Source: a virus (lineage: Duplodnaviria > Caudoviricetes). Taken from it: 61,630 nucleotides of DNA. The notes below the pieces were generated by a model. The model made no database searches and had not been told where the DNA came from. It saw only the letters and a program-made list of their open reading frames with translations. Below, in pieces: positions 1 through 61,630 of the stretch; positions within the stretch are counted from its first letter, which is position 1; the number at the start of each line of letters is the position of its first letter. Location of the stretch: the IMG/VR virus record IMGVR_UViG_3300020186_000025, positions 1 to 61,630 of that record; one strand, 5' to 3'. The position numbers and the translations under genes were made by a program.

Positions 1-192
1 CAGCTACCTGGCCTGCCTGCCTACCTGCCAGCCTGCCAGCTACCTGGCCTGCCAGCTACCTGGCCTGCCAGCTGCCTGCCAGCTACCTGGCCTGCCTGCC
101 TGCCAGCTACCTGCCAGCTACCTGCCAGCCTGCCTGCCTGCCTGCCAGCCTGCCAGCTGCCTGCCAGCTACCTGCCAGCCTGCCTGCCTGGC
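1..192. repeat. Irregular low-complexity repeat built from CCTG/CCAG/CTA modules, truncated by contig start
   Basis: Directly visible shuffled units such as CCTGCCAGCTA and CCTGCCTG; contains no TC or GA dinucleotide. Confidence 0.9.
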
Positions 193-232
193 ACCTTGCT
201 TTTACACGATAATAAAAATAAGTCGGCATATT

Positions 233-274
233 GAAAAATAGTTGTTTACATGTGCATAAGCCAACTGCTATAGA
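233..274 (+). promoter_or_regulatory. Strong early sigma70-type promoter
   Basis: A-tract GAAAAATAGTTG, then TTTACA (245-250), and GCTATAGA at -10; near-copy at 61070-61109. Confidence 0.7.
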
Positions 275-690
275 AGGTCATGGCGCAAGGGCAAGTAACC
301 TGGCACCAAGGGCCACCGCCCCTAGGGGCGGCACATAGGTCCAACGGCTAGTAGGCCGGGTTCGGGTAAGGCACAAGCTGTATCCGGCAAAGTGTAGCAC
401 GGTGGCTCTTGGTCCGCTTGCACGCCCGGTCTGGTTTCTAGCGTAACACCGCGCCAATGGGCGCTGTCCGCCAGTAAGCCGCCTCGCAAGGGCCGTAGTA
501 ACGCTTACCAGGCCACAGCAAGTCCTGGGTTGGCGCGGGTAGCAATCACCAGCAAAGTCCCTTTCTATCTTCTACCCTCCACCGCCATAGGTCTAGCCTA
601 TGGCGGTCGGTTGCCTGCCCTATAGGGCTTATACTTAAAGCCCCATAGGGCAGGCAATCATGTCTGCCCAACCCTGTAAAGGAAACTATA
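275..690 (+). ncRNA. Highly structured ~400-nt early leader or candidate ncRNA
   Basis: No credible ORF; several stems (CCGCCCCTAGGGGCGG; ACCGCCATAGG/CCTATGGCGGT 581-607; TTGCCTGCCCTAT/ATAGGGCAGGCAA 611-657). Confidence 0.4.
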
Positions 691-692
691 CT

Positions 693-1238
693 ATGGCAAA
701 CTCCAACGCAACGAACCGCTTCGCCACTCGCAAGGGCAAGGTCGCATCCGCCGCCACCGAGGTGGTCTCCGAGATCGTGCCCGAGGTCATCGTGCCCGAG
801 GTCATCGTGCCCGAGGTCATCGTGCCCGAGGTCATCGTGCCCGAGGTCATCGTGCCCGAGGTCATCCCGCCGATGGCGGGTCCGTCGGCCGCCGAAGCCG
901 AAGCTGCACTGTTCCAGCAACGCCAGGCTCTGACCATCAAGGCATGTCGTGGCTTCACCCAGAAGGCCAAGCCTCAGCGCAAGATGTTGCGCCGGATCGC
1001 CAAGATGGGCGTCCACCCCGGAATGGGTCTGGGGATCAAGCGGTGGCACCTCTACCGGGTCGGCATGACCATGCAGGAGGCCAAGACCACGCCGGGCCTG
1101 TGCTACCTGGACCTGACCTTCTGGGAGAAGAACAAGCTGATCGTGATGCGCGACTGCACCGACGAGGAATACGCCGCCGAGCTCTCGTCCTGGGAGGCGT
1201 CCAAGCCCAAGGAAGTCGCGGTGGTCGCCGCCGCATAG
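693..1238 (+). CDS. First early protein with IVPEV x6 repeat; putative DNA-binding domain paralogous to 27141..27929
   Basis: RBS AAAGGAAA before ATG 693; KRW..Y..GMT...D..F motif shared with the 27.1-27.9 kb protein. Confidence 0.8.
   Translation: MANSNATNRFATRKGKVASAATEVVSEIVPEVIVPEVIVPEVIVPEVIVPEVIVPEVIPPMAGPSAAEAEAALFQQRQALTIKACRGFTQKAKPQRKMLRRIAKMGVHPGMGLGIKRWHLYRVGMTMQEAKTTPGLCYLDLTFWEKNKLIVMRDCTDEEYAAELSSWEASKPKEVAVVAAA
774..866 (+). repeat. 15-bp tandem repeat ATCGTGCCCGAGGTC x6 (IVPEV)
   Basis: Six exact in-frame copies. Confidence 0.95.
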
Positions 1239-1246
1239 CACCGAAG

Positions 1247-1322
1247 GGACCGGGCAATGCCCGGTCCCACTCTCCCTTGTTATGCCGTCAATGGTGACGG
1301 CATTATTTAGGAGAAGAAGATG
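1247..1322 (+). repeat. Intergenic double-hairpin plus RBS cassette, copy 1
   Basis: GGACCGGG..CCCGGTCC, ATGCCGTCA-ATGG-TGACGGCAT, then TTTAGGAGAA..ATG. Confidence 0.9.
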
Positions 1323-1586
1323 AGTCATTATGACATCAACTATGCCAATCTTGCGCCGGACGCGAAGCGCACCCAGGCAATCCAGGATATCAAGAACCAC
1401 CTCGGCGTCAACAAATATGATGAGCTGACGGAAGTCATCCACCAGAACTACCAGTTGCCTCTCAGCTTGGATGACTTCCGCATGGCAGTTGCCATGTCGG
1501 GCATCCAGGGCTATCCTGTCCTCGCATGGCATGAGGTCCTGTGGCCAGGTGAGGAAGGCGAATCGGCCAGGGCGGGCGCGGCCTGA
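1320..1586 (+). CDS. Early hypothetical protein
   Basis: AGGAG RBS inside the cassette; 88 aa ORF. Confidence 0.8.
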   Translation: MSHYDINYANLAPDAKRTQAIQDIKNHLGVNKYDELTEVIHQNYQLPLSLDDFRMAVAMSGIQGYPVLAWHEVLWPGEEGESARAGAA

Positions 1587-1592
1587 GCCTGC

Positions 1593-1667
1593 GGACCGGG
1601 TGAAAGCCCGGTCCTTCTCCCTTGTTATGCCGTCAATGGTGACGGCATTATTTAGGAGAAGAAGATG
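1593..1667 (+). repeat. Intergenic double-hairpin plus RBS cassette, copy 2
   Basis: Near-identical to copies 1 and 3. Confidence 0.9.
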
Positions 1668-1868
1668 GAAGCCAATATCCCTGACTGGAAGAACGACGAA
1701 ACGGTCAAGGTGGTGTATGCACCTGATGGGACCGTGGTCATCGTGATCGGGATATGCCAGTGTCAAGGCGAAGGAGAAGAAATTCGGATTGTGCTGCCGT
1801 ATAGCAACACCATGACGGAAGAAGCCATCGGGCTGTTCGTCGCGGCTGCCGATGTTTTCGCCGAGTAG
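1665..1868 (+). CDS. Early acidic hypothetical protein
   Basis: AGGAG RBS; 67 aa. Confidence 0.75.
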   Translation: MEANIPDWKNDETVKVVYAPDGTVVIVIGICQCQGEGEEIRIVLPYSNTMTEEAIGLFVAAADVFAE

Positions 1869-1880
1869 GTAAGAGGAATT

Positions 1881-1955
1881 GGACCGGGTGAAAGCCCGGT
1901 CCTTCTCCCTTGTAATGCCGCCAATGGTGACGGCATTATTTAGGAGAATGAAATG
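1881..1955 (+). repeat. Intergenic double-hairpin plus RBS cassette, copy 3
   Basis: Near-identical to copy 2 with a few substitutions. Confidence 0.9.
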
Positions 1956-2258
1956 ATCATCGGTAAATACCCTGGAATCAAATTGGTGTCGTTGCTCATC
2001 GCTTACGACAACAACAGCATCCCGGAAGGTTCCACCGAGGAACAATGGCTGCTTTCGCTGGATCCTGTCTTTGAGGTTGATGCTGATGCTGACGATCTGG
2101 CAATGCTGGATCAGTGGTGTCAAACCCTCACCAACGAGGAAGCAGAAACCTTGGCGGCCGGCGAATATGACGATATGATGGATATCGTTGCCTTGTCGCC
2201 GAAACCGGAATTCTGCAATCTTCTCTTCAACAGCGTGTTTGAGTGTAGGCAAGAATAG
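1953..2258 (+). CDS. Early, highly acidic hypothetical protein (possible DNA mimic or anti-defence protein)
   Basis: AGGAG RBS; D/E-rich 101 aa. Confidence 0.75.
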   Translation: MIIGKYPGIKLVSLLIAYDNNSIPEGSTEEQWLLSLDPVFEVDADADDLAMLDQWCQTLTNEEAETLAAGEYDDMMDIVALSPKPEFCNLLFNSVFECRQE

Positions 2259-2270
2259 ACTCTGAATCAT

Positions 2271-2301
2271 GCCCGCCCCTCGCGAGAGGGGCGGGCTTTT
2301 T
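2271..2301 (+). terminator. Rho-independent terminator of the early cassette
   Basis: GCCCGCCCCTC-GCGA-GAGGGGCGGGC-TTTTT. Confidence 0.9.
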
Positions 2302-2318
2302 CACGATCTTTTCGACCG

Positions 2319-2948
2319 TCATTCTTCTTGGTCTTCGTGATCTCTCACCTCGGTTGCCTCGCCTTCGATTGTCTCGCCGTCGGTGTAGCGGCTTTCCCAT
2401 TCGTCGATTGACTTTACCTCGGCAGGAGCGATCAGAACTCCACCAGAAACTTTCATCTCCACTTCTCTCTTGTCTCGGTATCCGGCTTCCACCCGACGCG
2501 CTTCCATCTGGATGAGTGGAATCGGGTAAATGGTCTCTTCGGTGAGCAGCTTTCCCGTGCGATCGAAAGTCTGCTTGATAGAGCCATTGAATGCGAGATT
2601 CTGGATATGCTGCACCATCTTATCACGATAAGTCTCTTCACATTCGGTGCAGGCTTCTGCGAATTCCGTATTCTTCGAGATCACTCTTTTAATCGCCGAA
2701 GAACTGACGCCGATCGCAGCGGCTGCTTTCCGGATCATTCCATGTTTCTCGTATTCATCCAAGAACTCGTTGTAGAGATCGGGAGTGAATGTTCCTTGTG
2801 ACGACACAATCTTCACGACTGTGGTTCCATCGAGGAGTTTGATCTCTTTAGCGTAGAATCGGCCCTGTTTGACTCCGTTCGTGACTTCGGCTCGGGTTGG
2901 TGAGCGCTTGGGAGATTGGAGATAATGGGAATCGTTGTCAGCGTCCAT
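2319..2948 (-). CDS. terS: Terminase small subunit
   Basis: HTH IRKAAAAIGVSSSAI, then F.EA...E...D......AF.G and Y.....L...R....YRD pattern typical of terS; AGGA RBS before ATG 2948. Confidence 0.7.
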   Translation of the reverse strand: MDADNDSHYLQSPKRSPTRAEVTNGVKQGRFYAKEIKLLDGTTVVKIVSSQGTFTPDLYNEFLDEYEKHGMIRKAAAAIGVSSSAIKRVISKNTEFAEACTECEETYRDKMVQHIQNLAFNGSIKQTFDRTGKLLTEETIYPIPLIQMEARRVEAGYRDKREVEMKVSGGVLIAPAEVKSIDEWESRYTDGETIEGEATEVRDHEDQEE

Positions 2949-3039
2949 TTTGAGAATCCTGTGTATGTAAAGAGAATGGGATCGCAGATCACCCGTATAA
3001 CTATAACCCAAGCGAGATCGCCTGACAATCGCAGATTTC

Positions 3040-3300
3040 CGTGATCAAAGTAAAGCCAGCGCCTGAGTAATATGAAGCACGACTTCTGAAGTAAAAACAA
3101 CAGGTTATCTCTATTTTTTTCATAATATAATAATATAATAATAATACTTTACTACATTCCCCCAGCTTGCGTTTCCAGCCAACTGCCGCCTCTTGGGCTG
3201 ACCACAAGCCAAAGAAACAGAAACCGCCAACTGCGCCCGACCCCGCCGCCACGTTTACCCTGCAACTCAAAACAGCCCCTCGGCTATCCTGATACCTGCA
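3040..3300. other. AT-rich non-coding locus, candidate replication origin A
   Basis: CAAAGTAAAGCCAG, (ATA)n tract, TACTTTACT and CGTTTACCC; homologous organisation at 35090-35400. Confidence 0.4.
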
Positions 3301-3397
3301 TATCCTGATGTTTACCAAAATTGACAAATGAAAACAAACACTTGTGGGACCTTCAAAATGTGTATATAGATATGGTGTATCAACCTAGGAATCGCAC

Positions 3398-3937
3398 ATG
3401 TCACCCCCAACCCTCATCCGACCTGCTACGATGGACAATATCCGGCTTTTCCATCGCCAAAAACCCAAATTCAACCCGGAAAAGTTTGATTTGCATGGTC
3501 TAAACAACATAACCATCATGATCAGACTCTACAAGTCCTTCAGTGCGATGCCGATTATGCGCACGATGGTCGAAAAGGACGCTCTTATGACTGAGTTGTT
3601 CAGTGATCAGCGCACAATTTCCAAATGTCAGGTCGGCAGGATTCTGGAATCAGTTGTCCAGTATCGGCTCAGCTTTCAGAAAAACTCCAGGCGACCTGAT
3701 GGATCTATAAACAGAATGTATTGGAGATGGACTCATCCGCTTGAGATCGTCTACGGGCTGGAATGTTTCATGATCCAAACATGGTTGTGTGACTGGATCA
3801 AATTGAACGGTGAGAAAGTCACGATTGAAGTCATCGAGGACGAACTTGAAGTTCTTCGTGATATGGACAATTCTGAGGAGAAAGAACTCTTCGAGGTGAT
3901 GGAGGATAAGGGTTTGTTTAGGGCTCGACGCCGATAG
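3398..3937 (+). CDS. Hypothetical protein (only internal plus-strand gene outside the early cassette)
   Basis: TAGGA RBS, upstream TTGACA/TATAGA elements, terminator hairpin right after the stop. Confidence 0.75.
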   Translation: MSPPTLIRPATMDNIRLFHRQKPKFNPEKFDLHGLNNITIMIRLYKSFSAMPIMRTMVEKDALMTELFSDQRTISKCQVGRILESVVQYRLSFQKNSRRPDGSINRMYWRWTHPLEIVYGLECFMIQTWLCDWIKLNGEKVTIEVIEDELEVLRDMDNSEEKELFEVMEDKGLFRARRR

Positions 3938-3970
3938 TGGAGGAGTCGACCGGCAGTCGACTCCTCCACT
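3936..3970. terminator. Hairpin between convergent genes, probably a bidirectional terminator
   Basis: Perfect 15-bp inverted repeat AGTGGAGGAGTCGAC-CGGCA-GTCGACTCCTCCACT. Confidence 0.75.
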
Positions 3971-3979
3971 TTCCTTGTT

Positions 3980-4252
3980 CTACTTCTTCGGCCAATCATT
4001 GGGATCAGACTTCATCAAGACGTCGAGCATCTGTTTCTTGATTCTTGCCACAAACAGCAGAGCATCCAACAACTGATCGACGATCTCATGAAGTTCCATT
4101 CGATGAAGTTCCATCCGATTGGGATCTTCGTCGGTGGCAGCATCAGTGAAGTTTTCGCGAGCGAGATTCAGCTTTTCTGCCAATCGCGTGACTTTCATGG
4201 CTTTCACCATCAGTCTCTTTTGGGCTTCCTGAATTTCATCGGACATGATCAT
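3980..4252 (-). CDS. Hypothetical helical or coiled-coil protein
   Basis: AAGGA RBS, tight packing with neighbours. Confidence 0.7.
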   Translation of the reverse strand: MIMSDEIQEAQKRLMVKAMKVTRLAEKLNLARENFTDAATDEDPNRMELHRMELHEIVDQLLDALLFVARIKKQMLDVLMKSDPNDWPKK

Positions 4253-4255
4253 TCC

Positions 4256-4561
4256 TTATTGAACAGAGTTGAAGGTCTGAAGAAGACTCCAGATGGGATA
4301 GAGCGTCAGAAAGATGCCGACAGCCCAAACGAAGAAGACTCCAACCTTCGAGAAGAGGCTGTAGAATACGATGACACATCTCCGATGTGACATCGCTTCA
4401 TTCAACCGATTCCAATCAGAAGCCGTGTTTCGAATCCCGAAGGCCTCCCTCTCTAGTATTCGCTTCACCTCGGCATCATACTCGGAGCTCCCATAAACGA
4501 TCGTCCGGGTGAGCGGCTGACGATTGAATATGGAGATGACGTTTTCCAGATCTGCGCTCAT
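4256..4561 (-). CDS. Hypothetical membrane protein
   Basis: C-terminal hydrophobic helix; ATGA overlap with the upstream gene at 4561. Confidence 0.6.
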   Translation of the reverse strand: MSADLENVISIFNRQPLTRTIVYGSSEYDAEVKRILEREAFGIRNTASDWNRLNEAMSHRRCVIVFYSLFSKVGVFFVWAVGIFLTLYPIWSLLQTFNSVQ

Positions 4562-4920
4562 GTCTGCGCTCCCTGTTGAGCCACCTTCTTGAACGGGATC
4601 ATGAAACTGTCCTCGAATCTGACGTGGTGAAGCCATCCGATATAAGCGACCCTGGGACCGCAGATCAGGCCGAGGCCTTGACTGTCATGTCCCAGGATCA
4701 GCCCCCTTCCAAAGATGGACTGGAGGACACCATCCACCTGGAAGGAGACGTCTCCAGGCTTCGGTTCACAGTAGTGAATCCGATCACCGAGAGAATTCCA
4801 TGTAGTAGGAGCGACATGCTTTCCCGTCAGAAAGCAGCCATAGAGATCGAGGGCGCTGTCGACGCGGACAACGTCAATCGTCTCCAGCGAGGGGTCGATA
4901 AGGAAACCATGGATGATCAT
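4558..4920 (-). CDS. Hypothetical protein (DUF3846-like)
   Basis: LIDP...G.GLILG.D..G pattern; overlapping stop and start codons. Confidence 0.6.
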   Translation of the reverse strand: MIIHGFLIDPSLETIDVVRVDSALDLYGCFLTGKHVAPTTWNSLGDRIHYCEPKPGDVSFQVDGVLQSIFGRGLILGHDSQGLGLICGPRVAYIGWLHHVRFEDSFMIPFKKVAQQGAQT

Positions 4921-5390
4921 CAGTCATGTCCGATTCTGTGATGTTGAAAATTGACAGCATGATCGATTGCCTCGAGTATGGGTGCAATCCGAAGGATGCT
5001 GTAGAGACCATCTTGTTTGACAACGAAATCGCCAGGAGCGCCGTTGTCCCAGTGATCTGCCTCATCCTGAAGGATGGTCACTCCGCTGTCGTCACCCTCC
5101 CATTGCTGATCACATTCATGGAGGAAATCAATGGCTTCTCCGTGCATCTCCATGGACAGATTGGTCTGCTCGATGTTCGTCGGCAGATTGATTCCGATCA
5201 TGAAACCGACCATCTTCCACTGACCCTCGACCTCTTCGTGGATATGGCAGTAATCCACGTTGAGGAGGCTGATCGAGTTGGTGACGAACCACTCGGCCAC
5301 GGTGGCCTGAAACCAACCTTCATTGGAGTAGACCGCTCCGGCCAAATAGCCGTCCATCAGCGCCCAGGAGAACCTGAAATTAATCGCCAT
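4920..5390 (-). CDS. Hypothetical acidic protein
   Basis: GAGGAGG RBS before ATG 5390 (the ORF-track upstream extension overlaps the preceding gene). Confidence 0.65.
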   Translation of the reverse strand: MAINFRFSWALMDGYLAGAVYSNEGWFQATVAEWFVTNSISLLNVDYCHIHEEVEGQWKMVGFMIGINLPTNIEQTNLSMEMHGEAIDFLHECDQQWEGDDSGVTILQDEADHWDNGAPGDFVVKQDGLYSILRIAPILEAIDHAVNFQHHRIGHD

Positions 5391-5721
5391 AGGGAAAGGC
5401 CTCCTCATACTCAACGATCCCTGGATGCTGGCCGTTGATCGTGCCGTGCTGCTCGTCGTATCGCGCTTGGGCTTCCCAGTCAGGCTGCGGACCGTCGGGC
5501 TCGAGTTCCTCGGCAACTCCTGCAACCCACGTATCCCACGCCTCAAGCACTTCGTTGAGGTTGTCATCGGTGACCGGGACAGAGTCCCATCCGCCGTGAT
5601 AGTCATCGGGATAACCATCCAGGTCATACTCGATAACCTCATAGTGACCTTCGTCAATCACCAACTCGAAACGCCAGCCGCCAATCCTCGCGGACTTGAC
5701 TTTCTTGAACTTCCATGCCAT
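5380..5721 (-). CDS. Hypothetical, very acidic protein
   Basis: GGAGG RBS directly downstream of a conserved promoter. Confidence 0.75.
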   Translation of the reverse strand: MAWKFKKVKSARIGGWRFELVIDEGHYEVIEYDLDGYPDDYHGGWDSVPVTDDNLNEVLEAWDTWVAGVAEELEPDGPQPDWEAQARYDEQHGTINGQHPGIVEYEEAFPYGD

Positions 5722-5749
5722 CTTGGTGTCCTCCATAACAGGCACTTAC

Positions 5750-5778
5750 AGGGTAGCATCCACAGGTGCAAATGACAA
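5750..5778 (-). promoter_or_regulatory. Conserved phage promoter TTGTCA-N17-TACCCT
   Basis: TTGTCATTTGC core repeated at several intergenic sites with exact 17-bp spacing. Confidence 0.8.
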
Positions 5779-5788
5779 CCCCCTAAAT

Positions 5789-6049
5789 TCACATCTCTTT
5801 CCAGCCTTCATTTGACCAGCGCCACGCTCCACAATCTTCAGTCTCCCTGTAGATGTAGAAGTCGATCATCAACTCGTTCTCTTCTGGACACACGAGGATG
5901 TCTGCCGTGAATGTTTCGAACGTGACGCTCCGAATGATCGATTCCAGCGGTGCATCTCCGTAGAGATAATAATCTCGCTCAACCATCTGGCGAAACTTTC
6001 CGCTCGCAATATCCGCGAGCAGTTCGGTGAGGGTGATTGTTGGTTTCAT
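5789..6049 (-). CDS. Hypothetical protein
   Basis: TAGGAG RBS after a promoter. Confidence 0.75.
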   Translation of the reverse strand: MKPTITLTELLADIASGKFRQMVERDYYLYGDAPLESIIRSVTFETFTADILVCPEENELMIDFYIYRETEDCGAWRWSNEGWKEM

Positions 6050-6070
6050 GTTTGCACTCCTAAGCTGCCA

Positions 6071-6313
6071 TTACAGGGTAACAGCCTGCGAGGCAAATGA
6101 CAACCCCTTAATTTCACTCTCTTTCCGGGTCAATCTGCGTTCATGAATAACGCGACCTTGCTCGATAAAGCTGATAACGGATTCAAGTTTCAAACCATAA
6201 TATTCTGCCATGAATTCGCGAGTCAGAAACTCATTCACCCAAGACAAATAGAATCGCCGCAAATGAGCAGGGTCACTGAGTGCCAAGGCTTGTAGATCAA
6301 TTTGGTAGGTCAT
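6071..6313 (-). CDS. Hypothetical phage protein (WVNEFLT..MAEYYGL motif)
   Basis: AAGGAG RBS; motif recurrent in phage early proteins. Confidence 0.7.
   Translation of the reverse strand: MTYQIDLQALALSDPAHLRRFYLSWVNEFLTREFMAEYYGLKLESVISFIEQGRVIHERRLTRKESEIKGLSFASQAVTL
6075..6103 (-). promoter_or_regulatory. Conserved phage promoter TTGTCA-N17-TACCCT
   Basis: Same motif family, embedded in the end of the upstream ORF. Confidence 0.8.
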
Positions 6314-6360
6314 TCAGCGCTCCTTGTATTGTTTTGACAGGAAATCAGCGGTCGCCACTC

Positions 6361-6795
6361 CTAGGCTGTCTTCGCGCTGGGATGGCTCACACCAGGATGG
6401 TTCAGCCATCCGATCACCTTCATTGCACCAACTCCGGAACAGGTTCTCGCGACTTCCCGGTCAATCTGTTTCAGGAGAGTTTTGACAAACTCCTGATCTG
6501 TCTTCAGGCTGGCGTTGGTAGTCAGCCCAACGTGCATCTTCACGTCTTCCTTGGTGACGTAAAGATCGCCATTTTCTCCGGTGCAGAAAGCGCCGAGAAC
6601 TCGCTGCCAGCGGCTCAGCCTCTGCCAGACCATATCGATGTTCTCTTCTGTGATCTGACTAAAACCACACGGAATAGTCGCCCAGACGATGGCGTTCGTG
6701 ACGGGATGCCACTGAGGTTTTCCCATCCACTGGAAAGGAGAGGTCGTGACGTTGGCATGATCGTAGACTTCTGTTACGTTGAAATCAAGGCTCAT
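6361..6795 (-). CDS. Hypothetical protein
   Basis: AGGA RBS after a promoter. Confidence 0.75.
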   Translation of the reverse strand: MSLDFNVTEVYDHANVTTSPFQWMGKPQWHPVTNAIVWATIPCGFSQITEENIDMVWQRLSRWQRVLGAFCTGENGDLYVTKEDVKMHVGLTTNASLKTDQEFVKTLLKQIDREVARTCSGVGAMKVIGWLNHPGVSHPSAKTA

Positions 6796-6824
6796 TCTTT
6801 ATCCTAACATTTAGCTGCCCTTAT

Positions 6825-6853
6825 AGGGTAACAGCTTGGCAGGCAAATGACAA
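6825..6853 (-). promoter_or_regulatory. Conserved phage promoter TTGTCA-N17-TACCCT
   Basis: Same motif family. Confidence 0.8.
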
Positions 6854-6864
6854 CTACAAAATAT

Positions 6865-7173
6865 CTAAGGTTTGACATAATGCGGATTGGCGACGAAGAA
6901 CTTCTTTGCTCGAGCCTTAGCATCGGCCAGAGTCGGAGAGGTTTCTACGAGTTTGACCAGTTTCATCTCGCCGTCTTGGAAGATGTCCACTTTTATAGTG
7001 ATCGGCGAATGATTTCCGGACTTCGCGTTGGCCGGAACGTAGTCATCTTCGCACTCAAGAAGAATTCGGTTCTTCTCGTTGACGATTCCCACCGGCCAAT
7101 TACGTCTGTGAAAAGACCTGTAGAGACCGGTTGAAGCGGGCGAGACTTCCCACTTTATTTTGATCTTATTCAT
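6865..7173 (-). CDS. Hypothetical protein
   Basis: ATGA overlap, AGGA RBS. Confidence 0.7.
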   Translation of the reverse strand: MNKIKIKWEVSPASTGLYRSFHRRNWPVGIVNEKNRILLECEDDYVPANAKSGNHSPITIKVDIFQDGEMKLVKLVETSPTLADAKARAKKFFVANPHYVKP

Positions 7174-7358
7174 GGCAGTCCTATCATTTCATATTCTCTG
7201 TCTAACCGATCCAGAGTCTCGTAGTCATCTCTCATCATGGCGTCGTCACGCCGATCGCTCCACGCTTTGAACTCCATTCTTGCACGAAGAAGATTCTGAT
7301 TTCTTGTCGGCAGATCAACACTGAACGAGATCATTATCACATCACCCATGTTCAGCAT
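7170..7358 (-). CDS. Hypothetical protein
   Basis: Fills the gap in the operon. Confidence 0.55.
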   Translation of the reverse strand: MLNMGDVIMISFSVDLPTRNQNLLRARMEFKAWSDRRDDAMMRDDYETLDRLDREYEMIGLP

Positions 7359-7983
7359 ACTCGGCGACCAAGGTCAGGAAGTCATTCCAGTTCTCGTGCC
7401 GGACGACAACTTCCTTACCGAAGACTTTCAGTCCCACAACGGAAAGCTGAAAGTGTCCATCATCGAACTCGATGAACATGCCATTCTCATCGGAATTACC
7501 GATGATGTTTTTCAGCATGGGGCCAGCATCGCCGTAGGCGAAAGCGAACTTGGTTATCTTTTCCTCTGACTGTTCAAGATGGCTGTCCATCTCGTCAGCC
7601 TCGTCAGCCTCGCTGTAGGAGAGCCACCATCCGAAGTCTGCTCCGTCACCGTGGTGAGCACCGAAGTAGAAGTATCCAGGAGCCAGATCATTGAGGGTTG
7701 ACTGCAACTCTTCAACCAGTCCAGGACCGCGATCCATCCAATGTTTGACGAGGTCATCGTAGAAGAGGTCCTGGACCTCGGGCTGGGAATCCCAGACGGT
7801 GGACTGCCAATCCAGAGCGGTGTTGAGCCACGAGCGGGCTTCATAGACCAGCATCGGGGTCAGGGTCTTGACTGCGGCCAGTTCGTCGCTGAACGCTTTG
7901 ATCAGATCTTCTGGCCGGTGAGTCCCGGCAGAAACGCTGCCGCAGACACGACCATAGCCATTGATATGGAAATCGGCTTTCAT
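7342..7983 (-). CDS. Conserved hypothetical phage protein
   Basis: GSVS.GT.R.EDLI and LAPGYFYFGAHHGDGADFGWW motifs. Confidence 0.75.
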   Translation of the reverse strand: MKADFHINGYGRVCGSVSAGTHRPEDLIKAFSDELAAVKTLTPMLVYEARSWLNTALDWQSTVWDSQPEVQDLFYDDLVKHWMDRGPGLVEELQSTLNDLAPGYFYFGAHHGDGADFGWWLSYSEADEADEMDSHLEQSEEKITKFAFAYGDAGPMLKNIIGNSDENGMFIEFDDGHFQLSVVGLKVFGKEVVVRHENWNDFLTLVAEYAEHG

Positions 7984-7984
7984 T

Positions 7985-8206
7985 TCATGCTTCCTCGAAT
8001 TGACCGCGGATGTTCTGGTTGTAGAACTTGCCGATGCTGGGAGCGTTCAGCATTTCCTTGACCGTGTCCTGATCGACACCGACATACGTCACTGCGGCGC
8101 CGCTGTGAAAACGAACGGTGAGGGTCTGCTCTTCGGCATTGGAAGAGCAGAATTCGATCGCGGTAGAATTGATCGGATGATTTACTTCTGTCATTGCAGC
8201 CTCCAT
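7985..8206 (-). CDS. KTSC domain protein
   Basis: S.AI......TL.VRF.SG...Y.GV.......L.A.S.GKFYN.NIRG.F. Confidence 0.85.
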   Translation of the reverse strand: MEAAMTEVNHPINSTAIEFCSSNAEEQTLTVRFHSGAAVTYVGVDQDTVKEMLNAPSIGKFYNQNIRGQFEEA

Positions 8207-8219
8207 GGTTTACCTTAAC

Positions 8220-8248
8220 AGTTTAACCGTTGCCGATGCAAACGACAA
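8220..8248 (-). promoter_or_regulatory. Conserved phage promoter variant TTGTCG-N17-TAAACT
   Basis: TTGTCGTTTGC core. Confidence 0.7.
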
Positions 8249-8251
8249 GTG

Positions 8252-8596
8252 TCATGTTTCTTTCTCACGCTTCCTACGAGCAAGATAGTCGGTCATCGTC
8301 TCACGATTTTCGACTTTCTTTGGCTTTTCTGCTGTCAAAACGAATCCATCATAGTCCCAGATTTCTTCTGGAAGGATCTTATCAGGAACCAAGATAACAG
8401 TCAGAGTCTTGTATTTACCACGATCAGGAGTATAGGAAAGTCCTACTCGGAAGACTACCGGACCTTCGAATGTGCTATAAATGATCTCGTGCCCAGGAAT
8501 GAACTGACCAGTGAGATCGTGGTTTTCGAGGCGACCGATGCAGTAAGGCTCACTGTGAGCGGGCCAGCCAATGCTGACAGGATCAGGAATGAGCAT
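8252..8596 (-). CDS. Hypothetical protein
   Basis: TGATG coupling with the upstream gene. Confidence 0.55.
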   Translation of the reverse strand: MLIPDPVSIGWPAHSEPYCIGRLENHDLTGQFIPGHEIIYSTFEGPVVFRVGLSYTPDRGKYKTLTVILVPDKILPEEIWDYDGFVLTAEKPKKVENRETMTDYLARRKREKET

Positions 8597-9117
8597 CAGT
8601 AGTGACTCCATTCTGGTTGACCACGGTTTGTCCACTTGGGAGGGCGAGCGTCTCCTTCCCACCGAGCATCAAGATATGCACGATACGATTCTGGAACAGG
8701 ATAGTGAGACATGTCCACTCCGACCGAAGCATTTTTGGCAGAATTCTGGAACTCTGTAAGCGGACCCTCTGGAACGTTTTCTCTCCACTCGAGGATGACC
8801 GAGGTCCTGTATCCAGAGGCATGATCTTTGCCGAAGCGGTGAGTGAACTCCTCGGACAAAGCGAAAGCATGTTGCGAGGTCCAGTCAAAATTGGATCGTG
8901 TCTTGCGGACCCAGATGCTGACCGGATGATTCTGGTGAGCGAATCCGTTGCACACCAGACCTGGACCAATGTGGTCACGAGAGAAAGGCTGACCATGATG
9001 AATCTTAATCGCCAGCGAGAGCATTTGATTTGCTTCCATGAGCAGTTTCCCGACGCGCTTGTCATCGAGAAACTGCGCACTCTCTCTTGGGCAGAAACTG
9101 GAGACAAACAGATTCAT
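8596..9117 (-). CDS. Pyrimidine-dimer DNA glycosylase (endonuclease V)-family protein
   Basis: MNLF....P..SAQ.L.DKRV.K...E..QML, H.NHP..IW, YR.Y, P.WT.R..PEW. Confidence 0.75.
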   Translation of the reverse strand: MNLFVSSFCPRESAQFLDDKRVGKLLMEANQMLSLAIKIHHGQPFSRDHIGPGLVCNGFAHQNHPVSIWVRKTRSNFDWTSQHAFALSEEFTHRFGKDHASGYRTSVILEWRENVPEGPLTEFQNSAKNASVGVDMSHYPVPESYRAYLDARWEGDARPPKWTNRGQPEWSHY

Positions 9118-9347
9118 TCGCCGGTCGTTCCGTTCGACTGAATCCAGGTATCCAGATCAGTCACGGCCAGATCATACTGACCGCGCTTATAGACCTTACC
9201 TGTGATCGTGCCAGCGGCTTTGAGCATGGCAGTAGGTGTCCAACTATGGCTCGGCTTCATACCGGTCCTGGCGAATATTCTGAGGCCAGCTTTGAGGGAG
9301 ATCGCACGAAATGTTTCGGTTCCTCGCTCTCCAACGAACGTTGTCAT
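9114..9347 (-). CDS. Hypothetical protein
   Basis: AAGGAG RBS. Confidence 0.7.
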   Translation of the reverse strand: MTTFVGERGTETFRAISLKAGLRIFARTGMKPSHSWTPTAMLKAAGTITGKVYKRGQYDLAVTDLDTWIQSNGTTGE

Positions 9348-9398
9348 GTCTGTTCTCCTTCGGTAAGTGTGAGGTCTGGGAAATCTCCATCGCCAGCA

Positions 9399-9668
9399 TC
9401 AGGTAGCATCAGTGGTCTCCAGAAGGTGCCAGACAAACGATCCTTGTTGGACTGTGCCGAGATAGGTGGCATCAACCGGGATGTTGAAACCTGTTCCGAT
9501 CACTAAGAACTTCCTCGGACTCATTGATTGGTCGGTGTCACAGTCAGCCCACATGGCGAGTTGCCCATACTGCTCCTGCACCGCCACGACTTGAGAGCCA
9601 TGAGGCATGAGGATGGTCTGTTCTATGTAGTCAACTTCGATCACCCACTTGAGAATTTGACGTGTCAT
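9399..9668 (-). CDS. Conserved hypothetical phage protein
   Basis: MP.G..V.VQ.Q...L..W, GTG, YLGTVQ...FVWHL.E motifs. Confidence 0.75.
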   Translation of the reverse strand: MTRQILKWVIEVDYIEQTILMPHGSQVVAVQEQYGQLAMWADCDTDQSMSPRKFLVIGTGFNIPVDATYLGTVQQGSFVWHLLETTDAT

Positions 9669-9762
9669 GGGATGTCCTTTCCGGGTTATGTCGCCCCGCC
9701 GGCGATCTCAGCACCGACGGCGGGACTAGCCCGCGCCACGAGGGAGGCGCGGCGCGGGTGTC

Positions 9763-10071
9763 TCAGGCGGTGTCAGTCAGCGAGTAGCCAAGCGCGATGG
9801 CGCGGACCCTCATGTCGGCGAGTTCCTCGGCGTTCGGATCAATGACTTTCGTCATTCTTTCGCGCAAATGGTCGAGGGCTTCGGCCGGGGTCGCCCCGAA
9901 GCCGACTTCCGATTTGTTACGGCGCCCGCCCCACTCCACGGTGAATGAGTGCGTTGCCAACTCACCATGATGGCTGCGCTGGGTATGGCGCGCGGCCGGA
10001 TCATTGATGCCGCGGGCCTTGGCGTCATCGACGAGGGCTTGCAGGGCGGCGGCGATCTGTTCGGTGGTCAT
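9763..10071 (-). CDS. Hypothetical protein (GC-rich accessory block)
   Basis: AAAGGA RBS. Confidence 0.65.
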   Translation of the reverse strand: MTTEQIAAALQALVDDAKARGINDPAARHTQRSHHGELATHSFTVEWGGRRNKSEVGFGATPAEALDHLRERMTKVIDPNAEELADMRVRAIALGYSLTDTA

Positions 10072-10082
10072 TGTCGTTCCTT

Positions 10083-10553
10083 TCATGCTGGTTGCTTCGC
10101 CGGTTGGCGCGACGGGCTGTCGGCGCCAATGCGGCTTGGTGTGTAGGGGAGTGACATGGCGCCCGCCATCACTGCCCGGGGGCTGGCAGGGATGCCGTGC
10201 TTGAGCGCATAGTTAATGCGATCAGCAGCGTCTTGCGCGGTCGGATAGCTGGGATGCCAGAGTGAATGAAACATCCAGCCGTATGCAATGCCACCCGCGC
10301 CGAATGCTTCTTCGGCATAGTCGCCCCAGTCTGTGCATCCTGCCGGAACGGCGATGCCGAGGCTGGGGCCAAGGCCGACAGCGCAAGCCGACGTGCCGCA
10401 CTCGTGGTTGGCTGGGTCAAGAAGCTCCGTGTCGTTTCTGCAATAAGTGCGCATGTCAAAGGCCAGGCTAGTCACTCCGAGCGACAAGTGAACCGCCAGC
10501 CGTTCGCAGTTGGCGCGCTGCTCAGGGGTAGGGTTGAAGGCGATGTTGGTCAT
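10083..10553 (-). CDS. Hypothetical protein with CGTSAC.VG motif
   Basis: AAAGGA RBS; FDM..Y and CGT.AC..G motif common in alphaproteobacterial phages. Confidence 0.7.
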   Translation of the reverse strand: MTNIAFNPTPEQRANCERLAVHLSLGVTSLAFDMRTYCRNDTELLDPANHECGTSACAVGLGPSLGIAVPAGCTDWGDYAEEAFGAGGIAYGWMFHSLWHPSYPTAQDAADRINYALKHGIPASPRAVMAGAMSLPYTPSRIGADSPSRQPAKQPA

Positions 10554-10564
10554 GATGGTTCCTT

Positions 10565-10942
10565 TCAGATGTGCAGTTGTTCGCGTTCGGCGGCTTCGTG
10601 TTCGGCGCGGTCATAAGCCTCCTGCTCCAGTTCGTCGAGCCTGTAATGAAAAGCGTTGTTTGCGGCGCGACTGAGCCACAGCCATTCAGGTCGTTCTGCC
10701 ATGACGAACCCGGCATGGGCGTTCTGCTCGGCGGCAGACTCGGCGAGGTGACTCATGACCGCGTCAGTGTAGTCTGAGTCGCTGCCAATCTTGCCAATAT
10801 AGATCGAGTCAGCCCAAGAGGAAGGCTCTATCAACAGATTGAAGATCTCGTCCAGAGTCTGCGGCAGCGGCCCGTCCAGCGTGCTCCACTTGCCGTCGTC
10901 GCGGTCGTGGAAGGCGACGATGTATCCAGTCGGGGCGGTCAT
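10565..10942 (-). CDS. Hypothetical protein
   Basis: AAAGGAG RBS. Confidence 0.7.
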   Translation of the reverse strand: MTAPTGYIVAFHDRDDGKWSTLDGPLPQTLDEIFNLLIEPSSWADSIYIGKIGSDSDYTDAVMSHLAESAAEQNAHAGFVMAERPEWLWLSRAANNAFHYRLDELEQEAYDRAEHEAAEREQLHI

Positions 10943-11038
10943 TTCTTCTCCTTTGCACATCTTGGGCATCTCTTGTGAGTAGCGTCGTCATAACGAAGAC
11001 GACACAGAAGGCAGATAACCAGTTTGGTGAACACAGAC

Positions 11039-11440
11039 TTACTCCTCATGACAGTCGATGTTGGTTGGCGCGGCCTTAAGGGCGGAGCGGGCCACGCCTC
11101 CGAAGTCATTGCTGCTCGTCGCCCAGGGAGCATATCCAGCGAAGTCCGCATAATAATGCAGTGCCTTCCGCAGCCCCGCCTCACGCGCAAGGGCGGCGCT
11201 CAGTTCGCGGTGAAGGTCGGGAGCGGCTGCGATCAGGGCGGCGTTAGCCTCGCGTTCGGCGCAATCCGCAACCCAAGCATCCTTTTTAAGCACGTCGCTG
11301 TGAGCATCGACAGTGGCAATTCTGGCAGCAAGACCGAGAACTGGCCGTTGCCCGTCATTTGTTAAGCCGATCTTGCTCACACGCCACGGCCCTGCCGAGA
11401 ACCCCGTCAGCCGCGCGATCAGGTCATCAAGGGCGGTCAT
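11039..11440 (-). CDS. Hypothetical protein (GPW..ANA.LIAAAPDL family)
   Basis: Widespread prophage motif. Confidence 0.75.
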   Translation of the reverse strand: MTALDDLIARLTGFSAGPWRVSKIGLTNDGQRPVLGLAARIATVDAHSDVLKKDAWVADCAEREANAALIAAAPDLHRELSAALAREAGLRKALHYYADFAGYAPWATSSNDFGGVARSALKAAPTNIDCHEE

Positions 11441-11573
11441 GGCGCACCCCCTTCCGTGCGATGACCGTGTAGGACTTCCCGTCCTCGACGGCTTGCGCGG
11501 TCAGCGCTTCGACGCGGGCGAAGTCACTCGTGTAGTGCGTGACCCCGCCGATCGTGACTGTGTAGATGGTCAT
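11427..11573 (-). CDS. Small hypothetical protein (48 aa, not in the ORF track)
   Basis: AAGGAGG RBS, ATGA coupling, MTIYTVTIGG... Confidence 0.5.
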   Translation of the reverse strand: MTIYTVTIGGVTHYTSDFARVEALTAQAVEDGKSYTVIARKGVRHDRP

Positions 11574-11839
11574 GACTTCGTTCCTCCTTCGTTCAACACG
11601 AGGTGACCTTTATAGTTGCGAACATACTTCTGTCCGCGACCGGTGCCAAGGTTTCCGCGCACGGACTGGTGAGCATAACTCTCGAACGATTTCTGAGTCA
11701 TCGTTGCCCAAGAACCGTAGATCGTCTTGGCATCGTAGACAACCTCACCGACTTCGTGAGTGAACGGAACTTTGAAATCATCGAAAGTCATGGTCTCAGC
11801 AGAAACGTATCTCTTGGGGTTTCCCATAGTGTCCTCCAT
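11570..11839 (-). CDS. Hypothetical protein
   Basis: YDAKT..G.WA.M and LG.GRGQKY motifs; follows a promoter. Confidence 0.75.
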   Translation of the reverse strand: MEDTMGNPKRYVSAETMTFDDFKVPFTHEVGEVVYDAKTIYGSWATMTQKSFESYAHQSVRGNLGTGRGQKYVRNYKGHLVLNEGGTKS

Positions 11840-11852
11840 ATATCATAACACT

Positions 11853-11881
11853 AGCCTAGCACCCTTGGGTGCAAATGACAA
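11853..11881 (-). promoter_or_regulatory. Conserved phage promoter TTGTCA-N17-TAGGCT
   Basis: Same motif family. Confidence 0.8.
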
Positions 11882-11900
11882 GCGTCATGTTTCAGCTACT

Positions 11901-12863
11901 TTAGAACAGGTTCATCTGTGCCGGGGCGAGAGGAAGAGAATCCATATCGTCTTGATCACGGAAGCCAATAAATATCGGGAAACGAGGTTTGTCTTTGACA
12001 CCACCAGTAAAGAACTTGAATTTCACGATCCGACCTACCAAATCTTCGTTCCATATGGTCTCTCTTTGGGCTTGGTCAAATCCCGATCCGATACTTACCT
12101 CGTAAACGATTCTCCTGACATGTTCAGGGACGATATCGTCTGATGGAAAGACCCCACGAACTTGAACAGCGCCGAGGACGCCCATCGGAATCATGTTTTC
12201 CTGATTACTAGAACGCTCTTGTTGGCCGAGAGCATTCATTGTCGATTCATTCTGGTTTGAGCGAAGTTCAGTCACATCGACGATGATCGCTTCGGTGTCA
12301 ATCCATCTTGCATCTTTGACTTTGATCAACTCGCCCTGGACAGCAGTTCCTCTACCATATTTGTAGAAACGATCCGGATGACGAAGAATGATACCCTCGT
12401 GCCCAAGTGAGATCTGCTGAATCTCCCAGGCTTGAAGTTCTTCCATTGTTGAGAATTTCACGGTTTCGAGTAGACTGACATTCTCAGGCCAATACTTGGC
12501 TTCTGTGCGCAGGACATCCAAACGGTTGGAGAAATTCGTTGGCATATCCCATCGGTCGAACACGAAGAAATGAAGTTCGGGGTCGCTTTGATCAAAAGAC
12601 ATCACACTGGACATCGTCCGATGATAGCAATGTCTCGCTGTCGGGTCGCCGCAGATCATCTCACCGTCCAGACCTTCAAGAAGGTCTTTGTTCCAAGAGA
12701 TCAAGGACTGGACTTGAGCAGATCGAACAGGTTTGAGACTGCGAGTGTAAGCCACTCCGTCACGGATGAATACCCGGATACCATCGAGTTTCAGCTGACC
12801 GAACATGGGAAGCATTCTCGCAACCCGGTCTGGTTCATATTTGCCTGCGAGCATCGGTTTCAT
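11901..12863 (-). CDS. lig: ATP-dependent DNA ligase
   Basis: KLDGIR (motif I), LDGE, FFVFD, EGII, K.K, OB-domain GSGF and PRFPIF. Confidence 0.92.
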   Translation of the reverse strand: MKPMLAGKYEPDRVARMLPMFGQLKLDGIRVFIRDGVAYTRSLKPVRSAQVQSLISWNKDLLEGLDGEMICGDPTARHCYHRTMSSVMSFDQSDPELHFFVFDRWDMPTNFSNRLDVLRTEAKYWPENVSLLETVKFSTMEELQAWEIQQISLGHEGIILRHPDRFYKYGRGTAVQGELIKVKDARWIDTEAIIVDVTELRSNQNESTMNALGQQERSSNQENMIPMGVLGAVQVRGVFPSDDIVPEHVRRIVYEVSIGSGFDQAQRETIWNEDLVGRIVKFKFFTGGVKDKPRFPIFIGFRDQDDMDSLPLAPAQMNLF

Positions 12864-13147
12864 TCCAGTTCTCCCAGCCATCTTTCAATGGCCGAATTGA
12901 TCTCTTTCTCTTTCGGAGTCTCATCGTCGCTGGTTTTGAATCTCTTGAGGCGATCTTTGATATACCCGATCACAACATGTTTGCCACGGAAATTGATCAG
13001 CACCTCCAGCATACTGCCCTTGAACAGTTTGCAAGAAGACACGTATTCGGGAACTTTGAGTTTCATGGTCACTCCTTCGGGTAAACCCTTAGATGTTTCA
13101 CTTCCAGACAATCGCCGAAACTTTCGACTGCCTCTGTGGTGTCCCAA
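12860..13147 (-). CDS. Hypothetical protein (start uncertain, perhaps 13066)
   Basis: ATGA coupling to the ligase. Confidence 0.5.
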   Translation of the reverse strand: MGHHRGSRKFRRLSGSETSKGLPEGVTMKLKVPEYVSSCKLFKGSMLEVLINFRGKHVVIGYIKDRLKRFKTSDDETPKEKEINSAIERWLGELE

Positions 13148-13290
13148 CCATCCATGAAATAGGTCTCGCCGGTGGGGACAGTGATTTGCATCACTTCATA
13201 CATCACGCCGTGACCCGCACAATGGGAGCACTCTTTTCCCCTGTCATCAGGAGTGTGGCCTTCACAGAAATCACATGGTTTCATGGTCAT
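13069..13290 (-). CDS. Small zinc-finger protein
   Basis: CDFC..CSHCAGHG; AAAGGAG RBS. Confidence 0.65.
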   Translation of the reverse strand: MTMKPCDFCEGHTPDDRGKECSHCAGHGVMYEVMQITVPTGETYFMDGWDTTEAVESFGDCLEVKHLRVYPKE

Positions 13291-13511
13291 CTCATTCTCC
13301 TTTGTTTACGTTACTTAGCATAGCATAGCAGCGGTCAGGGGCATAGGGTAAAGGTTCAGGTGCTATCGGAGCGCCTCGGAGCGGGGGCAGGGCAGGGCTT
13401 ACGCCCTACAGCTAAGGGGTAGGGTAGGGCAGGGTATGGCTTGCGCCATAGCGCCATCTGATGGTCGCAGTTTACCCACGTTCTTGCTCCAATCATCACA
13501 AGGATCATCCA

Positions 13512-15884
13512 TCAGAATGGCTCCTTGATCAATTCGTCTGCACCATCAACTTCGGTTTCCCAGACTACTCTGCCATAGATCTTTTCCCAAGAATTTCGGC
13601 ATTTCTTGAGGTCTTTGAAATCATAGAAATACAGTCGTTTCTTCTTCCGCTCGTTCCGCCTTGCATCCTCGTTATAGACATCAACTGCGACACGCTTTTG
13701 AGTTCTCTCAATGTGAGGACAAACTCTTGTGAGGAATCTCCCAAGGGCTGTTTCATTTCCTCTTCTGCTGAACTTCCACTTTTCTGCGTAAGCTGTGAAG
13801 TCACTGATGATTGTGTCACAAGGAACAGCTTCTGTCCACTCAGCGTCGCTATCAACCAAACGACCATTCTGGAGTTTCCGAAACCACCATTCCTCATCCA
13901 CCGACATAGAAAGAAGCTTCTGCTCTTGGAGAGCATCAGTTTGCGGAACTTCACGAACTTGGAAACCTTCTAGATCGATGTTTTGTAAGTGGAAGAGCAG
14001 AGCCTCAAATCCACCAGACTCCATCTGTCTGACAATATCTCCAAAGTATTGTTTATTCTGTTTCGCGTTATCTGCTACTTCGAGAACGAAATATCTCCTC
14101 TCATCGCCCGAGGCACGAATAACGTGAGGATCGTTTGCAGCCATGATCAAGTGAACATAGTTGGGATAAGTTTCGACGTCGACGCCTTTCTGCTCAATCG
14201 GTATGCTATCTTCGGTGACCAGCATCTTGAGAACAGATTCGTGCTTCTTGTCGCCGGCGAAGAACGCTTCATCAGCAAACAAGCAGATTACATCACGAAG
14301 GTGAGCGTTGAAGTTACCAACGAGATGTGAGGGGTTGGCAACATGGAGATGATGTCTTCCAAAGAGTTTACCGAACAGAGTCGCCATCAACGACTTTCCT
14401 GTTCCTTTACCGCCTCTCATAACGAGTGCAACCTCTCCTGGAGAAGCTGGGACTTGAACAGCACGAGCCATCCATTTTATGAGATAAACGTAATATTCTT
14501 CAACTCCACTACAGACGTTATCATGAAGGTGATTGAGATACAACGAGCAGTCTCCAGGTTTCGGCTCAAAGCTGAAACCGCGCCATAGATTGTAGACACC
14601 TGGAAGATCACCCTGAGGCATGAACCTCATGTAATCGAACTGTCGTCTCATGCGATGGTTGATCCAGTATTTCCCAAGAGCGACTTGAATTGGCTTTCCC
14701 TCTTTATCGCTACCAACATCTACCATGATATTCGAATATCGATTACGAAGGTCTTCAAACGAAGAAATGGTCAACCGCGAACGGTTCATGATTTCGTCTT
14801 CAACTTCTTCGATGACTCGGCATTTCCCTCCAATGTTACCGATGATTGCATGGCGCTCATTCATCATTCGCAGATTTGGATCTTCTGCATGTTCTTTGGC
14901 ACGAGTCATCTGCCGAACAGCATACTTCTCAGGATTCTTGGACTCTAGGACACTCTCAGCAATACCCCAATCACGATCTGTGATTATAGCATACACGACT
15001 TCGTCCGGAACACCTGCTCGTAAAAGTTGACAGATACAATCGAACAGCCATGCCGATCTTGAGTTATCCCCCTCTTTCGGTTGGTCTGGGTGTCTCCCTT
15101 GGGCTACGATCACCTTGACACGATCTGGAACGTTCCACTCATCTAGTTCATTGAGATCTTGAACACGCTCCACGTTTCCTGGGACACTGACGCTCACACC
15201 ATATTCACCACCTTGATGGGAATCGATTTGAACGCCCTGTGCCTTCTTGAAATCTGAGATATCATATTCGTTTTTGTTGAATTCAAAACAGACCGCTAAC
15301 TCTTCGACACGGCCAGCTTTCTTTTTCTTCACATCAGGAATGTTGATTGTTCCTGGGAGTCGCATAATACGATCAATGTTATGACAGTGATCTCCACCAA
15401 AGACTTGCTCTAACCTCTTGTTGTAAAGTTCGAAGTCCTCACATTTCTTAACGTCGCCATCAACTATAATTTCTTTTGAAAGTCTCCAGAAGCCTTGATA
15501 TCCACCACCCGAGAATATGATCACAGTTGGTTTTGGAATTCCCTTTGGTATCTTGTCGGTGAGAAGCCCAAGAGCACGTTCCCGGCCTTCCTCGAGAGTC
15601 TCTCCTGGCTCTGGATCAATATCAATGTGAAGCCAACCGGCAGCTTTGATGTCTTCCTTGTGAGCCTTGGACTTCATGTCTTTTACGCATGGATTGACAT
15701 GGAAATAGATATTACGATTTCCGATGTATTTCACGAGCCACTTGCGACATTCATCGATTTCGTCGGACTTGAAGGTTCTTGTTTCGATTTTCTTACGATC
15801 AGTCTGAATCGCTGTCAGAACCCAAGGACCATCTTTACTCCATTTACTCAAGAAATCGATTGAGGCTTCGCTATTCCCCTGCAT
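13512..15884 (-). CDS. DNA primase-helicase (RepB-type primase plus SF3/NrS-1-like helicase)
   Basis: HIDID, SGGGYQ.FW, RIMRLPGT.N; Walker A GGKGTGKS, FADEA, A.N, DERRY. Confidence 0.9.
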   Translation of the reverse strand: MQGNSEASIDFLSKWSKDGPWVLTAIQTDRKKIETRTFKSDEIDECRKWLVKYIGNRNIYFHVNPCVKDMKSKAHKEDIKAAGWLHIDIDPEPGETLEEGRERALGLLTDKIPKGIPKPTVIIFSGGGYQGFWRLSKEIIVDGDVKKCEDFELYNKRLEQVFGGDHCHNIDRIMRLPGTINIPDVKKKKAGRVEELAVCFEFNKNEYDISDFKKAQGVQIDSHQGGEYGVSVSVPGNVERVQDLNELDEWNVPDRVKVIVAQGRHPDQPKEGDNSRSAWLFDCICQLLRAGVPDEVVYAIITDRDWGIAESVLESKNPEKYAVRQMTRAKEHAEDPNLRMMNERHAIIGNIGGKCRVIEEVEDEIMNRSRLTISSFEDLRNRYSNIMVDVGSDKEGKPIQVALGKYWINHRMRRQFDYMRFMPQGDLPGVYNLWRGFSFEPKPGDCSLYLNHLHDNVCSGVEEYYVYLIKWMARAVQVPASPGEVALVMRGGKGTGKSLMATLFGKLFGRHHLHVANPSHLVGNFNAHLRDVICLFADEAFFAGDKKHESVLKMLVTEDSIPIEQKGVDVETYPNYVHLIMAANDPHVIRASGDERRYFVLEVADNAKQNKQYFGDIVRQMESGGFEALLFHLQNIDLEGFQVREVPQTDALQEQKLLSMSVDEEWWFRKLQNGRLVDSDAEWTEAVPCDTIISDFTAYAEKWKFSRRGNETALGRFLTRVCPHIERTQKRVAVDVYNEDARRNERKKKRLYFYDFKDLKKCRNSWEKIYGRVVWETEVDGADELIKEPF

Positions 15885-16224
15885 AGTTGTCTTCCCAGAA
15901 CTTTACGAGATCAAAAGAAACTGGTGCAGTTCCAACTTCCATCTGATTGAGCCAATATCGAGTGATCCCGATCTGCTCAGCAATTTCACCCTGTGTCATA
16001 GAAGACCTACGACGACATAGCATAATCTTCTCGTTGACTTCCAGAGGTTCCACCTCACAGAAGTTCATTCCCTGATATTCTGACTGGTCACGCTCAACTT
16101 CGCCGTAGAAGTTACGAGTGATCCCGTTGACTCTCGCCATCTCGTCTTGAGACAGCCCTGACCTGCGTCGGCTGATCAACAAGGTCTCCCCCAACGTCAA
16201 CCTTTTGAGATCGATCTTATCCAC
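15871..16224 (-). CDS. Tandem XRE-family HTH regulator
   Basis: Two repeats of RRRS.L/MS/TQ.E.A...GI.R.....E; probable GTG start at 16224. Confidence 0.8.
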   Translation of the reverse strand: MDKIDLKRLTLGETLLISRRRSGLSQDEMARVNGITRNFYGEVERDQSEYQGMNFCEVEPLEVNEKIMLCRRRSSMTQGEIAEQIGITRYWLNQMEVGTAPVSFDLVKFWEDNYAGE

Positions 16225-16613
16225 GTTACAAGTCTTTCTTTGTCTATGCCATTCATATGAAGAAGAGCATTCTCCCGCATTTCTGGTCTTGTCATTTTTT
16301 CGAAGTTTGACACGGCGAACATACCATCCCAGAAGAACCACTCTTGAGCGACTTGAGCACAAACGAGAACTGTGCCACCGAGTGCGGCTCTCTTTGCTAT
16401 AAAAATCTTCTGCGTTTGCAGCAAAGGGTGGGGAAATCTGACTGGCTGGTCGTCTGCTCGAACGGGCCATCTTCCCATATATTTGCACTCAATCCAGCCT
16501 CCAATATAATTCACGTCAAGTGTCCCAGACTTGACACGATTCTCAACTGGAAATGCCCCGAGGACTTTCAAAGCTTTAACCAGATTGGCTCTGGTCGTTT
16601 TATTCTCAGACAT
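16197..16613 (-). CDS. PD-(D/E)XK nuclease / Holliday junction resolvase
   Basis: VEN....G..DV....GWIECK...Q..F...R...GG. Confidence 0.75.
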   Translation of the reverse strand: MSENKTTRANLVKALKVLGAFPVENRVKSGTLDVNYIGGWIECKYMGRWPVRADDQPVRFPHPLLQTQKIFIAKRAALGGTVLVCAQVAQEWFFWDGMFAVSNFEKMTRPEMRENALLHMNGIDKERLVTWIRSISKG

Positions 16614-16614
16614 A

Positions 16615-17142
16615 TCAGGAACCCCCAACTTTACCCCGCCACGGTGCATTTGACAAGTCGGAATTGTAATGAATTGCAGCAACCGGTCCTCGTCGCTGGT
16701 CTTGATATTTTCCTTCGTAAGGTTGATCAGTCGGGAAATCCAACCTCTGGAAAACGATTTGAGCGATCGCCATTCCTTTTTCGATCCGCAGAGTTTCCCT
16801 TCCATGGTTGGTCAATTCAAGAGTCAGCCAGCCAGCCCATCCCGGCTCAATAATAGTGTTCTGCACGGCCAAGCCACGACGAGCCCAAGAGGACTTATCG
16901 GCCACCGAAGCGATGAGGTCGTTCGGCATCTTGAACCGTTCAATCGTAGAAGCCAGAATGAAATCACCAGGATTGAGAACACGATAGGAAAAGATTGAGT
17001 TGAGAGCGAACTCGACCCGAACATCGTAGCCTGCTGAACTGAGACCGAACGTCATCCCTTCATATTTTGTTCTCTCATGAAATGGAGAGATCAAATCATG
17101 CTCTTCGCAGTAACGGCGAATAGTTTGTGCGCTGAGAATCAT
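16615..17142 (-). CDS. dcd: dCTP deaminase
   Basis: MILS, GYDVR, KSSWARRGL, IEPGW.G.LTLE, IAQ, Y.GKYQ.Q. Confidence 0.9.
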   Translation of the reverse strand: MILSAQTIRRYCEEHDLISPFHERTKYEGMTFGLSSAGYDVRVEFALNSIFSYRVLNPGDFILASTIERFKMPNDLIASVADKSSWARRGLAVQNTIIEPGWAGWLTLELTNHGRETLRIEKGMAIAQIVFQRLDFPTDQPYEGKYQDQRRGPVAAIHYNSDLSNAPWRGKVGGS

Positions 17143-17540
17143 TTTGTCTTTTTCCCCACATGCTGAAACGATCCGTCAGAAGCGATTTCCCAAGAGCGCT
17201 TCTTGTTGACTTCCAATTTCTTGGCGACAGCTTCCATGAGATCGCCGCCATTGATCTCACAGATTTGTAGCAGGAAGAAAGCGACATCGGCGCATTCTTC
17301 GATGATTTCTTCCTTTTCACCGGGTTTGTTGATCAGAGTCGAAATCAACTCAGCCATCTCTTTGTTTCCACGAACGGAAAGCGCAAGGGGCGAAGGATTC
17401 CCGAACATCACTTTCGCCCAATCCCAGACCTGCCCTTGAACAGAGCGAACAGGTTTGCCAGCCTCGCAGTCGCAGACTTTCTTCAATCCGCAGGCACAGC
17501 CGCCGCCTTGATCATACTTTGCCATGTTTTTCTTCTCCAT
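17139..17540 (-). CDS. MazG-like nucleotide pyrophosphohydrolase
   Basis: W....FG, KE..EL, EECADV, K...N..R.W. Confidence 0.75.
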   Translation of the reverse strand: MEKKNMAKYDQGGGCACGLKKVCDCEAGKPVRSVQGQVWDWAKVMFGNPSPLALSVRGNKEMAELISTLINKPGEKEEIIEECADVAFFLLQICEINGGDLMEAVAKKLEVNKKRSWEIASDGSFQHVGKKTK

Positions 17541-17727
17541 GATTCTTCATGCAATGGAGGCTGAGACAGACCCCATTGTCGTCTACGACGGTTGGTCCGC
17601 ACCCCTCGCAGAGACAGCACCAGCCCTGTCCATCTTCGAGTTTGCTCCCATCGCCGAGACCCGCAAGGTCTTTGTAGTCCTCGGTGAAAATGTCCATAGA
17701 ACACTGTTGGCAGAAATCGGCCATCAA
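17512..17727 (-). CDS. Small Cys-rich zinc-binding protein
   Basis: FC.QC, CEGCG...VD..G.C...C. Confidence 0.7.
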   Translation of the reverse strand: MMADFCQQCSMDIFTEDYKDLAGLGDGSKLEDGQGWCCLCEGCGPTVVDDNGVCLSLHCMKNHGEEKHGKV

Positions 17728-17748
17728 AAGGCTCCTGAGTGTGAGATG

Positions 17749-19860
17749 TTAGACACTTACTGATTCTCCCCAGCTTGGACCACATTCGGTATCTACATTA
17801 AACGGCACCAGAGGAGTGCAGACCTCTAATATCGAATTCTTCATGATCTCTCCAACAACTTTGGCTTCTTCAACTGAGCCATAGCTTCCGTCAGTTTCGT
17901 CATGCACTTGAAGTTGAATGAAATGACCAGCCGCATCGATGTCGGTAACAGCTTTCTTCGCTTGATCTGCTGACGATCCTTGGATCACTCTGTTCAAGGC
18001 TTTGTGTGTCCAATCATAAGAGCCATCGTCGCGTGTCGGGAAATGAAGACGACGACCCATGATGGTTCTCACGAAACCGTTTGCTCCGGCCTTGTCACTC
18101 GCTTTCTGTGCAAGCTGGCGGACATATGGAACCTCAGCATCGAAGTTATCGATAATCGCTTGACCTTCTTCACCAGCCATTTCTTTGATGAATCCTTGCC
18201 CAGAAGAGGCTCGGGCTTTCCACGCGTCATGACGGTTATCGAAGAAATCGATTGCTTTGGTTCTTCCATATCCTGTTATGTGTGCCCAGCGAGTAGGCTT
18301 GCCAATGTCCAGGCAGAGTTTCTGCCCACCCTCGCCATAACATAAACCGAGGAAGATATTCTTTGAGTAGCCACGGTTCATCTTGTAAGAATTATCACCA
18401 TCTTTCTTCAATTTCAACCACTGATCAACAAGTTCATCAGTGTGGATGAGACGAGTCATCATTTCGTGGTTGTCTGTCTTCGGATTGTCGCGATATCTCT
18501 TCGCTGCTTCACGGGCTTTAGGAAGATCCATGACAGCGGCGAAGTGAGTTGTCCATCTTGGCTCTTGTTGGGAATAATCGTTTACTCCCCAAATCGCGCC
18601 TTCTTCTGGAATGAATATCTTGCGCCATTCCAAGATGAGTTGCGGGTCGTGAGGCTGGACGCGGTCAGGAGAATATTGCTGTTGGAGATTTGGATCTACA
18701 GCTGAGAGTCTTCCAAAACGAACTCCCTTTTGCTCACCCTTTTCATCTTCACGAGCGATCTGATTGAAGGTGCAGTGAATTCTTCCGTTGACCATATATT
18801 TCCACATGGAAGCTGCGAAAGTGGTCCTGATCTTATTGACCTTGCGAGCGTTGGAAATCGCCCTTGCCACAGGATGATTAAGACCGTCCAGCAAATCAGC
18901 ATCGATCTGCGGAGCACCAGTTGAAGTCCTTGCCAGTTTGACACCGATTGATTCGAGTGCCGGGGCGAGAGCATCTGGTTTCCACACGTTACCGACGTCA
19001 ATTTTGACGCCTGTCTCGTGCCTAATGAAAGTTAAGGCTTCTCCTTCTTCACGGAGAGCACGATCTTCAATCATTCTGAGTTTGTCTTGATCAATGCGAA
19101 CTCCACGTTGACGCATACGAACCAGAACTGGAAGAAGTCTAGACTCGAGATCAAACACTTGCCAAAGATCATCAGAGTCTAGTTTCTTCCTCATCTTCTC
19201 GTAGAGTTCCAACGGCGATTCCACATCTCTTGTCGCATAGTCACCGACGTATCTCGCCGGGAGACGCCACATTCCCGCGCCGGGATCAACTCCCATTGCC
19301 TGAGCAGCTTGAGTGAGAACCGCCTTGTTTTTGGATTCGACACCCCAACGCTTGCCGATATTCTCGAGGCTGTAGCTTTGATGAAGTTCGTAGATGATCG
19401 GGTCCGCAATCTGGACATCGCGGAATTTGCACTCCCGATTAAACTCAAACCCATCAGAATTCGCATAATCGATGTCGTAACTGAGATTCGCACCAACATA
19501 TTCTCCCTTATAGTCTTTGATGTTTCCCTTTAGATAGCGAAGGACTTCCTCGGTCGGAAGATTATCGCCGCCTTCGTGACGCATTGGAAGGTAGAAACTG
19601 TCAACAACCCTGCCGTCTTTTTCGAGTGCAATTCCCCATCCAGTTGTGAAGGCTCCTCTCCTTGGGCCAGGACCTAGGTCGCGAAGATGAACGTCTTTCG
19701 TTTCGCAATCAAATCCTATACGATCGATGCCAGCCCAAGAAGGAAGGTCAGAGATCGCTCTGGGTCGCCAGTCGCTTTCGGGCGTGAAGAATCCCATCTG
19801 CAACGGAGATTTTCCAGCGTTTCTGGCTTTCAGTTCTTGCTGTTTTGTCTGACGAGCCAT
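17749..19860 (-). CDS. polA: Family A DNA polymerase with 3'-5' exonuclease
   Basis: DCET (ExoI), NLSYD (ExoII), YA..D (ExoIII), GRLS..DPNLQQ, DYSQQEPR (A), R..K...LG..YG (B), QVHDE (C). Confidence 0.95.
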   Translation of the reverse strand: MARQTKQQELKARNAGKSPLQMGFFTPESDWRPRAISDLPSWAGIDRIGFDCETKDVHLRDLGPGPRRGAFTTGWGIALEKDGRVVDSFYLPMRHEGGDNLPTEEVLRYLKGNIKDYKGEYVGANLSYDIDYANSDGFEFNRECKFRDVQIADPIIYELHQSYSLENIGKRWGVESKNKAVLTQAAQAMGVDPGAGMWRLPARYVGDYATRDVESPLELYEKMRKKLDSDDLWQVFDLESRLLPVLVRMRQRGVRIDQDKLRMIEDRALREEGEALTFIRHETGVKIDVGNVWKPDALAPALESIGVKLARTSTGAPQIDADLLDGLNHPVARAISNARKVNKIRTTFAASMWKYMVNGRIHCTFNQIAREDEKGEQKGVRFGRLSAVDPNLQQQYSPDRVQPHDPQLILEWRKIFIPEEGAIWGVNDYSQQEPRWTTHFAAVMDLPKAREAAKRYRDNPKTDNHEMMTRLIHTDELVDQWLKLKKDGDNSYKMNRGYSKNIFLGLCYGEGGQKLCLDIGKPTRWAHITGYGRTKAIDFFDNRHDAWKARASSGQGFIKEMAGEEGQAIIDNFDAEVPYVRQLAQKASDKAGANGFVRTIMGRRLHFPTRDDGSYDWTHKALNRVIQGSSADQAKKAVTDIDAAGHFIQLQVHDETDGSYGSVEEAKVVGEIMKNSILEVCTPLVPFNVDTECGPSWGESVSV

Positions 19861-19862
19861 CC

Positions 19863-20411
19863 TTAATTCTCTTCACCACAGCCGCGTCCAGACTTGCCAG
19901 TATCTACAGGGTCGAGGAACTGGTCCCACGGTATCCAACCTTTTGGACAATGAAATCCCCAGACCCGAATTTTTGGCCCGGTGATGAACAGAGTCCAAGC
20001 CTCACCTTCTGGCAGTTTCAAAAGATGAGCATACTCCTTGCAACGCCATTTGAAATCACCAACAAAAATATGATTGATTCGGAAAAGGAGAGCGTTACCA
20101 AAATGTTCGGTGACATAGGTTTCACTCTCAATAAGAGGATGCTCGCTCCAGTTGATCAGCTGATGCTCTTCAATGCGTCCCTTGACACACAGAGACAAAG
20201 ACCACCATGGATGATCATGAGCAGCACGATCGTCATCATCATGCTGCATGTGATGCAGATAGATGTTGAAGAACTTGTTCCTCGGTATCACAAACCACCG
20301 ACGCATATAGGGATCGTCCTTATTCGGACCGATCAGGAAGTCGGGGTCACGCTTTGGAGGGACTTTGCTCCAAATCCAGCTGGCGAGAACTCGACCGATT
20401 ACGTTGCTCAT
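19863..20411 (-). CDS. Conserved cupin-like phage protein
   Basis: NIYLHH...DDDRA.HDHPW, H, WTLFITGP....WGF. Confidence 0.7.
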   Translation of the reverse strand: MSNVIGRVLASWIWSKVPPKRDPDFLIGPNKDDPYMRRWFVIPRNKFFNIYLHHMQHDDDDRAAHDHPWWSLSLCVKGRIEEHQLINWSEHPLIESETYVTEHFGNALLFRINHIFVGDFKWRCKEYAHLLKLPEGEAWTLFITGPKIRVWGFHCPKGWIPWDQFLDPVDTGKSGRGCGEEN

Positions 20412-20443
20412 ACTTCTCTCTCCTCTTCATACCCGAATTGGTG

Positions 20444-21001
20444 TCATGCTGTTAGCCATTGGGAAGCCATAGCTTTCGCAATTCCGACATATGTGCGCGA
20501 ACGATCCTTCCAACGATTCGGTCCAGGTGCCATCCTATGAACTCGTGCTTCGCGCCCGGTGACGTTATCAGTCGGCTGCAACAGCGGCAGTCCTTTCAGC
20601 CACAGACAGGTGGCCTTGGTTTCACCGTGACCGAACTGATGCGGTTGGATGATCTGATCGGGCTTTCGCCAATGGCTCGACATGATGCCAATCGGGTTTT
20701 CAATCGCAATGCGCGGGATGGGTGAATTTGCCAGCGCCATGAAGAAGGCGATGCTGGCCTGTTGCCGCCCATCTGCCCGCTTAGCCGGGAACCATCGCGC
20801 ACCACTGACACACAGATCGGTGCAAGGCGGGAATGCTATGAGCATGTCCCAACCGTTTTGAAGCACGTCCATCACATCGCCTTGGTAATGCGGGCCTGGA
20901 GTCTCGCTCGGCAGGAGATCGCACGATATGGCGTCAACACCCGAAGAAAGAAAGGTGTCTCTTACAATTCCAGAGAATTCGCAGGCGATGAGCACTCTCA
21001 T
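20444..21001 (-). CDS. Short DNA cytosine methyltransferase-like protein
   Basis: VLIACEFSG, AFPPCT (PC motif), IENP, K.TCLW, RS.T..GIA.AMA.QW. Confidence 0.7.
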   Translation of the reverse strand: MRVLIACEFSGIVRDTFLSSGVDAISCDLLPSETPGPHYQGDVMDVLQNGWDMLIAFPPCTDLCVSGARWFPAKRADGRQQASIAFFMALANSPIPRIAIENPIGIMSSHWRKPDQIIQPHQFGHGETKATCLWLKGLPLLQPTDNVTGREARVHRMAPGPNRWKDRSRTYVGIAKAMASQWLTA

Positions 21002-21627
21002 GCTCCATCCTCTTCATCATACCCGAATGGATTCTCCATACCAGTGAGACCACTTACTTGTGACCCTGCGGTTGCGGTGGTGGTTTGCCCCTGCCCTATG
21101 GCATGGCCCGCGCCGCCACAGGGCGGGGCAAGGGCAGGGCTTGGCCCGGTGCTGGGTGCTGTAGGGGCCGGGGGCCGGGCTTGGCCCTTAGCGGCCCGCC
21201 CTGCATCGTCCAGAATAGTCTGCAGAACTGCCTTCGCTTGCAGAATACCGAAACGTTCATAGGAGAGAGACATCAAAGAACAGAACAACTGTTCAACAGG
21301 TTTCAGACTGGCTGATTCGTAAAAACGGTTGTTGAACATAACCACTCTCTCGTTTATCATACCTCGACGATAGTGTGTCATGTCAGTCGTCAGAATCTTG
21401 TCAACGTATGACATACCCTTGAGAAGGTCTTGAATACCATTCTTCTTCTGCCACCGAGAGACATACTTCGTGGCGTTGCCAGCAAGGTATCCCATGCCAA
21501 TGTCAGGAACCCAGTCCCAATGCTGATATTCAGCTTGATAGTGATCGCCTCCTTCTTGGGCTACGAAGGTTTCACTCCCCGAGTTCGTTGATTGGGTCCC
21601 AGTAGTCGGGGTTGGAAGACGTGCCAT
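20998..21627 (-). CDS. DUF3310 (T7 gp1.7/SaV-like) protein, candidate nucleotide kinase, with Pro/Ala/Gly-rich tail
   Basis: Q.GGDHY....QHWD, GNATKY.SRW..KNG..DL.K. Confidence 0.8.
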   Translation of the reverse strand: MARLPTPTTGTQSTNSGSETFVAQEGGDHYQAEYQHWDWVPDIGMGYLAGNATKYVSRWQKKNGIQDLLKGMSYVDKILTTDMTHYRRGMINERVVMFNNRFYESASLKPVEQLFCSLMSLSYERFGILQAKAVLQTILDDAGRAAKGQARPPAPTAPSTGPSPALAPPCGGAGHAIGQGQTTTATAGSQVSGLTGMENPFGYDEEDGA

Positions 21628-22129
21628 TGATTATCTCCTTCATGAATTTATAGGCTCGCACAGTCATCGCTTCTTTGGCTTCCTTCGAAAACCAGAGTTC
21701 AACTCGGCGTTGCATCTTTTTCATGTTGCGATTTCCAAGGCTCTCTTGATCCAAGATCCAGAGATAGAATTCACATATGTCGAGGCTACCGAGCCAACGC
21801 TGGTCTTCTCTCGAGAGCGTTTCCCAGAAATCTGTTCCTTTAAGAATCCTGTCCGATGCGTCGCTATATGCTTTCTTGTCAAGGACAACGAAAGCTGGAC
21901 GAGGTGTGTCGCCCAGAAGACGTTCTGGAAGATCATGGGCAATGATAGCCCAAAGGAGAGCGGCAGGAGCATCTGGATGAAGAACTCTCAGAAGACACAA
22001 CATGCCGAAAGAGTGTTGACCGACGTCATACTCACCGATGATCTTCTGCGCGTGGACGCGGCGAACCGCCGCGCCCTCTCGTGCAAATTTCACCCGAGCA
22101 ACGTCCCCTTTGAGGACGTAATCCATCAT
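21572..22129 (-). CDS. HD-domain 5'-deoxynucleotidase-like phosphohydrolase
   Basis: V.R.H......V..HS, HDLPE...GD.P.P. Confidence 0.8.
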   Translation of the reverse strand: MMDYVLKGDVARVKFAREGAAVRRVHAQKIIGEYDVGQHSFGMLCLLRVLHPDAPAALLWAIIAHDLPERLLGDTPRPAFVVLDKKAYSDASDRILKGTDFWETLSREDQRWLGSLDICEFYLWILDQESLGNRNMKKMQRRVELWFSKEAKEAMTVRAYKFMKEIINGTSSNPDYWDPINELGE

Positions 22130-23193
22130 GCCCGACGATCCAGCCATTCGATGCAGGCTTTCCGCCAATCCAACGCGGCACAACCGCGAAGGTGTTTCTT
22201 CGCTTCTTCGACCCGCTGACGTTTCGAGCCCTCGTCTGTCTTCCAGGCGAACCATGCCTGCCAGATGGGACACACGACCTTGCGGAAGAACTTGTCCTGA
22301 AAGCCGGTAGCAGGGCCGACGTCCATGAACATTTGCAATTCGCGAATCCAAGCACCAATTTCGCTGTTCACCATCTGGAACGGTTCAACCGGATCTTGCC
22401 CTTTGATCTGAATGTAGGGATTGTCGAAAGGAAGAGGATCGCGGTCGGTGAACCCTGCCAGTTCACGAACAGGGTCCAACGTCTTCAGATAGGAATGAAA
22501 GTTGTTGGAAATCTGCCAGTAGCGACCGACGGGAACTCCGATCCATGCCGCCATGAACTCTTGGAGCATGGAGAAGTGGACAGCATTCGCGCCATAGGTT
22601 CCCCAGACCATGTCGTTGGAACGGTTCGTGACCGACATGTCCAATGACCCGTGGACGCTGATCGAAAACATGATCGTCGTGTTACAGGGAATGTCTTTCC
22701 CCTGACGACCGAGGTCATCTTCGGCCGACCACATGCTCACAACGGCGCGACGTTCATCGGGGTTTTCCCGAAGCATTCCCGCAACGCATTCCAGCTGATT
22801 GAACGGGACATAGGCTTCGCCATGAGGGTTCTGGTCATTATCAGTGAATTGCTGTCTCACAAAATGATTCACCCACCGATAACCGTAGGCTCCGTGGAAC
22901 GTTTCACCATCATCACTGAACTGGCTGATGTTGGAAGAAAACTGGCTGATCCAAGCGACGTCATTGCGACCAGCGATCATCCACAAGCCTTCCATGAAGT
23001 GGAAGAAAGGATTGCAGTCACGCTCAGGATGGAACATGACCCGCTCAAGAGGTTTCAGGTAGAGCGTGGTCACAGGACCGTCGATCAGTTTGACGTCGCC
23101 AGCGCGGGACTGACGATCGAATCCTTCCTTAAGGATCATCGCAACTCCCTTGGGCAACGCTTCGTGAACGTTTCTTGCTTCGATAACGTGCAT
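22126..23193 (-). CDS. Thymidylate-synthase-fold dUMP hydroxymethylase
   Basis: YG.R, RRAV, DIPCN, RSND..WG.YGAN (Asn indicates dUMP specificity; Asp is expected for dCMP), NFH.Y; C-terminal extension. Confidence 0.85.
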   Translation of the reverse strand: MHVIEARNVHEALPKGVAMILKEGFDRQSRAGDVKLIDGPVTTLYLKPLERVMFHPERDCNPFFHFMEGLWMIAGRNDVAWISQFSSNISQFSDDGETFHGAYGYRWVNHFVRQQFTDNDQNPHGEAYVPFNQLECVAGMLRENPDERRAVVSMWSAEDDLGRQGKDIPCNTTIMFSISVHGSLDMSVTNRSNDMVWGTYGANAVHFSMLQEFMAAWIGVPVGRYWQISNNFHSYLKTLDPVRELAGFTDRDPLPFDNPYIQIKGQDPVEPFQMVNSEIGAWIRELQMFMDVGPATGFQDKFFRKVVCPIWQAWFAWKTDEGSKRQRVEEAKKHLRGCAALDWRKACIEWLDRRA

Positions 23194-23202
23194 CGTATTT
23201 CC

Positions 23203-24468
23203 TCACAAACCGAAATGATTGAACATGATTTCCTCGGACTTTTTCTCGAGGGCAGGGACCTCTTCGTAAGGCAGAGGTTGCTCACCGATATCGTCGGTAG
23301 CGATATCGATAATTCGTTTGGCGATAACGTCAGCGTCGAAACACTGAACGAGTTCGCGGACTTCTTGACGCATACTGCTCACATCTGTAGAATCAGAACT
23401 CGCGTGATGCACCATCTCTGCGTAGGTCAGATCGTCTGCATCCATCGGGATGGACACATAATGAACATCTGGCAGGAACAAAGAGTTTCCAATGCCGAGA
23501 GGACGACCGACAGGGATAGCACCATTGATCGCAGCCTCGACGAAGACACGACCATAGAACCCGCCGCGAGGACCAAGACGAGTCGACCAAGAAGGATCGA
23601 CAAGAACCCGCGCCGATTGCAGAAGAAGGTCGACCTGATCACGCTCGATGTAATCGTGATGGACCATGCCGTTGTTTTCGGCCGCTTCCCAGATACGCTC
23701 GCCATCTGCATGAAAATACTTGTCTTTGCATTTGTTTGCAGAAGTCATATACTGATATTCGATACCCTTTCCGAAGATATCCCTGAACTCCATGTCTTCC
23801 TTCGGCGGCATATGACGGACCGCACGGATCAGGTCATCGACGTGCTTGAGACCTTTGAAAGTCTGGAGGCTGACGAAACCTTTGCGACGATCAGCCCAAG
23901 AAGGGACTTCCCGGTTGACATCGCGGAACGGATTGAGGACATGGAACCTCGGTGTCCTGATGAACGAGGAGCCGCCGATCGCCGAATGGTGGACACACAG
24001 AACAGCATGAAGCCTGTCCTGAATTTCCAGGACATATGGATAGCGATCGCAGGCACCACCGTCGTGAACGAAGGCCATCTGGACAGGGTGCTTGAGATCG
24101 TAAAGATCGCGCCATTCCCAGTTGCCTTCGTTCTCAGCATTGGTCGATGGAACCGGAATCGTCCAGAGGATGATGTCATATTCTTCCAGCCACTTCTTCG
24201 CTTGGGCCAGCATCTTCCCGCCCTGATAGGGAACCTTCTTCGCTTTGGTGAAGACCCAACCGATTTTCTGGTTATAGAGAAGTCCGGACTCAGACCTCGA
24301 GAAGTCCCCTGTCCGAGGATTTCCATCTTTCTGGTCTTTGTCGCTGTAGACAAGTTGAAGCAGATCGACATCGTGGCCTTGCCTTTTGAGGCCATAGATC
24401 AGGTCCTCAGTGTGATTGATGATCCCACCGAGGTCCATGATCTTGTAAAGGGCGACAGCGATTTTCAT
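23203..24468 (-). CDS. GT-B fold (GT4-like) glycosyltransferase
   Basis: GGI..H...L...L...GHDV; K.LK.VD.LI.A; VDPSW...YGRVFVEA...GA.PV. Confidence 0.8.
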   Translation of the reverse strand: MKIAVALYKIMDLGGIINHTEDLIYGLKRQGHDVDLLQLVYSDKDQKDGNPRTGDFSRSESGLLYNQKIGWVFTKAKKVPYQGGKMLAQAKKWLEEYDIILWTIPVPSTNAENEGNWEWRDLYDLKHPVQMAFVHDGGACDRYPYVLEIQDRLHAVLCVHHSAIGGSSFIRTPRFHVLNPFRDVNREVPSWADRRKGFVSLQTFKGLKHVDDLIRAVRHMPPKEDMEFRDIFGKGIEYQYMTSANKCKDKYFHADGERIWEAAENNGMVHHDYIERDQVDLLLQSARVLVDPSWSTRLGPRGGFYGRVFVEAAINGAIPVGRPLGIGNSLFLPDVHYVSIPMDADDLTYAEMVHHASSDSTDVSSMRQEVRELVQCFDADVIAKRIIDIATDDIGEQPLPYEEVPALEKKSEEIMFNHFGL

Positions 24469-25469
24469 GCTTTGACTTCCCATGAGCGAAGAACAGGCGC
24501 TGTCAGCGGTCCCTTCTTCAAGGTTTCAGCGATCAGGACCAAGTCTGCTTCACTCGGTTCTGGGAGTTCCTCTTTACCAAGGTGATCCGGCAAAATGCCT
24601 GGACGCATTGACAAAGTGTCACAACCATCACAGGCACCGAAGTCACGCTGTCCATGATAAAGTTTTCGACGAAGAGCATACATTTCCTCGGAGTGCCAAA
24701 TTTCATCAAGACCTTGTTCATGAATAGATCCAAGAGGAAAGACTCCTCTCCAATCATTGCAGCAGGTTGCTACTTGTCCATTCCACCGAACATTGAATTC
24801 TCTGAAAGGTTTCGCACACCTTCTTCCCTCAGCTTTATCGTTTTTGGGAGCCCCCGATCCGGCATGATTGCTGAGTTTGCTGTGAGTGCCACTGGTGCTG
24901 ACATCGATTGGCCTGATCCAGATAAGCCGCTTCTTCGTATTGCGCTTATGAGGATTGCCGACACCCCCACAAGAAGGATAATCGTAAAACGTAACGCTGC
25001 CATCAAACAATTTGTCGCCGGTTTCGAGAAAACCACAACCTTGCTCTTGCTTGATTTTCTCCAGGATCTTCGGCACCAGCTTAATCGTCTGGTATTCGTC
25101 CAAGCCCAGAGTAGAAAGGCCAGCGCCGAACATTTCTTGGACGGTCTTTGTGGAAGTATCGCCAATGATTCCTCCACCATTGCTTTCGAGCAAGATGTAG
25201 GCTTTCGGCAGGTGCCGTCGGAAGATTGCGATCAATTCCAGGAAGTCAGGATTCATCGTCGGCTCGCCGTGCATAGCGATTTCAACTCTACTATTCCAAC
25301 CAAGAGAAGCCATTTGCTTTGAAACAGATTCCGCAGTTTCGCGAGTCATCAGCTTATAGTTATTTTCTTTTCCCCTGATAGCGTTCAGACCACAAAATCC
25401 ACAACGAAGATTGCAGCCCTCTGCAAATTCTATGTGAATGACGTATGGATTTCCTTGGCGATAGTTCAT
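24465..25469 (-). CDS. Radical SAM enzyme with SPASM/twitch domain
   Basis: CNLRCGFC, GEP, SNG; C.KPF....W.G.V..CC.D....LG.I....L.EIW...C..C. Confidence 0.9.
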   Translation of the reverse strand: MNYRQGNPYVIHIEFAEGCNLRCGFCGLNAIRGKENNYKLMTRETAESVSKQMASLGWNSRVEIAMHGEPTMNPDFLELIAIFRRHLPKAYILLESNGGGIIGDTSTKTVQEMFGAGLSTLGLDEYQTIKLVPKILEKIKQEQGCGFLETGDKLFDGSVTFYDYPSCGGVGNPHKRNTKKRLIWIRPIDVSTSGTHSKLSNHAGSGAPKNDKAEGRRCAKPFREFNVRWNGQVATCCNDWRGVFPLGSIHEQGLDEIWHSEEMYALRRKLYHGQRDFGACDGCDTLSMRPGILPDHLGKEELPEPSEADLVLIAETLKKGPLTAPVLRSWEVKA

Positions 25470-26185
25470 GATTCTTTCCTTCTGTATCCTGCGATGGTTT
25501 GCCAAAGACCGCTGTTGTCTAAAGTTGGGGCGATGAATGATTCCCAACCGTTGTCAAGAAAATAAGCATCCAAATGTCTTGCGTTCTCAAGTCTCCCAAC
25601 TGTAAGATGTATTTCAAAAACTACCTCTTTCAATTTCGGAAAATCAGCGATCGCTTCATAGATTTCGTATTCCCCTCCCTCACAATCAATTTTCGCTACA
25701 TCTGGATTCGTTTCTTCCAAAACCTTTTGAATAGAAACAGCCGATACTGTTGAGATTGTTCTTCCTCTTGTCTTTCTGGTTGTATAATTCCCAGAGTTTT
25801 TCCCAGAAGTAGAAATATAGAAATCAACAAACGGTTGTTCACCGTTAATCACAGCCGATTGACAAAGAACAATTTCTTCTTCAGGGCAATTCAATTGAAA
25901 CATTTCACAGTTGAAGGGCTCAGGCTCGAAAGCATAAACTTTCTTCGCATTATTGTCCAAAGCCCATCTTGAAAATAAACCGATATTTCCACCGATGTCA
26001 AGAACCACATTATCTTTTACAGATAATTTTCCGTATGAACGATAAATCTCTTTTGCGATATAGAGATCATAAGTGTCTTTTCTGCAAAAGATTGGAGTTG
26101 AAAATCCTTTTACTGATTTGACTTCAATTTCTCTTTCTTCGACAGTGCCATTCACTATAATTTTGGCGGTTTTTGATTCAGTCAT
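25466..26185 (-). CDS. FkbM-family SAM-dependent methyltransferase
   Basis: VLDIGGNIG, AFEP.P.N, KIDCEG.E, E.H. Confidence 0.88.
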   Translation of the reverse strand: MTESKTAKIIVNGTVEEREIEVKSVKGFSTPIFCRKDTYDLYIAKEIYRSYGKLSVKDNVVLDIGGNIGLFSRWALDNNAKKVYAFEPEPFNCEMFQLNCPEEEIVLCQSAVINGEQPFVDFYISTSGKNSGNYTTRKTRGRTISTVSAVSIQKVLEETNPDVAKIDCEGGEYEIYEAIADFPKLKEVVFEIHLTVGRLENARHLDAYFLDNGWESFIAPTLDNSGLWQTIAGYRRKES

Positions 26186-26232
26186 AGTTGACTCCTATCT
26201 CATGTTTGATCTTTATTTCAGAAAGCGTTTGG

Positions 26233-27141
26233 TTATCTTCCTTTATACCGACTTCTTGGTCTTCCTTGTCCCAGACGAGTGCGCTCATACTTGTCGAACT
26301 CACAAAGCTGGAATTGAATGTCTGTCGGGAATAGCTTTCCATATTCCTTAGGCCAGAACTCTCCTTGGGCTTCGTAAAGTTGCATTATGATCTCCATCGG
26401 CTTGCCCTTGCCAATGTTGACCGTCGTTGGAGAGTCATGCCCAAGAAGGCGAGCAGCACCACGAACACCACCGGGACCGACGGGAGTCCAGCGATCATAG
26501 TCTTCGGGATAGGTGAACGTGCGGTTGTCCACATGTTGGATTTCACCACCCCAGAAACTTGTCATCATTGTGTCCAGGAGAACTTCTTTGGTCATGAAAC
26601 CAGAGCCGCCGAAACCTTTGATCGTGGACATTGCACCAGCCAAATCTCGCCAGCTTCTTGTCTTTTGAACTTGCTCCAAAAGAGCAGGCACAGCGTCATA
26701 AAGATCGGAAAGAAAGTGACGGCAAACGACTTGCGGCTTGGGAGCACTCATACCCTGATTCGTGACGACATAAGCCCCTGTGAAAACACGCAGACCATCC
26801 GCGAGGCGATCTGTTGCACAGTCTTCGATCTCCAACAAATCGAAGCTTTCGTAGTCATACCAACCGACTGCCTGAGCGAATTCGAATGTTCCGAAGTATC
26901 GATAGACTGCACAGTTGATCAAGATGGAACGAGGGTCATCATCGAAATGATCGTAGTAGAACGTCGAGCGCAACATATCCGATGTCCAATCGTGATGTCT
27001 ACGAACGTTCGTGAATTTGTATTCTTGGAGGATGGGATCATCAGTCCAAGGGCGAGGCTGGCCAGCCTCCTTGCGGAGACGGACCAGTTCCCGCTTCTTC
27101 ATGTAGTCGAAGAAGCGGGGAGTTGCGATCGGTAGGTCCAT
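26233..27141 (-). CDS. aGPT-Pplase clade 1 / 5-hmdU DNA kinase helical-domain family protein
   Basis: R..G..PWT.DPIL..YKFTNV.R..D, FTGAY, G.G..F...E, GPG..RG, DIQ..LCEFDKY.R. Confidence 0.85.
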   Translation of the reverse strand: MDLPIATPRFFDYMKKRELVRLRKEAGQPRPWTDDPILQEYKFTNVRRHHDWTSDMLRSTFYYDHFDDDPRSILINCAVYRYFGTFEFAQAVGWYDYESFDLLEIEDCATDRLADGLRVFTGAYVVTNQGMSAPKPQVVCRHFLSDLYDAVPALLEQVQKTRSWRDLAGAMSTIKGFGGSGFMTKEVLLDTMMTSFWGGEIQHVDNRTFTYPEDYDRWTPVGPGGVRGAARLLGHDSPTTVNIGKGKPMEIIMQLYEAQGEFWPKEYGKLFPTDIQFQLCEFDKYERTRLGQGRPRSRYKGR

Positions 27142-27929
27142 CAGGACGTTGCGGTCCCGGTGGCGGTAGCACCCGCGTTCGCAGCAGCAGCGTCTTTGGC
27201 AGCTTTCTCGGAGTCGCGCTTGGCTTTCGCTTCGACACGCTCGGCTTCCTTGGACGTCTTCTCGGCGTCGCGCTTGGCCTTGGCGGCATCACGCTCGGCG
27301 TCTTTGGTGACCTTCGTCGCAGCGCGTTCGGCATCCTTGCGCTTCTTCTCGACCGTCGGGTCTTCCTGGCCATTGCGGGCGAACCATGCAGACAGACCGG
27401 TCTCGAACTCTTCGGTCGTCGGCTCGATCAGCTTCATATAGCCGTGTTGAACGAAAAAAGAAACGTCGATTTGCGTCATGTCTTGGCCCTCGATCGTGTC
27501 CAGGATCGTCATGCCATTCTTGTAATTGCCCCAGCGTTTGCTTCCACGATCGGGCATCTCGACCAGCTTCTGCAGACGACGGAACATATTCCGGGTCGGG
27601 CGCTTGACGGTCTTCGGCTGAGCGGCCTTGACTTCGACCGGCTCTTTCGGCTCGGCGGGCGGCTTCTCAGCTTTCGGAGGTTTCGGAGTCTTGACGGCCC
27701 CGATCGCTTCGCCAGCGGCCTGATTTTCTTCTGCACTCATCTGCTCATTCCACTTGTTGAGCGCCTTCCAGGTCGCTTCGACGGCCTGATCATGATCGCG
27801 GAACGATTTGATCGAGGAGACGCCCATGTTGGTCGCGACGAGGTTTCGCAATTTCAGCAGATCGACGTCTTCTATCCCTTTGAGGGTGGCCTCGTCATAA
27901 TCTGCGCCGCTGAACGTGATCTTGGTCAT
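27141..27929 (-). CDS. Putative DNA-binding protein with K/A/E-rich histone-like tail; first gene of the modification operon
   Basis: AAAGGA RBS; central domain paralogous to 693..1238; KRDAE/KAKRD repeats. Confidence 0.75.
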   Translation of the reverse strand: MTKITFSGADYDEATLKGIEDVDLLKLRNLVATNMGVSSIKSFRDHDQAVEATWKALNKWNEQMSAEENQAAGEAIGAVKTPKPPKAEKPPAEPKEPVEVKAAQPKTVKRPTRNMFRRLQKLVEMPDRGSKRWGNYKNGMTILDTIEGQDMTQIDVSFFVQHGYMKLIEPTTEEFETGLSAWFARNGQEDPTVEKKRKDAERAATKVTKDAERDAAKAKRDAEKTSKEAERVEAKAKRDSEKAAKDAAAANAGATATGTATS

Positions 27930-28031
27930 TGTGTTTCCTTTCATTGGTCAATACCTCGGCCTTGCCTTAGCCCTTTACTTATGGCATGTCGGCAAGGCCG
28001 GAGCAACAGTTATTTTTCACGCGCCTTGGAA

Positions 28032-29831
28032 TTATTCAGCACAAGGTCCAGTTCTTTGACCTGTTGTTGAATCGAACCCGCAGGACTCGCCTTCCTTCGT
28101 ATCTTTGACTTCGGCAACGTCAGCAGAACTGATGACATCCTCGTAGTTGCCGTTCGGGCGATACGTCGTGCATCCCTTTGCTCCGCCTTCATAAGCAGAG
28201 ATATAGAGATTCTTGAACTTCTCGTAGGGGTAGTTGGTTGGCACGTTGCATGTCTTGCTGACAGCACTATCAATGTGAATCTGCGACGTGCAGAGAACTT
28301 TGATATGTTCTTCAGCAAGGACATCAACCATCCGGCGACCTTTGACGCCGAGAACGCTGGAACCATAATCAGGAACTCTGACCTTGATCTTGCCTTCTGG
28401 CATGATCACGTTCCGGTCCTGTTCATAACCGAAAACAGGCTCGATACCGCTGGACACATTGTCAGCTGTGAAGCTGATTGTTCCGGTCGGCGCGATGCTC
28501 GTCAGGTGAGAGTTACGAATGCCGTATCTCCTGATCAAGTCGCGAACGTCGCTGTCCAGAGATTTGATGAACTGTCCGGACAAATATAGTGTCTCATCGT
28601 AAAGGGGAAAGCTGCCCTTTTCTTTCGCCAGCATGGCCGAGGCAATGTAGCAGTTGCGAGTGATGAAGCGCAAGATATCGTCTTCAACATGAAGGAAGTT
28701 TGGAGATCCATAAGAGAAACCCATAGCCTCGATGCAGTTCGCAAGACCAGTCACACCGAGTCCCATTCTTCGCTTCGCTTGGGCTTCTTTCCGTTGCTCA
28801 GGAAGAGGGTAGCGAGCCCGATCGACAATGTTGTCCATCGCTCGGACCACATGCGGAATGTCAGCGGCGAGAAGTGACCACTGGAATTCCCATTTTTTGG
28901 AAGTCAAGTTCCGATCCAGATATTTCACAAGGTTGAACGAGCCCAAGAGACAGGCACCATAGGGAGGGAGCGGCTGTTCGCCACACGGATTCGTTGCGGC
29001 GATCGTCTCACAGTAATAGAGATTGTTCAGCCGGTTGATCGTGTCAATGAACAGAACACCCGGCTCGGCCCAATCGTAAGTTCCTCGCATGATCATTTCC
29101 CACAGAGCGTGGGGATCGACCTCGCGGTAAACTTCGCCGCCAAATCGCAGAGGGAACGCCCTGCCGGTTTGGACACACTCCATCAGTTCGTCGGTGATGG
29201 CGATCGACATATTGAAACCGCGAAGTGGACGATACTCATACGGAATGTGAGCCACGCCCTGTTTCGCACGAATGAAGATTTCAACATCGGGATGGTCTGC
29301 CCGTATGACCAGCATCTGCGCCCCGCGACGGTTGCCAGCGGACGACGTAGCACCACAGACAGCGTCATAGATCGGAGCGAAGGCCATTGGCCCATCAGTA
29401 ACGGATTGAACTCCGCGGATTAGGTCGCCTCTCGGACGCAGAGTGCTGATGTCGTAACCGACGCCGCCACCTTGGCGCATAGTGATCGCAGCAGCTTTCG
29501 CAACGTCCATGATCGACAGCGACGGATGCTCGCCGATCGACAACTCCGAAAGTTCCTGGAGAGTCGGGCCATCAGTGAAACTGTCGTGCATAGTCGGCAT
29601 CACGAAACAGTTGTAGGGGGTGATGTTCTTCAGAGAACCCATCGCTGCCTGAACACGGCCAGCAGAAAGATATCTCATTTGCAGCCTCGCATCACGATAG
29701 GCCATATAGTGTTCGTGATTGTCTTGAAGCGCAGAACTTTCGCGATTGCAGGCTTCCCGATAAGTCTCACCCTTTCCTCGATATTTCTCTGCATGGACCA
29801 TATCACTTGCGGGGACGCTGGGACCTATCAT
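28032..29831 (-). CDS. nrdJ: Class II (adenosylcobalamin) ribonucleotide reductase
   Basis: NCFV, GGGVG, RRGAQM, FN.S, EPG..F.D, TNPCGEQPL, C.LGS.N, IAPTGTIS; no beta subunit. Confidence 0.9.
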   Translation of the reverse strand: MIGPSVPASDMVHAEKYRGKGETYREACNRESSALQDNHEHYMAYRDARLQMRYLSAGRVQAAMGSLKNITPYNCFVMPTMHDSFTDGPTLQELSELSIGEHPSLSIMDVAKAAAITMRQGGGVGYDISTLRPRGDLIRGVQSVTDGPMAFAPIYDAVCGATSSAGNRRGAQMLVIRADHPDVEIFIRAKQGVAHIPYEYRPLRGFNMSIAITDELMECVQTGRAFPLRFGGEVYREVDPHALWEMIMRGTYDWAEPGVLFIDTINRLNNLYYCETIAATNPCGEQPLPPYGACLLGSFNLVKYLDRNLTSKKWEFQWSLLAADIPHVVRAMDNIVDRARYPLPEQRKEAQAKRRMGLGVTGLANCIEAMGFSYGSPNFLHVEDDILRFITRNCYIASAMLAKEKGSFPLYDETLYLSGQFIKSLDSDVRDLIRRYGIRNSHLTSIAPTGTISFTADNVSSGIEPVFGYEQDRNVIMPEGKIKVRVPDYGSSVLGVKGRRMVDVLAEEHIKVLCTSQIHIDSAVSKTCNVPTNYPYEKFKNLYISAYEGGAKGCTTYRPNGNYEDVISSADVAEVKDTKEGESCGFDSTTGQRTGPCAE

Positions 29832-29978
29832 CTATCTCTCCTAGCTTCTTTTGGGCTTCTGTCAAATGCCAGATAGCCTCTTCCAGATATGAACGCAAAA
29901 ACACTCGTTTCACGAGCATTGTTACAATTAGAAAAGAAGCTTTGCAGATATGCTTGAAGCCGCTTTCCAATGATACTC

Positions 29979-30299
29979 CTATAAGAGAAGAATTCTGTGA
30001 CCGCTGGTCAGGTGGCCCATCCATAGAGGTTGAGAGGCGATGAACGGGATCTTTTCCGCTTTCTCGCTCGCGAGGATCACCCATTGAGCGTTCTCTATCT
30101 TGTCGCTTGGAAGTATGCCAAAGAGGTTGAGAGGAGCATCCTCGATTGACCAGCCGAAAAACGACGGTTGACCTTGTCCGGCAGTCATCTCCGTGACGAT
30201 AGCTACGATAGATGCAGCCATCTGTTTTCCCATATCTTCTCCAGCCTTGACGTAGGCTTTCTGGAGTTGATTTGTGAATTCTTCCGTTGGATTGTTCAT
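29979..30299 (-). CDS. Hypothetical protein
   Basis: ATGA coupling to the helicase. Confidence 0.6.
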   Translation of the reverse strand: MNNPTEEFTNQLQKAYVKAGEDMGKQMAASIVAIVTEMTAGQGQPSFFGWSIEDAPLNLFGILPSDKIENAQWVILASEKAEKIPFIASQPLWMGHLTSGHRILLL

Positions 30300-31525
30300 G
30301 ACATTTTCACCACTGTCAGTTTCTCTGCGGCTCTGGTGATTCCAGTGTAGAGCCATTTCCATCGATCTTGACGAAAGCAGTAGGACTCGTCAAACAGAAG
30401 AACACTGTCCCATTGAGAGCCTTGCGCTTTGTGGACAGTTAGTGCATAGCCGAAATCGAAACACTCGGCTTCTCGCTTTTCAAACCACGATGGTTCTTCA
30501 CCGAGGAAATACTGTTCGTGAACCATGACTTCTTGAGCAAACTTCTTCCCTTCTGGAAGAATGTCTAGCTGCACTTTCGAGTCCATAACCCCGCCGACTT
30601 TCAAGACGCTGTAAATCGCGCCATTCAGAAGTCCGGTGTCATGATTGTTGTTCAAGCATACGAGGCGATCATCGATGACTGGATAAGGGTCGATGATACC
30701 CTTCAATGTGCGAACACGTTTGTTTGTGGAGAAACGAGTGGCGTTCTTGCCAACAAGTATTTGATCGAATTGGAGTGCTAACTCTGGATCAATCTTTCCA
30801 TCGATAAACTCGCAGCCATCGCCATAGTCCATGACTTTGAGGCTTCGCTCATTACGAACTTCTGTAGCCATTCGAATGATCGGTGATTCTTCTGCCTGTC
30901 TATGAATTTCGTCCAGCATGATCTGAGGGTTGATGTTCTTGGTGAAATAACCAGCACCACCGACAGGAGGAAGCTGAGCAGGATCGCCCAAGACGAGAAC
31001 CTTGGTCCCAAACGAAAGTAAATCTTCACCCATCTTGGCATCAACCATCGAGCACTCATCTATGATTACCAGTTTGGCGCTTCGCACTTCAGACTCTTGG
31101 TTGAGAATGAAGAACGGCTGTTTCATATTTTCGCGTTCGGCCTTCACCATTTTGGTGAGGTCACGGACACGAGGATTCATTTCAATCTTCTCAGGACTCA
31201 AGCCCTCTTCGGCGAGTTCACTGATGAGAGTGTTGAGTTGTTGCTCCATCTCAACAAGGGACTTCTTACCCTTATCGCGACTGTGATATATCAAAGAGTG
31301 AATCGTGGTCGCACCTTCACAACCTTTGCTCTTCAAGACGTAAGCAGCTTTCCCGGTGAAAGCAGCAAACAGAACTCTTCCAGTTACTCCCTCAGCTAGA
31401 TGACGAGCCATCGTGGTCTTGCCAGTCCCGGCATATCCAAACATATGAAACACTTGTTCATGGCCAGATTTCATCCAGTCATTGACTTGCTTTAAGGCGG
31501 CTTCTTGTTGTGGAGACCATGACAT
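30296..31525 (-). CDS. RecD/Dda-like SF1B helicase
   Basis: GYAGTGKTT, AFTGKAA, TIHS, IDECSM, GDPAQLPPV, HRQ, YALTVHKAQGS, LYT.ITRA. Confidence 0.92.
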   Translation of the reverse strand: MSWSPQQEAALKQVNDWMKSGHEQVFHMFGYAGTGKTTMARHLAEGVTGRVLFAAFTGKAAYVLKSKGCEGATTIHSLIYHSRDKGKKSLVEMEQQLNTLISELAEEGLSPEKIEMNPRVRDLTKMVKAERENMKQPFFILNQESEVRSAKLVIIDECSMVDAKMGEDLLSFGTKVLVLGDPAQLPPVGGAGYFTKNINPQIMLDEIHRQAEESPIIRMATEVRNERSLKVMDYGDGCEFIDGKIDPELALQFDQILVGKNATRFSTNKRVRTLKGIIDPYPVIDDRLVCLNNNHDTGLLNGAIYSVLKVGGVMDSKVQLDILPEGKKFAQEVMVHEQYFLGEEPSWFEKREAECFDFGYALTVHKAQGSQWDSVLLFDESYCFRQDRWKWLYTGITRAAEKLTVVKMS

Positions 31526-31547
31526 GAGATAAACTCCAAAGATTATA

Positions 31548-31583
31548 CTGGTCCCGTGCAGAGGGCATCATACACGGGACCAG
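31548..31583 (-). terminator. Hairpin after the SSB gene
   Basis: CTGGTCCCGTG...CACGGGACCAG. Confidence 0.55.
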
Positions 31584-31614
31584 CTAGAACAGGTTCAGGA
31601 GGAGTTTTCCTGTC

Positions 31615-32463
31615 CTAGAACGGAGCAACACCACCATCACCAGAACCAGCACCGACACTTTCGCCGGCATTCTGCTGTTGACTGAAATCTGCTCGTGCAA
31701 CACCATTGAGAACCATTTCGCGGAACTCGCACGCTTCTTGGAGAAGCGACATTTCCTCGGTAGGGTTGATCAACGATTTCACCCACGTTTCGTGAAGCGG
31801 CCCGATGGCGAAGTTGGCATAGGTGCCAGATTCGTTCTTCTGCTTCACAGATTTGATCAGAGCCCGATTCGCGAACATCGGCGGCTTGCCCTTGATGATG
31901 AACATCGAGGTCAGCCAGTCGCGATAGGGTTTGATCTTGGTTGAACTGAACGAGATGACAGAGAAACCTTCTGCCTCGGACCCTTCTCGGTTCAGAATGA
32001 GACCATAGACATAGTAGGTCTCGATGACATCGTTCTGGCCGTTCTTGAACGAGATCCGTTTGCCATCGTTGCCTTTCGGAGGAATCCGAGTGCCACCATT
32101 GCTCTTGATCAGGTCTTGAACCAGAACGCCAGCAGGGTCGTGCATGGTGACGAAACCACCACCCTTCACACGAGGAACCCACTCGACCCACGCCTCTTGC
32201 TTGTGAACTGGCAAGAACACGAAGCCACTGTCGCCTTTGATGAGTTCGCCGGTCACACTGTTGAGTATGTCACCAGTCTTCGCACCAGGAATGAGTTCTT
32301 CCTCAACCTGGGGAGAGTTGGACTGGAGCAAGTTCATGAACGGGATCGAAAGGTCGCTGGATTTCGTATCTTCGAAACCAGCCCCCTGATCGCTCCCATA
32401 ATCGTAAGCCATGCCTACCGCTGTCGTCTTGACCTCGGCCTTCACTATATCAGTTTTTGCCAT
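31615..32463 (-). CDS. Probable ssDNA-binding protein
   Basis: GFE....DL.IP...LLQ..SP, GAK.G...N.VTGE; flexible tail ending APF; position in the replication module. Confidence 0.65.
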   Translation of the reverse strand: MAKTDIVKAEVKTTAVGMAYDYGSDQGAGFEDTKSSDLSIPFMNLLQSNSPQVEEELIPGAKTGDILNSVTGELIKGDSGFVFLPVHKQEAWVEWVPRVKGGGFVTMHDPAGVLVQDLIKSNGGTRIPPKGNDGKRISFKNGQNDVIETYYVYGLILNREGSEAEGFSVISFSSTKIKPYRDWLTSMFIIKGKPPMFANRALIKSVKQKNESGTYANFAIGPLHETWVKSLINPTEEMSLLQEACEFREMVLNGVARADFSQQQNAGESVGAGSGDGGVAPF

Positions 32464-32529
32464 TTAAGGCTCCTTTCCTTGTCAATGCCTCTGAATGCCG
32501 AGGCTCCGCATTACCCTTTCGGGTATTCG

Positions 32530-33090
32530 TTATCGCTTGATCTTGGCGATTTTCTGGTGATAGACGCCGAACAATTCCAGCGGAATGTCAATTCCTTCGG
32601 TCAGTTGTTCTTTCACGAAAGCGTCCAGAGTCTGCCAAGCGACGTTCCTGTCCTCCTTGAAAAGAACCGGTTCGTCGATGGCTTCAAGAGCGTCCCTGAT
32701 CTTGTCCGCCAATTCTTCTTGATCCTTGGAGAGATCAATGGTCATTCGGCGCTTGACGATTGCACCATGACCGTTGTCCTCGAGCCATTGCATAGCACGA
32801 GGCTTGCGATCACCAGACACTGACGTCCGAATCTTCTCCTGAACAGTGATCGTTCGGCCGTCGGGAAGGTTGATCTTGCCTTCCAGACCGTCGAGCAATT
32901 TGGGAATTTCATGTTCGGACATGCGGCGGACGTTTGCGGTTGCTTCTTCGAGCAGCAGCTTGAGACGTTCAACCTCGGATTCAGCAGCTTCTTGAATGTC
33001 TGCCAAAGCGACGAGGGAGGTCATCATATTGCCTCCCAGCATCATTTCATTCGTGTCTTTGAACTCAGAATAATCAGGAACTTCGGTCAT
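32530..33090 (-). CDS. Conserved hypothetical replication/recombination-module protein
   Basis: IP.L......L.DG, WL..NG.G.IVK, TL.AFVKEQ...G..IP.ELFGV. Confidence 0.75.
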   Translation of the reverse strand: MTEVPDYSEFKDTNEMMLGGNMMTSLVALADIQEAAESEVERLKLLLEEATANVRRMSEHEIPKLLDGLEGKINLPDGRTITVQEKIRTSVSGDRKPRAMQWLEDNGHGAIVKRRMTIDLSKDQEELADKIRDALEAIDEPVLFKEDRNVAWQTLDAFVKEQLTEGIDIPLELFGVYHQKIAKIKR

Positions 33091-33219
33091 ATTTTCTCCA
33101 TTCGTTGGCCTCCGGTGGGCCGACGGGTTTCTTAAACAGTCACCGCCTCTGGATATGCTCCAGCACTGTCTCAACACTGTAAAGAGTGGCCCCTATGGCT
33201 AAAAACCACCCGCCTTAGT

Positions 33220-33248
33220 ATGCTAAGGCTGGGCGCGGCAAATGACAA
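33220..33248 (-). promoter_or_regulatory. Conserved phage promoter TTGTCA-N17-TAGCAT
   Basis: Same motif family. Confidence 0.75.
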
Positions 33249-33260
33249 GCAATTTGTTTC

Positions 33261-34754
33261 TTAAATCCACGCTTTCAACTCATCCCCGAGCAGCCCAGCA
33301 CTGATGTTCTTCTTGTCACGAAGGTTGGCAATTATGTTGGAATCTATGTGACCATTGGAACAGCAGATATCGATATAGTTCACTGGATGCTCATCCATAC
33401 CAGCACGATGAGCACGGTCTTCTGATTGCAACCGATCGATCAATCGGAAACTGTTCGAATAATAGACCATGTTCTTCGCTTGTGTGAGAGTCAGTCCAGG
33501 TCCTCCCTTTTGGGCTGTTCCAACGAACCACTTTGCATCGCCGGCTTGAAAGGCCAGCTTATTTCGCTCGGCTTGATCACCATCAACACGACCATCATAG
33601 CGAACGGCTTCTTCGCCCAAGAGGTCCATGAGTTGGTCCACGTCTTGGGTGAATCGTGCCCATACGATTGTCGGTTGGAAGATCTCATCGCGAATCTCTT
33701 CCATTGCGTTAAGGCGAGGATTCACTTTGCTGATCTGGCGATAGGTGGCCTCGTCAGGGTTTGCAAGATCGATGACCGGAACATAGTTGCAAAGAATCTG
33801 CTGGAACCTGAGCAGGCGAACAATGGGCAGTTCGCCATCGAGAATTGCACCGTCTTCGAACTCGACCATAAACTCTTCGGATAGCCGCTCGTAGATTGCG
33901 AGTTGCTCTTTGGTCATCTCAAAGTAACGCTTGGAATAGAGTTTCGGTGGGAGATCGAGAACATCGTCTTTCAGAACCCGATCAGTGATCTCCTTGATCC
34001 AGACTTCCAGCTTGTCGAGGTTACGATATCTGATCAGCTTGTCAAAGCCAGGATCATAACCAAGCTCCCTCTGACATTCGTTGCGAGTGAGCCACTCACC
34101 GAAATAGGCTCTAAACTCTACAGCACCATTGATCCCCTTGCGCTTCCAGAAGTTTTCATCAAGAAACCTAATTTGGGAATACATGTCGAAAGGACCGACT
34201 GCAATCGGAGTTCCGGTGAGAATTCTCCGATGAGTCGCATACTTTCCAGAAGCGATAATACTGATGGTCCTCTTTGCTCCGGGATTCTTAATGTTGTGTG
34301 CCTCATCAAGAACATACAGACAGCGCCGACGACGAAGGAATTTCCAAGCGAGGTCTTTCCCTTCTTTTGTCATGAAGGCGTTGTAGCTGAACAACAGAAC
34401 TGAAAGTCCTTTGTGTTTGCAAAGACGATCCATCAACTGTTGATGAGGCTTGGTATGCTTTCGGCTTGTAAGGAAGACCTCGACCATAGTTTCGAGAGCG
34501 ATGTCCGGCGGCATATGTTTCGGTAATTCGTCCGATCGCCAGTTGCGCTCGACTCCGGGAGGAGCGACGACGAGCAGACCATCAATCACGTTGTTGCTGT
34601 AAAGAAGAGCGGCTGTGTCGATGATCGGCTTGGTCTTCGCTGTTCCTTGCTCCCACAGAAGGCCCCATGCAGTCCGTTGCCAGTGATCTTTCAAATGATC
34701 GGTCTGATGCTGAAACGGATCAACGACGTGTTCATAATTCTCAGGAGTCAGCAT
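33261..34754 (-). CDS. SNF2-family helicase
   Basis: EQGTAKT, DEAH.IKN, LTGTP, G.GLTLT, QSEDRAHR.G. Confidence 0.92.
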   Translation of the reverse strand: MLTPENYEHVVDPFQHQTDHLKDHWQRTAWGLLWEQGTAKTKPIIDTAALLYSNNVIDGLLVVAPPGVERNWRSDELPKHMPPDIALETMVEVFLTSRKHTKPHQQLMDRLCKHKGLSVLLFSYNAFMTKEGKDLAWKFLRRRRCLYVLDEAHNIKNPGAKRTISIIASGKYATHRRILTGTPIAVGPFDMYSQIRFLDENFWKRKGINGAVEFRAYFGEWLTRNECQRELGYDPGFDKLIRYRNLDKLEVWIKEITDRVLKDDVLDLPPKLYSKRYFEMTKEQLAIYERLSEEFMVEFEDGAILDGELPIVRLLRFQQILCNYVPVIDLANPDEATYRQISKVNPRLNAMEEIRDEIFQPTIVWARFTQDVDQLMDLLGEEAVRYDGRVDGDQAERNKLAFQAGDAKWFVGTAQKGGPGLTLTQAKNMVYYSNSFRLIDRLQSEDRAHRAGMDEHPVNYIDICCSNGHIDSNIIANLRDKKNISAGLLGDELKAWI

Positions 34755-35028
34755 CGAGCACCTCTATATACGATTGGAGTGCTCGTTTCATAGCCGAGGC
34801 TTCCATATGGTCGTTTGCAAGAATGATAGTCTTTCCATCAACCTTGATGCTCCACCGACCGGAACCAGTATTGTTGATTCGCACTCTTGTTTTGACAGGC
34901 GTCACTTTGTTGAGGACTCTTCTTCGCTCGGCTTCGCTAATCTGAAACGGTTCGTGACTTCGTCCAGGTGTCACTTTGTTGAGGATTCTCCTTCGTTCTT
35001 CTTCGCTGATTTCAAACGGTTCTGACAT
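34741..35028 (-). CDS. Hypothetical protein with internal 23-aa duplication
   Basis: EPFEISEEERRRILNKVTP / EPFQISEAERRRVLNKVTP; AGGAG RBS. Confidence 0.7.
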   Translation of the reverse strand: MSEPFEISEEERRRILNKVTPGRSHEPFQISEAERRRVLNKVTPVKTRVRINNTGSGRWSIKVDGKTIILANDHMEASAMKRALQSYIEVLDADS

Positions 35029-35056
35029 TGATGCACTCCTGCGGCTGGTCTAGACC

Positions 35057-35085
35057 ATTATAGCCCAAGGAAGGCGCAAGAACAA
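35057..35085 (-). promoter_or_regulatory. Promoter TTGTTC-N17-TATAAT heading the replication module
   Basis: Consensus -10, 17-bp spacer, TTGC after the -35. Confidence 0.75.
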
Positions 35086-35089
35086 GCGT

Positions 35090-35400
35090 CGAGTTTCAAA
35101 GTAAAGCCAAAACCGGCAAAGTAAAGCCAGAGGGAGCCAGCTAGTAACCTGTTAAGTTATTGTTATTATTATATAAAAAATATAGTGACATCACTTACTT
35201 TACTTACTTTACTTTACTTGTTTTTCAGCCAAGCTACAGCCTCCAGCTGGACTGCCATTGGGCGTTTACCCGGTAACTTGTGGCAAGGGTGGTCCAGCAA
35301 GGGCAGGGAGCCACGTGAGCAGGTTTGCTAGTGTTGCCAATGGGTTAGACCACTTCTATGACAACACCGGCAGGCTCCACATGCTTTACTTTGACGGCTA
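35090..35400. other. AT-rich non-coding locus, candidate replication origin B
   Basis: CAAAGTAAAGCCA x2, inverted copy at 35383-35393, TACTT(T) iterations, AT tract. Confidence 0.45.
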
Positions 35401-35422
35401 AATTGTCATTTCATACCTGTCT

Positions 35423-35725
35423 CTACCCCGGCACGCCCAGCACCGGCGCCGCGTCCCGCACCGGCTGCCACGACTCGCCGGAAGCGACGATACAAGTCGG
35501 CCCGCCGGGTAGTGTGACTGTGATCGTCCACGTTCCAGTTTCGGGAGAGGCGTAAACCTCCAACATAGCGCCGTTTTGCGCCAGCCCGATTCCTTGCCGA
35601 GTTTCGCCATATTTCTCGGCCAGACGAACCATCACCTCCTGATGTGTGTTGCAGTTGCCCTGCTGCGCCGACGCCGGGACGGCAAACAACAGAGATGCGA
35701 CGAGGGCGAGGGTGAAAGTTTTCAT
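35423..35725 (-). CDS. Secreted or periplasmic protein of a Rhodobacteraceae-type conserved family
   Basis: Signal peptide; C....V...L..KYGE....G.....EV..S..TGTWTI......TC..ASGE. Confidence 0.75.
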   Translation of the reverse strand: MKTFTLALVASLLFAVPASAQQGNCNTHQEVMVRLAEKYGETRQGIGLAQNGAMLEVYASPETGTWTITVTLPGGPTCIVASGESWQPVRDAAPVLGVPG

Positions 35726-35766
35726 ATGGATGTCCTTTCAGCGAGAGGCCAAACGGCCAAGGGCAC

Positions 35767-35862
35767 TCACAACTCCACCCATGCCGAGGCCACTATCATC
35801 AGCACTAGCGCGATCAGGATGATTGCCAGCGCAATGATGAATCCCGGCGCTTTCTCTCTCAC
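35767..35862 (-). CDS. Small single-TM peptide (31 aa, not in the ORF track)
   Basis: GTG start; MREKAPGFIIALAIILIALVLMIVASAWVEL. Confidence 0.4.
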   Translation of the reverse strand: MREKAPGFIIALAIILIALVLMIVASAWVEL

Positions 35863-35898
35863 AACAGTCCGGCCCTGTATGGCGGGGCGCGACTGGCG

Positions 35899-36150
35899 TC
35901 AGGCATCGCCGTGACCTGCCTCTGCGCGGCGGAAATAGCCCGCCACGAAGTTGACGACCGAGATCAGCGTGGCGGAGCCACCAGCGACCGCCCACAGGCT
36001 GACCTCGTTGGCGCAGGACGCCGAGAGATCGGGGATGTGGCTCGTGACGAAGCCGGACAGGGCTGTGATCACGACAGTGCCGATGGCACCGCTGGCGGCC
36101 ACTGCGGCCATTTTGCGAGTCGGCGCGGAAGTCGGTTGTTTGATCAGCAT
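35899..36150 (-). CDS. Putative holin (2 TM)
   Basis: PTRK.AA....G motif, two hydrophobic helices, AGY plus basic C-terminus. Confidence 0.55.
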   Translation of the reverse strand: MLIKQPTSAPTRKMAAVAASGAIGTVVITALSGFVTSHIPDLSASCANEVSLWAVAGGSATLISVVNFVAGYFRRAEAGHGDA

Positions 36151-36193
36151 GGTTGGTCCTTTCATGGGTTGTTGAGAAAGTGGTGATCACTGA

Positions 36194-36505
36194 TTACTGC
36201 CGATCCAGCCCGCGCAAGATGTCGAGGGTCAGAAGCTGCCCGGCCTTCAATTCATCGATCGCCTGTTTGAGCGTGTCAAATCGGTCCGAGTTGCGGTTGG
36301 ATGTCAACTCGTTGGCCCTCGTCCGCCCCTCCATCGAGGCCTGCCATTCCCGCTGAGCCTTGATCGCCTCGCGAAACTCCCGGCTTTCTACCGCCAGCGT
36401 CGCCATCGACGTGCCGAGGTAGAGGCCCGTGGCGACGAGTCCTGCCCCGATTGTCCAGATCAGTGGCAGGCTGAGCCGGACGCCCCTTTCGTCAATATCG
36501 CTCAT
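36194..36505 (-). CDS. TM plus coiled-coil protein (lysis-module-like)
   Basis: N-terminal TM, heptad C-terminus; GAGGA RBS. Confidence 0.6.
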   Translation of the reverse strand: MSDIDERGVRLSLPLIWTIGAGLVATGLYLGTSMATLAVESREFREAIKAQREWQASMEGRTRANELTSNRNSDRFDTLKQAIDELKAGQLLTLDILRGLDRQ

Positions 36506-36552
36506 TACGTATTCCTCTACTCGACGCGCTGTCAGAACTGCCCTTTTCTCAC

Positions 36553-36918
36553 CTAAATTCCCAGAACGGCGCGAGCAGCCCTTCGCCCTGCCAAAACATC
36601 TGCCGGGATTGCAGCGCCGGTTTCGGTTTTGAGATCAAGAAACTTCTGGGTTTCTTTCAGGTATGCTTCCGCCTGCATCCGCTCATCGTCGGCCGCCAGC
36701 TTGGCCGCGATCTCGGCCAGTTCCGCCTTGGTCGGCCCCGGCGGGCGCGTCCGTGTATCCCAGCCCAGAGCCTTGATGTAGTCGGCGGCGCCGTCCACCT
36801 CGGCCTGGAAGGCCGCCCGGTCTTCCGGACCATAGCCTCGGCGGTGGTTTCCGCCCTCGTCGTTCTCCCAGAGGACATTGGCGGTGCCGTCACGCACTTC
36901 CACGGCTTTCAGTTTCAT
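36553..36918 (-). CDS. Putative tail fibre assembly protein
   Basis: Directly follows the fibre; A..YL..T......ETG..IP.DV...R..AR. Confidence 0.65.
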   Translation of the reverse strand: MKLKAVEVRDGTANVLWENDEGGNHRRGYGPEDRAAFQAEVDGAADYIKALGWDTRTRPPGPTKAELAEIAAKLAADDERMQAEAYLKETQKFLDLKTETGAAIPADVLAGRRAARAVLGI

Positions 36919-36919
36919 C

Positions 36920-38290
36920 TCAGGCCACCTTGTAGGTTATGGAAATGCGGAAGTCGGGGGTCGCGCCGAAGTGGGCGTGTGTCAGGGCGGCTGTGCCGGT
37001 CGTTAGAAAATAGAGTAGTGTGAGGTAGCTGGTGTTCTGTAATGGAAACAGTTTCGGGGCCTGCGCATCCGGTAGCGCCAGGCCGCTGCTGAAGCCGACT
37101 TCCCCAGACGTGCTGGCGCCGGACGAGTTGAAGACCACAAACGGCAGCCCACTTATCCGCATTGCCCCGGAACACGCCCCGAGCGAGGTGACGACAATTC
37201 TGGCGGTCACGGTCACGAAGTCACCGACGCGCTGATAAAATCCGGTGGCTGTGGAAAGCGTGGCAAGGTTGGTCCCGTCGCCGAAAGTCGGGGTCCAGGT
37301 GCCGGTTTCGGCCTGCGCCGGCGCTACGACGATCCAGTCGGTGCCGTTATACCGCGCCGCGCTGTCCCGGTCGGTTCTGATCCAGCCCGCGGGCAGCGCC
37401 GCGCCGGTCGGCGTCTTTGCCGTCTTGACGCCCAGCGCGTCGGTGTTGATCGTGGTGGCGCCGGTATTCGCGTTGGTGGCGCGAAATCTGATCTCCAGTC
37501 CCGTGGGAATGGAAGCAAGTGCCAGCCCCGTTGTGATGGTGATCGCATTTGCGGTGCCGCCATAGGTGACATAGGCGGACGGGACCAGGTTGCCCAAGTG
37601 GAAGGCGAGATTGCCGCCGATGGTGGTCCCCGTCAGCAGTGCCAGAATGCCGGTCGCCCGGGCCAGAGAAAGGCCGGAAAACCATGTCGTTCCGTCCGCA
37701 GACACTTTCACGCTAAAGTCGTCTGTCCCTGCCAGCCCCATCTCGGCCCGGCCGGAGAATGCGGTCTGGAACAGTAGGCTGGCGGTGTCGGCGGCGACGG
37801 CCTTGTTGATCTTGACTTGATGTCCAGCCCCATCGTGGTTCAGCAGGATTGCTGGTGAATTGATAGACAGTCTGTTGGTAGCATCGGCTGTGGCTCCACC
37901 GATTCCAATTTCCTGAACGGACAAGTTCTCAGTAGAAAGCGATGGGACCAATAGAGAAATGAGGGTGGCCCATACAGAACCATCGAAACTGACATATTCG
38001 TTCGCTCCTTGGTCAAAGACGTTCCATCCTTCAGAAGGAGTGAAGATGACCCAATTTGTGCCAATATAGACAGCGATTTTGTTGACTTGTCCTGTCCACG
38101 CGCCGGTCGGTGCGGAGCCGATGATGTATCGATCTCCTTCCGTTGGGCTCACAGGTGGAACAGTGGTCGTTCGGTTGAAAACTGTTGGATTGACGAGAGC
38201 GTCCAGATAGCTGATCGCAGAATTGAACGTCAGATACTTCTGCGTTTGAGCAGATTCCATAAGAGGAAGACTGTTAATCGTTGTTGCCAT
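36920..38290 (-). CDS. Tail fibre / receptor-binding protein (DUF2793 N-terminus)
   Basis: LP.....Q.QK..T.N.A...LD, PP.SP.EGDRYI....TGAW.G, FSGRAEMGLAG.DDF..KVS.DG; ETGTWTP..G.Y.R.G..V tip domain. Confidence 0.85.
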   Translation of the reverse strand: MATTINSLPLMESAQTQKYLTFNSAISYLDALVNPTVFNRTTTVPPVSPTEGDRYIIGSAPTGAWTGQVNKIAVYIGTNWVIFTPSEGWNVFDQGANEYVSFDGSVWATLISLLVPSLSTENLSVQEIGIGGATADATNRLSINSPAILLNHDGAGHQVKINKAVAADTASLLFQTAFSGRAEMGLAGTDDFSVKVSADGTTWFSGLSLARATGILALLTGTTIGGNLAFHLGNLVPSAYVTYGGTANAITITTGLALASIPTGLEIRFRATNANTGATTINTDALGVKTAKTPTGAALPAGWIRTDRDSAARYNGTDWIVVAPAQAETGTWTPTFGDGTNLATLSTATGFYQRVGDFVTVTARIVVTSLGACSGAMRISGLPFVVFNSSGASTSGEVGFSSGLALPDAQAPKLFPLQNTSYLTLLYFLTTGTAALTHAHFGATPDFRISITYKVA

Positions 38291-41200
38291 TAGAAGGGAC
38301 TCTGTTTGGTCACTGGTCTTCCCCTACCGATATTGGTAGACATCTGATAAATTCGTGCTTTGAAGTTCGTGGGTGCTCCAACATAACTGTAAGATGCAAC
38401 GGTTGTCGTCACAGTTGTTATTAGCACATCGGCGCTCGTAAGTAAATCGATTTCATACTGCTCACTATCCTCGTTCAAAGGCACAGTTGCAGCATCAAAT
38501 CCTTCACCATTAAATCTCGTTTGTCGTTTCCAAGTGATGAGAACATCAGTAGCACCAGTCTTGAAAAACTGAACATTGGCCACTGGATAAGGAAGTTCTC
38601 CAACGGCTTTTCCAGTGTGAGTTTCAGTTCTGAAGAAAGGACTTGCTGTCCCATAAATGCTTGGACCATATCTCCAAGTGATGGCATCAAGTTTTCTTTC
38701 AGCCGCTATAGAAAGAACATTCGTGCCAGCAGAATTCAAAATCACAAACGGTTGACCAATCGGAATGACTTCCATAATAGGCCAAGTTCCGAGTTGACCA
38801 CGAAACAGTCTAGTCAGATTGTATCTTGCTCCAATAACGAGAGAAGAATTCACAAACTTCAGTATTTCCCAGTTTCCACTAGGAGTCAAGATAGCGATTG
38901 CATTTGCACCATTGCGAACATTCTCTTCAGTTTCGCTGAGAATTTGAAAACTCGTAGACCGAAGATCAACCGATAGAACGTTGCCCTCATCAATGATCTC
39001 GTGCGGTCCAATCTGTAGATCGGCAAACAAAAGCCCCATTTGAGATGGAGACAATATTCTGCCATTGAAACTCAAGTCAGCAGCATCGTTCGTCACTTCA
39101 TAGATATCCACCGAGCGAGGAAACGGAGTTTGGAAAGCCGCCACTCTTGGAGCCCAAGGACGAGGCTCGTCGCCAGTCACCAAAGGAAGATCCATGAAAT
39201 ACAGATTCGTGCTGCCGACTGTTGGGAGAACGTTCGTCGTGTTGCTTTCATAGTTACTGGTTACAGCATCGTAAATTGAGATGTCGATACCATTACCATC
39301 GACCTCAAGAAAGTCACCTTTGGAGATTCCGGTAAAGCGGAACCTTTTGAGACGATTTCCGATAGTTATTGAGAATCCATCGCCTGGATCATATTTGATG
39401 CGATCGTTACTCAAGGCCAACTCGATGCTTTCACGAGCAGCCCATGCCTGTTGAATCATGATCTCAGCGAGCATCTTCACTGCACCAGTCTCAAACACCA
39501 AAGGATATCTTACGTCGACAGAAGACTTGCTTGTCGTTGTTTGACGACTTCCAGTGGCAGTCGCTACTTGATAATCATCGGCAGGGTTGATGAACGACAC
39601 AGAAGAGTTCTGTGGCATCTCTGTCTCTTGGGCTCTAGTGATCTGATATCCAGAACTCTTGTCCCCTCCCTGAGCAACAAGATCTTGAACATCGATCTCT
39701 TCAAATACTGTATATTCACGAAGAACAAATTTCATCTTACCCTGAGACTCGAAGCCATCAAAAAGGTAAGCTGAGAAGAGAGGATCCAAAGCTGATCTTG
39801 GAGAAGATTGATTATCAATTACATAGCCACGAACTATCGAATTCTTACCAATCAGTTCAGTGACGTCAAGATCAGCATCGGTGAATCCAACCCACGCACA
39901 GATCATTTTCACCAACTCTGCCAGCGGGACAGAGCCAGCACGACCATTCAGCCAATGACCGAAAGTCCAGTTGGTAGAGTCCGACCAGATATCGGAACGA
40001 TAGGGAAACGCGGGATAAGGGCGAGCATCCCAAGTCCATGCACACATTTCCGCAGTCGCGATCATACGTATTGGTGAAGTCGGAGAGTTGTCTCTCCAAT
40101 AAGTGATCATTGCTTCGTAATAGGAACGCTGAATTTGATCGTCTCTGTTTCCGTTGGAGAAGTAAGGAATGAAACTTTCAGACGATTTTGGATCAAAGAA
40201 CACGTTCGGTTGATTTGTTCCTTTGTCAATAGTTGGAACACCGAATTCTGAGAAACGAATTCTCTTTGAACTAGCGGCCCAAGAAGTGGGAGACGCTGCT
40301 CTGACTCCTAAAGGGCGAGGACGGTGAGTATTGGACCACCAGTTCCTTATATCTTTTTGACGGAAAATCCAATGCTCGCTGTGAGCAACATCTTGGATCA
40401 CAGTTCTAGTTTGAGTGTTGCGATCTGCTGAACTCGCGTAGAAATAGTCGAAGAGTTCTCCACCCTCGATTTGACCTTTCAGGTAAGCCTGATCGTAGAT
40501 ATATCTTGCTTTTGGATTTCCGTAGGTGTCATTCCCTTCACCAAAATCAAGATGGGATGTTCCATCTCGCCAATCAGAGATAGGAATATAAATGTCTATA
40601 CCAATATGATCACAATCGGCATTCGACCAGATTGCATCCAAAGGAAACAAGACATCTCCAGAGCCATCCTCTGGGCGATGAGAATGATATTCGCTCCAGT
40701 CAGCAGCATACGAAAGTTCTACGTGAGTCATTCCGTAGCTGTCGAAGATTAACCGAACATCGTTGAGAATAGACACAAGAGCGGCTGTTCCAACATAGTT
40801 GCCAGCGTTGTCTCTCACTCTGTTGATACCAACGAGTTCTGTTCCGATGTAGAAAGTCTTGAAGCGTGACGGTGTATCACTCACAGCAGCAGCGGCAGCA
40901 CACAGATGAGCATAGAAGAAAATGAAACGACGATATCCCCAATCACTGGAAGAACCTGAATAGGTTATTCTAGTTCCAGTGTTCGAGAATTGAGTTCTTG
41001 TGACAGAACCCATATAGGCATTCATCTGTGTCGCAGCAGCAGCCGTCTTATCTACAGCGGGTGCCGAAACAGTAATTCTCCCTCTCCATGGGAAAGTCGG
41101 TTGACCAGTTGTCACTCCGTCAGTGTCTGGAAGAGTGTTTCCAGCGACAATGTCCATCAATATAAAAGGATAGAAATGAACATCAAGTTCTGCCGTGTCC

Positions 41201-42300
41201 ATCGTGTATAGAATAGCCTCTGTCACTGACCAATCAGCAGGAGTTCCTCCAAAATTCGGACTTCCACTAGCATCTTCAGAAACGACATCTGCATTATTTC
41301 TATTCAAACCGTTGACAGTCCAAGTGTCCTCGGTCGCCTGTGTGAAACCATAGGAAGAAGATGTATACCCTACTATCCCAGCAGTATAGGAAGAGTTGAT
41401 GGCTGGACCAAACTCTACCTTTGGTTTCGTAGTTCCAGAGCCGAGACGTAGATCATCACCAAACCAAGAGATCACAAGATTCAAACTCGTGACATTCGGC
41501 ATTTGTGACTTCAAATTCTCCATAGACCATACAAAATCAGTTTTGTCTGCACTGAGATTGGTGTTTGAAAAAGAAACTTGGTCATCTATCAAAGTTACAG
41601 TTGGAGTCGTTGCATACGCTTGCTCACCAGTTGATGGGATCAAGTTTACGCTTTGAATTAAATTCTCTAACAAATCTGCTGATGGAGCATATACAGGAAC
41701 ATTGATCTCAGCTGTTATCATCGGAATGCGATTTCCGAATTCTGTGAGATCAAGTTCTTCAAAAACTATGTAAGCAATTCCTCTAAAAGCAGAGGCCGAC
41801 TCTACACCTTCAATTTGTGAGATCTTCGGGTCAACTGTCTGTGTTTCTGATCCAGGGTAGAACCTGTAGACAACCCCGCTGGTCTCCATGAGACGATTGT
41901 CTGCCCATATACGACCAAGAGAAGCACGAGGATTACCCTCGCAGAAAGCGAAAGCTACACTCACGAAATAAGTGTATTCAGTGCTTGTGACTGTTGGTCC
42001 ACCTCCTCCTTTCCCACCTGCGCTTTGAGTAGTAGAGGTGGCCACTTCACGAAAATTCGTGACCCATATCATGTTACCACCAAGACGAGAAGTTCCAAAC
42101 AGTCTCTTTACAGACTGCCCCTCGGAAGACGTGCTGAGATTGATACTCTCAAGCCTTGGTCCTTCTTGGTTGATATTCTGTGGAAACAGCTTGTTGTCAA
42201 TGAAGCTGCCAATCGTCGAAGCTGCCAGAGTCGCCGCGAACAAGGAAAACCCTGTGAGGCTAGAGGCACCAATCGCCGAAGTGAGAAGAAGAGCGACCAT
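38290..42300 (-). CDS. GTA g15-like baseplate/host-specificity ('megatron') protein
   Basis: GPRL, GGKGG, RIWAD, A.RG.AYIVFE.L.L..FGNRIP, GGTPAD, YAADWSEY, WTWDARP.P, RGQLGT. Confidence 0.9.
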   Translation of the reverse strand: MVALLLTSAIGASSLTGFSLFAATLAASTIGSFIDNKLFPQNINQEGPRLESINLSTSSEGQSVKRLFGTSRLGGNMIWVTNFREVATSTTQSAGGKGGGGPTVTSTEYTYFVSVAFAFCEGNPRASLGRIWADNRLMETSGVVYRFYPGSETQTVDPKISQIEGVESASAFRGIAYIVFEELDLTEFGNRIPMITAEINVPVYAPSADLLENLIQSVNLIPSTGEQAYATTPTVTLIDDQVSFSNTNLSADKTDFVWSMENLKSQMPNVTSLNLVISWFGDDLRLGSGTTKPKVEFGPAINSSYTAGIVGYTSSSYGFTQATEDTWTVNGLNRNNADVVSEDASGSPNFGGTPADWSVTEAILYTMDTAELDVHFYPFILMDIVAGNTLPDTDGVTTGQPTFPWRGRITVSAPAVDKTAAAATQMNAYMGSVTRTQFSNTGTRITYSGSSSDWGYRRFIFFYAHLCAAAAAVSDTPSRFKTFYIGTELVGINRVRDNAGNYVGTAALVSILNDVRLIFDSYGMTHVELSYAADWSEYHSHRPEDGSGDVLFPLDAIWSNADCDHIGIDIYIPISDWRDGTSHLDFGEGNDTYGNPKARYIYDQAYLKGQIEGGELFDYFYASSADRNTQTRTVIQDVAHSEHWIFRQKDIRNWWSNTHRPRPLGVRAASPTSWAASSKRIRFSEFGVPTIDKGTNQPNVFFDPKSSESFIPYFSNGNRDDQIQRSYYEAMITYWRDNSPTSPIRMIATAEMCAWTWDARPYPAFPYRSDIWSDSTNWTFGHWLNGRAGSVPLAELVKMICAWVGFTDADLDVTELIGKNSIVRGYVIDNQSSPRSALDPLFSAYLFDGFESQGKMKFVLREYTVFEEIDVQDLVAQGGDKSSGYQITRAQETEMPQNSSVSFINPADDYQVATATGSRQTTTSKSSVDVRYPLVFETGAVKMLAEIMIQQAWAARESIELALSNDRIKYDPGDGFSITIGNRLKRFRFTGISKGDFLEVDGNGIDISIYDAVTSNYESNTTNVLPTVGSTNLYFMDLPLVTGDEPRPWAPRVAAFQTPFPRSVDIYEVTNDAADLSFNGRILSPSQMGLLFADLQIGPHEIIDEGNVLSVDLRSTSFQILSETEENVRNGANAIAILTPSGNWEILKFVNSSLVIGARYNLTRLFRGQLGTWPIMEVIPIGQPFVILNSAGTNVLSIAAERKLDAITWRYGPSIYGTASPFFRTETHTGKAVGELPYPVANVQFFKTGATDVLITWKRQTRFNGEGFDAATVPLNEDSEQYEIDLLTSADVLITTVTTTVASYSYVGAPTNFKARIYQMSTNIGRGRPVTKQSPF

Positions 42301-42714
42301 TCATTTGAACCTGAATTTACCGACAAGTTTTTTACTCCACCAGTCAGTGAATTCCTCTTCTCTTACCATGTGATTCGAATAGGCGTGAATCATGACCTTG
42401 TTTCCGGTGTAGATGGCGCAATGCTTTACAGCAACCGTCGGTCGCATACGAAACATTAAAACCTCGGCTTGCGCAAGGCATGTTACCGCATCAAAGTGTT
42501 TCTTGGCAATAGCCAAGAGCGGGTCATCAGTTCTGTGGTCTCCCCAAGAGGCTGTATAGTTCGGGGCTTCCTCTGGCTCCGACCGCTGGTAATGGGTGCG
42601 CCACACGCCTCGGAGGAGGCCTAGGCAGTCGCAGCCTATACCAATCTCAGACATCTGGTGCATGTAAGGAGTCCCGATCCATTCACGGGCTATCTCTGTT
42701 ATGTGATCACTCAT
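42301..42714 (-). CDS. NlpC/P60 tail peptidase (GTA g14-like)
   Basis: AR.WIGTPY.HQ....G.GCDCLGL.RGVWR, KH, IHAY. Confidence 0.9.
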   Translation of the reverse strand: MSDHITEIAREWIGTPYMHQMSEIGIGCDCLGLLRGVWRTHYQRSEPEEAPNYTASWGDHRTDDPLLAIAKKHFDAVTCLAQAEVLMFRMRPTVAVKHCAIYTGNKVMIHAYSNHMVREEEFTDWWSKKLVGKFRFK

Positions 42715-43585
42715 TGAAAATGCTTTGACCAGTTTGCGATCCGTCTCTCAAAGCATACTTAGTGAGATAGTCCGAACCAGGAATGAAATTGAATCCACGA
42801 AAATTGATGATGTTGGAGAACTTTGAAGCGCAGGTCGTGTCATACTTGTTGCAGCCAGCGATGACATCAAATGTGTCATTGATCGCGATATTGAAGGGTG
42901 GCTGATCCCAGAGGATTAGCAGTCCTAGTTCATGTCTCTTGACTTCGAACTTCAACCCATCGTTCGCTCCACTGGTGAATTCCAGAAGTCCAAAAGTGTA
43001 ATATCCACTCACATCGTTTGAGAGTCCAGTGACAACCATCTGGCGATTTTCAACCACACCTGAGACTGTCCCAGAACTGTCGAAAGAAGCCGTGTTTGCT
43101 CCACAACGAGAGTCACCGAATATAGCATCACAAGTTCTTGAATATATCCGTCCAGTGATCTGTTGAAGTCTCTGGCTCTGCGAACGCAATTCAGCATCGA
43201 AGGCGAGTTCGCCTCTTTTGACCTGACCAAGATTTCCCTTGCTGAGAAGGACTCTCTGTGAGACGTCTTCGAAGTTCACCCAATAGAGTTCCACTTGGGC
43301 ATCATCGTATCTGCCAGAAGCGAGATCGTCTTCGTTGATAGTGTCGCTGCTCAAGGCACCTTCGACGTTGAGATTATCGGCAGATAGACCAATACTTGAA
43401 TCTATCTTTGTTGCAGTAAATCCAGAGTCTGCCTCAAACGTAACAGAGTCGAAAGTCAATGGAACATCATGCTCAGTGAAACCCTGGACAACTCCGTCGA
43501 GTCGAGTGACTTTCCAACAGTGAGCCATCGTTATTTCACGAGTATCAAGATGAGCCTGTAATGCAGAAGAGACTAGCTTGCTCAT
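42707..43585 (-). CDS. Baseplate hub (GTA g13-like, DUF2163/BR0599)
   Basis: CW...R.DG...GFT.HD, C.A..GD..C, GC.K...TC..KF.N..NFRGF..IPG.D. Confidence 0.9.
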   Translation of the reverse strand: MSKLVSSALQAHLDTREITMAHCWKVTRLDGVVQGFTEHDVPLTFDSVTFEADSGFTATKIDSSIGLSADNLNVEGALSSDTINEDDLASGRYDDAQVELYWVNFEDVSQRVLLSKGNLGQVKRGELAFDAELRSQSQRLQQITGRIYSRTCDAIFGDSRCGANTASFDSSGTVSGVVENRQMVVTGLSNDVSGYYTFGLLEFTSGANDGLKFEVKRHELGLLILWDQPPFNIAINDTFDVIAGCNKYDTTCASKFSNIINFRGFNFIPGSDYLTKYALRDGSQTGQSIFNE

Positions 43586-44217
43586 ATGCGAATCTCCATG
43601 ATGCTCAAATCAGGAACTTGTCCAGAGTCGAAGAGTTCCACATTCACGAGAATTTCATCTTGATCGAAACGAACTGGCACATCGAATTCGAAACCGGCAG
43701 TCACTGACAAAGTGTTCCCTGGAGCAACGAGGAACGTCACCAAGCCGGTTGTCGTGTCAACAGTGAAGTCAGTCGTTATTGTCTTCGCAACCCCATTGAT
43801 CGCAACTGTCAGACTCCCAACCACTGGTTTCTTGATATCTCTGACATAAGGGCTTGAAGATGAGGAGTATTGTTTCGTCAACTGAAAGACAGTTTCTACA
43901 CCATCACCAGTTCCAATTTGTTGATCAGCATTAGTGATTGTAGATGTTGGTGAACCAGATTTGAAGTCTGACCAATCTTTCCAACGAAATCCGTGAAGTC
44001 TACCACGACGCGCTTCGAAGAATTCAATGGCTTCATAAAGATGATCCATATGACGAAGGCCGAGTCCAGCATTGTATGAACGTCGAGAATTAGCCCAAAG
44101 AGAGTTGCGGAACTCAAATCCTGAACGAAGGGTCACTACGTCTGTGAGACGACGAGGGCCACCGCTTGAGCCACGACTGATGTCGCTTGGAAAAAGAACT
44201 TCATGAAAAGCCATCAC
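43582..44217 (-). CDS. Distal tail protein (GTA g12-like, DUF2460)
   Basis: FHEV.FP..IS.GS.GGP, FFEARRG.L.GFRWKDW.D, AGFEFDVPVRFD. Confidence 0.92.
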   Translation of the reverse strand: MMAFHEVLFPSDISRGSSGGPRRLTDVVTLRSGFEFRNSLWANSRRSYNAGLGLRHMDHLYEAIEFFEARRGRLHGFRWKDWSDFKSGSPTSTITNADQQIGTGDGVETVFQLTKQYSSSSSPYVRDIKKPVVGSLTVAINGVAKTITTDFTVDTTTGLVTFLVAPGNTLSVTAGFEFDVPVRFDQDEILVNVELFDSGQVPDLSIMEIRI

Positions 44218-47200
44218 ATGTTCCTTCTACCAGAACTGATCATACGAGCGGCCCGAGCGGCAAGCTGACTTTGACTTGCTTGGAACGATTGTGCATCGGG
44301 AGTGGTTACGTTGAAGATCACAGTCGTTCCTGCACTACCACGACCGCCGCCGGGCTCTTGACCACGAGGAGTGATTTCAACATGCTCACCATCTTTCAAA
44401 CGAAGCGGAACAAGACGATTGTCATGACCTGTCAGCCCGCCGAAGCCTGAACTCGGTCCCACTTGGAAGCTACCGCCAGCCGCTGCTCCTGGGATAGCAG
44501 CCGCTCCAATCCCGAATATTCTGTCAACGATGCCACCGAGGAAACCTGAGAAGACTTCAAAGAGACCTTTCTTTTTGCTACCTCCCCCATCAGTTCCTGC
44601 TTCACCACCAAACAACTGTTGAAAGGCTTGAGAGACAACAAGCTGAATTATCATTTTGTTGATATTGCGGATCAAAGAGCCGAAATCTGCTGTTCCATCA
44701 ACAACCAGATCAGCGATCGCAGACGACATACCATCAAAGGCAGTCGTAATGATATTCTCCATTTGCGAGGCTGCATCAGAAGTCTGCTCGATGATTTTGA
44801 GGAACCCTCTCTCGAAACCTGCTTGCATCGTAGTTTGGCTTTCAAGGAACCGAATACGAGCAGAGAGCACAGACTGAGAGAACTGATCTTGATTAACAGT
44901 TCCTTCTTGCAGCAGTTCATTGAGAACTTCCATTTCCATGGTATAAGTTCTCAATGGCTCCAGAAGAGAATCTATAATCTCCAGTTTTCTTTCCATAGCT
45001 TTGGAGATTTCTTCAACAGTCTTAGCAGCGCCACCAGAGCCACCAGTTCCACTTCCAGAAGAGAGAGCATCGAATTCTGCATTTACCATAGCAAGTCTCT
45101 GCTGATATTGAGCAGTGACGTCTGCAATTCTCGAAGTCGCGTCTTCACCGGTCTGCAGAGTTGCGATCAATTCGTTGTAACGACGAGTTTCAGTTTCAAT
45201 AGCACGAGCACGATCGTCAAGAGCACTGAGAGCACTGTCATCAGTGTATTCCTTGAAAGCCTCGTTCGCATTTCTTTGAGCAGAAGCAGTTCCATCGATC
45301 TCTGAACGAGCGAGAGCATAGGTCTCTTTCAAGCGACCTATCTGTGTTGCATAGTTGTCGATGGAGATGTTTTTAGCGTTGAGTAGTTGATCAAGTCCAC
45401 CAACTCCGCTTTGGAAAGCACTCTGGGCTTCCAGCAATTGATCAGCAACATCTTGAGCAGCAGCAAGTTCAGGAACAAATCCTGCCAAAGTTCTGAGAGC
45501 ACTGATTGTCGCCATTGCAGCACCACCGAGACCACGAATACTCGATGCAGCAATATTCGCACTTCCAGAAAGCCCAAGGAGAGCCCGATCTGCACTCCCA
45601 GCAACTCCTCCGAGAACTGCAAGGATCGCTCTCAAACGTTCTGTATCTTTTCCAGCTTCATCAGAAGACCTGGACAATTCAATCGCTTCAAGGGCAATGT
45701 CGCCGAGGACTCCGCCAGTTGTTGAAGCAATCTGCAACAAGGCCAGACGAAGTTGATTCCCATTCGTTGTTCCATCTTGGAGACCAGCAATCAAAATTAG
45801 AAGTTGAGCAGCACTAGCTGCTCCAGCAGAGCCAGTCGACTGGAGACGATCAGCAAGTCCGGAGAGAACATCACTGAGAGATTGAGCCCTCTGTTCAGTG
45901 TTCAGCAGTTGAACACCAAGCAAGGCAGATACATCGGAGATAGAAAGACCAGTAGTCTGTTCGTTCAATTCTTCAAATTTTTCACCGAGACGTGCGAAGG
46001 CATCCGTCATAATCTTCACAGTAGCATCAACTTCTGCACTGGTCTGTGAGAAGCGATTCTCGTTTGCAAGACGATCAAATTGATCGTTGATCGCTTTCAG
46101 CCTGTCAATATAAACATTTGAAGTCCCTGTAAACAGATCGACTGCCGCATTGTTCTTTGTCAACTCAGCAGTGACATCAGCAAAGGCTTCTTCTTCACGT
46201 CGAAGTGCTTCTTCACGACGAGTGAGACCAGCCTCGAGGTCCGATCTGTTGATATAAGAATCATAAGCAGAAGTGGCTTTCTCAATAGCCTCAGTCGTTC
46301 CATCGATCACAGCTATTGCAGCTATCAATCGCTGACCGAGAGTTTGCGTGGCATCTGAGAAAGTAACTTGTGATATCTTGCCTTCTGTCAATTGGGTGTT
46401 CAAGATTGCAAGACCAGCTTTGTAGATGGCGGTCACTTTTGCGATATCTTCTTGAACCTTAGCTGCTCTTTCAAATTCTGGAATGAAGTTGCTTATCGCT
46501 GCAAGAGCATCTCCAAATGTATCTATGTCTTTCACAGCCGCCGCGATTGAGCCACCTGCCTCACCAGCAGAGATACCGAGACGTTCGAGAGCGGCAGACG
46601 CTTCTGCCTCTGTTCCAGTGATAACTGTCAATACGTCTTGAAGACGATTCAAAGACTCTACAGTCGATCCAGTATCTCTTGATAACTTTATCAAGTTAGT
46701 TATCAGCGAAAGTGTGCCTGGGTCATTTCCGACCGAGATATCGGAAAGTTCATCTCTGAATTCTTCGAGATTTAAGGTTCCATCTTTAAGATTTTCAAAG
46801 ACTTCGTCAAGGAAAGCAGTTAGTGCTCTTGGGTCAATTCCGACCGAGATATCGGAAAGTCCATCTCTGAATTCTTCGAGATTTAAGGTTCCATCTTTAA
46901 GCTTTACTGAGGCTTCGTCAAGGAAAGCAGTTAGTGCGCTTGGGTCAATTCCGACCGAGATATCGGAAAGTCCATCTCTGAATTCTTCGAGATTTAAGGT
47001 TCCATCTTTAAGCTTTACTGAGGCTTCGTCAAGGAAAGCAGTTATAGGACTCTCTCCTGAATACTCTTTGAGAATTACAGAAACAGAGAATAGTCCTCTG
47101 CCGAAGCTTCGCATAGAGTCTGCTGCAATATCTGCCTGCTCAGTGATTTGAGTAAGAAGTTCGATCTCAGTAAACCCGAGAAGACCTTCTGTGACATCTT

Positions 47201-48758
47201 CCAGAACACCACCGACTTCTTCATAAGCTGACTTTAGACTGAAAACAGTATCCTCAACGGCTTTGTTCGCTTCTTCAATGATCTTGCTCTGCGACTTATA
47301 CAGAGCGAAGATCACGAACAACGCGATGAAAGCTGCACTGAGAGGACCGCCCAAGAGAGTGATGAGACGAGTGAAAGCAGTCACCACGAGACCGAGTCCT
47401 GGGATCAGTCGGATAAGAGTCGCACCGAAAGTCGCGGCCAATGCCGCCGAAGCCGCCGCTCTCGCTTGGGCAGCAGCCAGAGCAGTCGTGCTTCCCGTGA
47501 GAAGAAGTTGTGCCGCCGTCAATTCACCGGTCACAACACGAAGAGCTCTCTCAGTAACGATAAGCGCTCTCGACGAATTGTTCAGTGATATTCTTGCAGC
47601 GATCAATCCTGATGTTCTGCCGGTAGCGAGCGCGATACCTTGCTGGAGTTGAACGTAGTTCGCAGCTTGCGCCCTCTGTAGTTTGATAATCTGAAGACTT
47701 GATTGAAGACCAGCAATCGTCAATTGTATATCACGAACTTTCGCAGTTGATAGAATATTCTGTGCTGTAGCAGAAGCCAACAAAGCCGACGATCTCAGTT
47801 GTTCTGCTCTTGCACTATTCAAAAGAATTACACTACCAGATTGGATAGCCATCTGTAAACGAACTTCGGCGACAATCGCAGCAGTTATTCCAGTAATGTA
47901 TTTCGACGCAAAACGAGTAGCGAGACTTATACCAAACGCTGCGAGAACAGGAAGAGCGATCTGCAAAGAATTCGCTATCCCAATAATCGCATAAGCGACA
48001 GCTCCACTGGCACCGGTCGTGTCATCGAGAGCGTCCAGAACTTCCAGAAGGTTGGTCCGAAGAACGTTGAACGCTTGACCGATAGTAGAAACGGTCTTTA
48101 GGAATTTATCGTTGATTTCTCTGCGAGCATTCCTGAAAGCATCAAGAATGATCTCACCAGTGATGCCCCCCTGTTGACCAAGTTCTCTCAGTTTACCACG
48201 AGTTATTCCAAGTTCTTTCGCGATGATATCTGCAACAAACGGAAGCTGTTCCAGAACAGAACGAAGTTCGTCACCACCGAGACGACCGGATGCAATACCT
48301 TGAGAAAGCTGTATCAAAGCCGCGTTTGTTTCTCTGGCATGTGCTCCTGAAAGAATAACAGCTTGGTTCAGAGACTCTGTGAACGCCAAAGTCTGTCGTT
48401 GACTTATACCAAGTTCACGAACTGACAATGCAGTTCTTGTGTAGATTTGTGCTGTAGTTTCGAAGTCACTTCTGGTTCTTGCAGCGATAGCAAACAACTC
48501 AGTTTGAACTTCGTTGAATTCACGACTAGTCGAAGTCACAAGACGAAGTCTGTTCTCAAAACCTGTGAGCGTGTCCAGCATACGGACAAGACCAGTGACA
48601 GCGACAAGAGAGGCAATACCAAGAGCAACGATCGAAGTCTGGAGCCCAGTCACTCCTCTTTGAGCTCCGGAGGCACTCGCACCAATACCTTCCAATTCTC
48701 TCCTGACGACGCGAGCGCCAACAGAACGAATTACGATAGTGATGAGTTCAGTTGACAC
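44214..48758 (-). CDS. Tape measure protein
   Basis: 1514 aa helical; AL.QLSQG..SG.L.GDEL.SV.EQ tape-measure domain; follows the chaperones. Confidence 0.92.
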   Translation of the reverse strand: MSTELITIVIRSVGARVVRRELEGIGASASGAQRGVTGLQTSIVALGIASLVAVTGLVRMLDTLTGFENRLRLVTSTSREFNEVQTELFAIAARTRSDFETTAQIYTRTALSVRELGISQRQTLAFTESLNQAVILSGAHARETNAALIQLSQGIASGRLGGDELRSVLEQLPFVADIIAKELGITRGKLRELGQQGGITGEIILDAFRNARREINDKFLKTVSTIGQAFNVLRTNLLEVLDALDDTTGASGAVAYAIIGIANSLQIALPVLAAFGISLATRFASKYITGITAAIVAEVRLQMAIQSGSVILLNSARAEQLRSSALLASATAQNILSTAKVRDIQLTIAGLQSSLQIIKLQRAQAANYVQLQQGIALATGRTSGLIAARISLNNSSRALIVTERALRVVTGELTAAQLLLTGSTTALAAAQARAAASAALAATFGATLIRLIPGLGLVVTAFTRLITLLGGPLSAAFIALFVIFALYKSQSKIIEEANKAVEDTVFSLKSAYEEVGGVLEDVTEGLLGFTEIELLTQITEQADIAADSMRSFGRGLFSVSVILKEYSGESPITAFLDEASVKLKDGTLNLEEFRDGLSDISVGIDPSALTAFLDEASVKLKDGTLNLEEFRDGLSDISVGIDPRALTAFLDEVFENLKDGTLNLEEFRDELSDISVGNDPGTLSLITNLIKLSRDTGSTVESLNRLQDVLTVITGTEAEASAALERLGISAGEAGGSIAAAVKDIDTFGDALAAISNFIPEFERAAKVQEDIAKVTAIYKAGLAILNTQLTEGKISQVTFSDATQTLGQRLIAAIAVIDGTTEAIEKATSAYDSYINRSDLEAGLTRREEALRREEEAFADVTAELTKNNAAVDLFTGTSNVYIDRLKAINDQFDRLANENRFSQTSAEVDATVKIMTDAFARLGEKFEELNEQTTGLSISDVSALLGVQLLNTEQRAQSLSDVLSGLADRLQSTGSAGAASAAQLLILIAGLQDGTTNGNQLRLALLQIASTTGGVLGDIALEAIELSRSSDEAGKDTERLRAILAVLGGVAGSADRALLGLSGSANIAASSIRGLGGAAMATISALRTLAGFVPELAAAQDVADQLLEAQSAFQSGVGGLDQLLNAKNISIDNYATQIGRLKETYALARSEIDGTASAQRNANEAFKEYTDDSALSALDDRARAIETETRRYNELIATLQTGEDATSRIADVTAQYQQRLAMVNAEFDALSSGSGTGGSGGAAKTVEEISKAMERKLEIIDSLLEPLRTYTMEMEVLNELLQEGTVNQDQFSQSVLSARIRFLESQTTMQAGFERGFLKIIEQTSDAASQMENIITTAFDGMSSAIADLVVDGTADFGSLIRNINKMIIQLVVSQAFQQLFGGEAGTDGGGSKKKGLFEVFSGFLGGIVDRIFGIGAAAIPGAAAGGSFQVGPSSGFGGLTGHDNRLVPLRLKDGEHVEITPRGQEPGGGRGSAGTTVIFNVTTPDAQSFQASQSQLAARAARMISSGRRNM
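46719..47044 (-). repeat. Three 111-bp (37-aa) tandem repeats in the tape measure gene
   Basis: CCGACCGAGATATCGGAAAGT at 46729, 46840 and 46951. Confidence 0.92.
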
Positions 48759-48761
48759 CTG

Positions 48762-49226
48762 TTACTGCTCCAAGAGACTAATAGACACGAACTCTGTTCT
48801 TGCCTCAATTATTACAAGAGAAACCCAATCGTTCGGTTGTTGAGAAGAATAACCAGCCCGCAATCTACCAAGATACGGAATAGAGTTCGTTATAAAGACT
48901 GCTTGACTGGTTTGCCCTATTCCTAAAGCAGAGCCAACTCTTAATAGATTGATTTGTGCAACACCTGCGGCAATCGCAGCCCTTGCATTGAAGCGTTCTC
49001 CCCGACCAAGTTTCTTGCCGGGGAAATATGCTGGGATGACTGCACGAATCGGGTTATAGGTAGAGACTATCCAGTTGGAGCGAGCAACGCCTTTATCAAC
49101 AGGTGTTCCTTTCACCAGCCCAACGAGAACACGTTTGGCAACCCTCTTCAAGAGTTTTATAGAATTGTTCTCGAGTCTTCTTCCGCGCATCAGCATGATT
49201 CTCGAAAACTGGAGAAGAGTGGACAT
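48762..49226 (-). CDS. HK97 gp10-like tail completion/neck protein
   Basis: TPVD.G.AR.NW, I.N..PY...L..G.S.Q.P..WV. Confidence 0.8.
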   Translation of the reverse strand: MSTLLQFSRIMLMRGRRLENNSIKLLKRVAKRVLVGLVKGTPVDKGVARSNWIVSTYNPIRAVIPAYFPGKKLGRGERFNARAAIAAGVAQINLLRVGSALGIGQTSQAVFITNSIPYLGRLRAGYSSQQPNDWVSLVIIEARTEFVSISLLEQ

Positions 49227-49547
49227 CTATTTATCTTTGCTCTTTGAACGATTATGCTCCAGAAAGGCTCCGTCCATCTCCCTTATGTGATAGTGCATTG
49301 CCTCAGTTTGATCCTCGTCCAGTTCTAGGAAAGCACAGTATTCGTGAACAACCTTCCAAGGAATGGGACCAAGCCCCATGCCGATCTGTCGGCTGTCTGA
49401 AATTTCCATGAACCCATAATAATAAAGTTCAAGACCTGATCCTATTTCTGGAGCAAAAGCGATCTCTTCAGGAATTTCTCGATTTTCCCTCAGTGCCTCT
49501 GCCATGATCTTGACTTCAATGCTCCCACGTTTGAGAGCATGAATCAA
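49227..49547 (-). CDS. Tail assembly chaperone, frameshift extension (gpT-like)
   Basis: In the -1 frame relative to the upstream chaperone; R..GMG.GPIPW motif. Confidence 0.75.
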   Translation of the reverse strand: MIHALKRGSIEVKIMAEALRENREIPEEIAFAPEIGSGLELYYYGFMEISDSRQIGMGLGPIPWKVVHEYCAFLELDEDQTEAMHYHIREMDGAFLEHNRSKSKDK

Positions 49548-49552
49548 GACCT

Positions 49553-50005
49553 CTACGAGTTTTTTGCTTCCTCCTCCAACTCTTCCTTACGGAAGATCGA
49601 GATCTGTTCGGCTTCTTTCTGAAGCATGAAAAAGATGTCCGGAAGACGACGGAACGTCATCATCACGTTGTCGTAGGAGAAGTCGCCGATCTCACCATCT
49701 GGCATGTGAATGCCGCGCTTCCAGATCGTTTCGCTGGTGACTTCATGGACACCGTCAGAAACGTTCCAATCAAAGATCACAGCGTTGGCATAGATGTCGA
49801 ACAGCAATTCTTTTGAACGCTCCTCTGGCATCACACCAGCAGCGATTGCTCGACGGAACGGCTTCGACTTCTGCTCGGCATATTTCATATACTTCTTATT
49901 CGCACCACCAGCGCGACCAAGCAGCACACGGAAATCACCGTAATCGACCCAGACACCAGTCTTCTCCAGGTGAGGGTCAGTTTCGAACTGAGAATACATC
50001 GACAT
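49553..50005 (-). CDS. Tail assembly chaperone (gpG-like)
   Basis: Between tube and TMP; AAAGGAG RBS; F.TD...E..GVW, RAGG.N..Y. Confidence 0.8.
   Translation of the reverse strand: MSMYSQFETDPHLEKTGVWVDYGDFRVLLGRAGGANKKYMKYAEQKSKPFRRAIAAGVMPEERSKELLFDIYANAVIFDWNVSDGVHEVTSETIWKRGIHMPDGEIGDFSYDNVMMTFRRLPDIFFMLQKEAEQISIFRKEELEEEAKNS
49559..49565 (-). promoter_or_regulatory. -1 programmed frameshift slippery site A AAA AAC
   Basis: GCA AAA AAC TCG TAG; the -1 frame reads KLVEVLIHALKRG into 49227..49547. Confidence 0.8.
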
Positions 50006-50028
50006 ATGGTCACTCCTTTTGTTGTCGA

Positions 50029-51564
50029 TTACTCGGCGGCATCCGGCAGATAGCCAAACCAAGTCCACATCAGAGTGTGAGTGAATCCACTGAAGATTGC
50101 ACTCGCATCTGCTGCCTCAATGTTGAGCGGGATTTTGATCGCCTCATTGGGCGAAACGTTCAAACGTCCGTCGCCCAGAGAGATGAGCGGGATATCAACG
50201 ACGATCCCACCATTGTCTTTCACCATCGCCATATCCATCGTAATGTCCGAGTTGTTGCGGACAGAAGTGATGGCGCTCACATTGTTGAAGTAGGCCGTTA
50301 TCGATCCGCCGACCTGGAAGATACCAGCCGTAAGATCGAAAGCCCCGAGCGTCCCGACCGCCTTGTTGGGCGAAACGTTGTTGTTGATATTGATCGTCGC
50401 TTCAGTGATGAAAGCAGCGAGAGAAGCCGGTGCCTCGTTGATACCGGAAACCAGAGCGATCTTGATGCGACTGAAATCCGACGAGGTGTTGAACACGTCA
50501 GTCAGCATCGGCGTCGTGACAGACGACTGGAGGGGACCAGCAGTCGAGTCGCGGAGTTCTTCATCAGTGCCGACGAAGCCGAGATCGACGTTCACGAGAT
50601 TCGCAGTCGGGACATTCAAGGTGAATTCGTTGCCGACTGAACCTTTGATGATCTGCGTCTGAATGCTGCTGAGTGCCGCGTCATCGGGAGCGCCGAGCAG
50701 ACGTTCCAGGTGATAGGTGCGACGAACGATATTGGAACCGACACGGTTGCGAAGGACATCGCCGTAGAAGATCCGGATAGTCTCCGTAGTAGAAGCTTCG
50801 GTGATCATCGCCAGAGTGGATTTGTCCAGCGTCAGGCGAGTTGCTGCGATAGTGCGAACACGTTTGAACCCATTGTTCGCAGCCGTCGCGAAACCCAAGG
50901 AAGCTGAATCTCCACCAACGAAAATCCACTGACCAGCAACCAGACCAAGAGTGGTGAAGTCCAGAGACGTCGAAGTCAGTGCAGAAAGATCTCCTGCGGC
51001 ATCCACATCGATGTCACCAGCGGCACCTTGATGACCGACGACCTGAATATAGGCACCGGTCGGAGGCGAAGCTTCGGCGACGAGTTGGCCAGTCGCAACC
51101 TCGACCGAAGTCGATGCAGTGACAACTGTCACGACATTGAGAGCGTTGTTCGCGTCGTTGGTGAACTGAAATCCACGAATGAGGCTGCCGACCACGAAGC
51201 CTGTCGTGCTGGCGACTTCATACTCGTCAGGGTTCGTCGTGTCAATGTCAACAGCCGTGACGACTTCGCGACCTTTGCGTTCCCAACTGGCGAACATGAA
51301 CCCTTGAAGGATATCCTCCAGGTTCCAGAGGGAAAGATTGTGATTGAACTGCGCCGTCGCGTCCAGATCGGTTGTCACACCTTTCTTGCGCGAACGAGTG
51401 TTCGTGATTGGCGTCGGGGAGACGTTCGTGATCTCGCTTCCAAAATCACCATAACCATTCGGCTCCAAAGCATACCAAACAGGCGAGCTCAATGTCGCGA
51501 GGGTAGATTCCTCGGCGTAAGCTAGGCCCGTGGAGTTGGAGTCGATCTTTGCAACCTGTGCCAT
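50029..51564 (-). CDS. Major tail tube protein
   Basis: IDSN.TGL.YAEE, LEPN.Y.DFG, R..KKG..TDLDA, G.F.V.G..TAYF; position. Confidence 0.85.
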   Translation of the reverse strand: MAQVAKIDSNSTGLAYAEESTLATLSSPVWYALEPNGYGDFGSEITNVSPTPITNTRSRKKGVTTDLDATAQFNHNLSLWNLEDILQGFMFASWERKGREVVTAVDIDTTNPDEYEVASTTGFVVGSLIRGFQFTNDANNALNVVTVVTASTSVEVATGQLVAEASPPTGAYIQVVGHQGAAGDIDVDAAGDLSALTSTSLDFTTLGLVAGQWIFVGGDSASLGFATAANNGFKRVRTIAATRLTLDKSTLAMITEASTTETIRIFYGDVLRNRVGSNIVRRTYHLERLLGAPDDAALSSIQTQIIKGSVGNEFTLNVPTANLVNVDLGFVGTDEELRDSTAGPLQSSVTTPMLTDVFNTSSDFSRIKIALVSGINEAPASLAAFITEATININNNVSPNKAVGTLGAFDLTAGIFQVGGSITAYFNNVSAITSVRNNSDITMDMAMVKDNGGIVVDIPLISLGDGRLNVSPNEAIKIPLNIEAADASAIFSGFTHTLMWTWFGYLPDAAE

Positions 51565-51577
51565 CTAAGGATCTCCT

Positions 51578-51997
51578 TCATTTGAGTTCATCGTATAGGA
51601 ATTCAACAAGGACATTCATTTGAAAGAACCTGCCATCCCGACCGATTTCATTCAACCTCACGTTCCTGAACCACACTCCCCCTGGAGTTGTAGAACCCTC
51701 GTAAGCATCGACCACAACCTTAGCCAAATTATAGGCTTCTTGCAAGCCTTTTCCTGCTGGCGTAAATATCTGAACAATGAGCAGTCCCTCTCTTGCGAAA
51801 CGGCTTGTTCCAGTCGCCGTTCCGAGGGTCATCTGTTGCCCCGAAGCATGACGGAGCGTAGTTGTCGACCACGGATCCTCACTAGAGTCCCGTTGTTGAC
51901 GAACATCTTCGTAATAAGCTGGAAAGCCAGTCGTGTCCCAGGCGGTCTTGAAAAGATCCATGATCTGATCGACAGCATCTGAAAATGTGAGGCTCAT
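51578..51997 (-). CDS. Tail terminator protein
   Basis: G...VQIF.P.G.G, GVWFRNVR..E.G, F.YDE. Confidence 0.8.
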   Translation of the reverse strand: MSLTFSDAVDQIMDLFKTAWDTTGFPAYYEDVRQQRDSSEDPWSTTTLRHASGQQMTLGTATGTSRFAREGLLIVQIFTPAGKGLQEAYNLAKVVVDAYEGSTTPGGVWFRNVRLNEIGRDGRFFQMNVLVEFLYDELK

Positions 51998-52395
51998 CTA
52001 CGAACTCCAAGGAATCCGAGTAGAGTTTTGTCTCCAGGTTTGAGAATTTGAGAAGTGAAAATTCCCCATCTTTCTGATTGATCGAGAACTTCTGAGAACT
52101 GTCGAAGATCGGTTTCTCCAGCAGAAATGATGATGATCTGTTCGCTTGTGGCGATCATTGATTCCATCTCTGTTCCAAGACCGAGAGCGCTCAATCCAAA
52201 TTGGCGAACGGAAGTCGGTTGGATAAAGACTCCATAGACGTCGGACGATGGTTCAGTAGGACTGGCTGGTGGACCTTTCCATGGTCGAGACACATTATCA
52301 GACGTCTCATCAAAACGAATCAGTTTGATCAATCTTCCTCTTTTATTGATCATCCGAACAGCAGTCGCAACAACTCTAGTGTAGAAATCAGTCAC
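51994..52395 (-). CDS. Head closure / head-tail joining protein
   Basis: Y......A..I...GR, PW, KPG; position. Confidence 0.7.
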   Translation of the reverse strand: MTDFYTRVVATAVRMINKRGRLIKLIRFDETSDNVSRPWKGPPASPTEPSSDVYGVFIQPTSVRQFGLSALGLGTEMESMIATSEQIIIISAGETDLRQFSEVLDQSERWGIFTSQILKPGDKTLLGFLGVRR

Positions 52396-53284
52396 GAATG
52401 ACTCCCCCTCTTCCACCATTTGTCAAGAACGGATATAGAAGACGATCAGCCGCAGGGAACCTCGAGATGATAATATTCGAAGCATACTTATATTCTTCTT
52501 CGATAGGTCCAACCTTCTCGCGACGAGAAGTCACAGGTCCACCAAAATCATCGAAAGAAGGATCTTTGAGCAAGACATCGTTCAGGACACGAACAGAATA
52601 CTCAGAGGTCGCTTGTTTGATTCTCTCAGGAATTCCAACGATGGCATTTCCACGATCATCATAGACGTATTGTCTGGGCCAGGACAATGGCTGAATCCCA
52701 CCATCAAGACCCCCGACAAAAGGTGAAGTTGTGATGTTCGGAGCGGCCTCGGAGAGCACCGTGTAAGCCCCGCTTGCACCGGGGGCCAATGCCACCAGCG
52801 CCACCACACCTGCCGCCGCCGTGGCCGTGCCGTGGCGGCTTGCCACCGTGCCAAGGCCATAGGTAACACCAGCCGCCGCAGGCAAAGCCATCACCCCATC
52901 GGTGAAGTTGCTCGCATTCAATGTTATTGTTGCACCAATGAGAATCTCATCTGGTTCACCAGAGAGAGAAGTCACAAAGATGTAAGTCTGATCGCCCAAG
53001 GTGAGAGAATCGTTATTGGCTGGGAGACCAGTGAAAGAAACAGAACCCTCAGCAAAAGTGACCTCGAAAGATGACAGAGGAACTCCCCTGAACTTATGAC
53101 TGAACCTTTTGTCCAGATAATCTGTCGCTGCGATAATTGCAGCTTCCTGAACTGAAGCAGAAGAAGTTGACCATGAGTTCTCTGTAACGCGATTTCGTGA
53201 AGTAAGATAGCTGGTCACAAAAGAAACTGGGACGTATCCATTCGCCCCGTAGACACCGATCCCTGTTTCTACGATAAGAGACAT
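52388..53284 (-). CDS. Head-tail adaptor (DnaT-like family) with internal insertion domain
   Basis: VE.G.G...AN.Y, A.DY.D, Q.L.WPR, EKVGPIE.EY. Confidence 0.8.
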   Translation of the reverse strand: MSLIVETGIGVYGANGYVPVSFVTSYLTSRNRVTENSWSTSSASVQEAAIIAATDYLDKRFSHKFRGVPLSSFEVTFAEGSVSFTGLPANNDSLTLGDQTYIFVTSLSGEPDEILIGATITLNASNFTDGVMALPAAAGVTYGLGTVASRHGTATAAAGVVALVALAPGASGAYTVLSEAAPNITTSPFVGGLDGGIQPLSWPRQYVYDDRGNAIVGIPERIKQATSEYSVRVLNDVLLKDPSFDDFGGPVTSRREKVGPIEEEYKYASNIIISRFPAADRLLYPFLTNGGRGGVIRD

Positions 53285-53288
53285 TTTT

Positions 53289-53408
53289 TTACACCAGCTT
53301 CTTTTTGCGATTCTTCCTCGCGGTGAAAAGCGCAGTTTGAAGTTTCGCCTTTACCTTGGGAGGCGAATTCTTCAAGCTGGCGAATCTTGGTTTTGGAGGT
53401 GAGGCCAT
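53289..53408 (-). CDS. Small very basic peptide (39 aa, not in the ORF track)
   Basis: GAGG RBS; MASPPKPRFASLKNSPPKVKAKLQTALFTARKNRKKKLV; fills the intergenic gap exactly. Confidence 0.5.
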   Translation of the reverse strand: MASPPKPRFASLKNSPPKVKAKLQTALFTARKNRKKKLV

Positions 53409-53415
53409 CACAGCC

Positions 53416-54111
53416 TCACTTCAACAAAGCACGAACAAGACGCTTGGACCCGCGTTTCGTTTTCCGCTCCATAGCCTGATCCAGCTGAGAGCGAGGATTG
53501 ATGTCTTTCAACTGACCAAACTGAGACATCACTGCTTTCTGCTTCGCCCAACGTTCAGCACGTTGCTCGTTCTGCGAATTGATGTAAGCGCGAATTGCCT
53601 CGGCGTTGGTCTGCATCGGCAGTTCAGTCTTAATTCGTGACTGAACGAACATCAGCGACATCTTGAGGCGATTACGAAGATCGCTCAGATGTTCGACGTT
53701 GCGAGTGACTTCAGTCTGCTGTTGGACGATCAGCGATTCGATTTCTGCGAGGTCTTCCTTGGGAACACCACGAAGGAACTTTGCGAACTCCTTCTCAGTG
53801 AGCGGCTCATCGAAATCAGCAAGAATATCGGCCGAAGAGATATCGATGTCCAGATCGATTTCTTCCTCGTTCACTTTCTGACCGGCGGCTTCTTCTTCGT
53901 CACCGGCTTTTTCGGCATTTCCGCCATCCATGAGTTTCTTGCGGTTGAAAGAAGGGTCGGCTTCGAAGATTTCCTGACGATTCAGGAGTTCGATACCGGT
54001 CTTCTCTTTGAGGTAATCGACCAGCGGATCACCATTCTGGGTCCACTGATCGTCGTCCAAGGCATCCATTCCGGCAAGGGCCTCGAGAATTTTCTCTTTT
54101 GACATGGTCAT
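53416..54111 (-). CDS. Hypothetical head-module protein
   Basis: LD..DD.WT..G.P motif, coiled coil; AAGGAG RBS. Confidence 0.75.
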   Translation of the reverse strand: MTMSKEKILEALAGMDALDDDQWTQNGDPLVDYLKEKTGIELLNRQEIFEADPSFNRKKLMDGGNAEKAGDEEEAAGQKVNEEEIDLDIDISSADILADFDEPLTEKEFAKFLRGVPKEDLAEIESLIVQQQTEVTRNVEHLSDLRNRLKMSLMFVQSRIKTELPMQTNAEAIRAYINSQNEQRAERWAKQKAVMSQFGQLKDINPRSQLDQAMERKTKRGSKRLVRALLK

Positions 54112-54117
54112 TTCTCC

Positions 54118-54636
54118 TTAGTCGTCGCCGAGGACAGTGTAACACAGAAGAAGTTCGCCTGTGATCGTAAGCACGACGGTCGCGGCATCTGTGATATCAG
54201 CGGCATCGATGAGGACGTTGAGGTTGATTTCCAGCGATCCATCGGTATTGTCGAAGATCGCTTGCGTTGCGTTGGCTCCTCTCACTTGCGGAGCAATTTC
54301 GGCGACGGCTGGACCGATGGCTGTCGAAGCGATAATGTCAACTTCTGTGCTGGCGAGAGTTCCGTTGGCATCAGGTTCGGTGCCGATACCAAAATCTCCG
54401 TTCCAGGTGGCTGTAAGATTGGCATCGCTACCAGTTCCACTGAAATTGATATTGGTGACTGCGCCCAAGAACAAAATGTTGCCTTCTGGGAAATCACCGA
54501 TGACAAGAGTCCCGAAACCGACACCGGCACCCGCCGCCAAGACGCTGACGCTACCTGAAATCCGAATTCGTTCTTTGATGATCTCTTGTTTGCGTTTGTC
54601 ACCGCGAGACAGAGATCGAGGAAGTCCTTTACCCAT
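54118..54636 (-). CDS. Virion structural / decoration protein
   Basis: MGKGLPRSL, PEGNIL.LGAV, LGDD terminus; follows the capsid gene. Confidence 0.7.
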   Translation of the reverse strand: MGKGLPRSLSRGDKRKQEIIKERIRISGSVSVLAAGAGVGFGTLVIGDFPEGNILFLGAVTNINFSGTGSDANLTATWNGDFGIGTEPDANGTLASTEVDIIASTAIGPAVAEIAPQVRGANATQAIFDNTDGSLEINLNVLIDAADITDAATVVLTITGELLLCYTVLGDD

Positions 54637-54704
54637 GATATTCTCCTTTCAGAACTGAGGGTGACGCGGGGGCGACCGCTACCGGAAGCCGCCCCCGCTA
54701 CAGA

Positions 54705-55778
54705 TCACGCCTCGCGGGTGACCAGCCGCGCGAACTTGACCTGCTTCCTTTCCGTGTAAACACGGTTCCAGGAAGCTGCCTCGTCCAGATCGTTACCAGC
54801 CGTGCCAGTGTTCGCTGGACCACCATTGGGAGCCGTGCCAGACCACGCATGGCCGACGGGATGGATGCACCATTCCGCACGGTTGTAGAGGACATCTTGT
54901 CCGCCGCCGTTGCCACCTCCGGGCTTGCGCTCGATTTCCGTGGGAACCGGCGGAGAGCCGACACCCAGACGAGTCGCACCACCGCCAAACATCCACGTCT
55001 GATAGACGTTGCTTGTAAACGGCACACCGTCGTCAATCACAACCTCGCGACCCAGGAACGTGGGAATGTTCACAGTGCCGTTCGAGTCCGGAATGAAGTC
55101 GATCAGGTTGTTCTTCTGCATACGGTTGTAGACGACCGAATGGACCATCACACCAGTGAGATCTTCCATGCTGTCGCCCATCGTCAGGGCCGTATCGAGG
55201 AACGCCTCGGCCGAGAAATCGGTGACGCCCGCCGAATAGGACGAACCAGAGATATCGTTCGTGTAATCGCCAGAATCGTTTGCCGTGTTGTCAGCGATCA
55301 CACCTTTCCACGTCGACACGAAAGCGAGTTGCAGTTTCCGGGTCCAGTAGTAGGCGACACGATCTGCGATCGCAGCCATCGGATCGGAGCCAGCCAGAGT
55401 CGCGGCGAGTGACATGGTCGACCAAGATTGGTTCCGCGAGAGACGCACACCGATTTCGGTGATGCTGCCGATCTTCTTCGGATCGGGTGGGCGTTCCGGC
55501 GAAGTGCCGGAGCCAGCCGCGTTCGCTGAGGAGTCTGCGGTGTTGAATACCGCCGAAGAGTCGTTGGAAACCCGATCGTCATCATTGTCCAGATCGCGCC
55601 AGGACGGTAGATTGAAGGTAAGACCACCACCAGCCAGAAGACCGTCGATCGCGGGATCGCGAACGGCCATGCCTGACTGAATAATACGGGCTTTCTCTTC
55701 GGTGAGTTGCTGGACATATCCAGTGAAGATCTCCGGAACGACGACGTCGCTCACGCGAGTTGCGGGGCCTGCTGCCAT
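54705..55778 (-). CDS. Major capsid protein
   Basis: T..SDV.VPEIF..Y, P.W.DL, G.DPM.AI..RV..YW, MHS.VY, FLGR.V..DD..P, HP.G. Confidence 0.9.
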   Translation of the reverse strand: MAAGPATRVSDVVVPEIFTGYVQQLTEEKARIIQSGMAVRDPAIDGLLAGGGLTFNLPSWRDLDNDDDRVSNDSSAVFNTADSSANAAGSGTSPERPPDPKKIGSITEIGVRLSRNQSWSTMSLAATLAGSDPMAAIADRVAYYWTRKLQLAFVSTWKGVIADNTANDSGDYTNDISGSSYSAGVTDFSAEAFLDTALTMGDSMEDLTGVMVHSVVYNRMQKNNLIDFIPDSNGTVNIPTFLGREVVIDDGVPFTSNVYQTWMFGGGATRLGVGSPPVPTEIERKPGGGNGGGQDVLYNRAEWCIHPVGHAWSGTAPNGGPANTGTAGNDLDEAASWNRVYTERKQVKFARLVTREA

Positions 55779-55911
55779 GTGATTCTCCTTTCGAGCATTG
55801 GCGTTTGGGAAAACCGACAACGAGCCCCTGCTCAGTCGGAGGAAACCGATCCCCTGATCGGGTTGATACTTGCACCATAACTCAATTCAGACTCCGGTGC
55901 AAGCATAATTT

Positions 55912-56748
55912 TCAGGCTTTCGGCCGGGGACCACCCAAGGACGTCCCAGCAGCTTTTGCGAGACGACCAGCGAGGTCGGCATTGTCTTTGAAGACCTTAC
56001 CTTGCTCAGTGAGATTCCAGGTTTTCGCCGACCAAGGGTTCGCGCCGCTGAAACCGGTCCCGCCGTTTCCACCACGAGCACCGCCACCTTCGCTTTCGGG
56101 CCACCAATGAGGACGAAGCTTCTGCATGTCACGAAGCCAGCCATCAATACCGAGCCCAGGAGTGAGACCCTCAATCCCTGACTTGACGATCCACTTGCCC
56201 TCGTCGTTCTTTTCCAGCATCGTGGAGGCCGCGCCTTCGATGTCCGGAATCGCCGTTGCATGGGCTTTCACCTTGGTCGCCTCAAAACGAACAGAGTCGT
56301 TGCGATCACGAGTGATGATCGAGTTTTTCAGACCAGCGTTCTCCTGTGTAAGAGCATCACGCTCTTCACCGATCGTTTTGATCTGACGATCGAGAGGACC
56401 TGTCTTCTGTGCCAAACGGCCATCAACGATCTTGTTGATCGCACTGTCATCTAGCTTGCCACCAGCGGCGGCTTCCAGTTCACGAATGCGATCCAGCTGA
56501 GTGAGAGTTTCCTCAGCATTGAGTTCACCCCAAGGTTTCAGACGATCTTTCGTGACCTTGTGATCGTTGCGTTCCTTGCGAAGCGCCTCGGACACAGTGT
56601 CCACGTCTCTCTGGGTCTTCATTCCGGTGACACCTGTCATCGAAATCGAGCCATCTTCATTCCTCGTGAAGAGTTCGGAGAAGATAGTCTCGTTGCGGAA
56701 CGCTTCCGGCAGGGCGTCCTCGTTGTCATATCTCAATTCGATCGGCAT
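55912..56748 (-). CDS. Capsid scaffolding protein
   Basis: Coiled coil, PHWWP.S.GGG, NPWS..TWN.TEQG. Confidence 0.8.
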   Translation of the reverse strand: MPIELRYDNEDALPEAFRNETIFSELFTRNEDGSISMTGVTGMKTQRDVDTVSEALRKERNDHKVTKDRLKPWGELNAEETLTQLDRIRELEAAAGGKLDDSAINKIVDGRLAQKTGPLDRQIKTIGEERDALTQENAGLKNSIITRDRNDSVRFEATKVKAHATAIPDIEGAASTMLEKNDEGKWIVKSGIEGLTPGLGIDGWLRDMQKLRPHWWPESEGGGARGGNGGTGFSGANPWSAKTWNLTEQGKVFKDNADLAGRLAKAAGTSLGGPRPKA

Positions 56749-56771
56749 CGATCTTTCCTTTCAGCGTCACG

Positions 56772-58253
56772 CTAGTTGGTTTGGTCTTGTTGAGACGGTT
56801 TTCCAGTCTTGTTCTTTTGGTCACCGTTGCGATCACCAGAAGGGTCACGTTTCAAGACTGTCTTCTCCTCCTTTTCGATTGCACCCAATTCCTCTTCGAA
56901 GGTCAACTTCGTGAGTCCTCGGTCGAATGCTATCTGGTGGAGGCTGCGGGCGGAAATCGGGAAACCGAGGTTCCTGGCAGTCTGCTGTTCGACCATCGTC
57001 TGGCCGGTCAGTTCAGTGTTGCTGAATTCTTTGTTGGGCTCAATAGAAACTTCTGATGGATTCAAGCCCATCCATTCGGCGCAAATCTTGAGTATCGCTT
57101 CAAGACCTTTCGCTCCCGTATCAGCGACCTGATTGAGATCGGCTGTGCGAGCAGCAATACGAATACCAAGACTCTTGCCGCTTTCACGTTCACGACTGGT
57201 GCTATCAAGTGATTGAGCACCCATGGAGCCAGCATGTCCACGATCGTCTTTCAGTGCTTCTCGCTGTTCCGAAAGACCATTGGCAGTGACTCCAATGAAC
57301 TTGGCATCGCCTTGAGGATTGCTGATATCGATTCTTGCACCGGCACCAGTCCGAAGAGTCTCATCCTCTTCTTGTGTGCCACCAATCACGACTAGTGTCT
57401 CTTGACCTTGCATGAACAGGTTCTGACGATAGTCTGCCTCACCACGATAGATCGTCATGCAGAGTTCACCGAGGTCCAGCAAGGGTGGCTCATCAGGATC
57501 AGATACAAGATCACACGAGTTGACAATAACGAAAGGAATCTTCTCCAGGGTCTTCCCGAGAAGAGATGGAGCCTTCAACTGATCTGGGTTGAACTCGACA
57601 TCTTTGGTAAGAAAGACACCGACTTTGTATGCAGCAGTAGACTCGTTTTCATCGATATTGCCGATGACCAGCACACGATACTTCTCATCGATCTCCCATG
57701 TGAACGAGGTCAACCCTCTCTCATATTCGGATTCATCGAGAACAACGAGATTCATCACCTGCGGAACAAGTCCCTCAACTGTTCCGTCATCCCAATTGAT
57801 GATACGCTCTGTTGTATAGGTGGCGATGTAGGGAGTGTTCCCACCAGAAGTCGGCAGATCAGCAAGGAGACCGATACGACCAGAAATCAGCTGTTCAGTA
57901 TTGATGCGACGGAGCAGCTGAGGAAGGTCTTCTCCTTTTGACGAACGAATTTCCTCCATACCTTTCGGCAGGATGATCTTCGCTGGCTGGGAATGAAGCA
58001 TCCCAACGGCTGTCTGGACAGCCTCGCGGACGAAGTTCGGGAAACGAGATCTCTTCAGATAAGAATCGTAAGCCTTGTATCCAGCTTGTTGAGTGTTGGA
58101 CATTCCATCAGCAATTTGTCCGCTCGTCGCTGGAAGATAGGCTGTTCTCTTCGACTTGACTTGACGCTGACCACGATAAGCATCGCTCATCAAAATCCAG
58201 TCTTCAAGCATCGCAACATATTGAGGGTGCTTCGAAGAAATGTCCCGTGACAT
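56772..58253 (-). CDS. Portal protein (DUF4055 type)
   Basis: HP.Y....W..D.Y.G...VK, YLP, Y..Y..R, IINW, IPFV, PPLLDL, ADY. Confidence 0.9.
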   Translation of the reverse strand: MSRDISSKHPQYVAMLEDWILMSDAYRGQRQVKSKRTAYLPATSGQIADGMSNTQQAGYKAYDSYLKRSRFPNFVREAVQTAVGMLHSQPAKIILPKGMEEIRSSKGEDLPQLLRRINTEQLISGRIGLLADLPTSGGNTPYIATYTTERIINWDDGTVEGLVPQVMNLVVLDESEYERGLTSFTWEIDEKYRVLVIGNIDENESTAAYKVGVFLTKDVEFNPDQLKAPSLLGKTLEKIPFVIVNSCDLVSDPDEPPLLDLGELCMTIYRGEADYRQNLFMQGQETLVVIGGTQEEDETLRTGAGARIDISNPQGDAKFIGVTANGLSEQREALKDDRGHAGSMGAQSLDSTSRERESGKSLGIRIAARTADLNQVADTGAKGLEAILKICAEWMGLNPSEVSIEPNKEFSNTELTGQTMVEQQTARNLGFPISARSLHQIAFDRGLTKLTFEEELGAIEKEEKTVLKRDPSGDRNGDQKNKTGKPSQQDQTN

Positions 58254-58376
58254 ACGAGTCTCCATGGAATCGACGCAGTAGATTCCCCGCGTTTGAAATG
58301 CAGCATAGCCCCATCCGAGTAATCTGGCAAGGACTTTTATTCTCGTTACTTATGGAGGAATCTACTGAGTCGATTC

Positions 58377-59903
58377 CTAGTGCATTCCAGTCGTGGTCCC
58401 TTGACCAACCTTCATTCCAACGAAACGGACACGATATCTCGTTTCATCAGCAATGTGATCTTCTGTCCTTGTATCCACGTCATCAGGATCATCTTCATCT
58501 CTCGGAAGAACAGGAACAGTTCGTATCCATTGCTCACAGTTGTCAAAGATGAAGAGTCCTGGTTTCTCTCTTGGGCCATAGATAGGTTTCTCTTCAGCAT
58601 TCAAGCCCAAAATGGTGGGATGAGCGTTCCTGATCATCTGACGCATCTGCACCCAACCTGTATGACGCGATCCCGGACGCTTGTCAGCTTCTCCCCAATA
58701 GATTCCTTTGTAACGGACTCCATCTTCGAGTCTAACCTTGGTCTTCATGTCAACAGCAATGCAGTTTCCGTTCTCGGCAGCAAAAATCTGCGAGTCTGCA
58801 ACTCCACCCTTCACGCGGCAATACGATCCATCGCCACGAATACGATATCCCCACTTGATCTCTCTCTCGACCATCCCACGAGCGATGTCAGTCGCCAGCA
58901 TCTGCTTCCCTTCGTTGGACTTCCCTGTCCAACCATACCATTCGTGAATACGAAACAGATCTCCACGAACCGTAGATCGCCACTGACCGTTCTTCAACAG
59001 CACATCTTCTCCATTGCTCCTTGCCCACCAGCCAACAGAAAATGGACGTGATGAACCCCAGTCGAAACTCCGATCCATGGACCATCGATCTGGGATAACG
59101 AACGGACGAAGGACATTGAAAGCCGGGTCCCAGACATCGTCGAACATTCCACCAGCGACAATGTCCCACGACCCTTCGAGCCATGCTTTCCGCTCAGCAT
59201 CGTTGCGAGCAGCCGCTGCAATCTTGTTCACATAGTCAGGATCCTCTTTGAGAAGAACCAGGTTCTCTTCCAGACGGGAGAAGATTGACAAACGAGGTGG
59301 CTCAGGAATACCGCGTTCGTCCTTCAACTCCTTACGAACTTTCATGTTCATTGTAGAAGGCAGAAATCTCATTTTGACCCAGTTGTGACCGGGACCATAT
59401 GGGTTCGTCGTCGCACGAACCATCCGTGGCATACCAGGAGTTGAACTCCGACAGCACGAGAACATTCTCTTGTATCCAGTGTCGTCAGGCCAGTTGCAAA
59501 GTTCTTCCCAACCGATCCAGGGATATTCGTGACCGTGATAGTTCCAATAGTCGTCGTCCCGCTTGAATTGACGCAACAGAAGTTCTTCGCCAGAGAGCCA
59601 GACCCACTTATGCTCGCTTCCATTGAACTTGGCTCCAGGCCAAATCTGCGGAAACCACTTCTTTGTCTTGGTAATCACATCTGAAAGCTGTTTGTATGTC
59701 TGCCGGAACAAGACGCCCTTCCAACCGGCTCCAAATCCCTTACCGACGTGCATCCCGAACGACATCAGAAGGGAATCTGTCTTGCCACCGCCACGCGATC
59801 CTTGAAAGAGGACCTCAAAGATCGGAGTAGAAGAAAGAAACGCTTCCTGCGACCCTTTCTGGGGCTTCCAAATCACATTTTCTGGATATTGATCTAGAGG
59901 CAT
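58377..59903 (-). CDS. terL: Terminase large subunit
   Basis: GSRGGGKT Walker A, GWEEL Walker B, TTNPYG.GH.WVK, DWGS..P, EDH.ADE.RY. Confidence 0.93.
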   Translation of the reverse strand: MPLDQYPENVIWKPQKGSQEAFLSSTPIFEVLFQGSRGGGKTDSLLMSFGMHVGKGFGAGWKGVLFRQTYKQLSDVITKTKKWFPQIWPGAKFNGSEHKWVWLSGEELLLRQFKRDDDYWNYHGHEYPWIGWEELCNWPDDTGYKRMFSCCRSSTPGMPRMVRATTNPYGPGHNWVKMRFLPSTMNMKVRKELKDERGIPEPPRLSIFSRLEENLVLLKEDPDYVNKIAAAARNDAERKAWLEGSWDIVAGGMFDDVWDPAFNVLRPFVIPDRWSMDRSFDWGSSRPFSVGWWARSNGEDVLLKNGQWRSTVRGDLFRIHEWYGWTGKSNEGKQMLATDIARGMVEREIKWGYRIRGDGSYCRVKGGVADSQIFAAENGNCIAVDMKTKVRLEDGVRYKGIYWGEADKRPGSRHTGWVQMRQMIRNAHPTILGLNAEEKPIYGPREKPGLFIFDNCEQWIRTVPVLPRDEDDPDDVDTRTEDHIADETRYRVRFVGMKVGQGTTTGMH

Positions 59904-59906
59904 GTG

Positions 59907-60125
59907 CTATTGATCTCTCATGATATTAAGAATCGCGATATGGAGCAGCCAGAGAATGTCTTTTCGCTCCATGGAAGACGTCTTGAGCACGAAATCACCA
60001 TCTTGATCGTAACCAAGGACTATGATTTCAGTCATATCAAGTTCTTTTGACGTTTCGAGAGTCGATTCCACGGTCCTAAATCCGGGTCCTGGAAACTGTG
60101 TCTTTATGACTTCTGCTGGAGGCAT
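59907..60125 (-). CDS. Hypothetical protein
   Basis: Start MPPAEVI; V.V.GYD.DG motif. Confidence 0.6.
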   Translation of the reverse strand: MPPAEVIKTQFPGPGFRTVESTLETSKELDMTEIIVLGYDQDGDFVLKTSSMERKDILWLLHIAILNIMRDQ

Positions 60126-60296
60126 GTTATTGATCTCTTTGTGGAGGAATCTACTGCGTCGATTCCTTTCAGATTCACTTTTACTTTCATTTGAGCCTTC
60201 TTGCAAGTATGAAATTTTCTCGTCAGGCAGGAGGTATCTACTTCGTCGATACCTTGCAAGCACGAATTTTCTCTTCAGGCAGGTGGAAAGCTGGTA

Positions 60297-60575
60297 TTAT
60301 TTGAGAAAATACCAGCTTAGCCCAAAGGAGAGCACCATGACCTCGAAAAGTCCCTGAGGTAAATTCGCACTCAGTATGTCACCAGCTTTGAGCAGCATCG
60401 CTTTTCTGACCACTCCAGTAACCGGCTCGCTCGACAGACGAAGATATCTCACTCCGTCGTCCATCAACTCTGGCCCTGTGGAGATTCTGGTTGGCATCTT
60501 GAAAGACACCCATGCAAGCCGACATGCTTTCAGTTCTGATTCGGTGATTGGGATCGACGAAGTAGATCTCAACAT
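60297..60575 (-). CDS. Hypothetical protein
   Basis: AAAGGA RBS before ATG 60575. Confidence 0.5.
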   Translation of the reverse strand: MLRSTSSIPITESELKACRLAWVSFKMPTRISTGPELMDDGVRYLRLSSEPVTGVVRKAMLLKAGDILSANLPQGLFEVMVLSFGLSWYFLK

Positions 60576-60843
60576 TTTCTGTTCCTTTTTGAGGGAGGTA
60601 TCTACTTCGTCGACACCTGTAGTTTACCATCTAAACATTCCAGGAGCAATGGGCGAGTTTCCTGGGTCTGCTTGGGCTCCACAGTTGTCTGGAGTCTATC
60701 TCCTCGATTTCATCCTCGATTTCATCCTCGATTCTTATTCTTATGTTTATGATTGCACCATTTTGATTGATTGAGGGCGAGGGAGAGCGGCACGGGACCA
60801 CTCCTAGGGAGCACTCTGCCTCAAGCCGTGCGTGGGGGCGGGT

Positions 60844-61034
60844 GAATAGGGATTAGGAATAGGGATTAGGAATAGGGATTAGGAATAGGGATTAGGAATA
60901 GGGATTAGGAATAGGGATTAGGAATAGGGATTAGGAATAGGGATTAGGAATAGGGATTAGGAATAGGGATTAGGAATAGGGATTAGGAATAGGGATTAGG
61001 AATAGGGATTAGGAATAGGGATTAGGAATAGGGA
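60844..61034. repeat. 13-bp tandem repeat GAATAGGGATTAG x~14.7
   Basis: Exact period of 13. Confidence 0.97.
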
Positions 61035-61069
61035 GCCACTGGCCACTGGCACTGGCAGGCTGGCAGGCA

Positions 61070-61109
61070 GAAAATAGTTGTTTACATATGCACAAGTTAG
61101 GTGTAGGCT
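61070..61109 (+). promoter_or_regulatory. Early promoter TTTACA-N17-TAGGCT
   Basis: GAAAATAGTTGTTTACAT-TGCA-AAG shared with the promoter at 233-274. Confidence 0.75.
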
Positions 61110-61146
61110 AACGGTAGGGCAATACCGCCCACATAGGTTAATAAAC

Positions 61147-61446
61147 ATGCCACGCACCCCACCCGGGCCCATACACAACTGGCGCAGCACCTACACTGCT
61201 ATGCACATAGCACACCTGCAACAACAACGGGTTGTAGAAATGCTTGTGCAGGCGCTGTGCTGTGCAGTTGCTAACCGCCAGCACGCCACCACAATAGCAG
61301 CGCTAGAAAATTCTATTGCAGCGGCAGCCACTGTGGAAAATAGCATGTTGCTGGCATTGCCTGGCATTGCCCAGTTGTTGCCTACGCTGCAAACAATGCC
61401 CGGGCTAGGTGTGGCCAGCGGCAGTGCAATAGGCAATAGGCAATAG
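61147..61446 (+). CDS. Hypothetical early protein nearly devoid of TC/GA dinucleotides
   Basis: Follows a promoter; 99 aa with no Asp, no Phe, and Glu only as GAA. Confidence 0.5.
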   Translation: MPRTPPGPIHNWRSTYTAMHIAHLQQQRVVEMLVQALCCAVANRQHATTIAALENSIAAAATVENSMLLALPGIAQLLPTLQTMPGLGVASGSAIGNRQ

Positions 61447-61497
61447 GCAATAGGCAATAGGCCACACCTGGGCTAGCCCAGGTGTGGCCTATTGCCT
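61426..61497. repeat. GCAATAG x5 running into a 46-bp perfect palindrome (61452-61497)
   Basis: AGGCAATAGGCCACACCTGGGCT|AGCCCAGGTGTGGCCTATTGCCT. Confidence 0.95.
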
Positions 61498-61513
61498 TGC
61501 CATGCTAGCCCAG

Positions 61514-61630
61514 GTCTGTCAGTGTCTGTCAGTGTCTGTCGGCGTCAGTGTCTGTCGGCGTCAGTGTCTGTCGGCGTCAGTGTCTGTCGGCGTCAGTGTC
61601 TGTCGGCGTCAGTGTCTGTCGGCGTCAGTG
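61514..61630. repeat. 16-bp tandem repeat GTCAGTGTCTGTCGGC x6+, truncated by contig end
   Basis: Six full copies from 61528 plus partial copies. Confidence 0.97.

What the first reader, a model, noticed from the sequence alone, without database searches (positions are those of the whole stretch)
61035..61514. TC/GA dinucleotide desert at the genome end: sequence footprint of a TpC-specific modification
Hand count: 4 GA (all in GAAA) and 1 TC in 480 nt, versus roughly 60 expected at 1/16 each. The core genes are visibly full of GATC, TCGA and GAAGA. The block holds an early promoter and an ORF whose amino-acid usage appears bent to avoid GA/TC (no Asp or Phe, Ser mostly AGY). Positions 1-207 also have none. 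Established: restriction profiling of hmdU-hypermodified phages implicated TG/TC contexts as targets. Inference: the bulky base is installed at 5'-TC-3', and DNA that host machinery must read first is kept unmodified by sequence design.
Basis: partly seen in the sequence, partly recalled or inferred. Interest (0 to 1): 0.85.

Follow-up and report, generated by a model that had tools for sequence, protein, structure and literature searches.

The report
Phage gene island lacking TC/GA dinucleotides
A group of bacterial viruses that chemically decorate their own DNA keep one small gene cassette almost free of the two-letter step TC/GA, so strictly that its protein has almost no acidic amino acids; this probably keeps that DNA undecorated.

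Summary
Window 61035-61514 holds 4 GA and 1 TC against 59.2 +/- 6.1 in shuffles, and 1-207 holds none. The window is a metagenomic contig whose ends fall in tandem repeats, and a 90%-identical relative runs straight through the junction, so "genome end" is not shown.

GA/TC-free runs of 80-721 nt occur in 28 of 45 related loci with TerL identity >=63% and in 0 of 35 with <=62%. In the 90%-identical relative the island sequence is unrelated to the window's.

In more distant relatives the island holds a conserved ~125-aa protein family. Its 83 members total 1 Asp and 19 Glu in 10,919 residues. With amino acids fixed, 25-31 GA/TC are expected per ORF and 0-6 are seen.

All 9 clade genomes carry a 5-hmdU DNA kinase. 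In each, 6-bp palindromes with TC/GA are not avoided (O/E 0.86-0.99) and those without are (0.41-0.75). TG gives no protection. Phage M6 shows the reverse.

Best reading: thymidine hypermodification in this clade falls on T of 5'-TC-3', and the island is modification-free by sequence design. Neither the modification context nor the island's purpose (early expression) is shown.

The parts
60844..61034 (.). 13-mer tandem array (GAATAGGGATTAG, 14.7 perfect copies) with 2 GA per unit; border of the island on the TerL side
   Evidence: (TRF)
61035..61514 (.). GA/TC-free island A, the finding itself: 4 GA + 1 TC in 480 nt
   Evidence: recovered as its own contig in 4 of 4 runs
61071..61096 (+). Repeated motif P1 (contains TTTACA; possible GA-less -35 element), duplicated at 235-260
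   Evidence: 92% identity over 26 nt; 15-nt core exact twice, third hit has 3 mismatches; not called by the sigma-70 scan
61147..61446 (+). Island ORF, 99 aa, orphan; 0 Asp, 3 Glu; all 4 residual GA/TC inside it are at codon position 1 (3 GAA, 1 TCT)
   Evidence: no Pfam or PHROG family
61426..61462 (.). 7-mer array (GCAATAG x5.3) inside the island
61452..61497 (.). Perfect 46-nt inverted repeat after the ORF (hairpin; possible terminator or binding site; no T-run)
   Evidence: self-match on the minus strand at 100%; terminator scan found none
61528..61630 (.). 16-mer tandem array (GTCAGTGTCTGTCGGC x6.4; TRF call 61528-61630, with partial repeat copies and the first TC from 61515), TC-rich, running into the contig end
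1..207 (.). GA/TC-free island B: degenerate CCTGCC/AGCTA arrays at the contig start; contiguous with the right end in relative L007
235..260 (+). Repeated motif P2 (copy of P1) pointing into the plus-strand genes
660..2258 (+). Small plus-strand gene block (660-1238, 1320-1586, 1665-1868, 1953-2258) downstream of P2; the overlapping minus ORF 546-2270 is spurious
   Evidence: codon log-odds; homologue of the first gene in L007 7091-7570
22126..27141 (-). Thymidine hypermodification cluster: thymidylate-synthase homologue 22126-23193, unknown 23203-24483, radical SAM/SPASM 24465-25547, FkbM-type methyltransferase 25466-26185, 5-hmdU DNA kinase 26233-27141
58377..59903 (-). Large terminase, the anchor used to find relatives
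52755..52890 (-). Mini-desert (136 nt, zero GA/TC) inside the Ad1-like adaptor gene; same position in G001, G002, L007 and L020
21063..21205 (-). Mini-desert (143 nt, zero GA/TC) inside ORF 20998-21627 (DUF3310 / nucleotide-kinase-like)
13380..13456 (.). Intergenic GA/TC-free stretch rich in GGCAGGG/GGGTAGGG runs

Best explanation
The block is one copy of a conserved class of GA/TC-free islands (about 0.15-1.1 kb) in a clade of YuA-related siphophages that encode a 5-hmdU-kinase thymidine hypermodification pathway. Each island is a small, rapidly exchanged expression cassette. It has a sigma-70-like promoter candidate whose -35 avoids GA, a ribosome-binding site that in most cases avoids GGAG, one or two small ORFs and a hairpin, and in the window's subgroup it is framed by tandem arrays. 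Proposed mechanism: in this clade the bulky base is made post-replicatively only on T in 5'-TC-3', about 33.5% of all T by the counts. DNA with no TC on either strand therefore ends up as ordinary thymine DNA. The island would be the one part of the virion chromosome that unadapted host proteins can bind and transcribe as normal DNA, probably at once on entry. The price is no protection from restriction. SHOWN: the depletion; its conservation despite sequence turnover; that it acts on DNA beyond codon and amino-acid choice; its co-occurrence with the kinase; the TC-specific sparing of restriction-type palindromes. INFERRED: that the modified base sits at TC; that the island is unmodified; that the purpose is early or host-dependent reading.
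For: (1) 5 GA/TC against 59.2 +/- 6.1. (2) Runs >=80 nt occur in 28 of 45 loci with TerL identity >=63% and in 0 of 35 with <=62%. Longest run per whole genome: 158-693 nt in 9 clade genomes, 40-51 in 3 kinase-bearing distant relatives, 58-60 in 2 kinase-less relatives, 51 in M6. (3) L007 is ~90% identical to the window in the flanks but has no >=100-nt homology in the ~1.3 kb between them, and that stretch is still desert. (4) Pooled over 27 islands (11,497 nt), GA/TC O/E is 0.02 (32/1344) while all other steps are 0.62-1.58 and TG/CA is 1.51. The island definition selects for low GA/TC, so this figure is descriptive. (5) Synonymous resampling: 25-31 expected, 0-6 seen in 5 ORFs. 13 family CDS total 4,914 nt with 11 GA/TC at 26-86% amino-acid identity. 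83 homologues hold 1 Asp + 19 Glu in 10,919 residues and 72 of 83 have none; genome usage is 6.4% Asp + 6.3% Glu. (6) Both GA and TC are missing, which points to duplex DNA and not RNA. (7) The kinase is present in 9 of 9 clade genomes. (8) 6-bp palindromes against a Markov expectation: with TC/GA 0.86-0.99 per genome, without 0.41-0.75; 16 sites median 0.94 against 48 sites median 0.58, Mann-Whitney p=8.6e-7; the 39 most avoided sites are all TC-free; TG-only 0.59 against neither 0.58. Non-palindromic hexamers are 1.00 in both classes. M6 shows TC-only 0.04, TG-only 0.75; kinase-less phages 0.83-0.92 against 0.91. (9) TC-free palindromes inside islands are avoided at 0.56, as expected for unprotected DNA. 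(10) Dinucleotide-level context of thymine hypermodification has published support: PMC6449724, PMC13458397, PMC8989533. (11) Two SNPs between samples create no GA/TC.
Against: No chemical or kinetic data exist for any clade member; no cultured representative was found and only assembled contigs were available, so no read depth or error profile. The kinase-desert link is confounded by phylogeny, since all desert genomes form one clade. 17 of 45 loci at >=63% TerL identity show no run >=80 nt in the DNA fetched; at least six of these (L008, L010, L013, L039, L040, L062) have under 600 nt upstream of TerL, but L019 has 8.8 kb and L011 6.1 kb upstream. At 4 bp the palindrome contrast is absent: TC-only 0.90 against neither 0.85, with TCGA 0.76. 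Published contexts for other phages favour TG, or TG and TC together; a TC-only enzyme is not documented. The other early genes (polymerase, kinase and so on) are full of TC, so modification cannot block transcription outright and the advantage of a naked island is unclear. Island genes differ between close relatives and the window's ORF is an orphan, which argues against an essential conserved function. Mini-deserts inside structural genes need another explanation. The promoter is not called by the scanner.
Confidence: 0.55

Rival explanations
1. Same premise (TC-context modification, island unmodified) but a different purpose. The naked DNA would be needed for packaging (terminase or cos recognition), replication initiation or recombination, i.e. 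a DNA site function, and not for early transcription; the ORFs would be passengers.
For: The island usually lies upstream of TerL. The window's subgroup frames it with tandem arrays and a perfect 46-nt palindrome. Assemblies often break there. Conserved mini-deserts inside genes and the enriched GGGCAGGG motif (22 in 5.9 kb of tracts against 23 in 566 kb outside) look more like protein-binding DNA than like genes. In PAE1, cos lies just upstream of TerS-TerL.
Against: Islands of 600-1100 nt are far larger than a binding site and are filled by a conserved coding sequence with RBS and hairpin. In several relatives the island is 5-6 kb from TerL (L037, L038, L073, G007). Island sequence is not conserved between 90%-identical genomes, which is unusual for a recognition site. 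The only TerS-like hit in the window is at 2319-3011, not beside TerL.
Confidence: 0.2
2. The island avoids an attacker and not the phage's own modification. A host or phage enzyme acting on TC/GA in duplex or single-stranded DNA (a TC-specific deaminase or nuclease) would select against the step in a region that cannot be protected otherwise.
For: Symmetric loss of TC on both strands. TC-preferring deaminases and nucleases exist (recalled knowledge, no call).
Against: It does not explain why only ~1% of the genome avoids the step while the rest has it in excess (O/E 1.25-1.32), unless the rest is protected by modification, which returns to the main reading. No such enzyme was identified here.
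Confidence: 0.1
3. RNA- or protein-level constraint. The transcript must lack GA and UC (escape from an endoribonuclease), or the protein must lack acidic residues, and the DNA pattern is a by-product.
For: The family proteins are basic, with Ala/Pro/Lys/Thr-rich tails. Residual GA in the window ORF are all Glu codons.
Against: A protein without Asp/Glu still gives 25-31 GA/TC under normal codon use. Non-coding parts and arrays (window 1-207, promoter region, hairpins) are equally free. An RNA constraint would be strand-specific, yet both GA and TC are absent and the window's ORF lies on the opposite strand to L007's.
Confidence: 0.05
4. The relevant modification is 7-deazaguanine inserted at 5'-GA-3' by a DpdA-type transglycosylase, as reported for phage CAjan (title seen in the listing; the GA motif is recalled), and not a thymidine derivative.
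For: The dinucleotide is the same (GA/TC).
Against: No TGT/DpdA (PF01702) and no QueC (PF06508) in the 97%-complete genome, with controls positive in 14 of 14 genomes. A thymidine pathway is present instead.
Confidence: 0.02
5. Chance or low-complexity artefact: the block is built from a few short repeats that happen to lack GA/TC.
For: Short arrays lie inside the block (CCACTGG, GCAATAG), and 1-207 is entirely array.
Against: About 350 nt of the block is unique sequence. Other arrays next to it contain GA or TC. Unique-sequence islands up to 721 nt and a diverged protein family show the same ban.
Confidence: 0.02

Closest known systems
Sequence-context-specific thymidine hypermodification via 5-hmdU DNA kinase (phages M6, ViI, phiW-14, SH-Ab 15599)
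   Same: Same enzyme family (PF18723 kinase, thymidylate-synthase homologue, radical SAM) and post-replicative logic. Only a fraction of T is converted, in a dinucleotide context inferred from restriction resistance.
   Different: Published contexts are TG or TG+TC. Here the sequence footprints point to TC alone. No paper seen describes a region kept free of the target step. M6 has no such region.
Restriction-site (palindrome) avoidance in phage genomes
   Same: Selection removes short DNA words; the genome-wide avoidance of TC-free palindromes here is of that classical kind.
   Different: The island bans a 2-nt step and not a 4-8 nt site, does so locally (~1% of the genome), and the banned word is most likely the phage's own modification target and not a host enzyme's site.
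Morons / accessory promoter-gene-terminator cassettes of tailed phages
   Same: A small self-contained cassette with composition unlike its surroundings, different in close relatives, beside the packaging genes.
   Different: Morons are recognised by foreign base composition. None is known (to my recall) to lack a dinucleotide or to force a protein family to lose Asp and Glu.
First-entering early regions (T7 gene 0.3 region, T5 first-step-transfer DNA with its repeats)
   Same: By analogy only: small genes with host-type promoters near a chromosome end, and repeat arrays nearby.
   Different: Entry order, timing and physical ends are unknown here. T7 and T5 details are recalled, not tested.
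CpG islands of vertebrate genomes
   Same: Works alike in outcome: a promoter-bearing stretch that stays free of the genome-wide base modification.
   Different: CpG islands keep the target dinucleotide and are protected from the enzyme. Here the target dinucleotide itself is eliminated. There is no evolutionary relation.

Membership tests
5-hmdU-kinase thymidine hypermodification system | 5-hmdU DNA kinase (Pfam PF18723 HMUDK_hel) | tested here: met
   window 26233-27141(-), E 2.8e-33, 115.9 bits against cut-off 25; also over cut-off in G001-G011
5-hmdU-kinase thymidine hypermodification system | dUMP hydroxymethylase (thymidylate-synthase homologue) to supply 5-hmdUTP | tested here: inconclusive
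   window 22126-23193(-) matches PF00303 at E 1e-20; a hydroxymethylase cannot be told from a true thymidylate synthase by this hit
5-hmdU-kinase thymidine hypermodification system | Transferase that displaces the phosphate (aGPT-Pplase type) | tested here: inconclusive
   Neighbours 23203-24483 (426 aa) and 27141-27944 (267 aa) have no significant Pfam or PHROG family; radical SAM/SPASM and an FkbM methyltransferase are present
5-hmdU-kinase thymidine hypermodification system | Hypermodified thymidine actually present in virion DNA, in a defined context | not testable with these tools
   Only assembled contigs of public runs were available; the indirect palindrome footprint favours TC
Yuavirus / Mesyanzhinovviridae-like siphophages | Shared structural and replication genes with YuA, M6, PAE1 | tested here: inconclusive
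   TerL 57% identical to YuA/PAE1 and 58% to phage Simon; Dda-like helicase stretches at 71-79% nt identity. Related, but too distant to assign genus or family from these hits.
Moron (accessory expression cassette) | Own promoter and terminator flanking a non-essential gene that varies among relatives | tested here: inconclusive
   Variation among relatives is met. A hairpin is present but no T-run terminator or consensus promoter was called. Promoter candidates were read by eye in the alignment.
DpdA / 7-deazaguanine DNA modification (GA motif) | TGT-family transglycosylase and preQ0 synthesis genes | tested here: not met
   PF01702 and PF06508 absent from G000; controls positive in 14 of 14
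Island-encoded ~125-aa protein family (alignment A1) | Conserved C-terminal domain (R..Y..L..GF..AL..P..H..W..Q, invariant columns) | tested here: not met
   The window's island ORF shows no similarity to it or to L007's ORF. The family is present in 15 of the 28 sequences examined, not in the window.

The most novel reading that the evidence does not exclude
These phages carry an 'epigenetically naked' gene island. Because their own hypermodifying enzymes act on every 5'-TC-3', the only way to keep a cassette as ordinary DNA is to delete that step from both strands. Selection has done so for long enough that a whole protein family has evolved almost without Asp and Glu. The island would hold the genes (takeover or counter-defence) that must be read from the incoming, fully modified chromosome by unadapted host proteins. 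As a corollary, the modification context of uncultured phages (TC here, TG in M6-like phages) can be read from sequence alone, from dinucleotide deserts plus palindrome-avoidance asymmetry.
Probability: 0.4. Interest if true: 0.9.

Novelty: categorically new. Interest (0 to 1): 0.82.

Why it matters
If the reading holds, it gives three things.

First, it is a case where a DNA-level rule (a banned dinucleotide) has reshaped the amino-acid alphabet of a natural protein family. That is a clean natural experiment in protein evolution without acidic residues.

Second, it is evidence that hypermodifying phages need some chemically ordinary DNA. That makes the long-open question of how bulky thymidine adducts affect promoter recognition, transcription and DNA-protein binding in vivo directly testable, by comparing island and recoded island.

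Third, it is a sequence-only way to infer the context specificity of DNA hypermodification in uncultured viruses. Here that is TC against TG in M6-type phages. This is useful for choosing restriction enzymes, interpreting sequencing bias, and finding the specificity determinants of 5-hmdU kinases and transferases as tools.

If the reading fails, an almost absolute, conserved, 2-nt ban over hundreds of bases still needs an explanation.

Tried and rejected
Known families for the island proteins: Pfam and PHROGs gave nothing significant for 5 island ORFs. The AlphaFold model of the family (pLDDT 80.8) had no PDB match (best E 4.1), and in BFVD it matched only one unnamed family member. The protein atlas gave only unnamed viral clusters below 0.9. 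tblastn of the family against 50,697 phage records found nothing, though low-complexity filtering may hide hits.

Rfam (gathering threshold) and tRNA scans of the window found nothing, so the conserved 283-545 leader remains unexplained.

In L034 they found no plus-strand promoter upstream of the island ORF.

The flanking context of the 42 residual TC in islands shows no clear preference, so I dropped the idea of a longer motif such as 'not TTC'. I also dropped the idea that flanking arrays are unusually TC-rich: their density of 2 per 13 nt and 3 per 16 nt is near the genome mean of 1 per 6 nt.

Public runs are kept only as contigs, so the hoped-for depth and error comparison between island and modified DNA was impossible. 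Parts of the stretch without contig cover mean nothing.

Physical ends: analogy with PAE1 fails because the only TerS-like gene in the window is not next to TerL.

4-bp palindromes show no TC contrast.

Literature: one search for modification-free or unmodified regions in hypermodified phages returned 0 papers, and one on Mesyanzhinovviridae with cos and early genes gave nothing relevant in its listing. These are narrow word searches, not proof of absence. Supplementary tables of PMC6449724 (per-enzyme results for M6) were not seen and could bear on TC against TG in M6.

Papers: PMC6449724, outline with abstract and passages. PMC8989533, passages. PMC13458397, passages including part of the abstract. 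PMC12686479, passages (not used in the argument). All other titles were seen in listings only.

Full report
THE OBSERVATION. Window 61035-61514 contains 4 GA and 1 TC. Shuffling the block's own bases 20,000 times gives 59.2 +/- 6.1, never below 39. In the window as a whole GA/TC is the most over-represented symmetric step (O/E 1.32), with one GA or TC every 6.05 nt on average. Positions 1-207 have none. The ban is specific: in the block TG/CA is 1.70, GC 1.80, TA 1.31 and CG 0.39.

WHAT THE RECORD IS. The window is a whole IMG/VR viral contig, classed linear and 97% complete. Nearly all genes are on the minus strand: large terminase 58377-59903, portal 56772-58265, family A polymerase, ribonucleotide reductase, helicases. 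There is a thymidine-hypermodification cluster: thymidylate-synthase homologue, radical SAM/SPASM enzyme, FkbM-type methyltransferase and 5-hmdU DNA kinase. TerL is 57-58% identical to YuA, PAE1 and phage Simon, so this is a distant relative of the M6/YuA group with no close cultured relative.

Both contig ends lie in perfect tandem arrays. Relative L007, ~90% identical in the flanks, runs without a break from the equivalent of window ~888 across the junction to ~60801. The two deserts (61035-61514 and 1-207) are therefore one region interrupted by a TC-rich 16-mer array, and "genome end" means contig end. The physical ends cannot be placed. In PAE1, cos lies 136 nt before TerS-TerL, but here the only TerS-like hit is at 2319-3011.

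ANATOMY IN THE WINDOW. From the TerL side the order is as follows:
- a 13-mer array containing GA (60844-61034);
- the island, made of short CCACTGG-type repeats, a motif repeated at 61071-61096 and 235-260 (92% identity over 26 nt, both on the plus strand), ORF 61147-61446 (+, 99 aa), a GCAATAG array and a perfect 46-nt inverted repeat (61452-61497);
- the TC-rich 16-mer array (TRF call 61528-61630) running to the contig end;
- after the junction, the GA/TC-free CCTGCC-type arrays (1-207) and the second motif copy;
- a ~400-nt leader, then four small plus-strand genes (660-2258).

The long minus ORF 546-2270 is spurious (codon score 0.03; the plus-strand gene has a homologue in L007). The island ORF is an orphan. 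Its length is not beyond chance, because a GA/TC-free sequence cannot contain TGA on either strand (p = 0.05-0.12). All four residual GA/TC inside it sit at codon position 1 (three GAA, one TCT), which is weak support for translation. The consensus scanner calls neither the promoter nor a terminator.

THE FEATURE IS CONSERVED; THE SEQUENCE IS NOT. Of 80 loci fetched with TerL, 28 of the 45 with TerL identity >=63% have a GA/TC-free run of >=80 nt, up to 721 nt. None of the 35 with <=62% identity has one. Of the 17 negatives in the first group, at least six have under 600 nt upstream of TerL, but L019 (8.8 kb upstream) and L011 (6.1 kb) are true negatives for the DNA held.

In whole genomes the longest run is 158-693 nt in nine clade members (G000-G007, G011). 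It is 40-51 nt in three kinase-bearing distant relatives (G008-G010, which I call YuA-like from TerL identity and GC only), 58-60 nt in two kinase-less relatives and 51 nt in M6. L007's island has the same build (arrays, small ORF, ATAGGCC-type array, hairpins) but unrelated sequence, an unrelated ORF and the opposite ORF orientation. Pooled over 27 islands from 22 non-redundant sequences (11,497 nt), GA/TC O/E is 0.02 (32 against 1,344) while all other steps are 0.62-1.58. The island definition itself selects for low GA/TC, so that figure is descriptive. The 42 residual TC (both strands) show no clear flanking preference.

A PROTEIN FAMILY UNDER THE BAN. In more distant clade members the island is unique sequence. 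It holds a promoter candidate, a ~125-aa ORF on the TerL strand, a ~35-aa hydrophobic ORF and a GC-rich hairpin. The ORF family appears in 15 of the 28 sequences examined and aligns over its whole length at 26-86% identity. Thirteen CDS total 4,914 nt with 11 GA/TC. With amino acids fixed and codons redrawn, 25-29 GA/TC are expected per gene (minimum 13-16 in 5,000 draws) against 0 seen in the three family genes tested.

A profile search found 83 proteins, all unnamed and without Pfam. Together they hold 1 Asp and 19 Glu in 10,919 residues, and 72 of 83 have none. Genome usage is 12.7% Asp+Glu. By my reading, ribosome-binding sites in most islands are AAGG/GGGG-type and not GGAG, and -35 candidates are TTGGCT, TTGTTT or TTTACA and not TTGACA. 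This is inspection, not a scored result. The family's fold (pLDDT 80.8) matches nothing solved. Its function is unknown.

WHICH PROCESS READS TC/GA. The loss of a step together with its reverse complement, in coding and non-coding DNA and whichever strand carries the ORF, points to a property of duplex DNA. The genome lacks the deazaguanine pathway, for which a GA motif is reported in CAjan (that motif is recalled): PF01702 and PF06508 are absent with 14 of 14 controls positive. It does carry the thymidine pathway, whose products are reported to form in sequence-specific contexts (PMC8989533). Restriction resistance suggested TG or TC for M6, ViI and phiW-14 (PMC6449724), and mainly TG with less TC for dapT (PMC13458397). 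Because the islands are rich in TG/CA (1.51-1.70), they can be modification-free only if the context here is TC alone.

AN INDEPENDENT FOOTPRINT. If a modification protects sites containing its context, selection against restriction sites should spare those sites. Against a Markov (k-2) expectation, each of the nine clade genomes has 6-bp palindromes containing TC/GA at O/E 0.86-0.99 and those without at 0.41-0.75. Across the clade the 16 TC-containing sites have median 0.94 against 0.58 for the other 48 (Mann-Whitney p = 8.6e-7). The 39 most avoided sites are all TC-free (for example GGGCCC 0.02, GCATGC 0.07), and TG-only sites (0.59) are no better off than sites with neither (0.58).

Non-palindromic hexamers are at 1.00 in both classes. 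The three distant kinase-bearing relatives show the opposite asymmetry: TG sites 0.91 against 0.62, p = 4e-5, and no TC effect. Kinase-less relatives show none. M6 itself has TC-only sites at 0.04 (10 against 242), TG-only at 0.75 and TC+TG at 0.94. This fits the statement in PMC6449724 that the M6 kinase modifies TG. Inside islands, TC-free palindromes are avoided at 0.56, as for unprotected DNA. Against this: 4-bp palindromes show no contrast, hosts differ between the groups, and the test says that TC/GA-containing sites are protected, not which base is modified.

WHAT IT PROBABLY DOES. I read the island as DNA kept unmodified by design. By the counts, T in TC makes up 33.5% of all T on both strands, in the range reported for such phages ("up to half", PMC8989533 abstract). 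Why a naked cassette is useful is inferred. Candidates are immediate reading by host RNA polymerase of an accessory (takeover or counter-defence) gene, or a DNA site for packaging, replication or a binding protein.

The cassette's own promoter-RBS-ORF-hairpin build and its turnover among near-identical phages favour an accessory expression unit. Its usual place near TerL, the arrays, the conserved mini-deserts inside the adaptor gene and a ~1,050-1,140-aa gene (0 of 3,000 resamples reach zero), and the GGGCAGGG motif enriched in tracts favour a DNA-site role for at least some tracts. The rest of the early genes are full of TC, so modification cannot be an absolute block to transcription.

POPULATION DATA. 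The island's unique part is the same ~450-nt contig in four microbial-mat runs, cut off by arrays on both sides. Two SNPs (61065 A>T, 61335 G>A) and array-length changes create no GA/TC. One run may be the source sample, and contigs give no depth comparison.

VERDICT. The TC-modification reading is the best available, supported by gene content and two independent sequence footprints but by no chemistry. "Genome end" and "early promoter" are not shown. I found no description of such islands (a narrow search).

Noticed in passing
window 52755-52890, 21063-21205; G001 5216-5347; G002 50813-50945; G003 41987-42109; G007 11915-12030; G011 44947-45057: GA/TC-free mini-deserts of 110-145 nt inside real genes (Ad1-like adaptor, a ~1,050-1,140-aa protein, a DUF3310/kinase-like ORF). 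They are positionally conserved across divergent relatives and encode Ala/Gly/Thr/Pro-rich segments; 0 of 3,000 synonymous resamples reach zero. Their purpose is unknown.
   Followed up: partly
GA/TC-free tracts of G000-G007 and G011; in the window 13386-13434, 21089-21139, 35302: GGGCAGGG/CCCTGCCC occurs 22 times in 5.9 kb of tracts against 23 times in 566 kb outside, in tracts of 6 of 9 genomes. GGCAGGG occurs 16 times in the window against 5.6 +/- 2.7 expected. It could be a binding site or G-quadruplex-type runs.
   Followed up: partly
window 283-545: The non-coding leader between motif P2 and the first plus-strand gene is conserved at 77% nucleotide identity with the distant relative L009, but matches no Rfam family. 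It could be a structured RNA or a DNA element.
   Followed up: partly
window 23203-27944: The modification cluster differs from M6's as described in PMC8989533. It has an FkbM-type methyltransferase (25466-26185) and two unknown proteins (426 and 267 aa) beside the kinase and the radical SAM/SPASM enzyme. The final base may be an undescribed derivative.
   Followed up: no
window 546-2270 (-) against 660-2258 (+): The longest ORF at the left end (574 aa, minus strand) is spurious. The real genes are four small plus-strand ORFs, the first with a PEVIV-type tandem peptide repeat from the 15-mer array at 774-866.
   Followed up: yes
window 2319-3011 (-): The only terminase-small-subunit-like hit (phrog_4044, E 1e-18) lies about 4 kb from TerL across the junction, not adjacent to it.
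   Followed up: no
phage M6 (DQ163916.1), whole genome: 6-bp palindromes that contain TC/GA but not TG/CA are almost absent: 10 observed against 242 expected. This is an extreme avoidance worth its own look.
   Followed up: no
L025 9518-9622, L034 8655-8756, L041 2615-2716 (approximate, read): A second small ORF (~33-35 aa, hydrophobic, membrane-peptide-like) follows the conserved island gene in several relatives and is also GA/TC-free.
   Followed up: no
window 46711-47044: A 111-nt unit repeated 3.0 times at 95% identity inside the 1,514-aa ORF 44214-48758, probably a repeat in the tape-measure-like protein.
   Followed up: no
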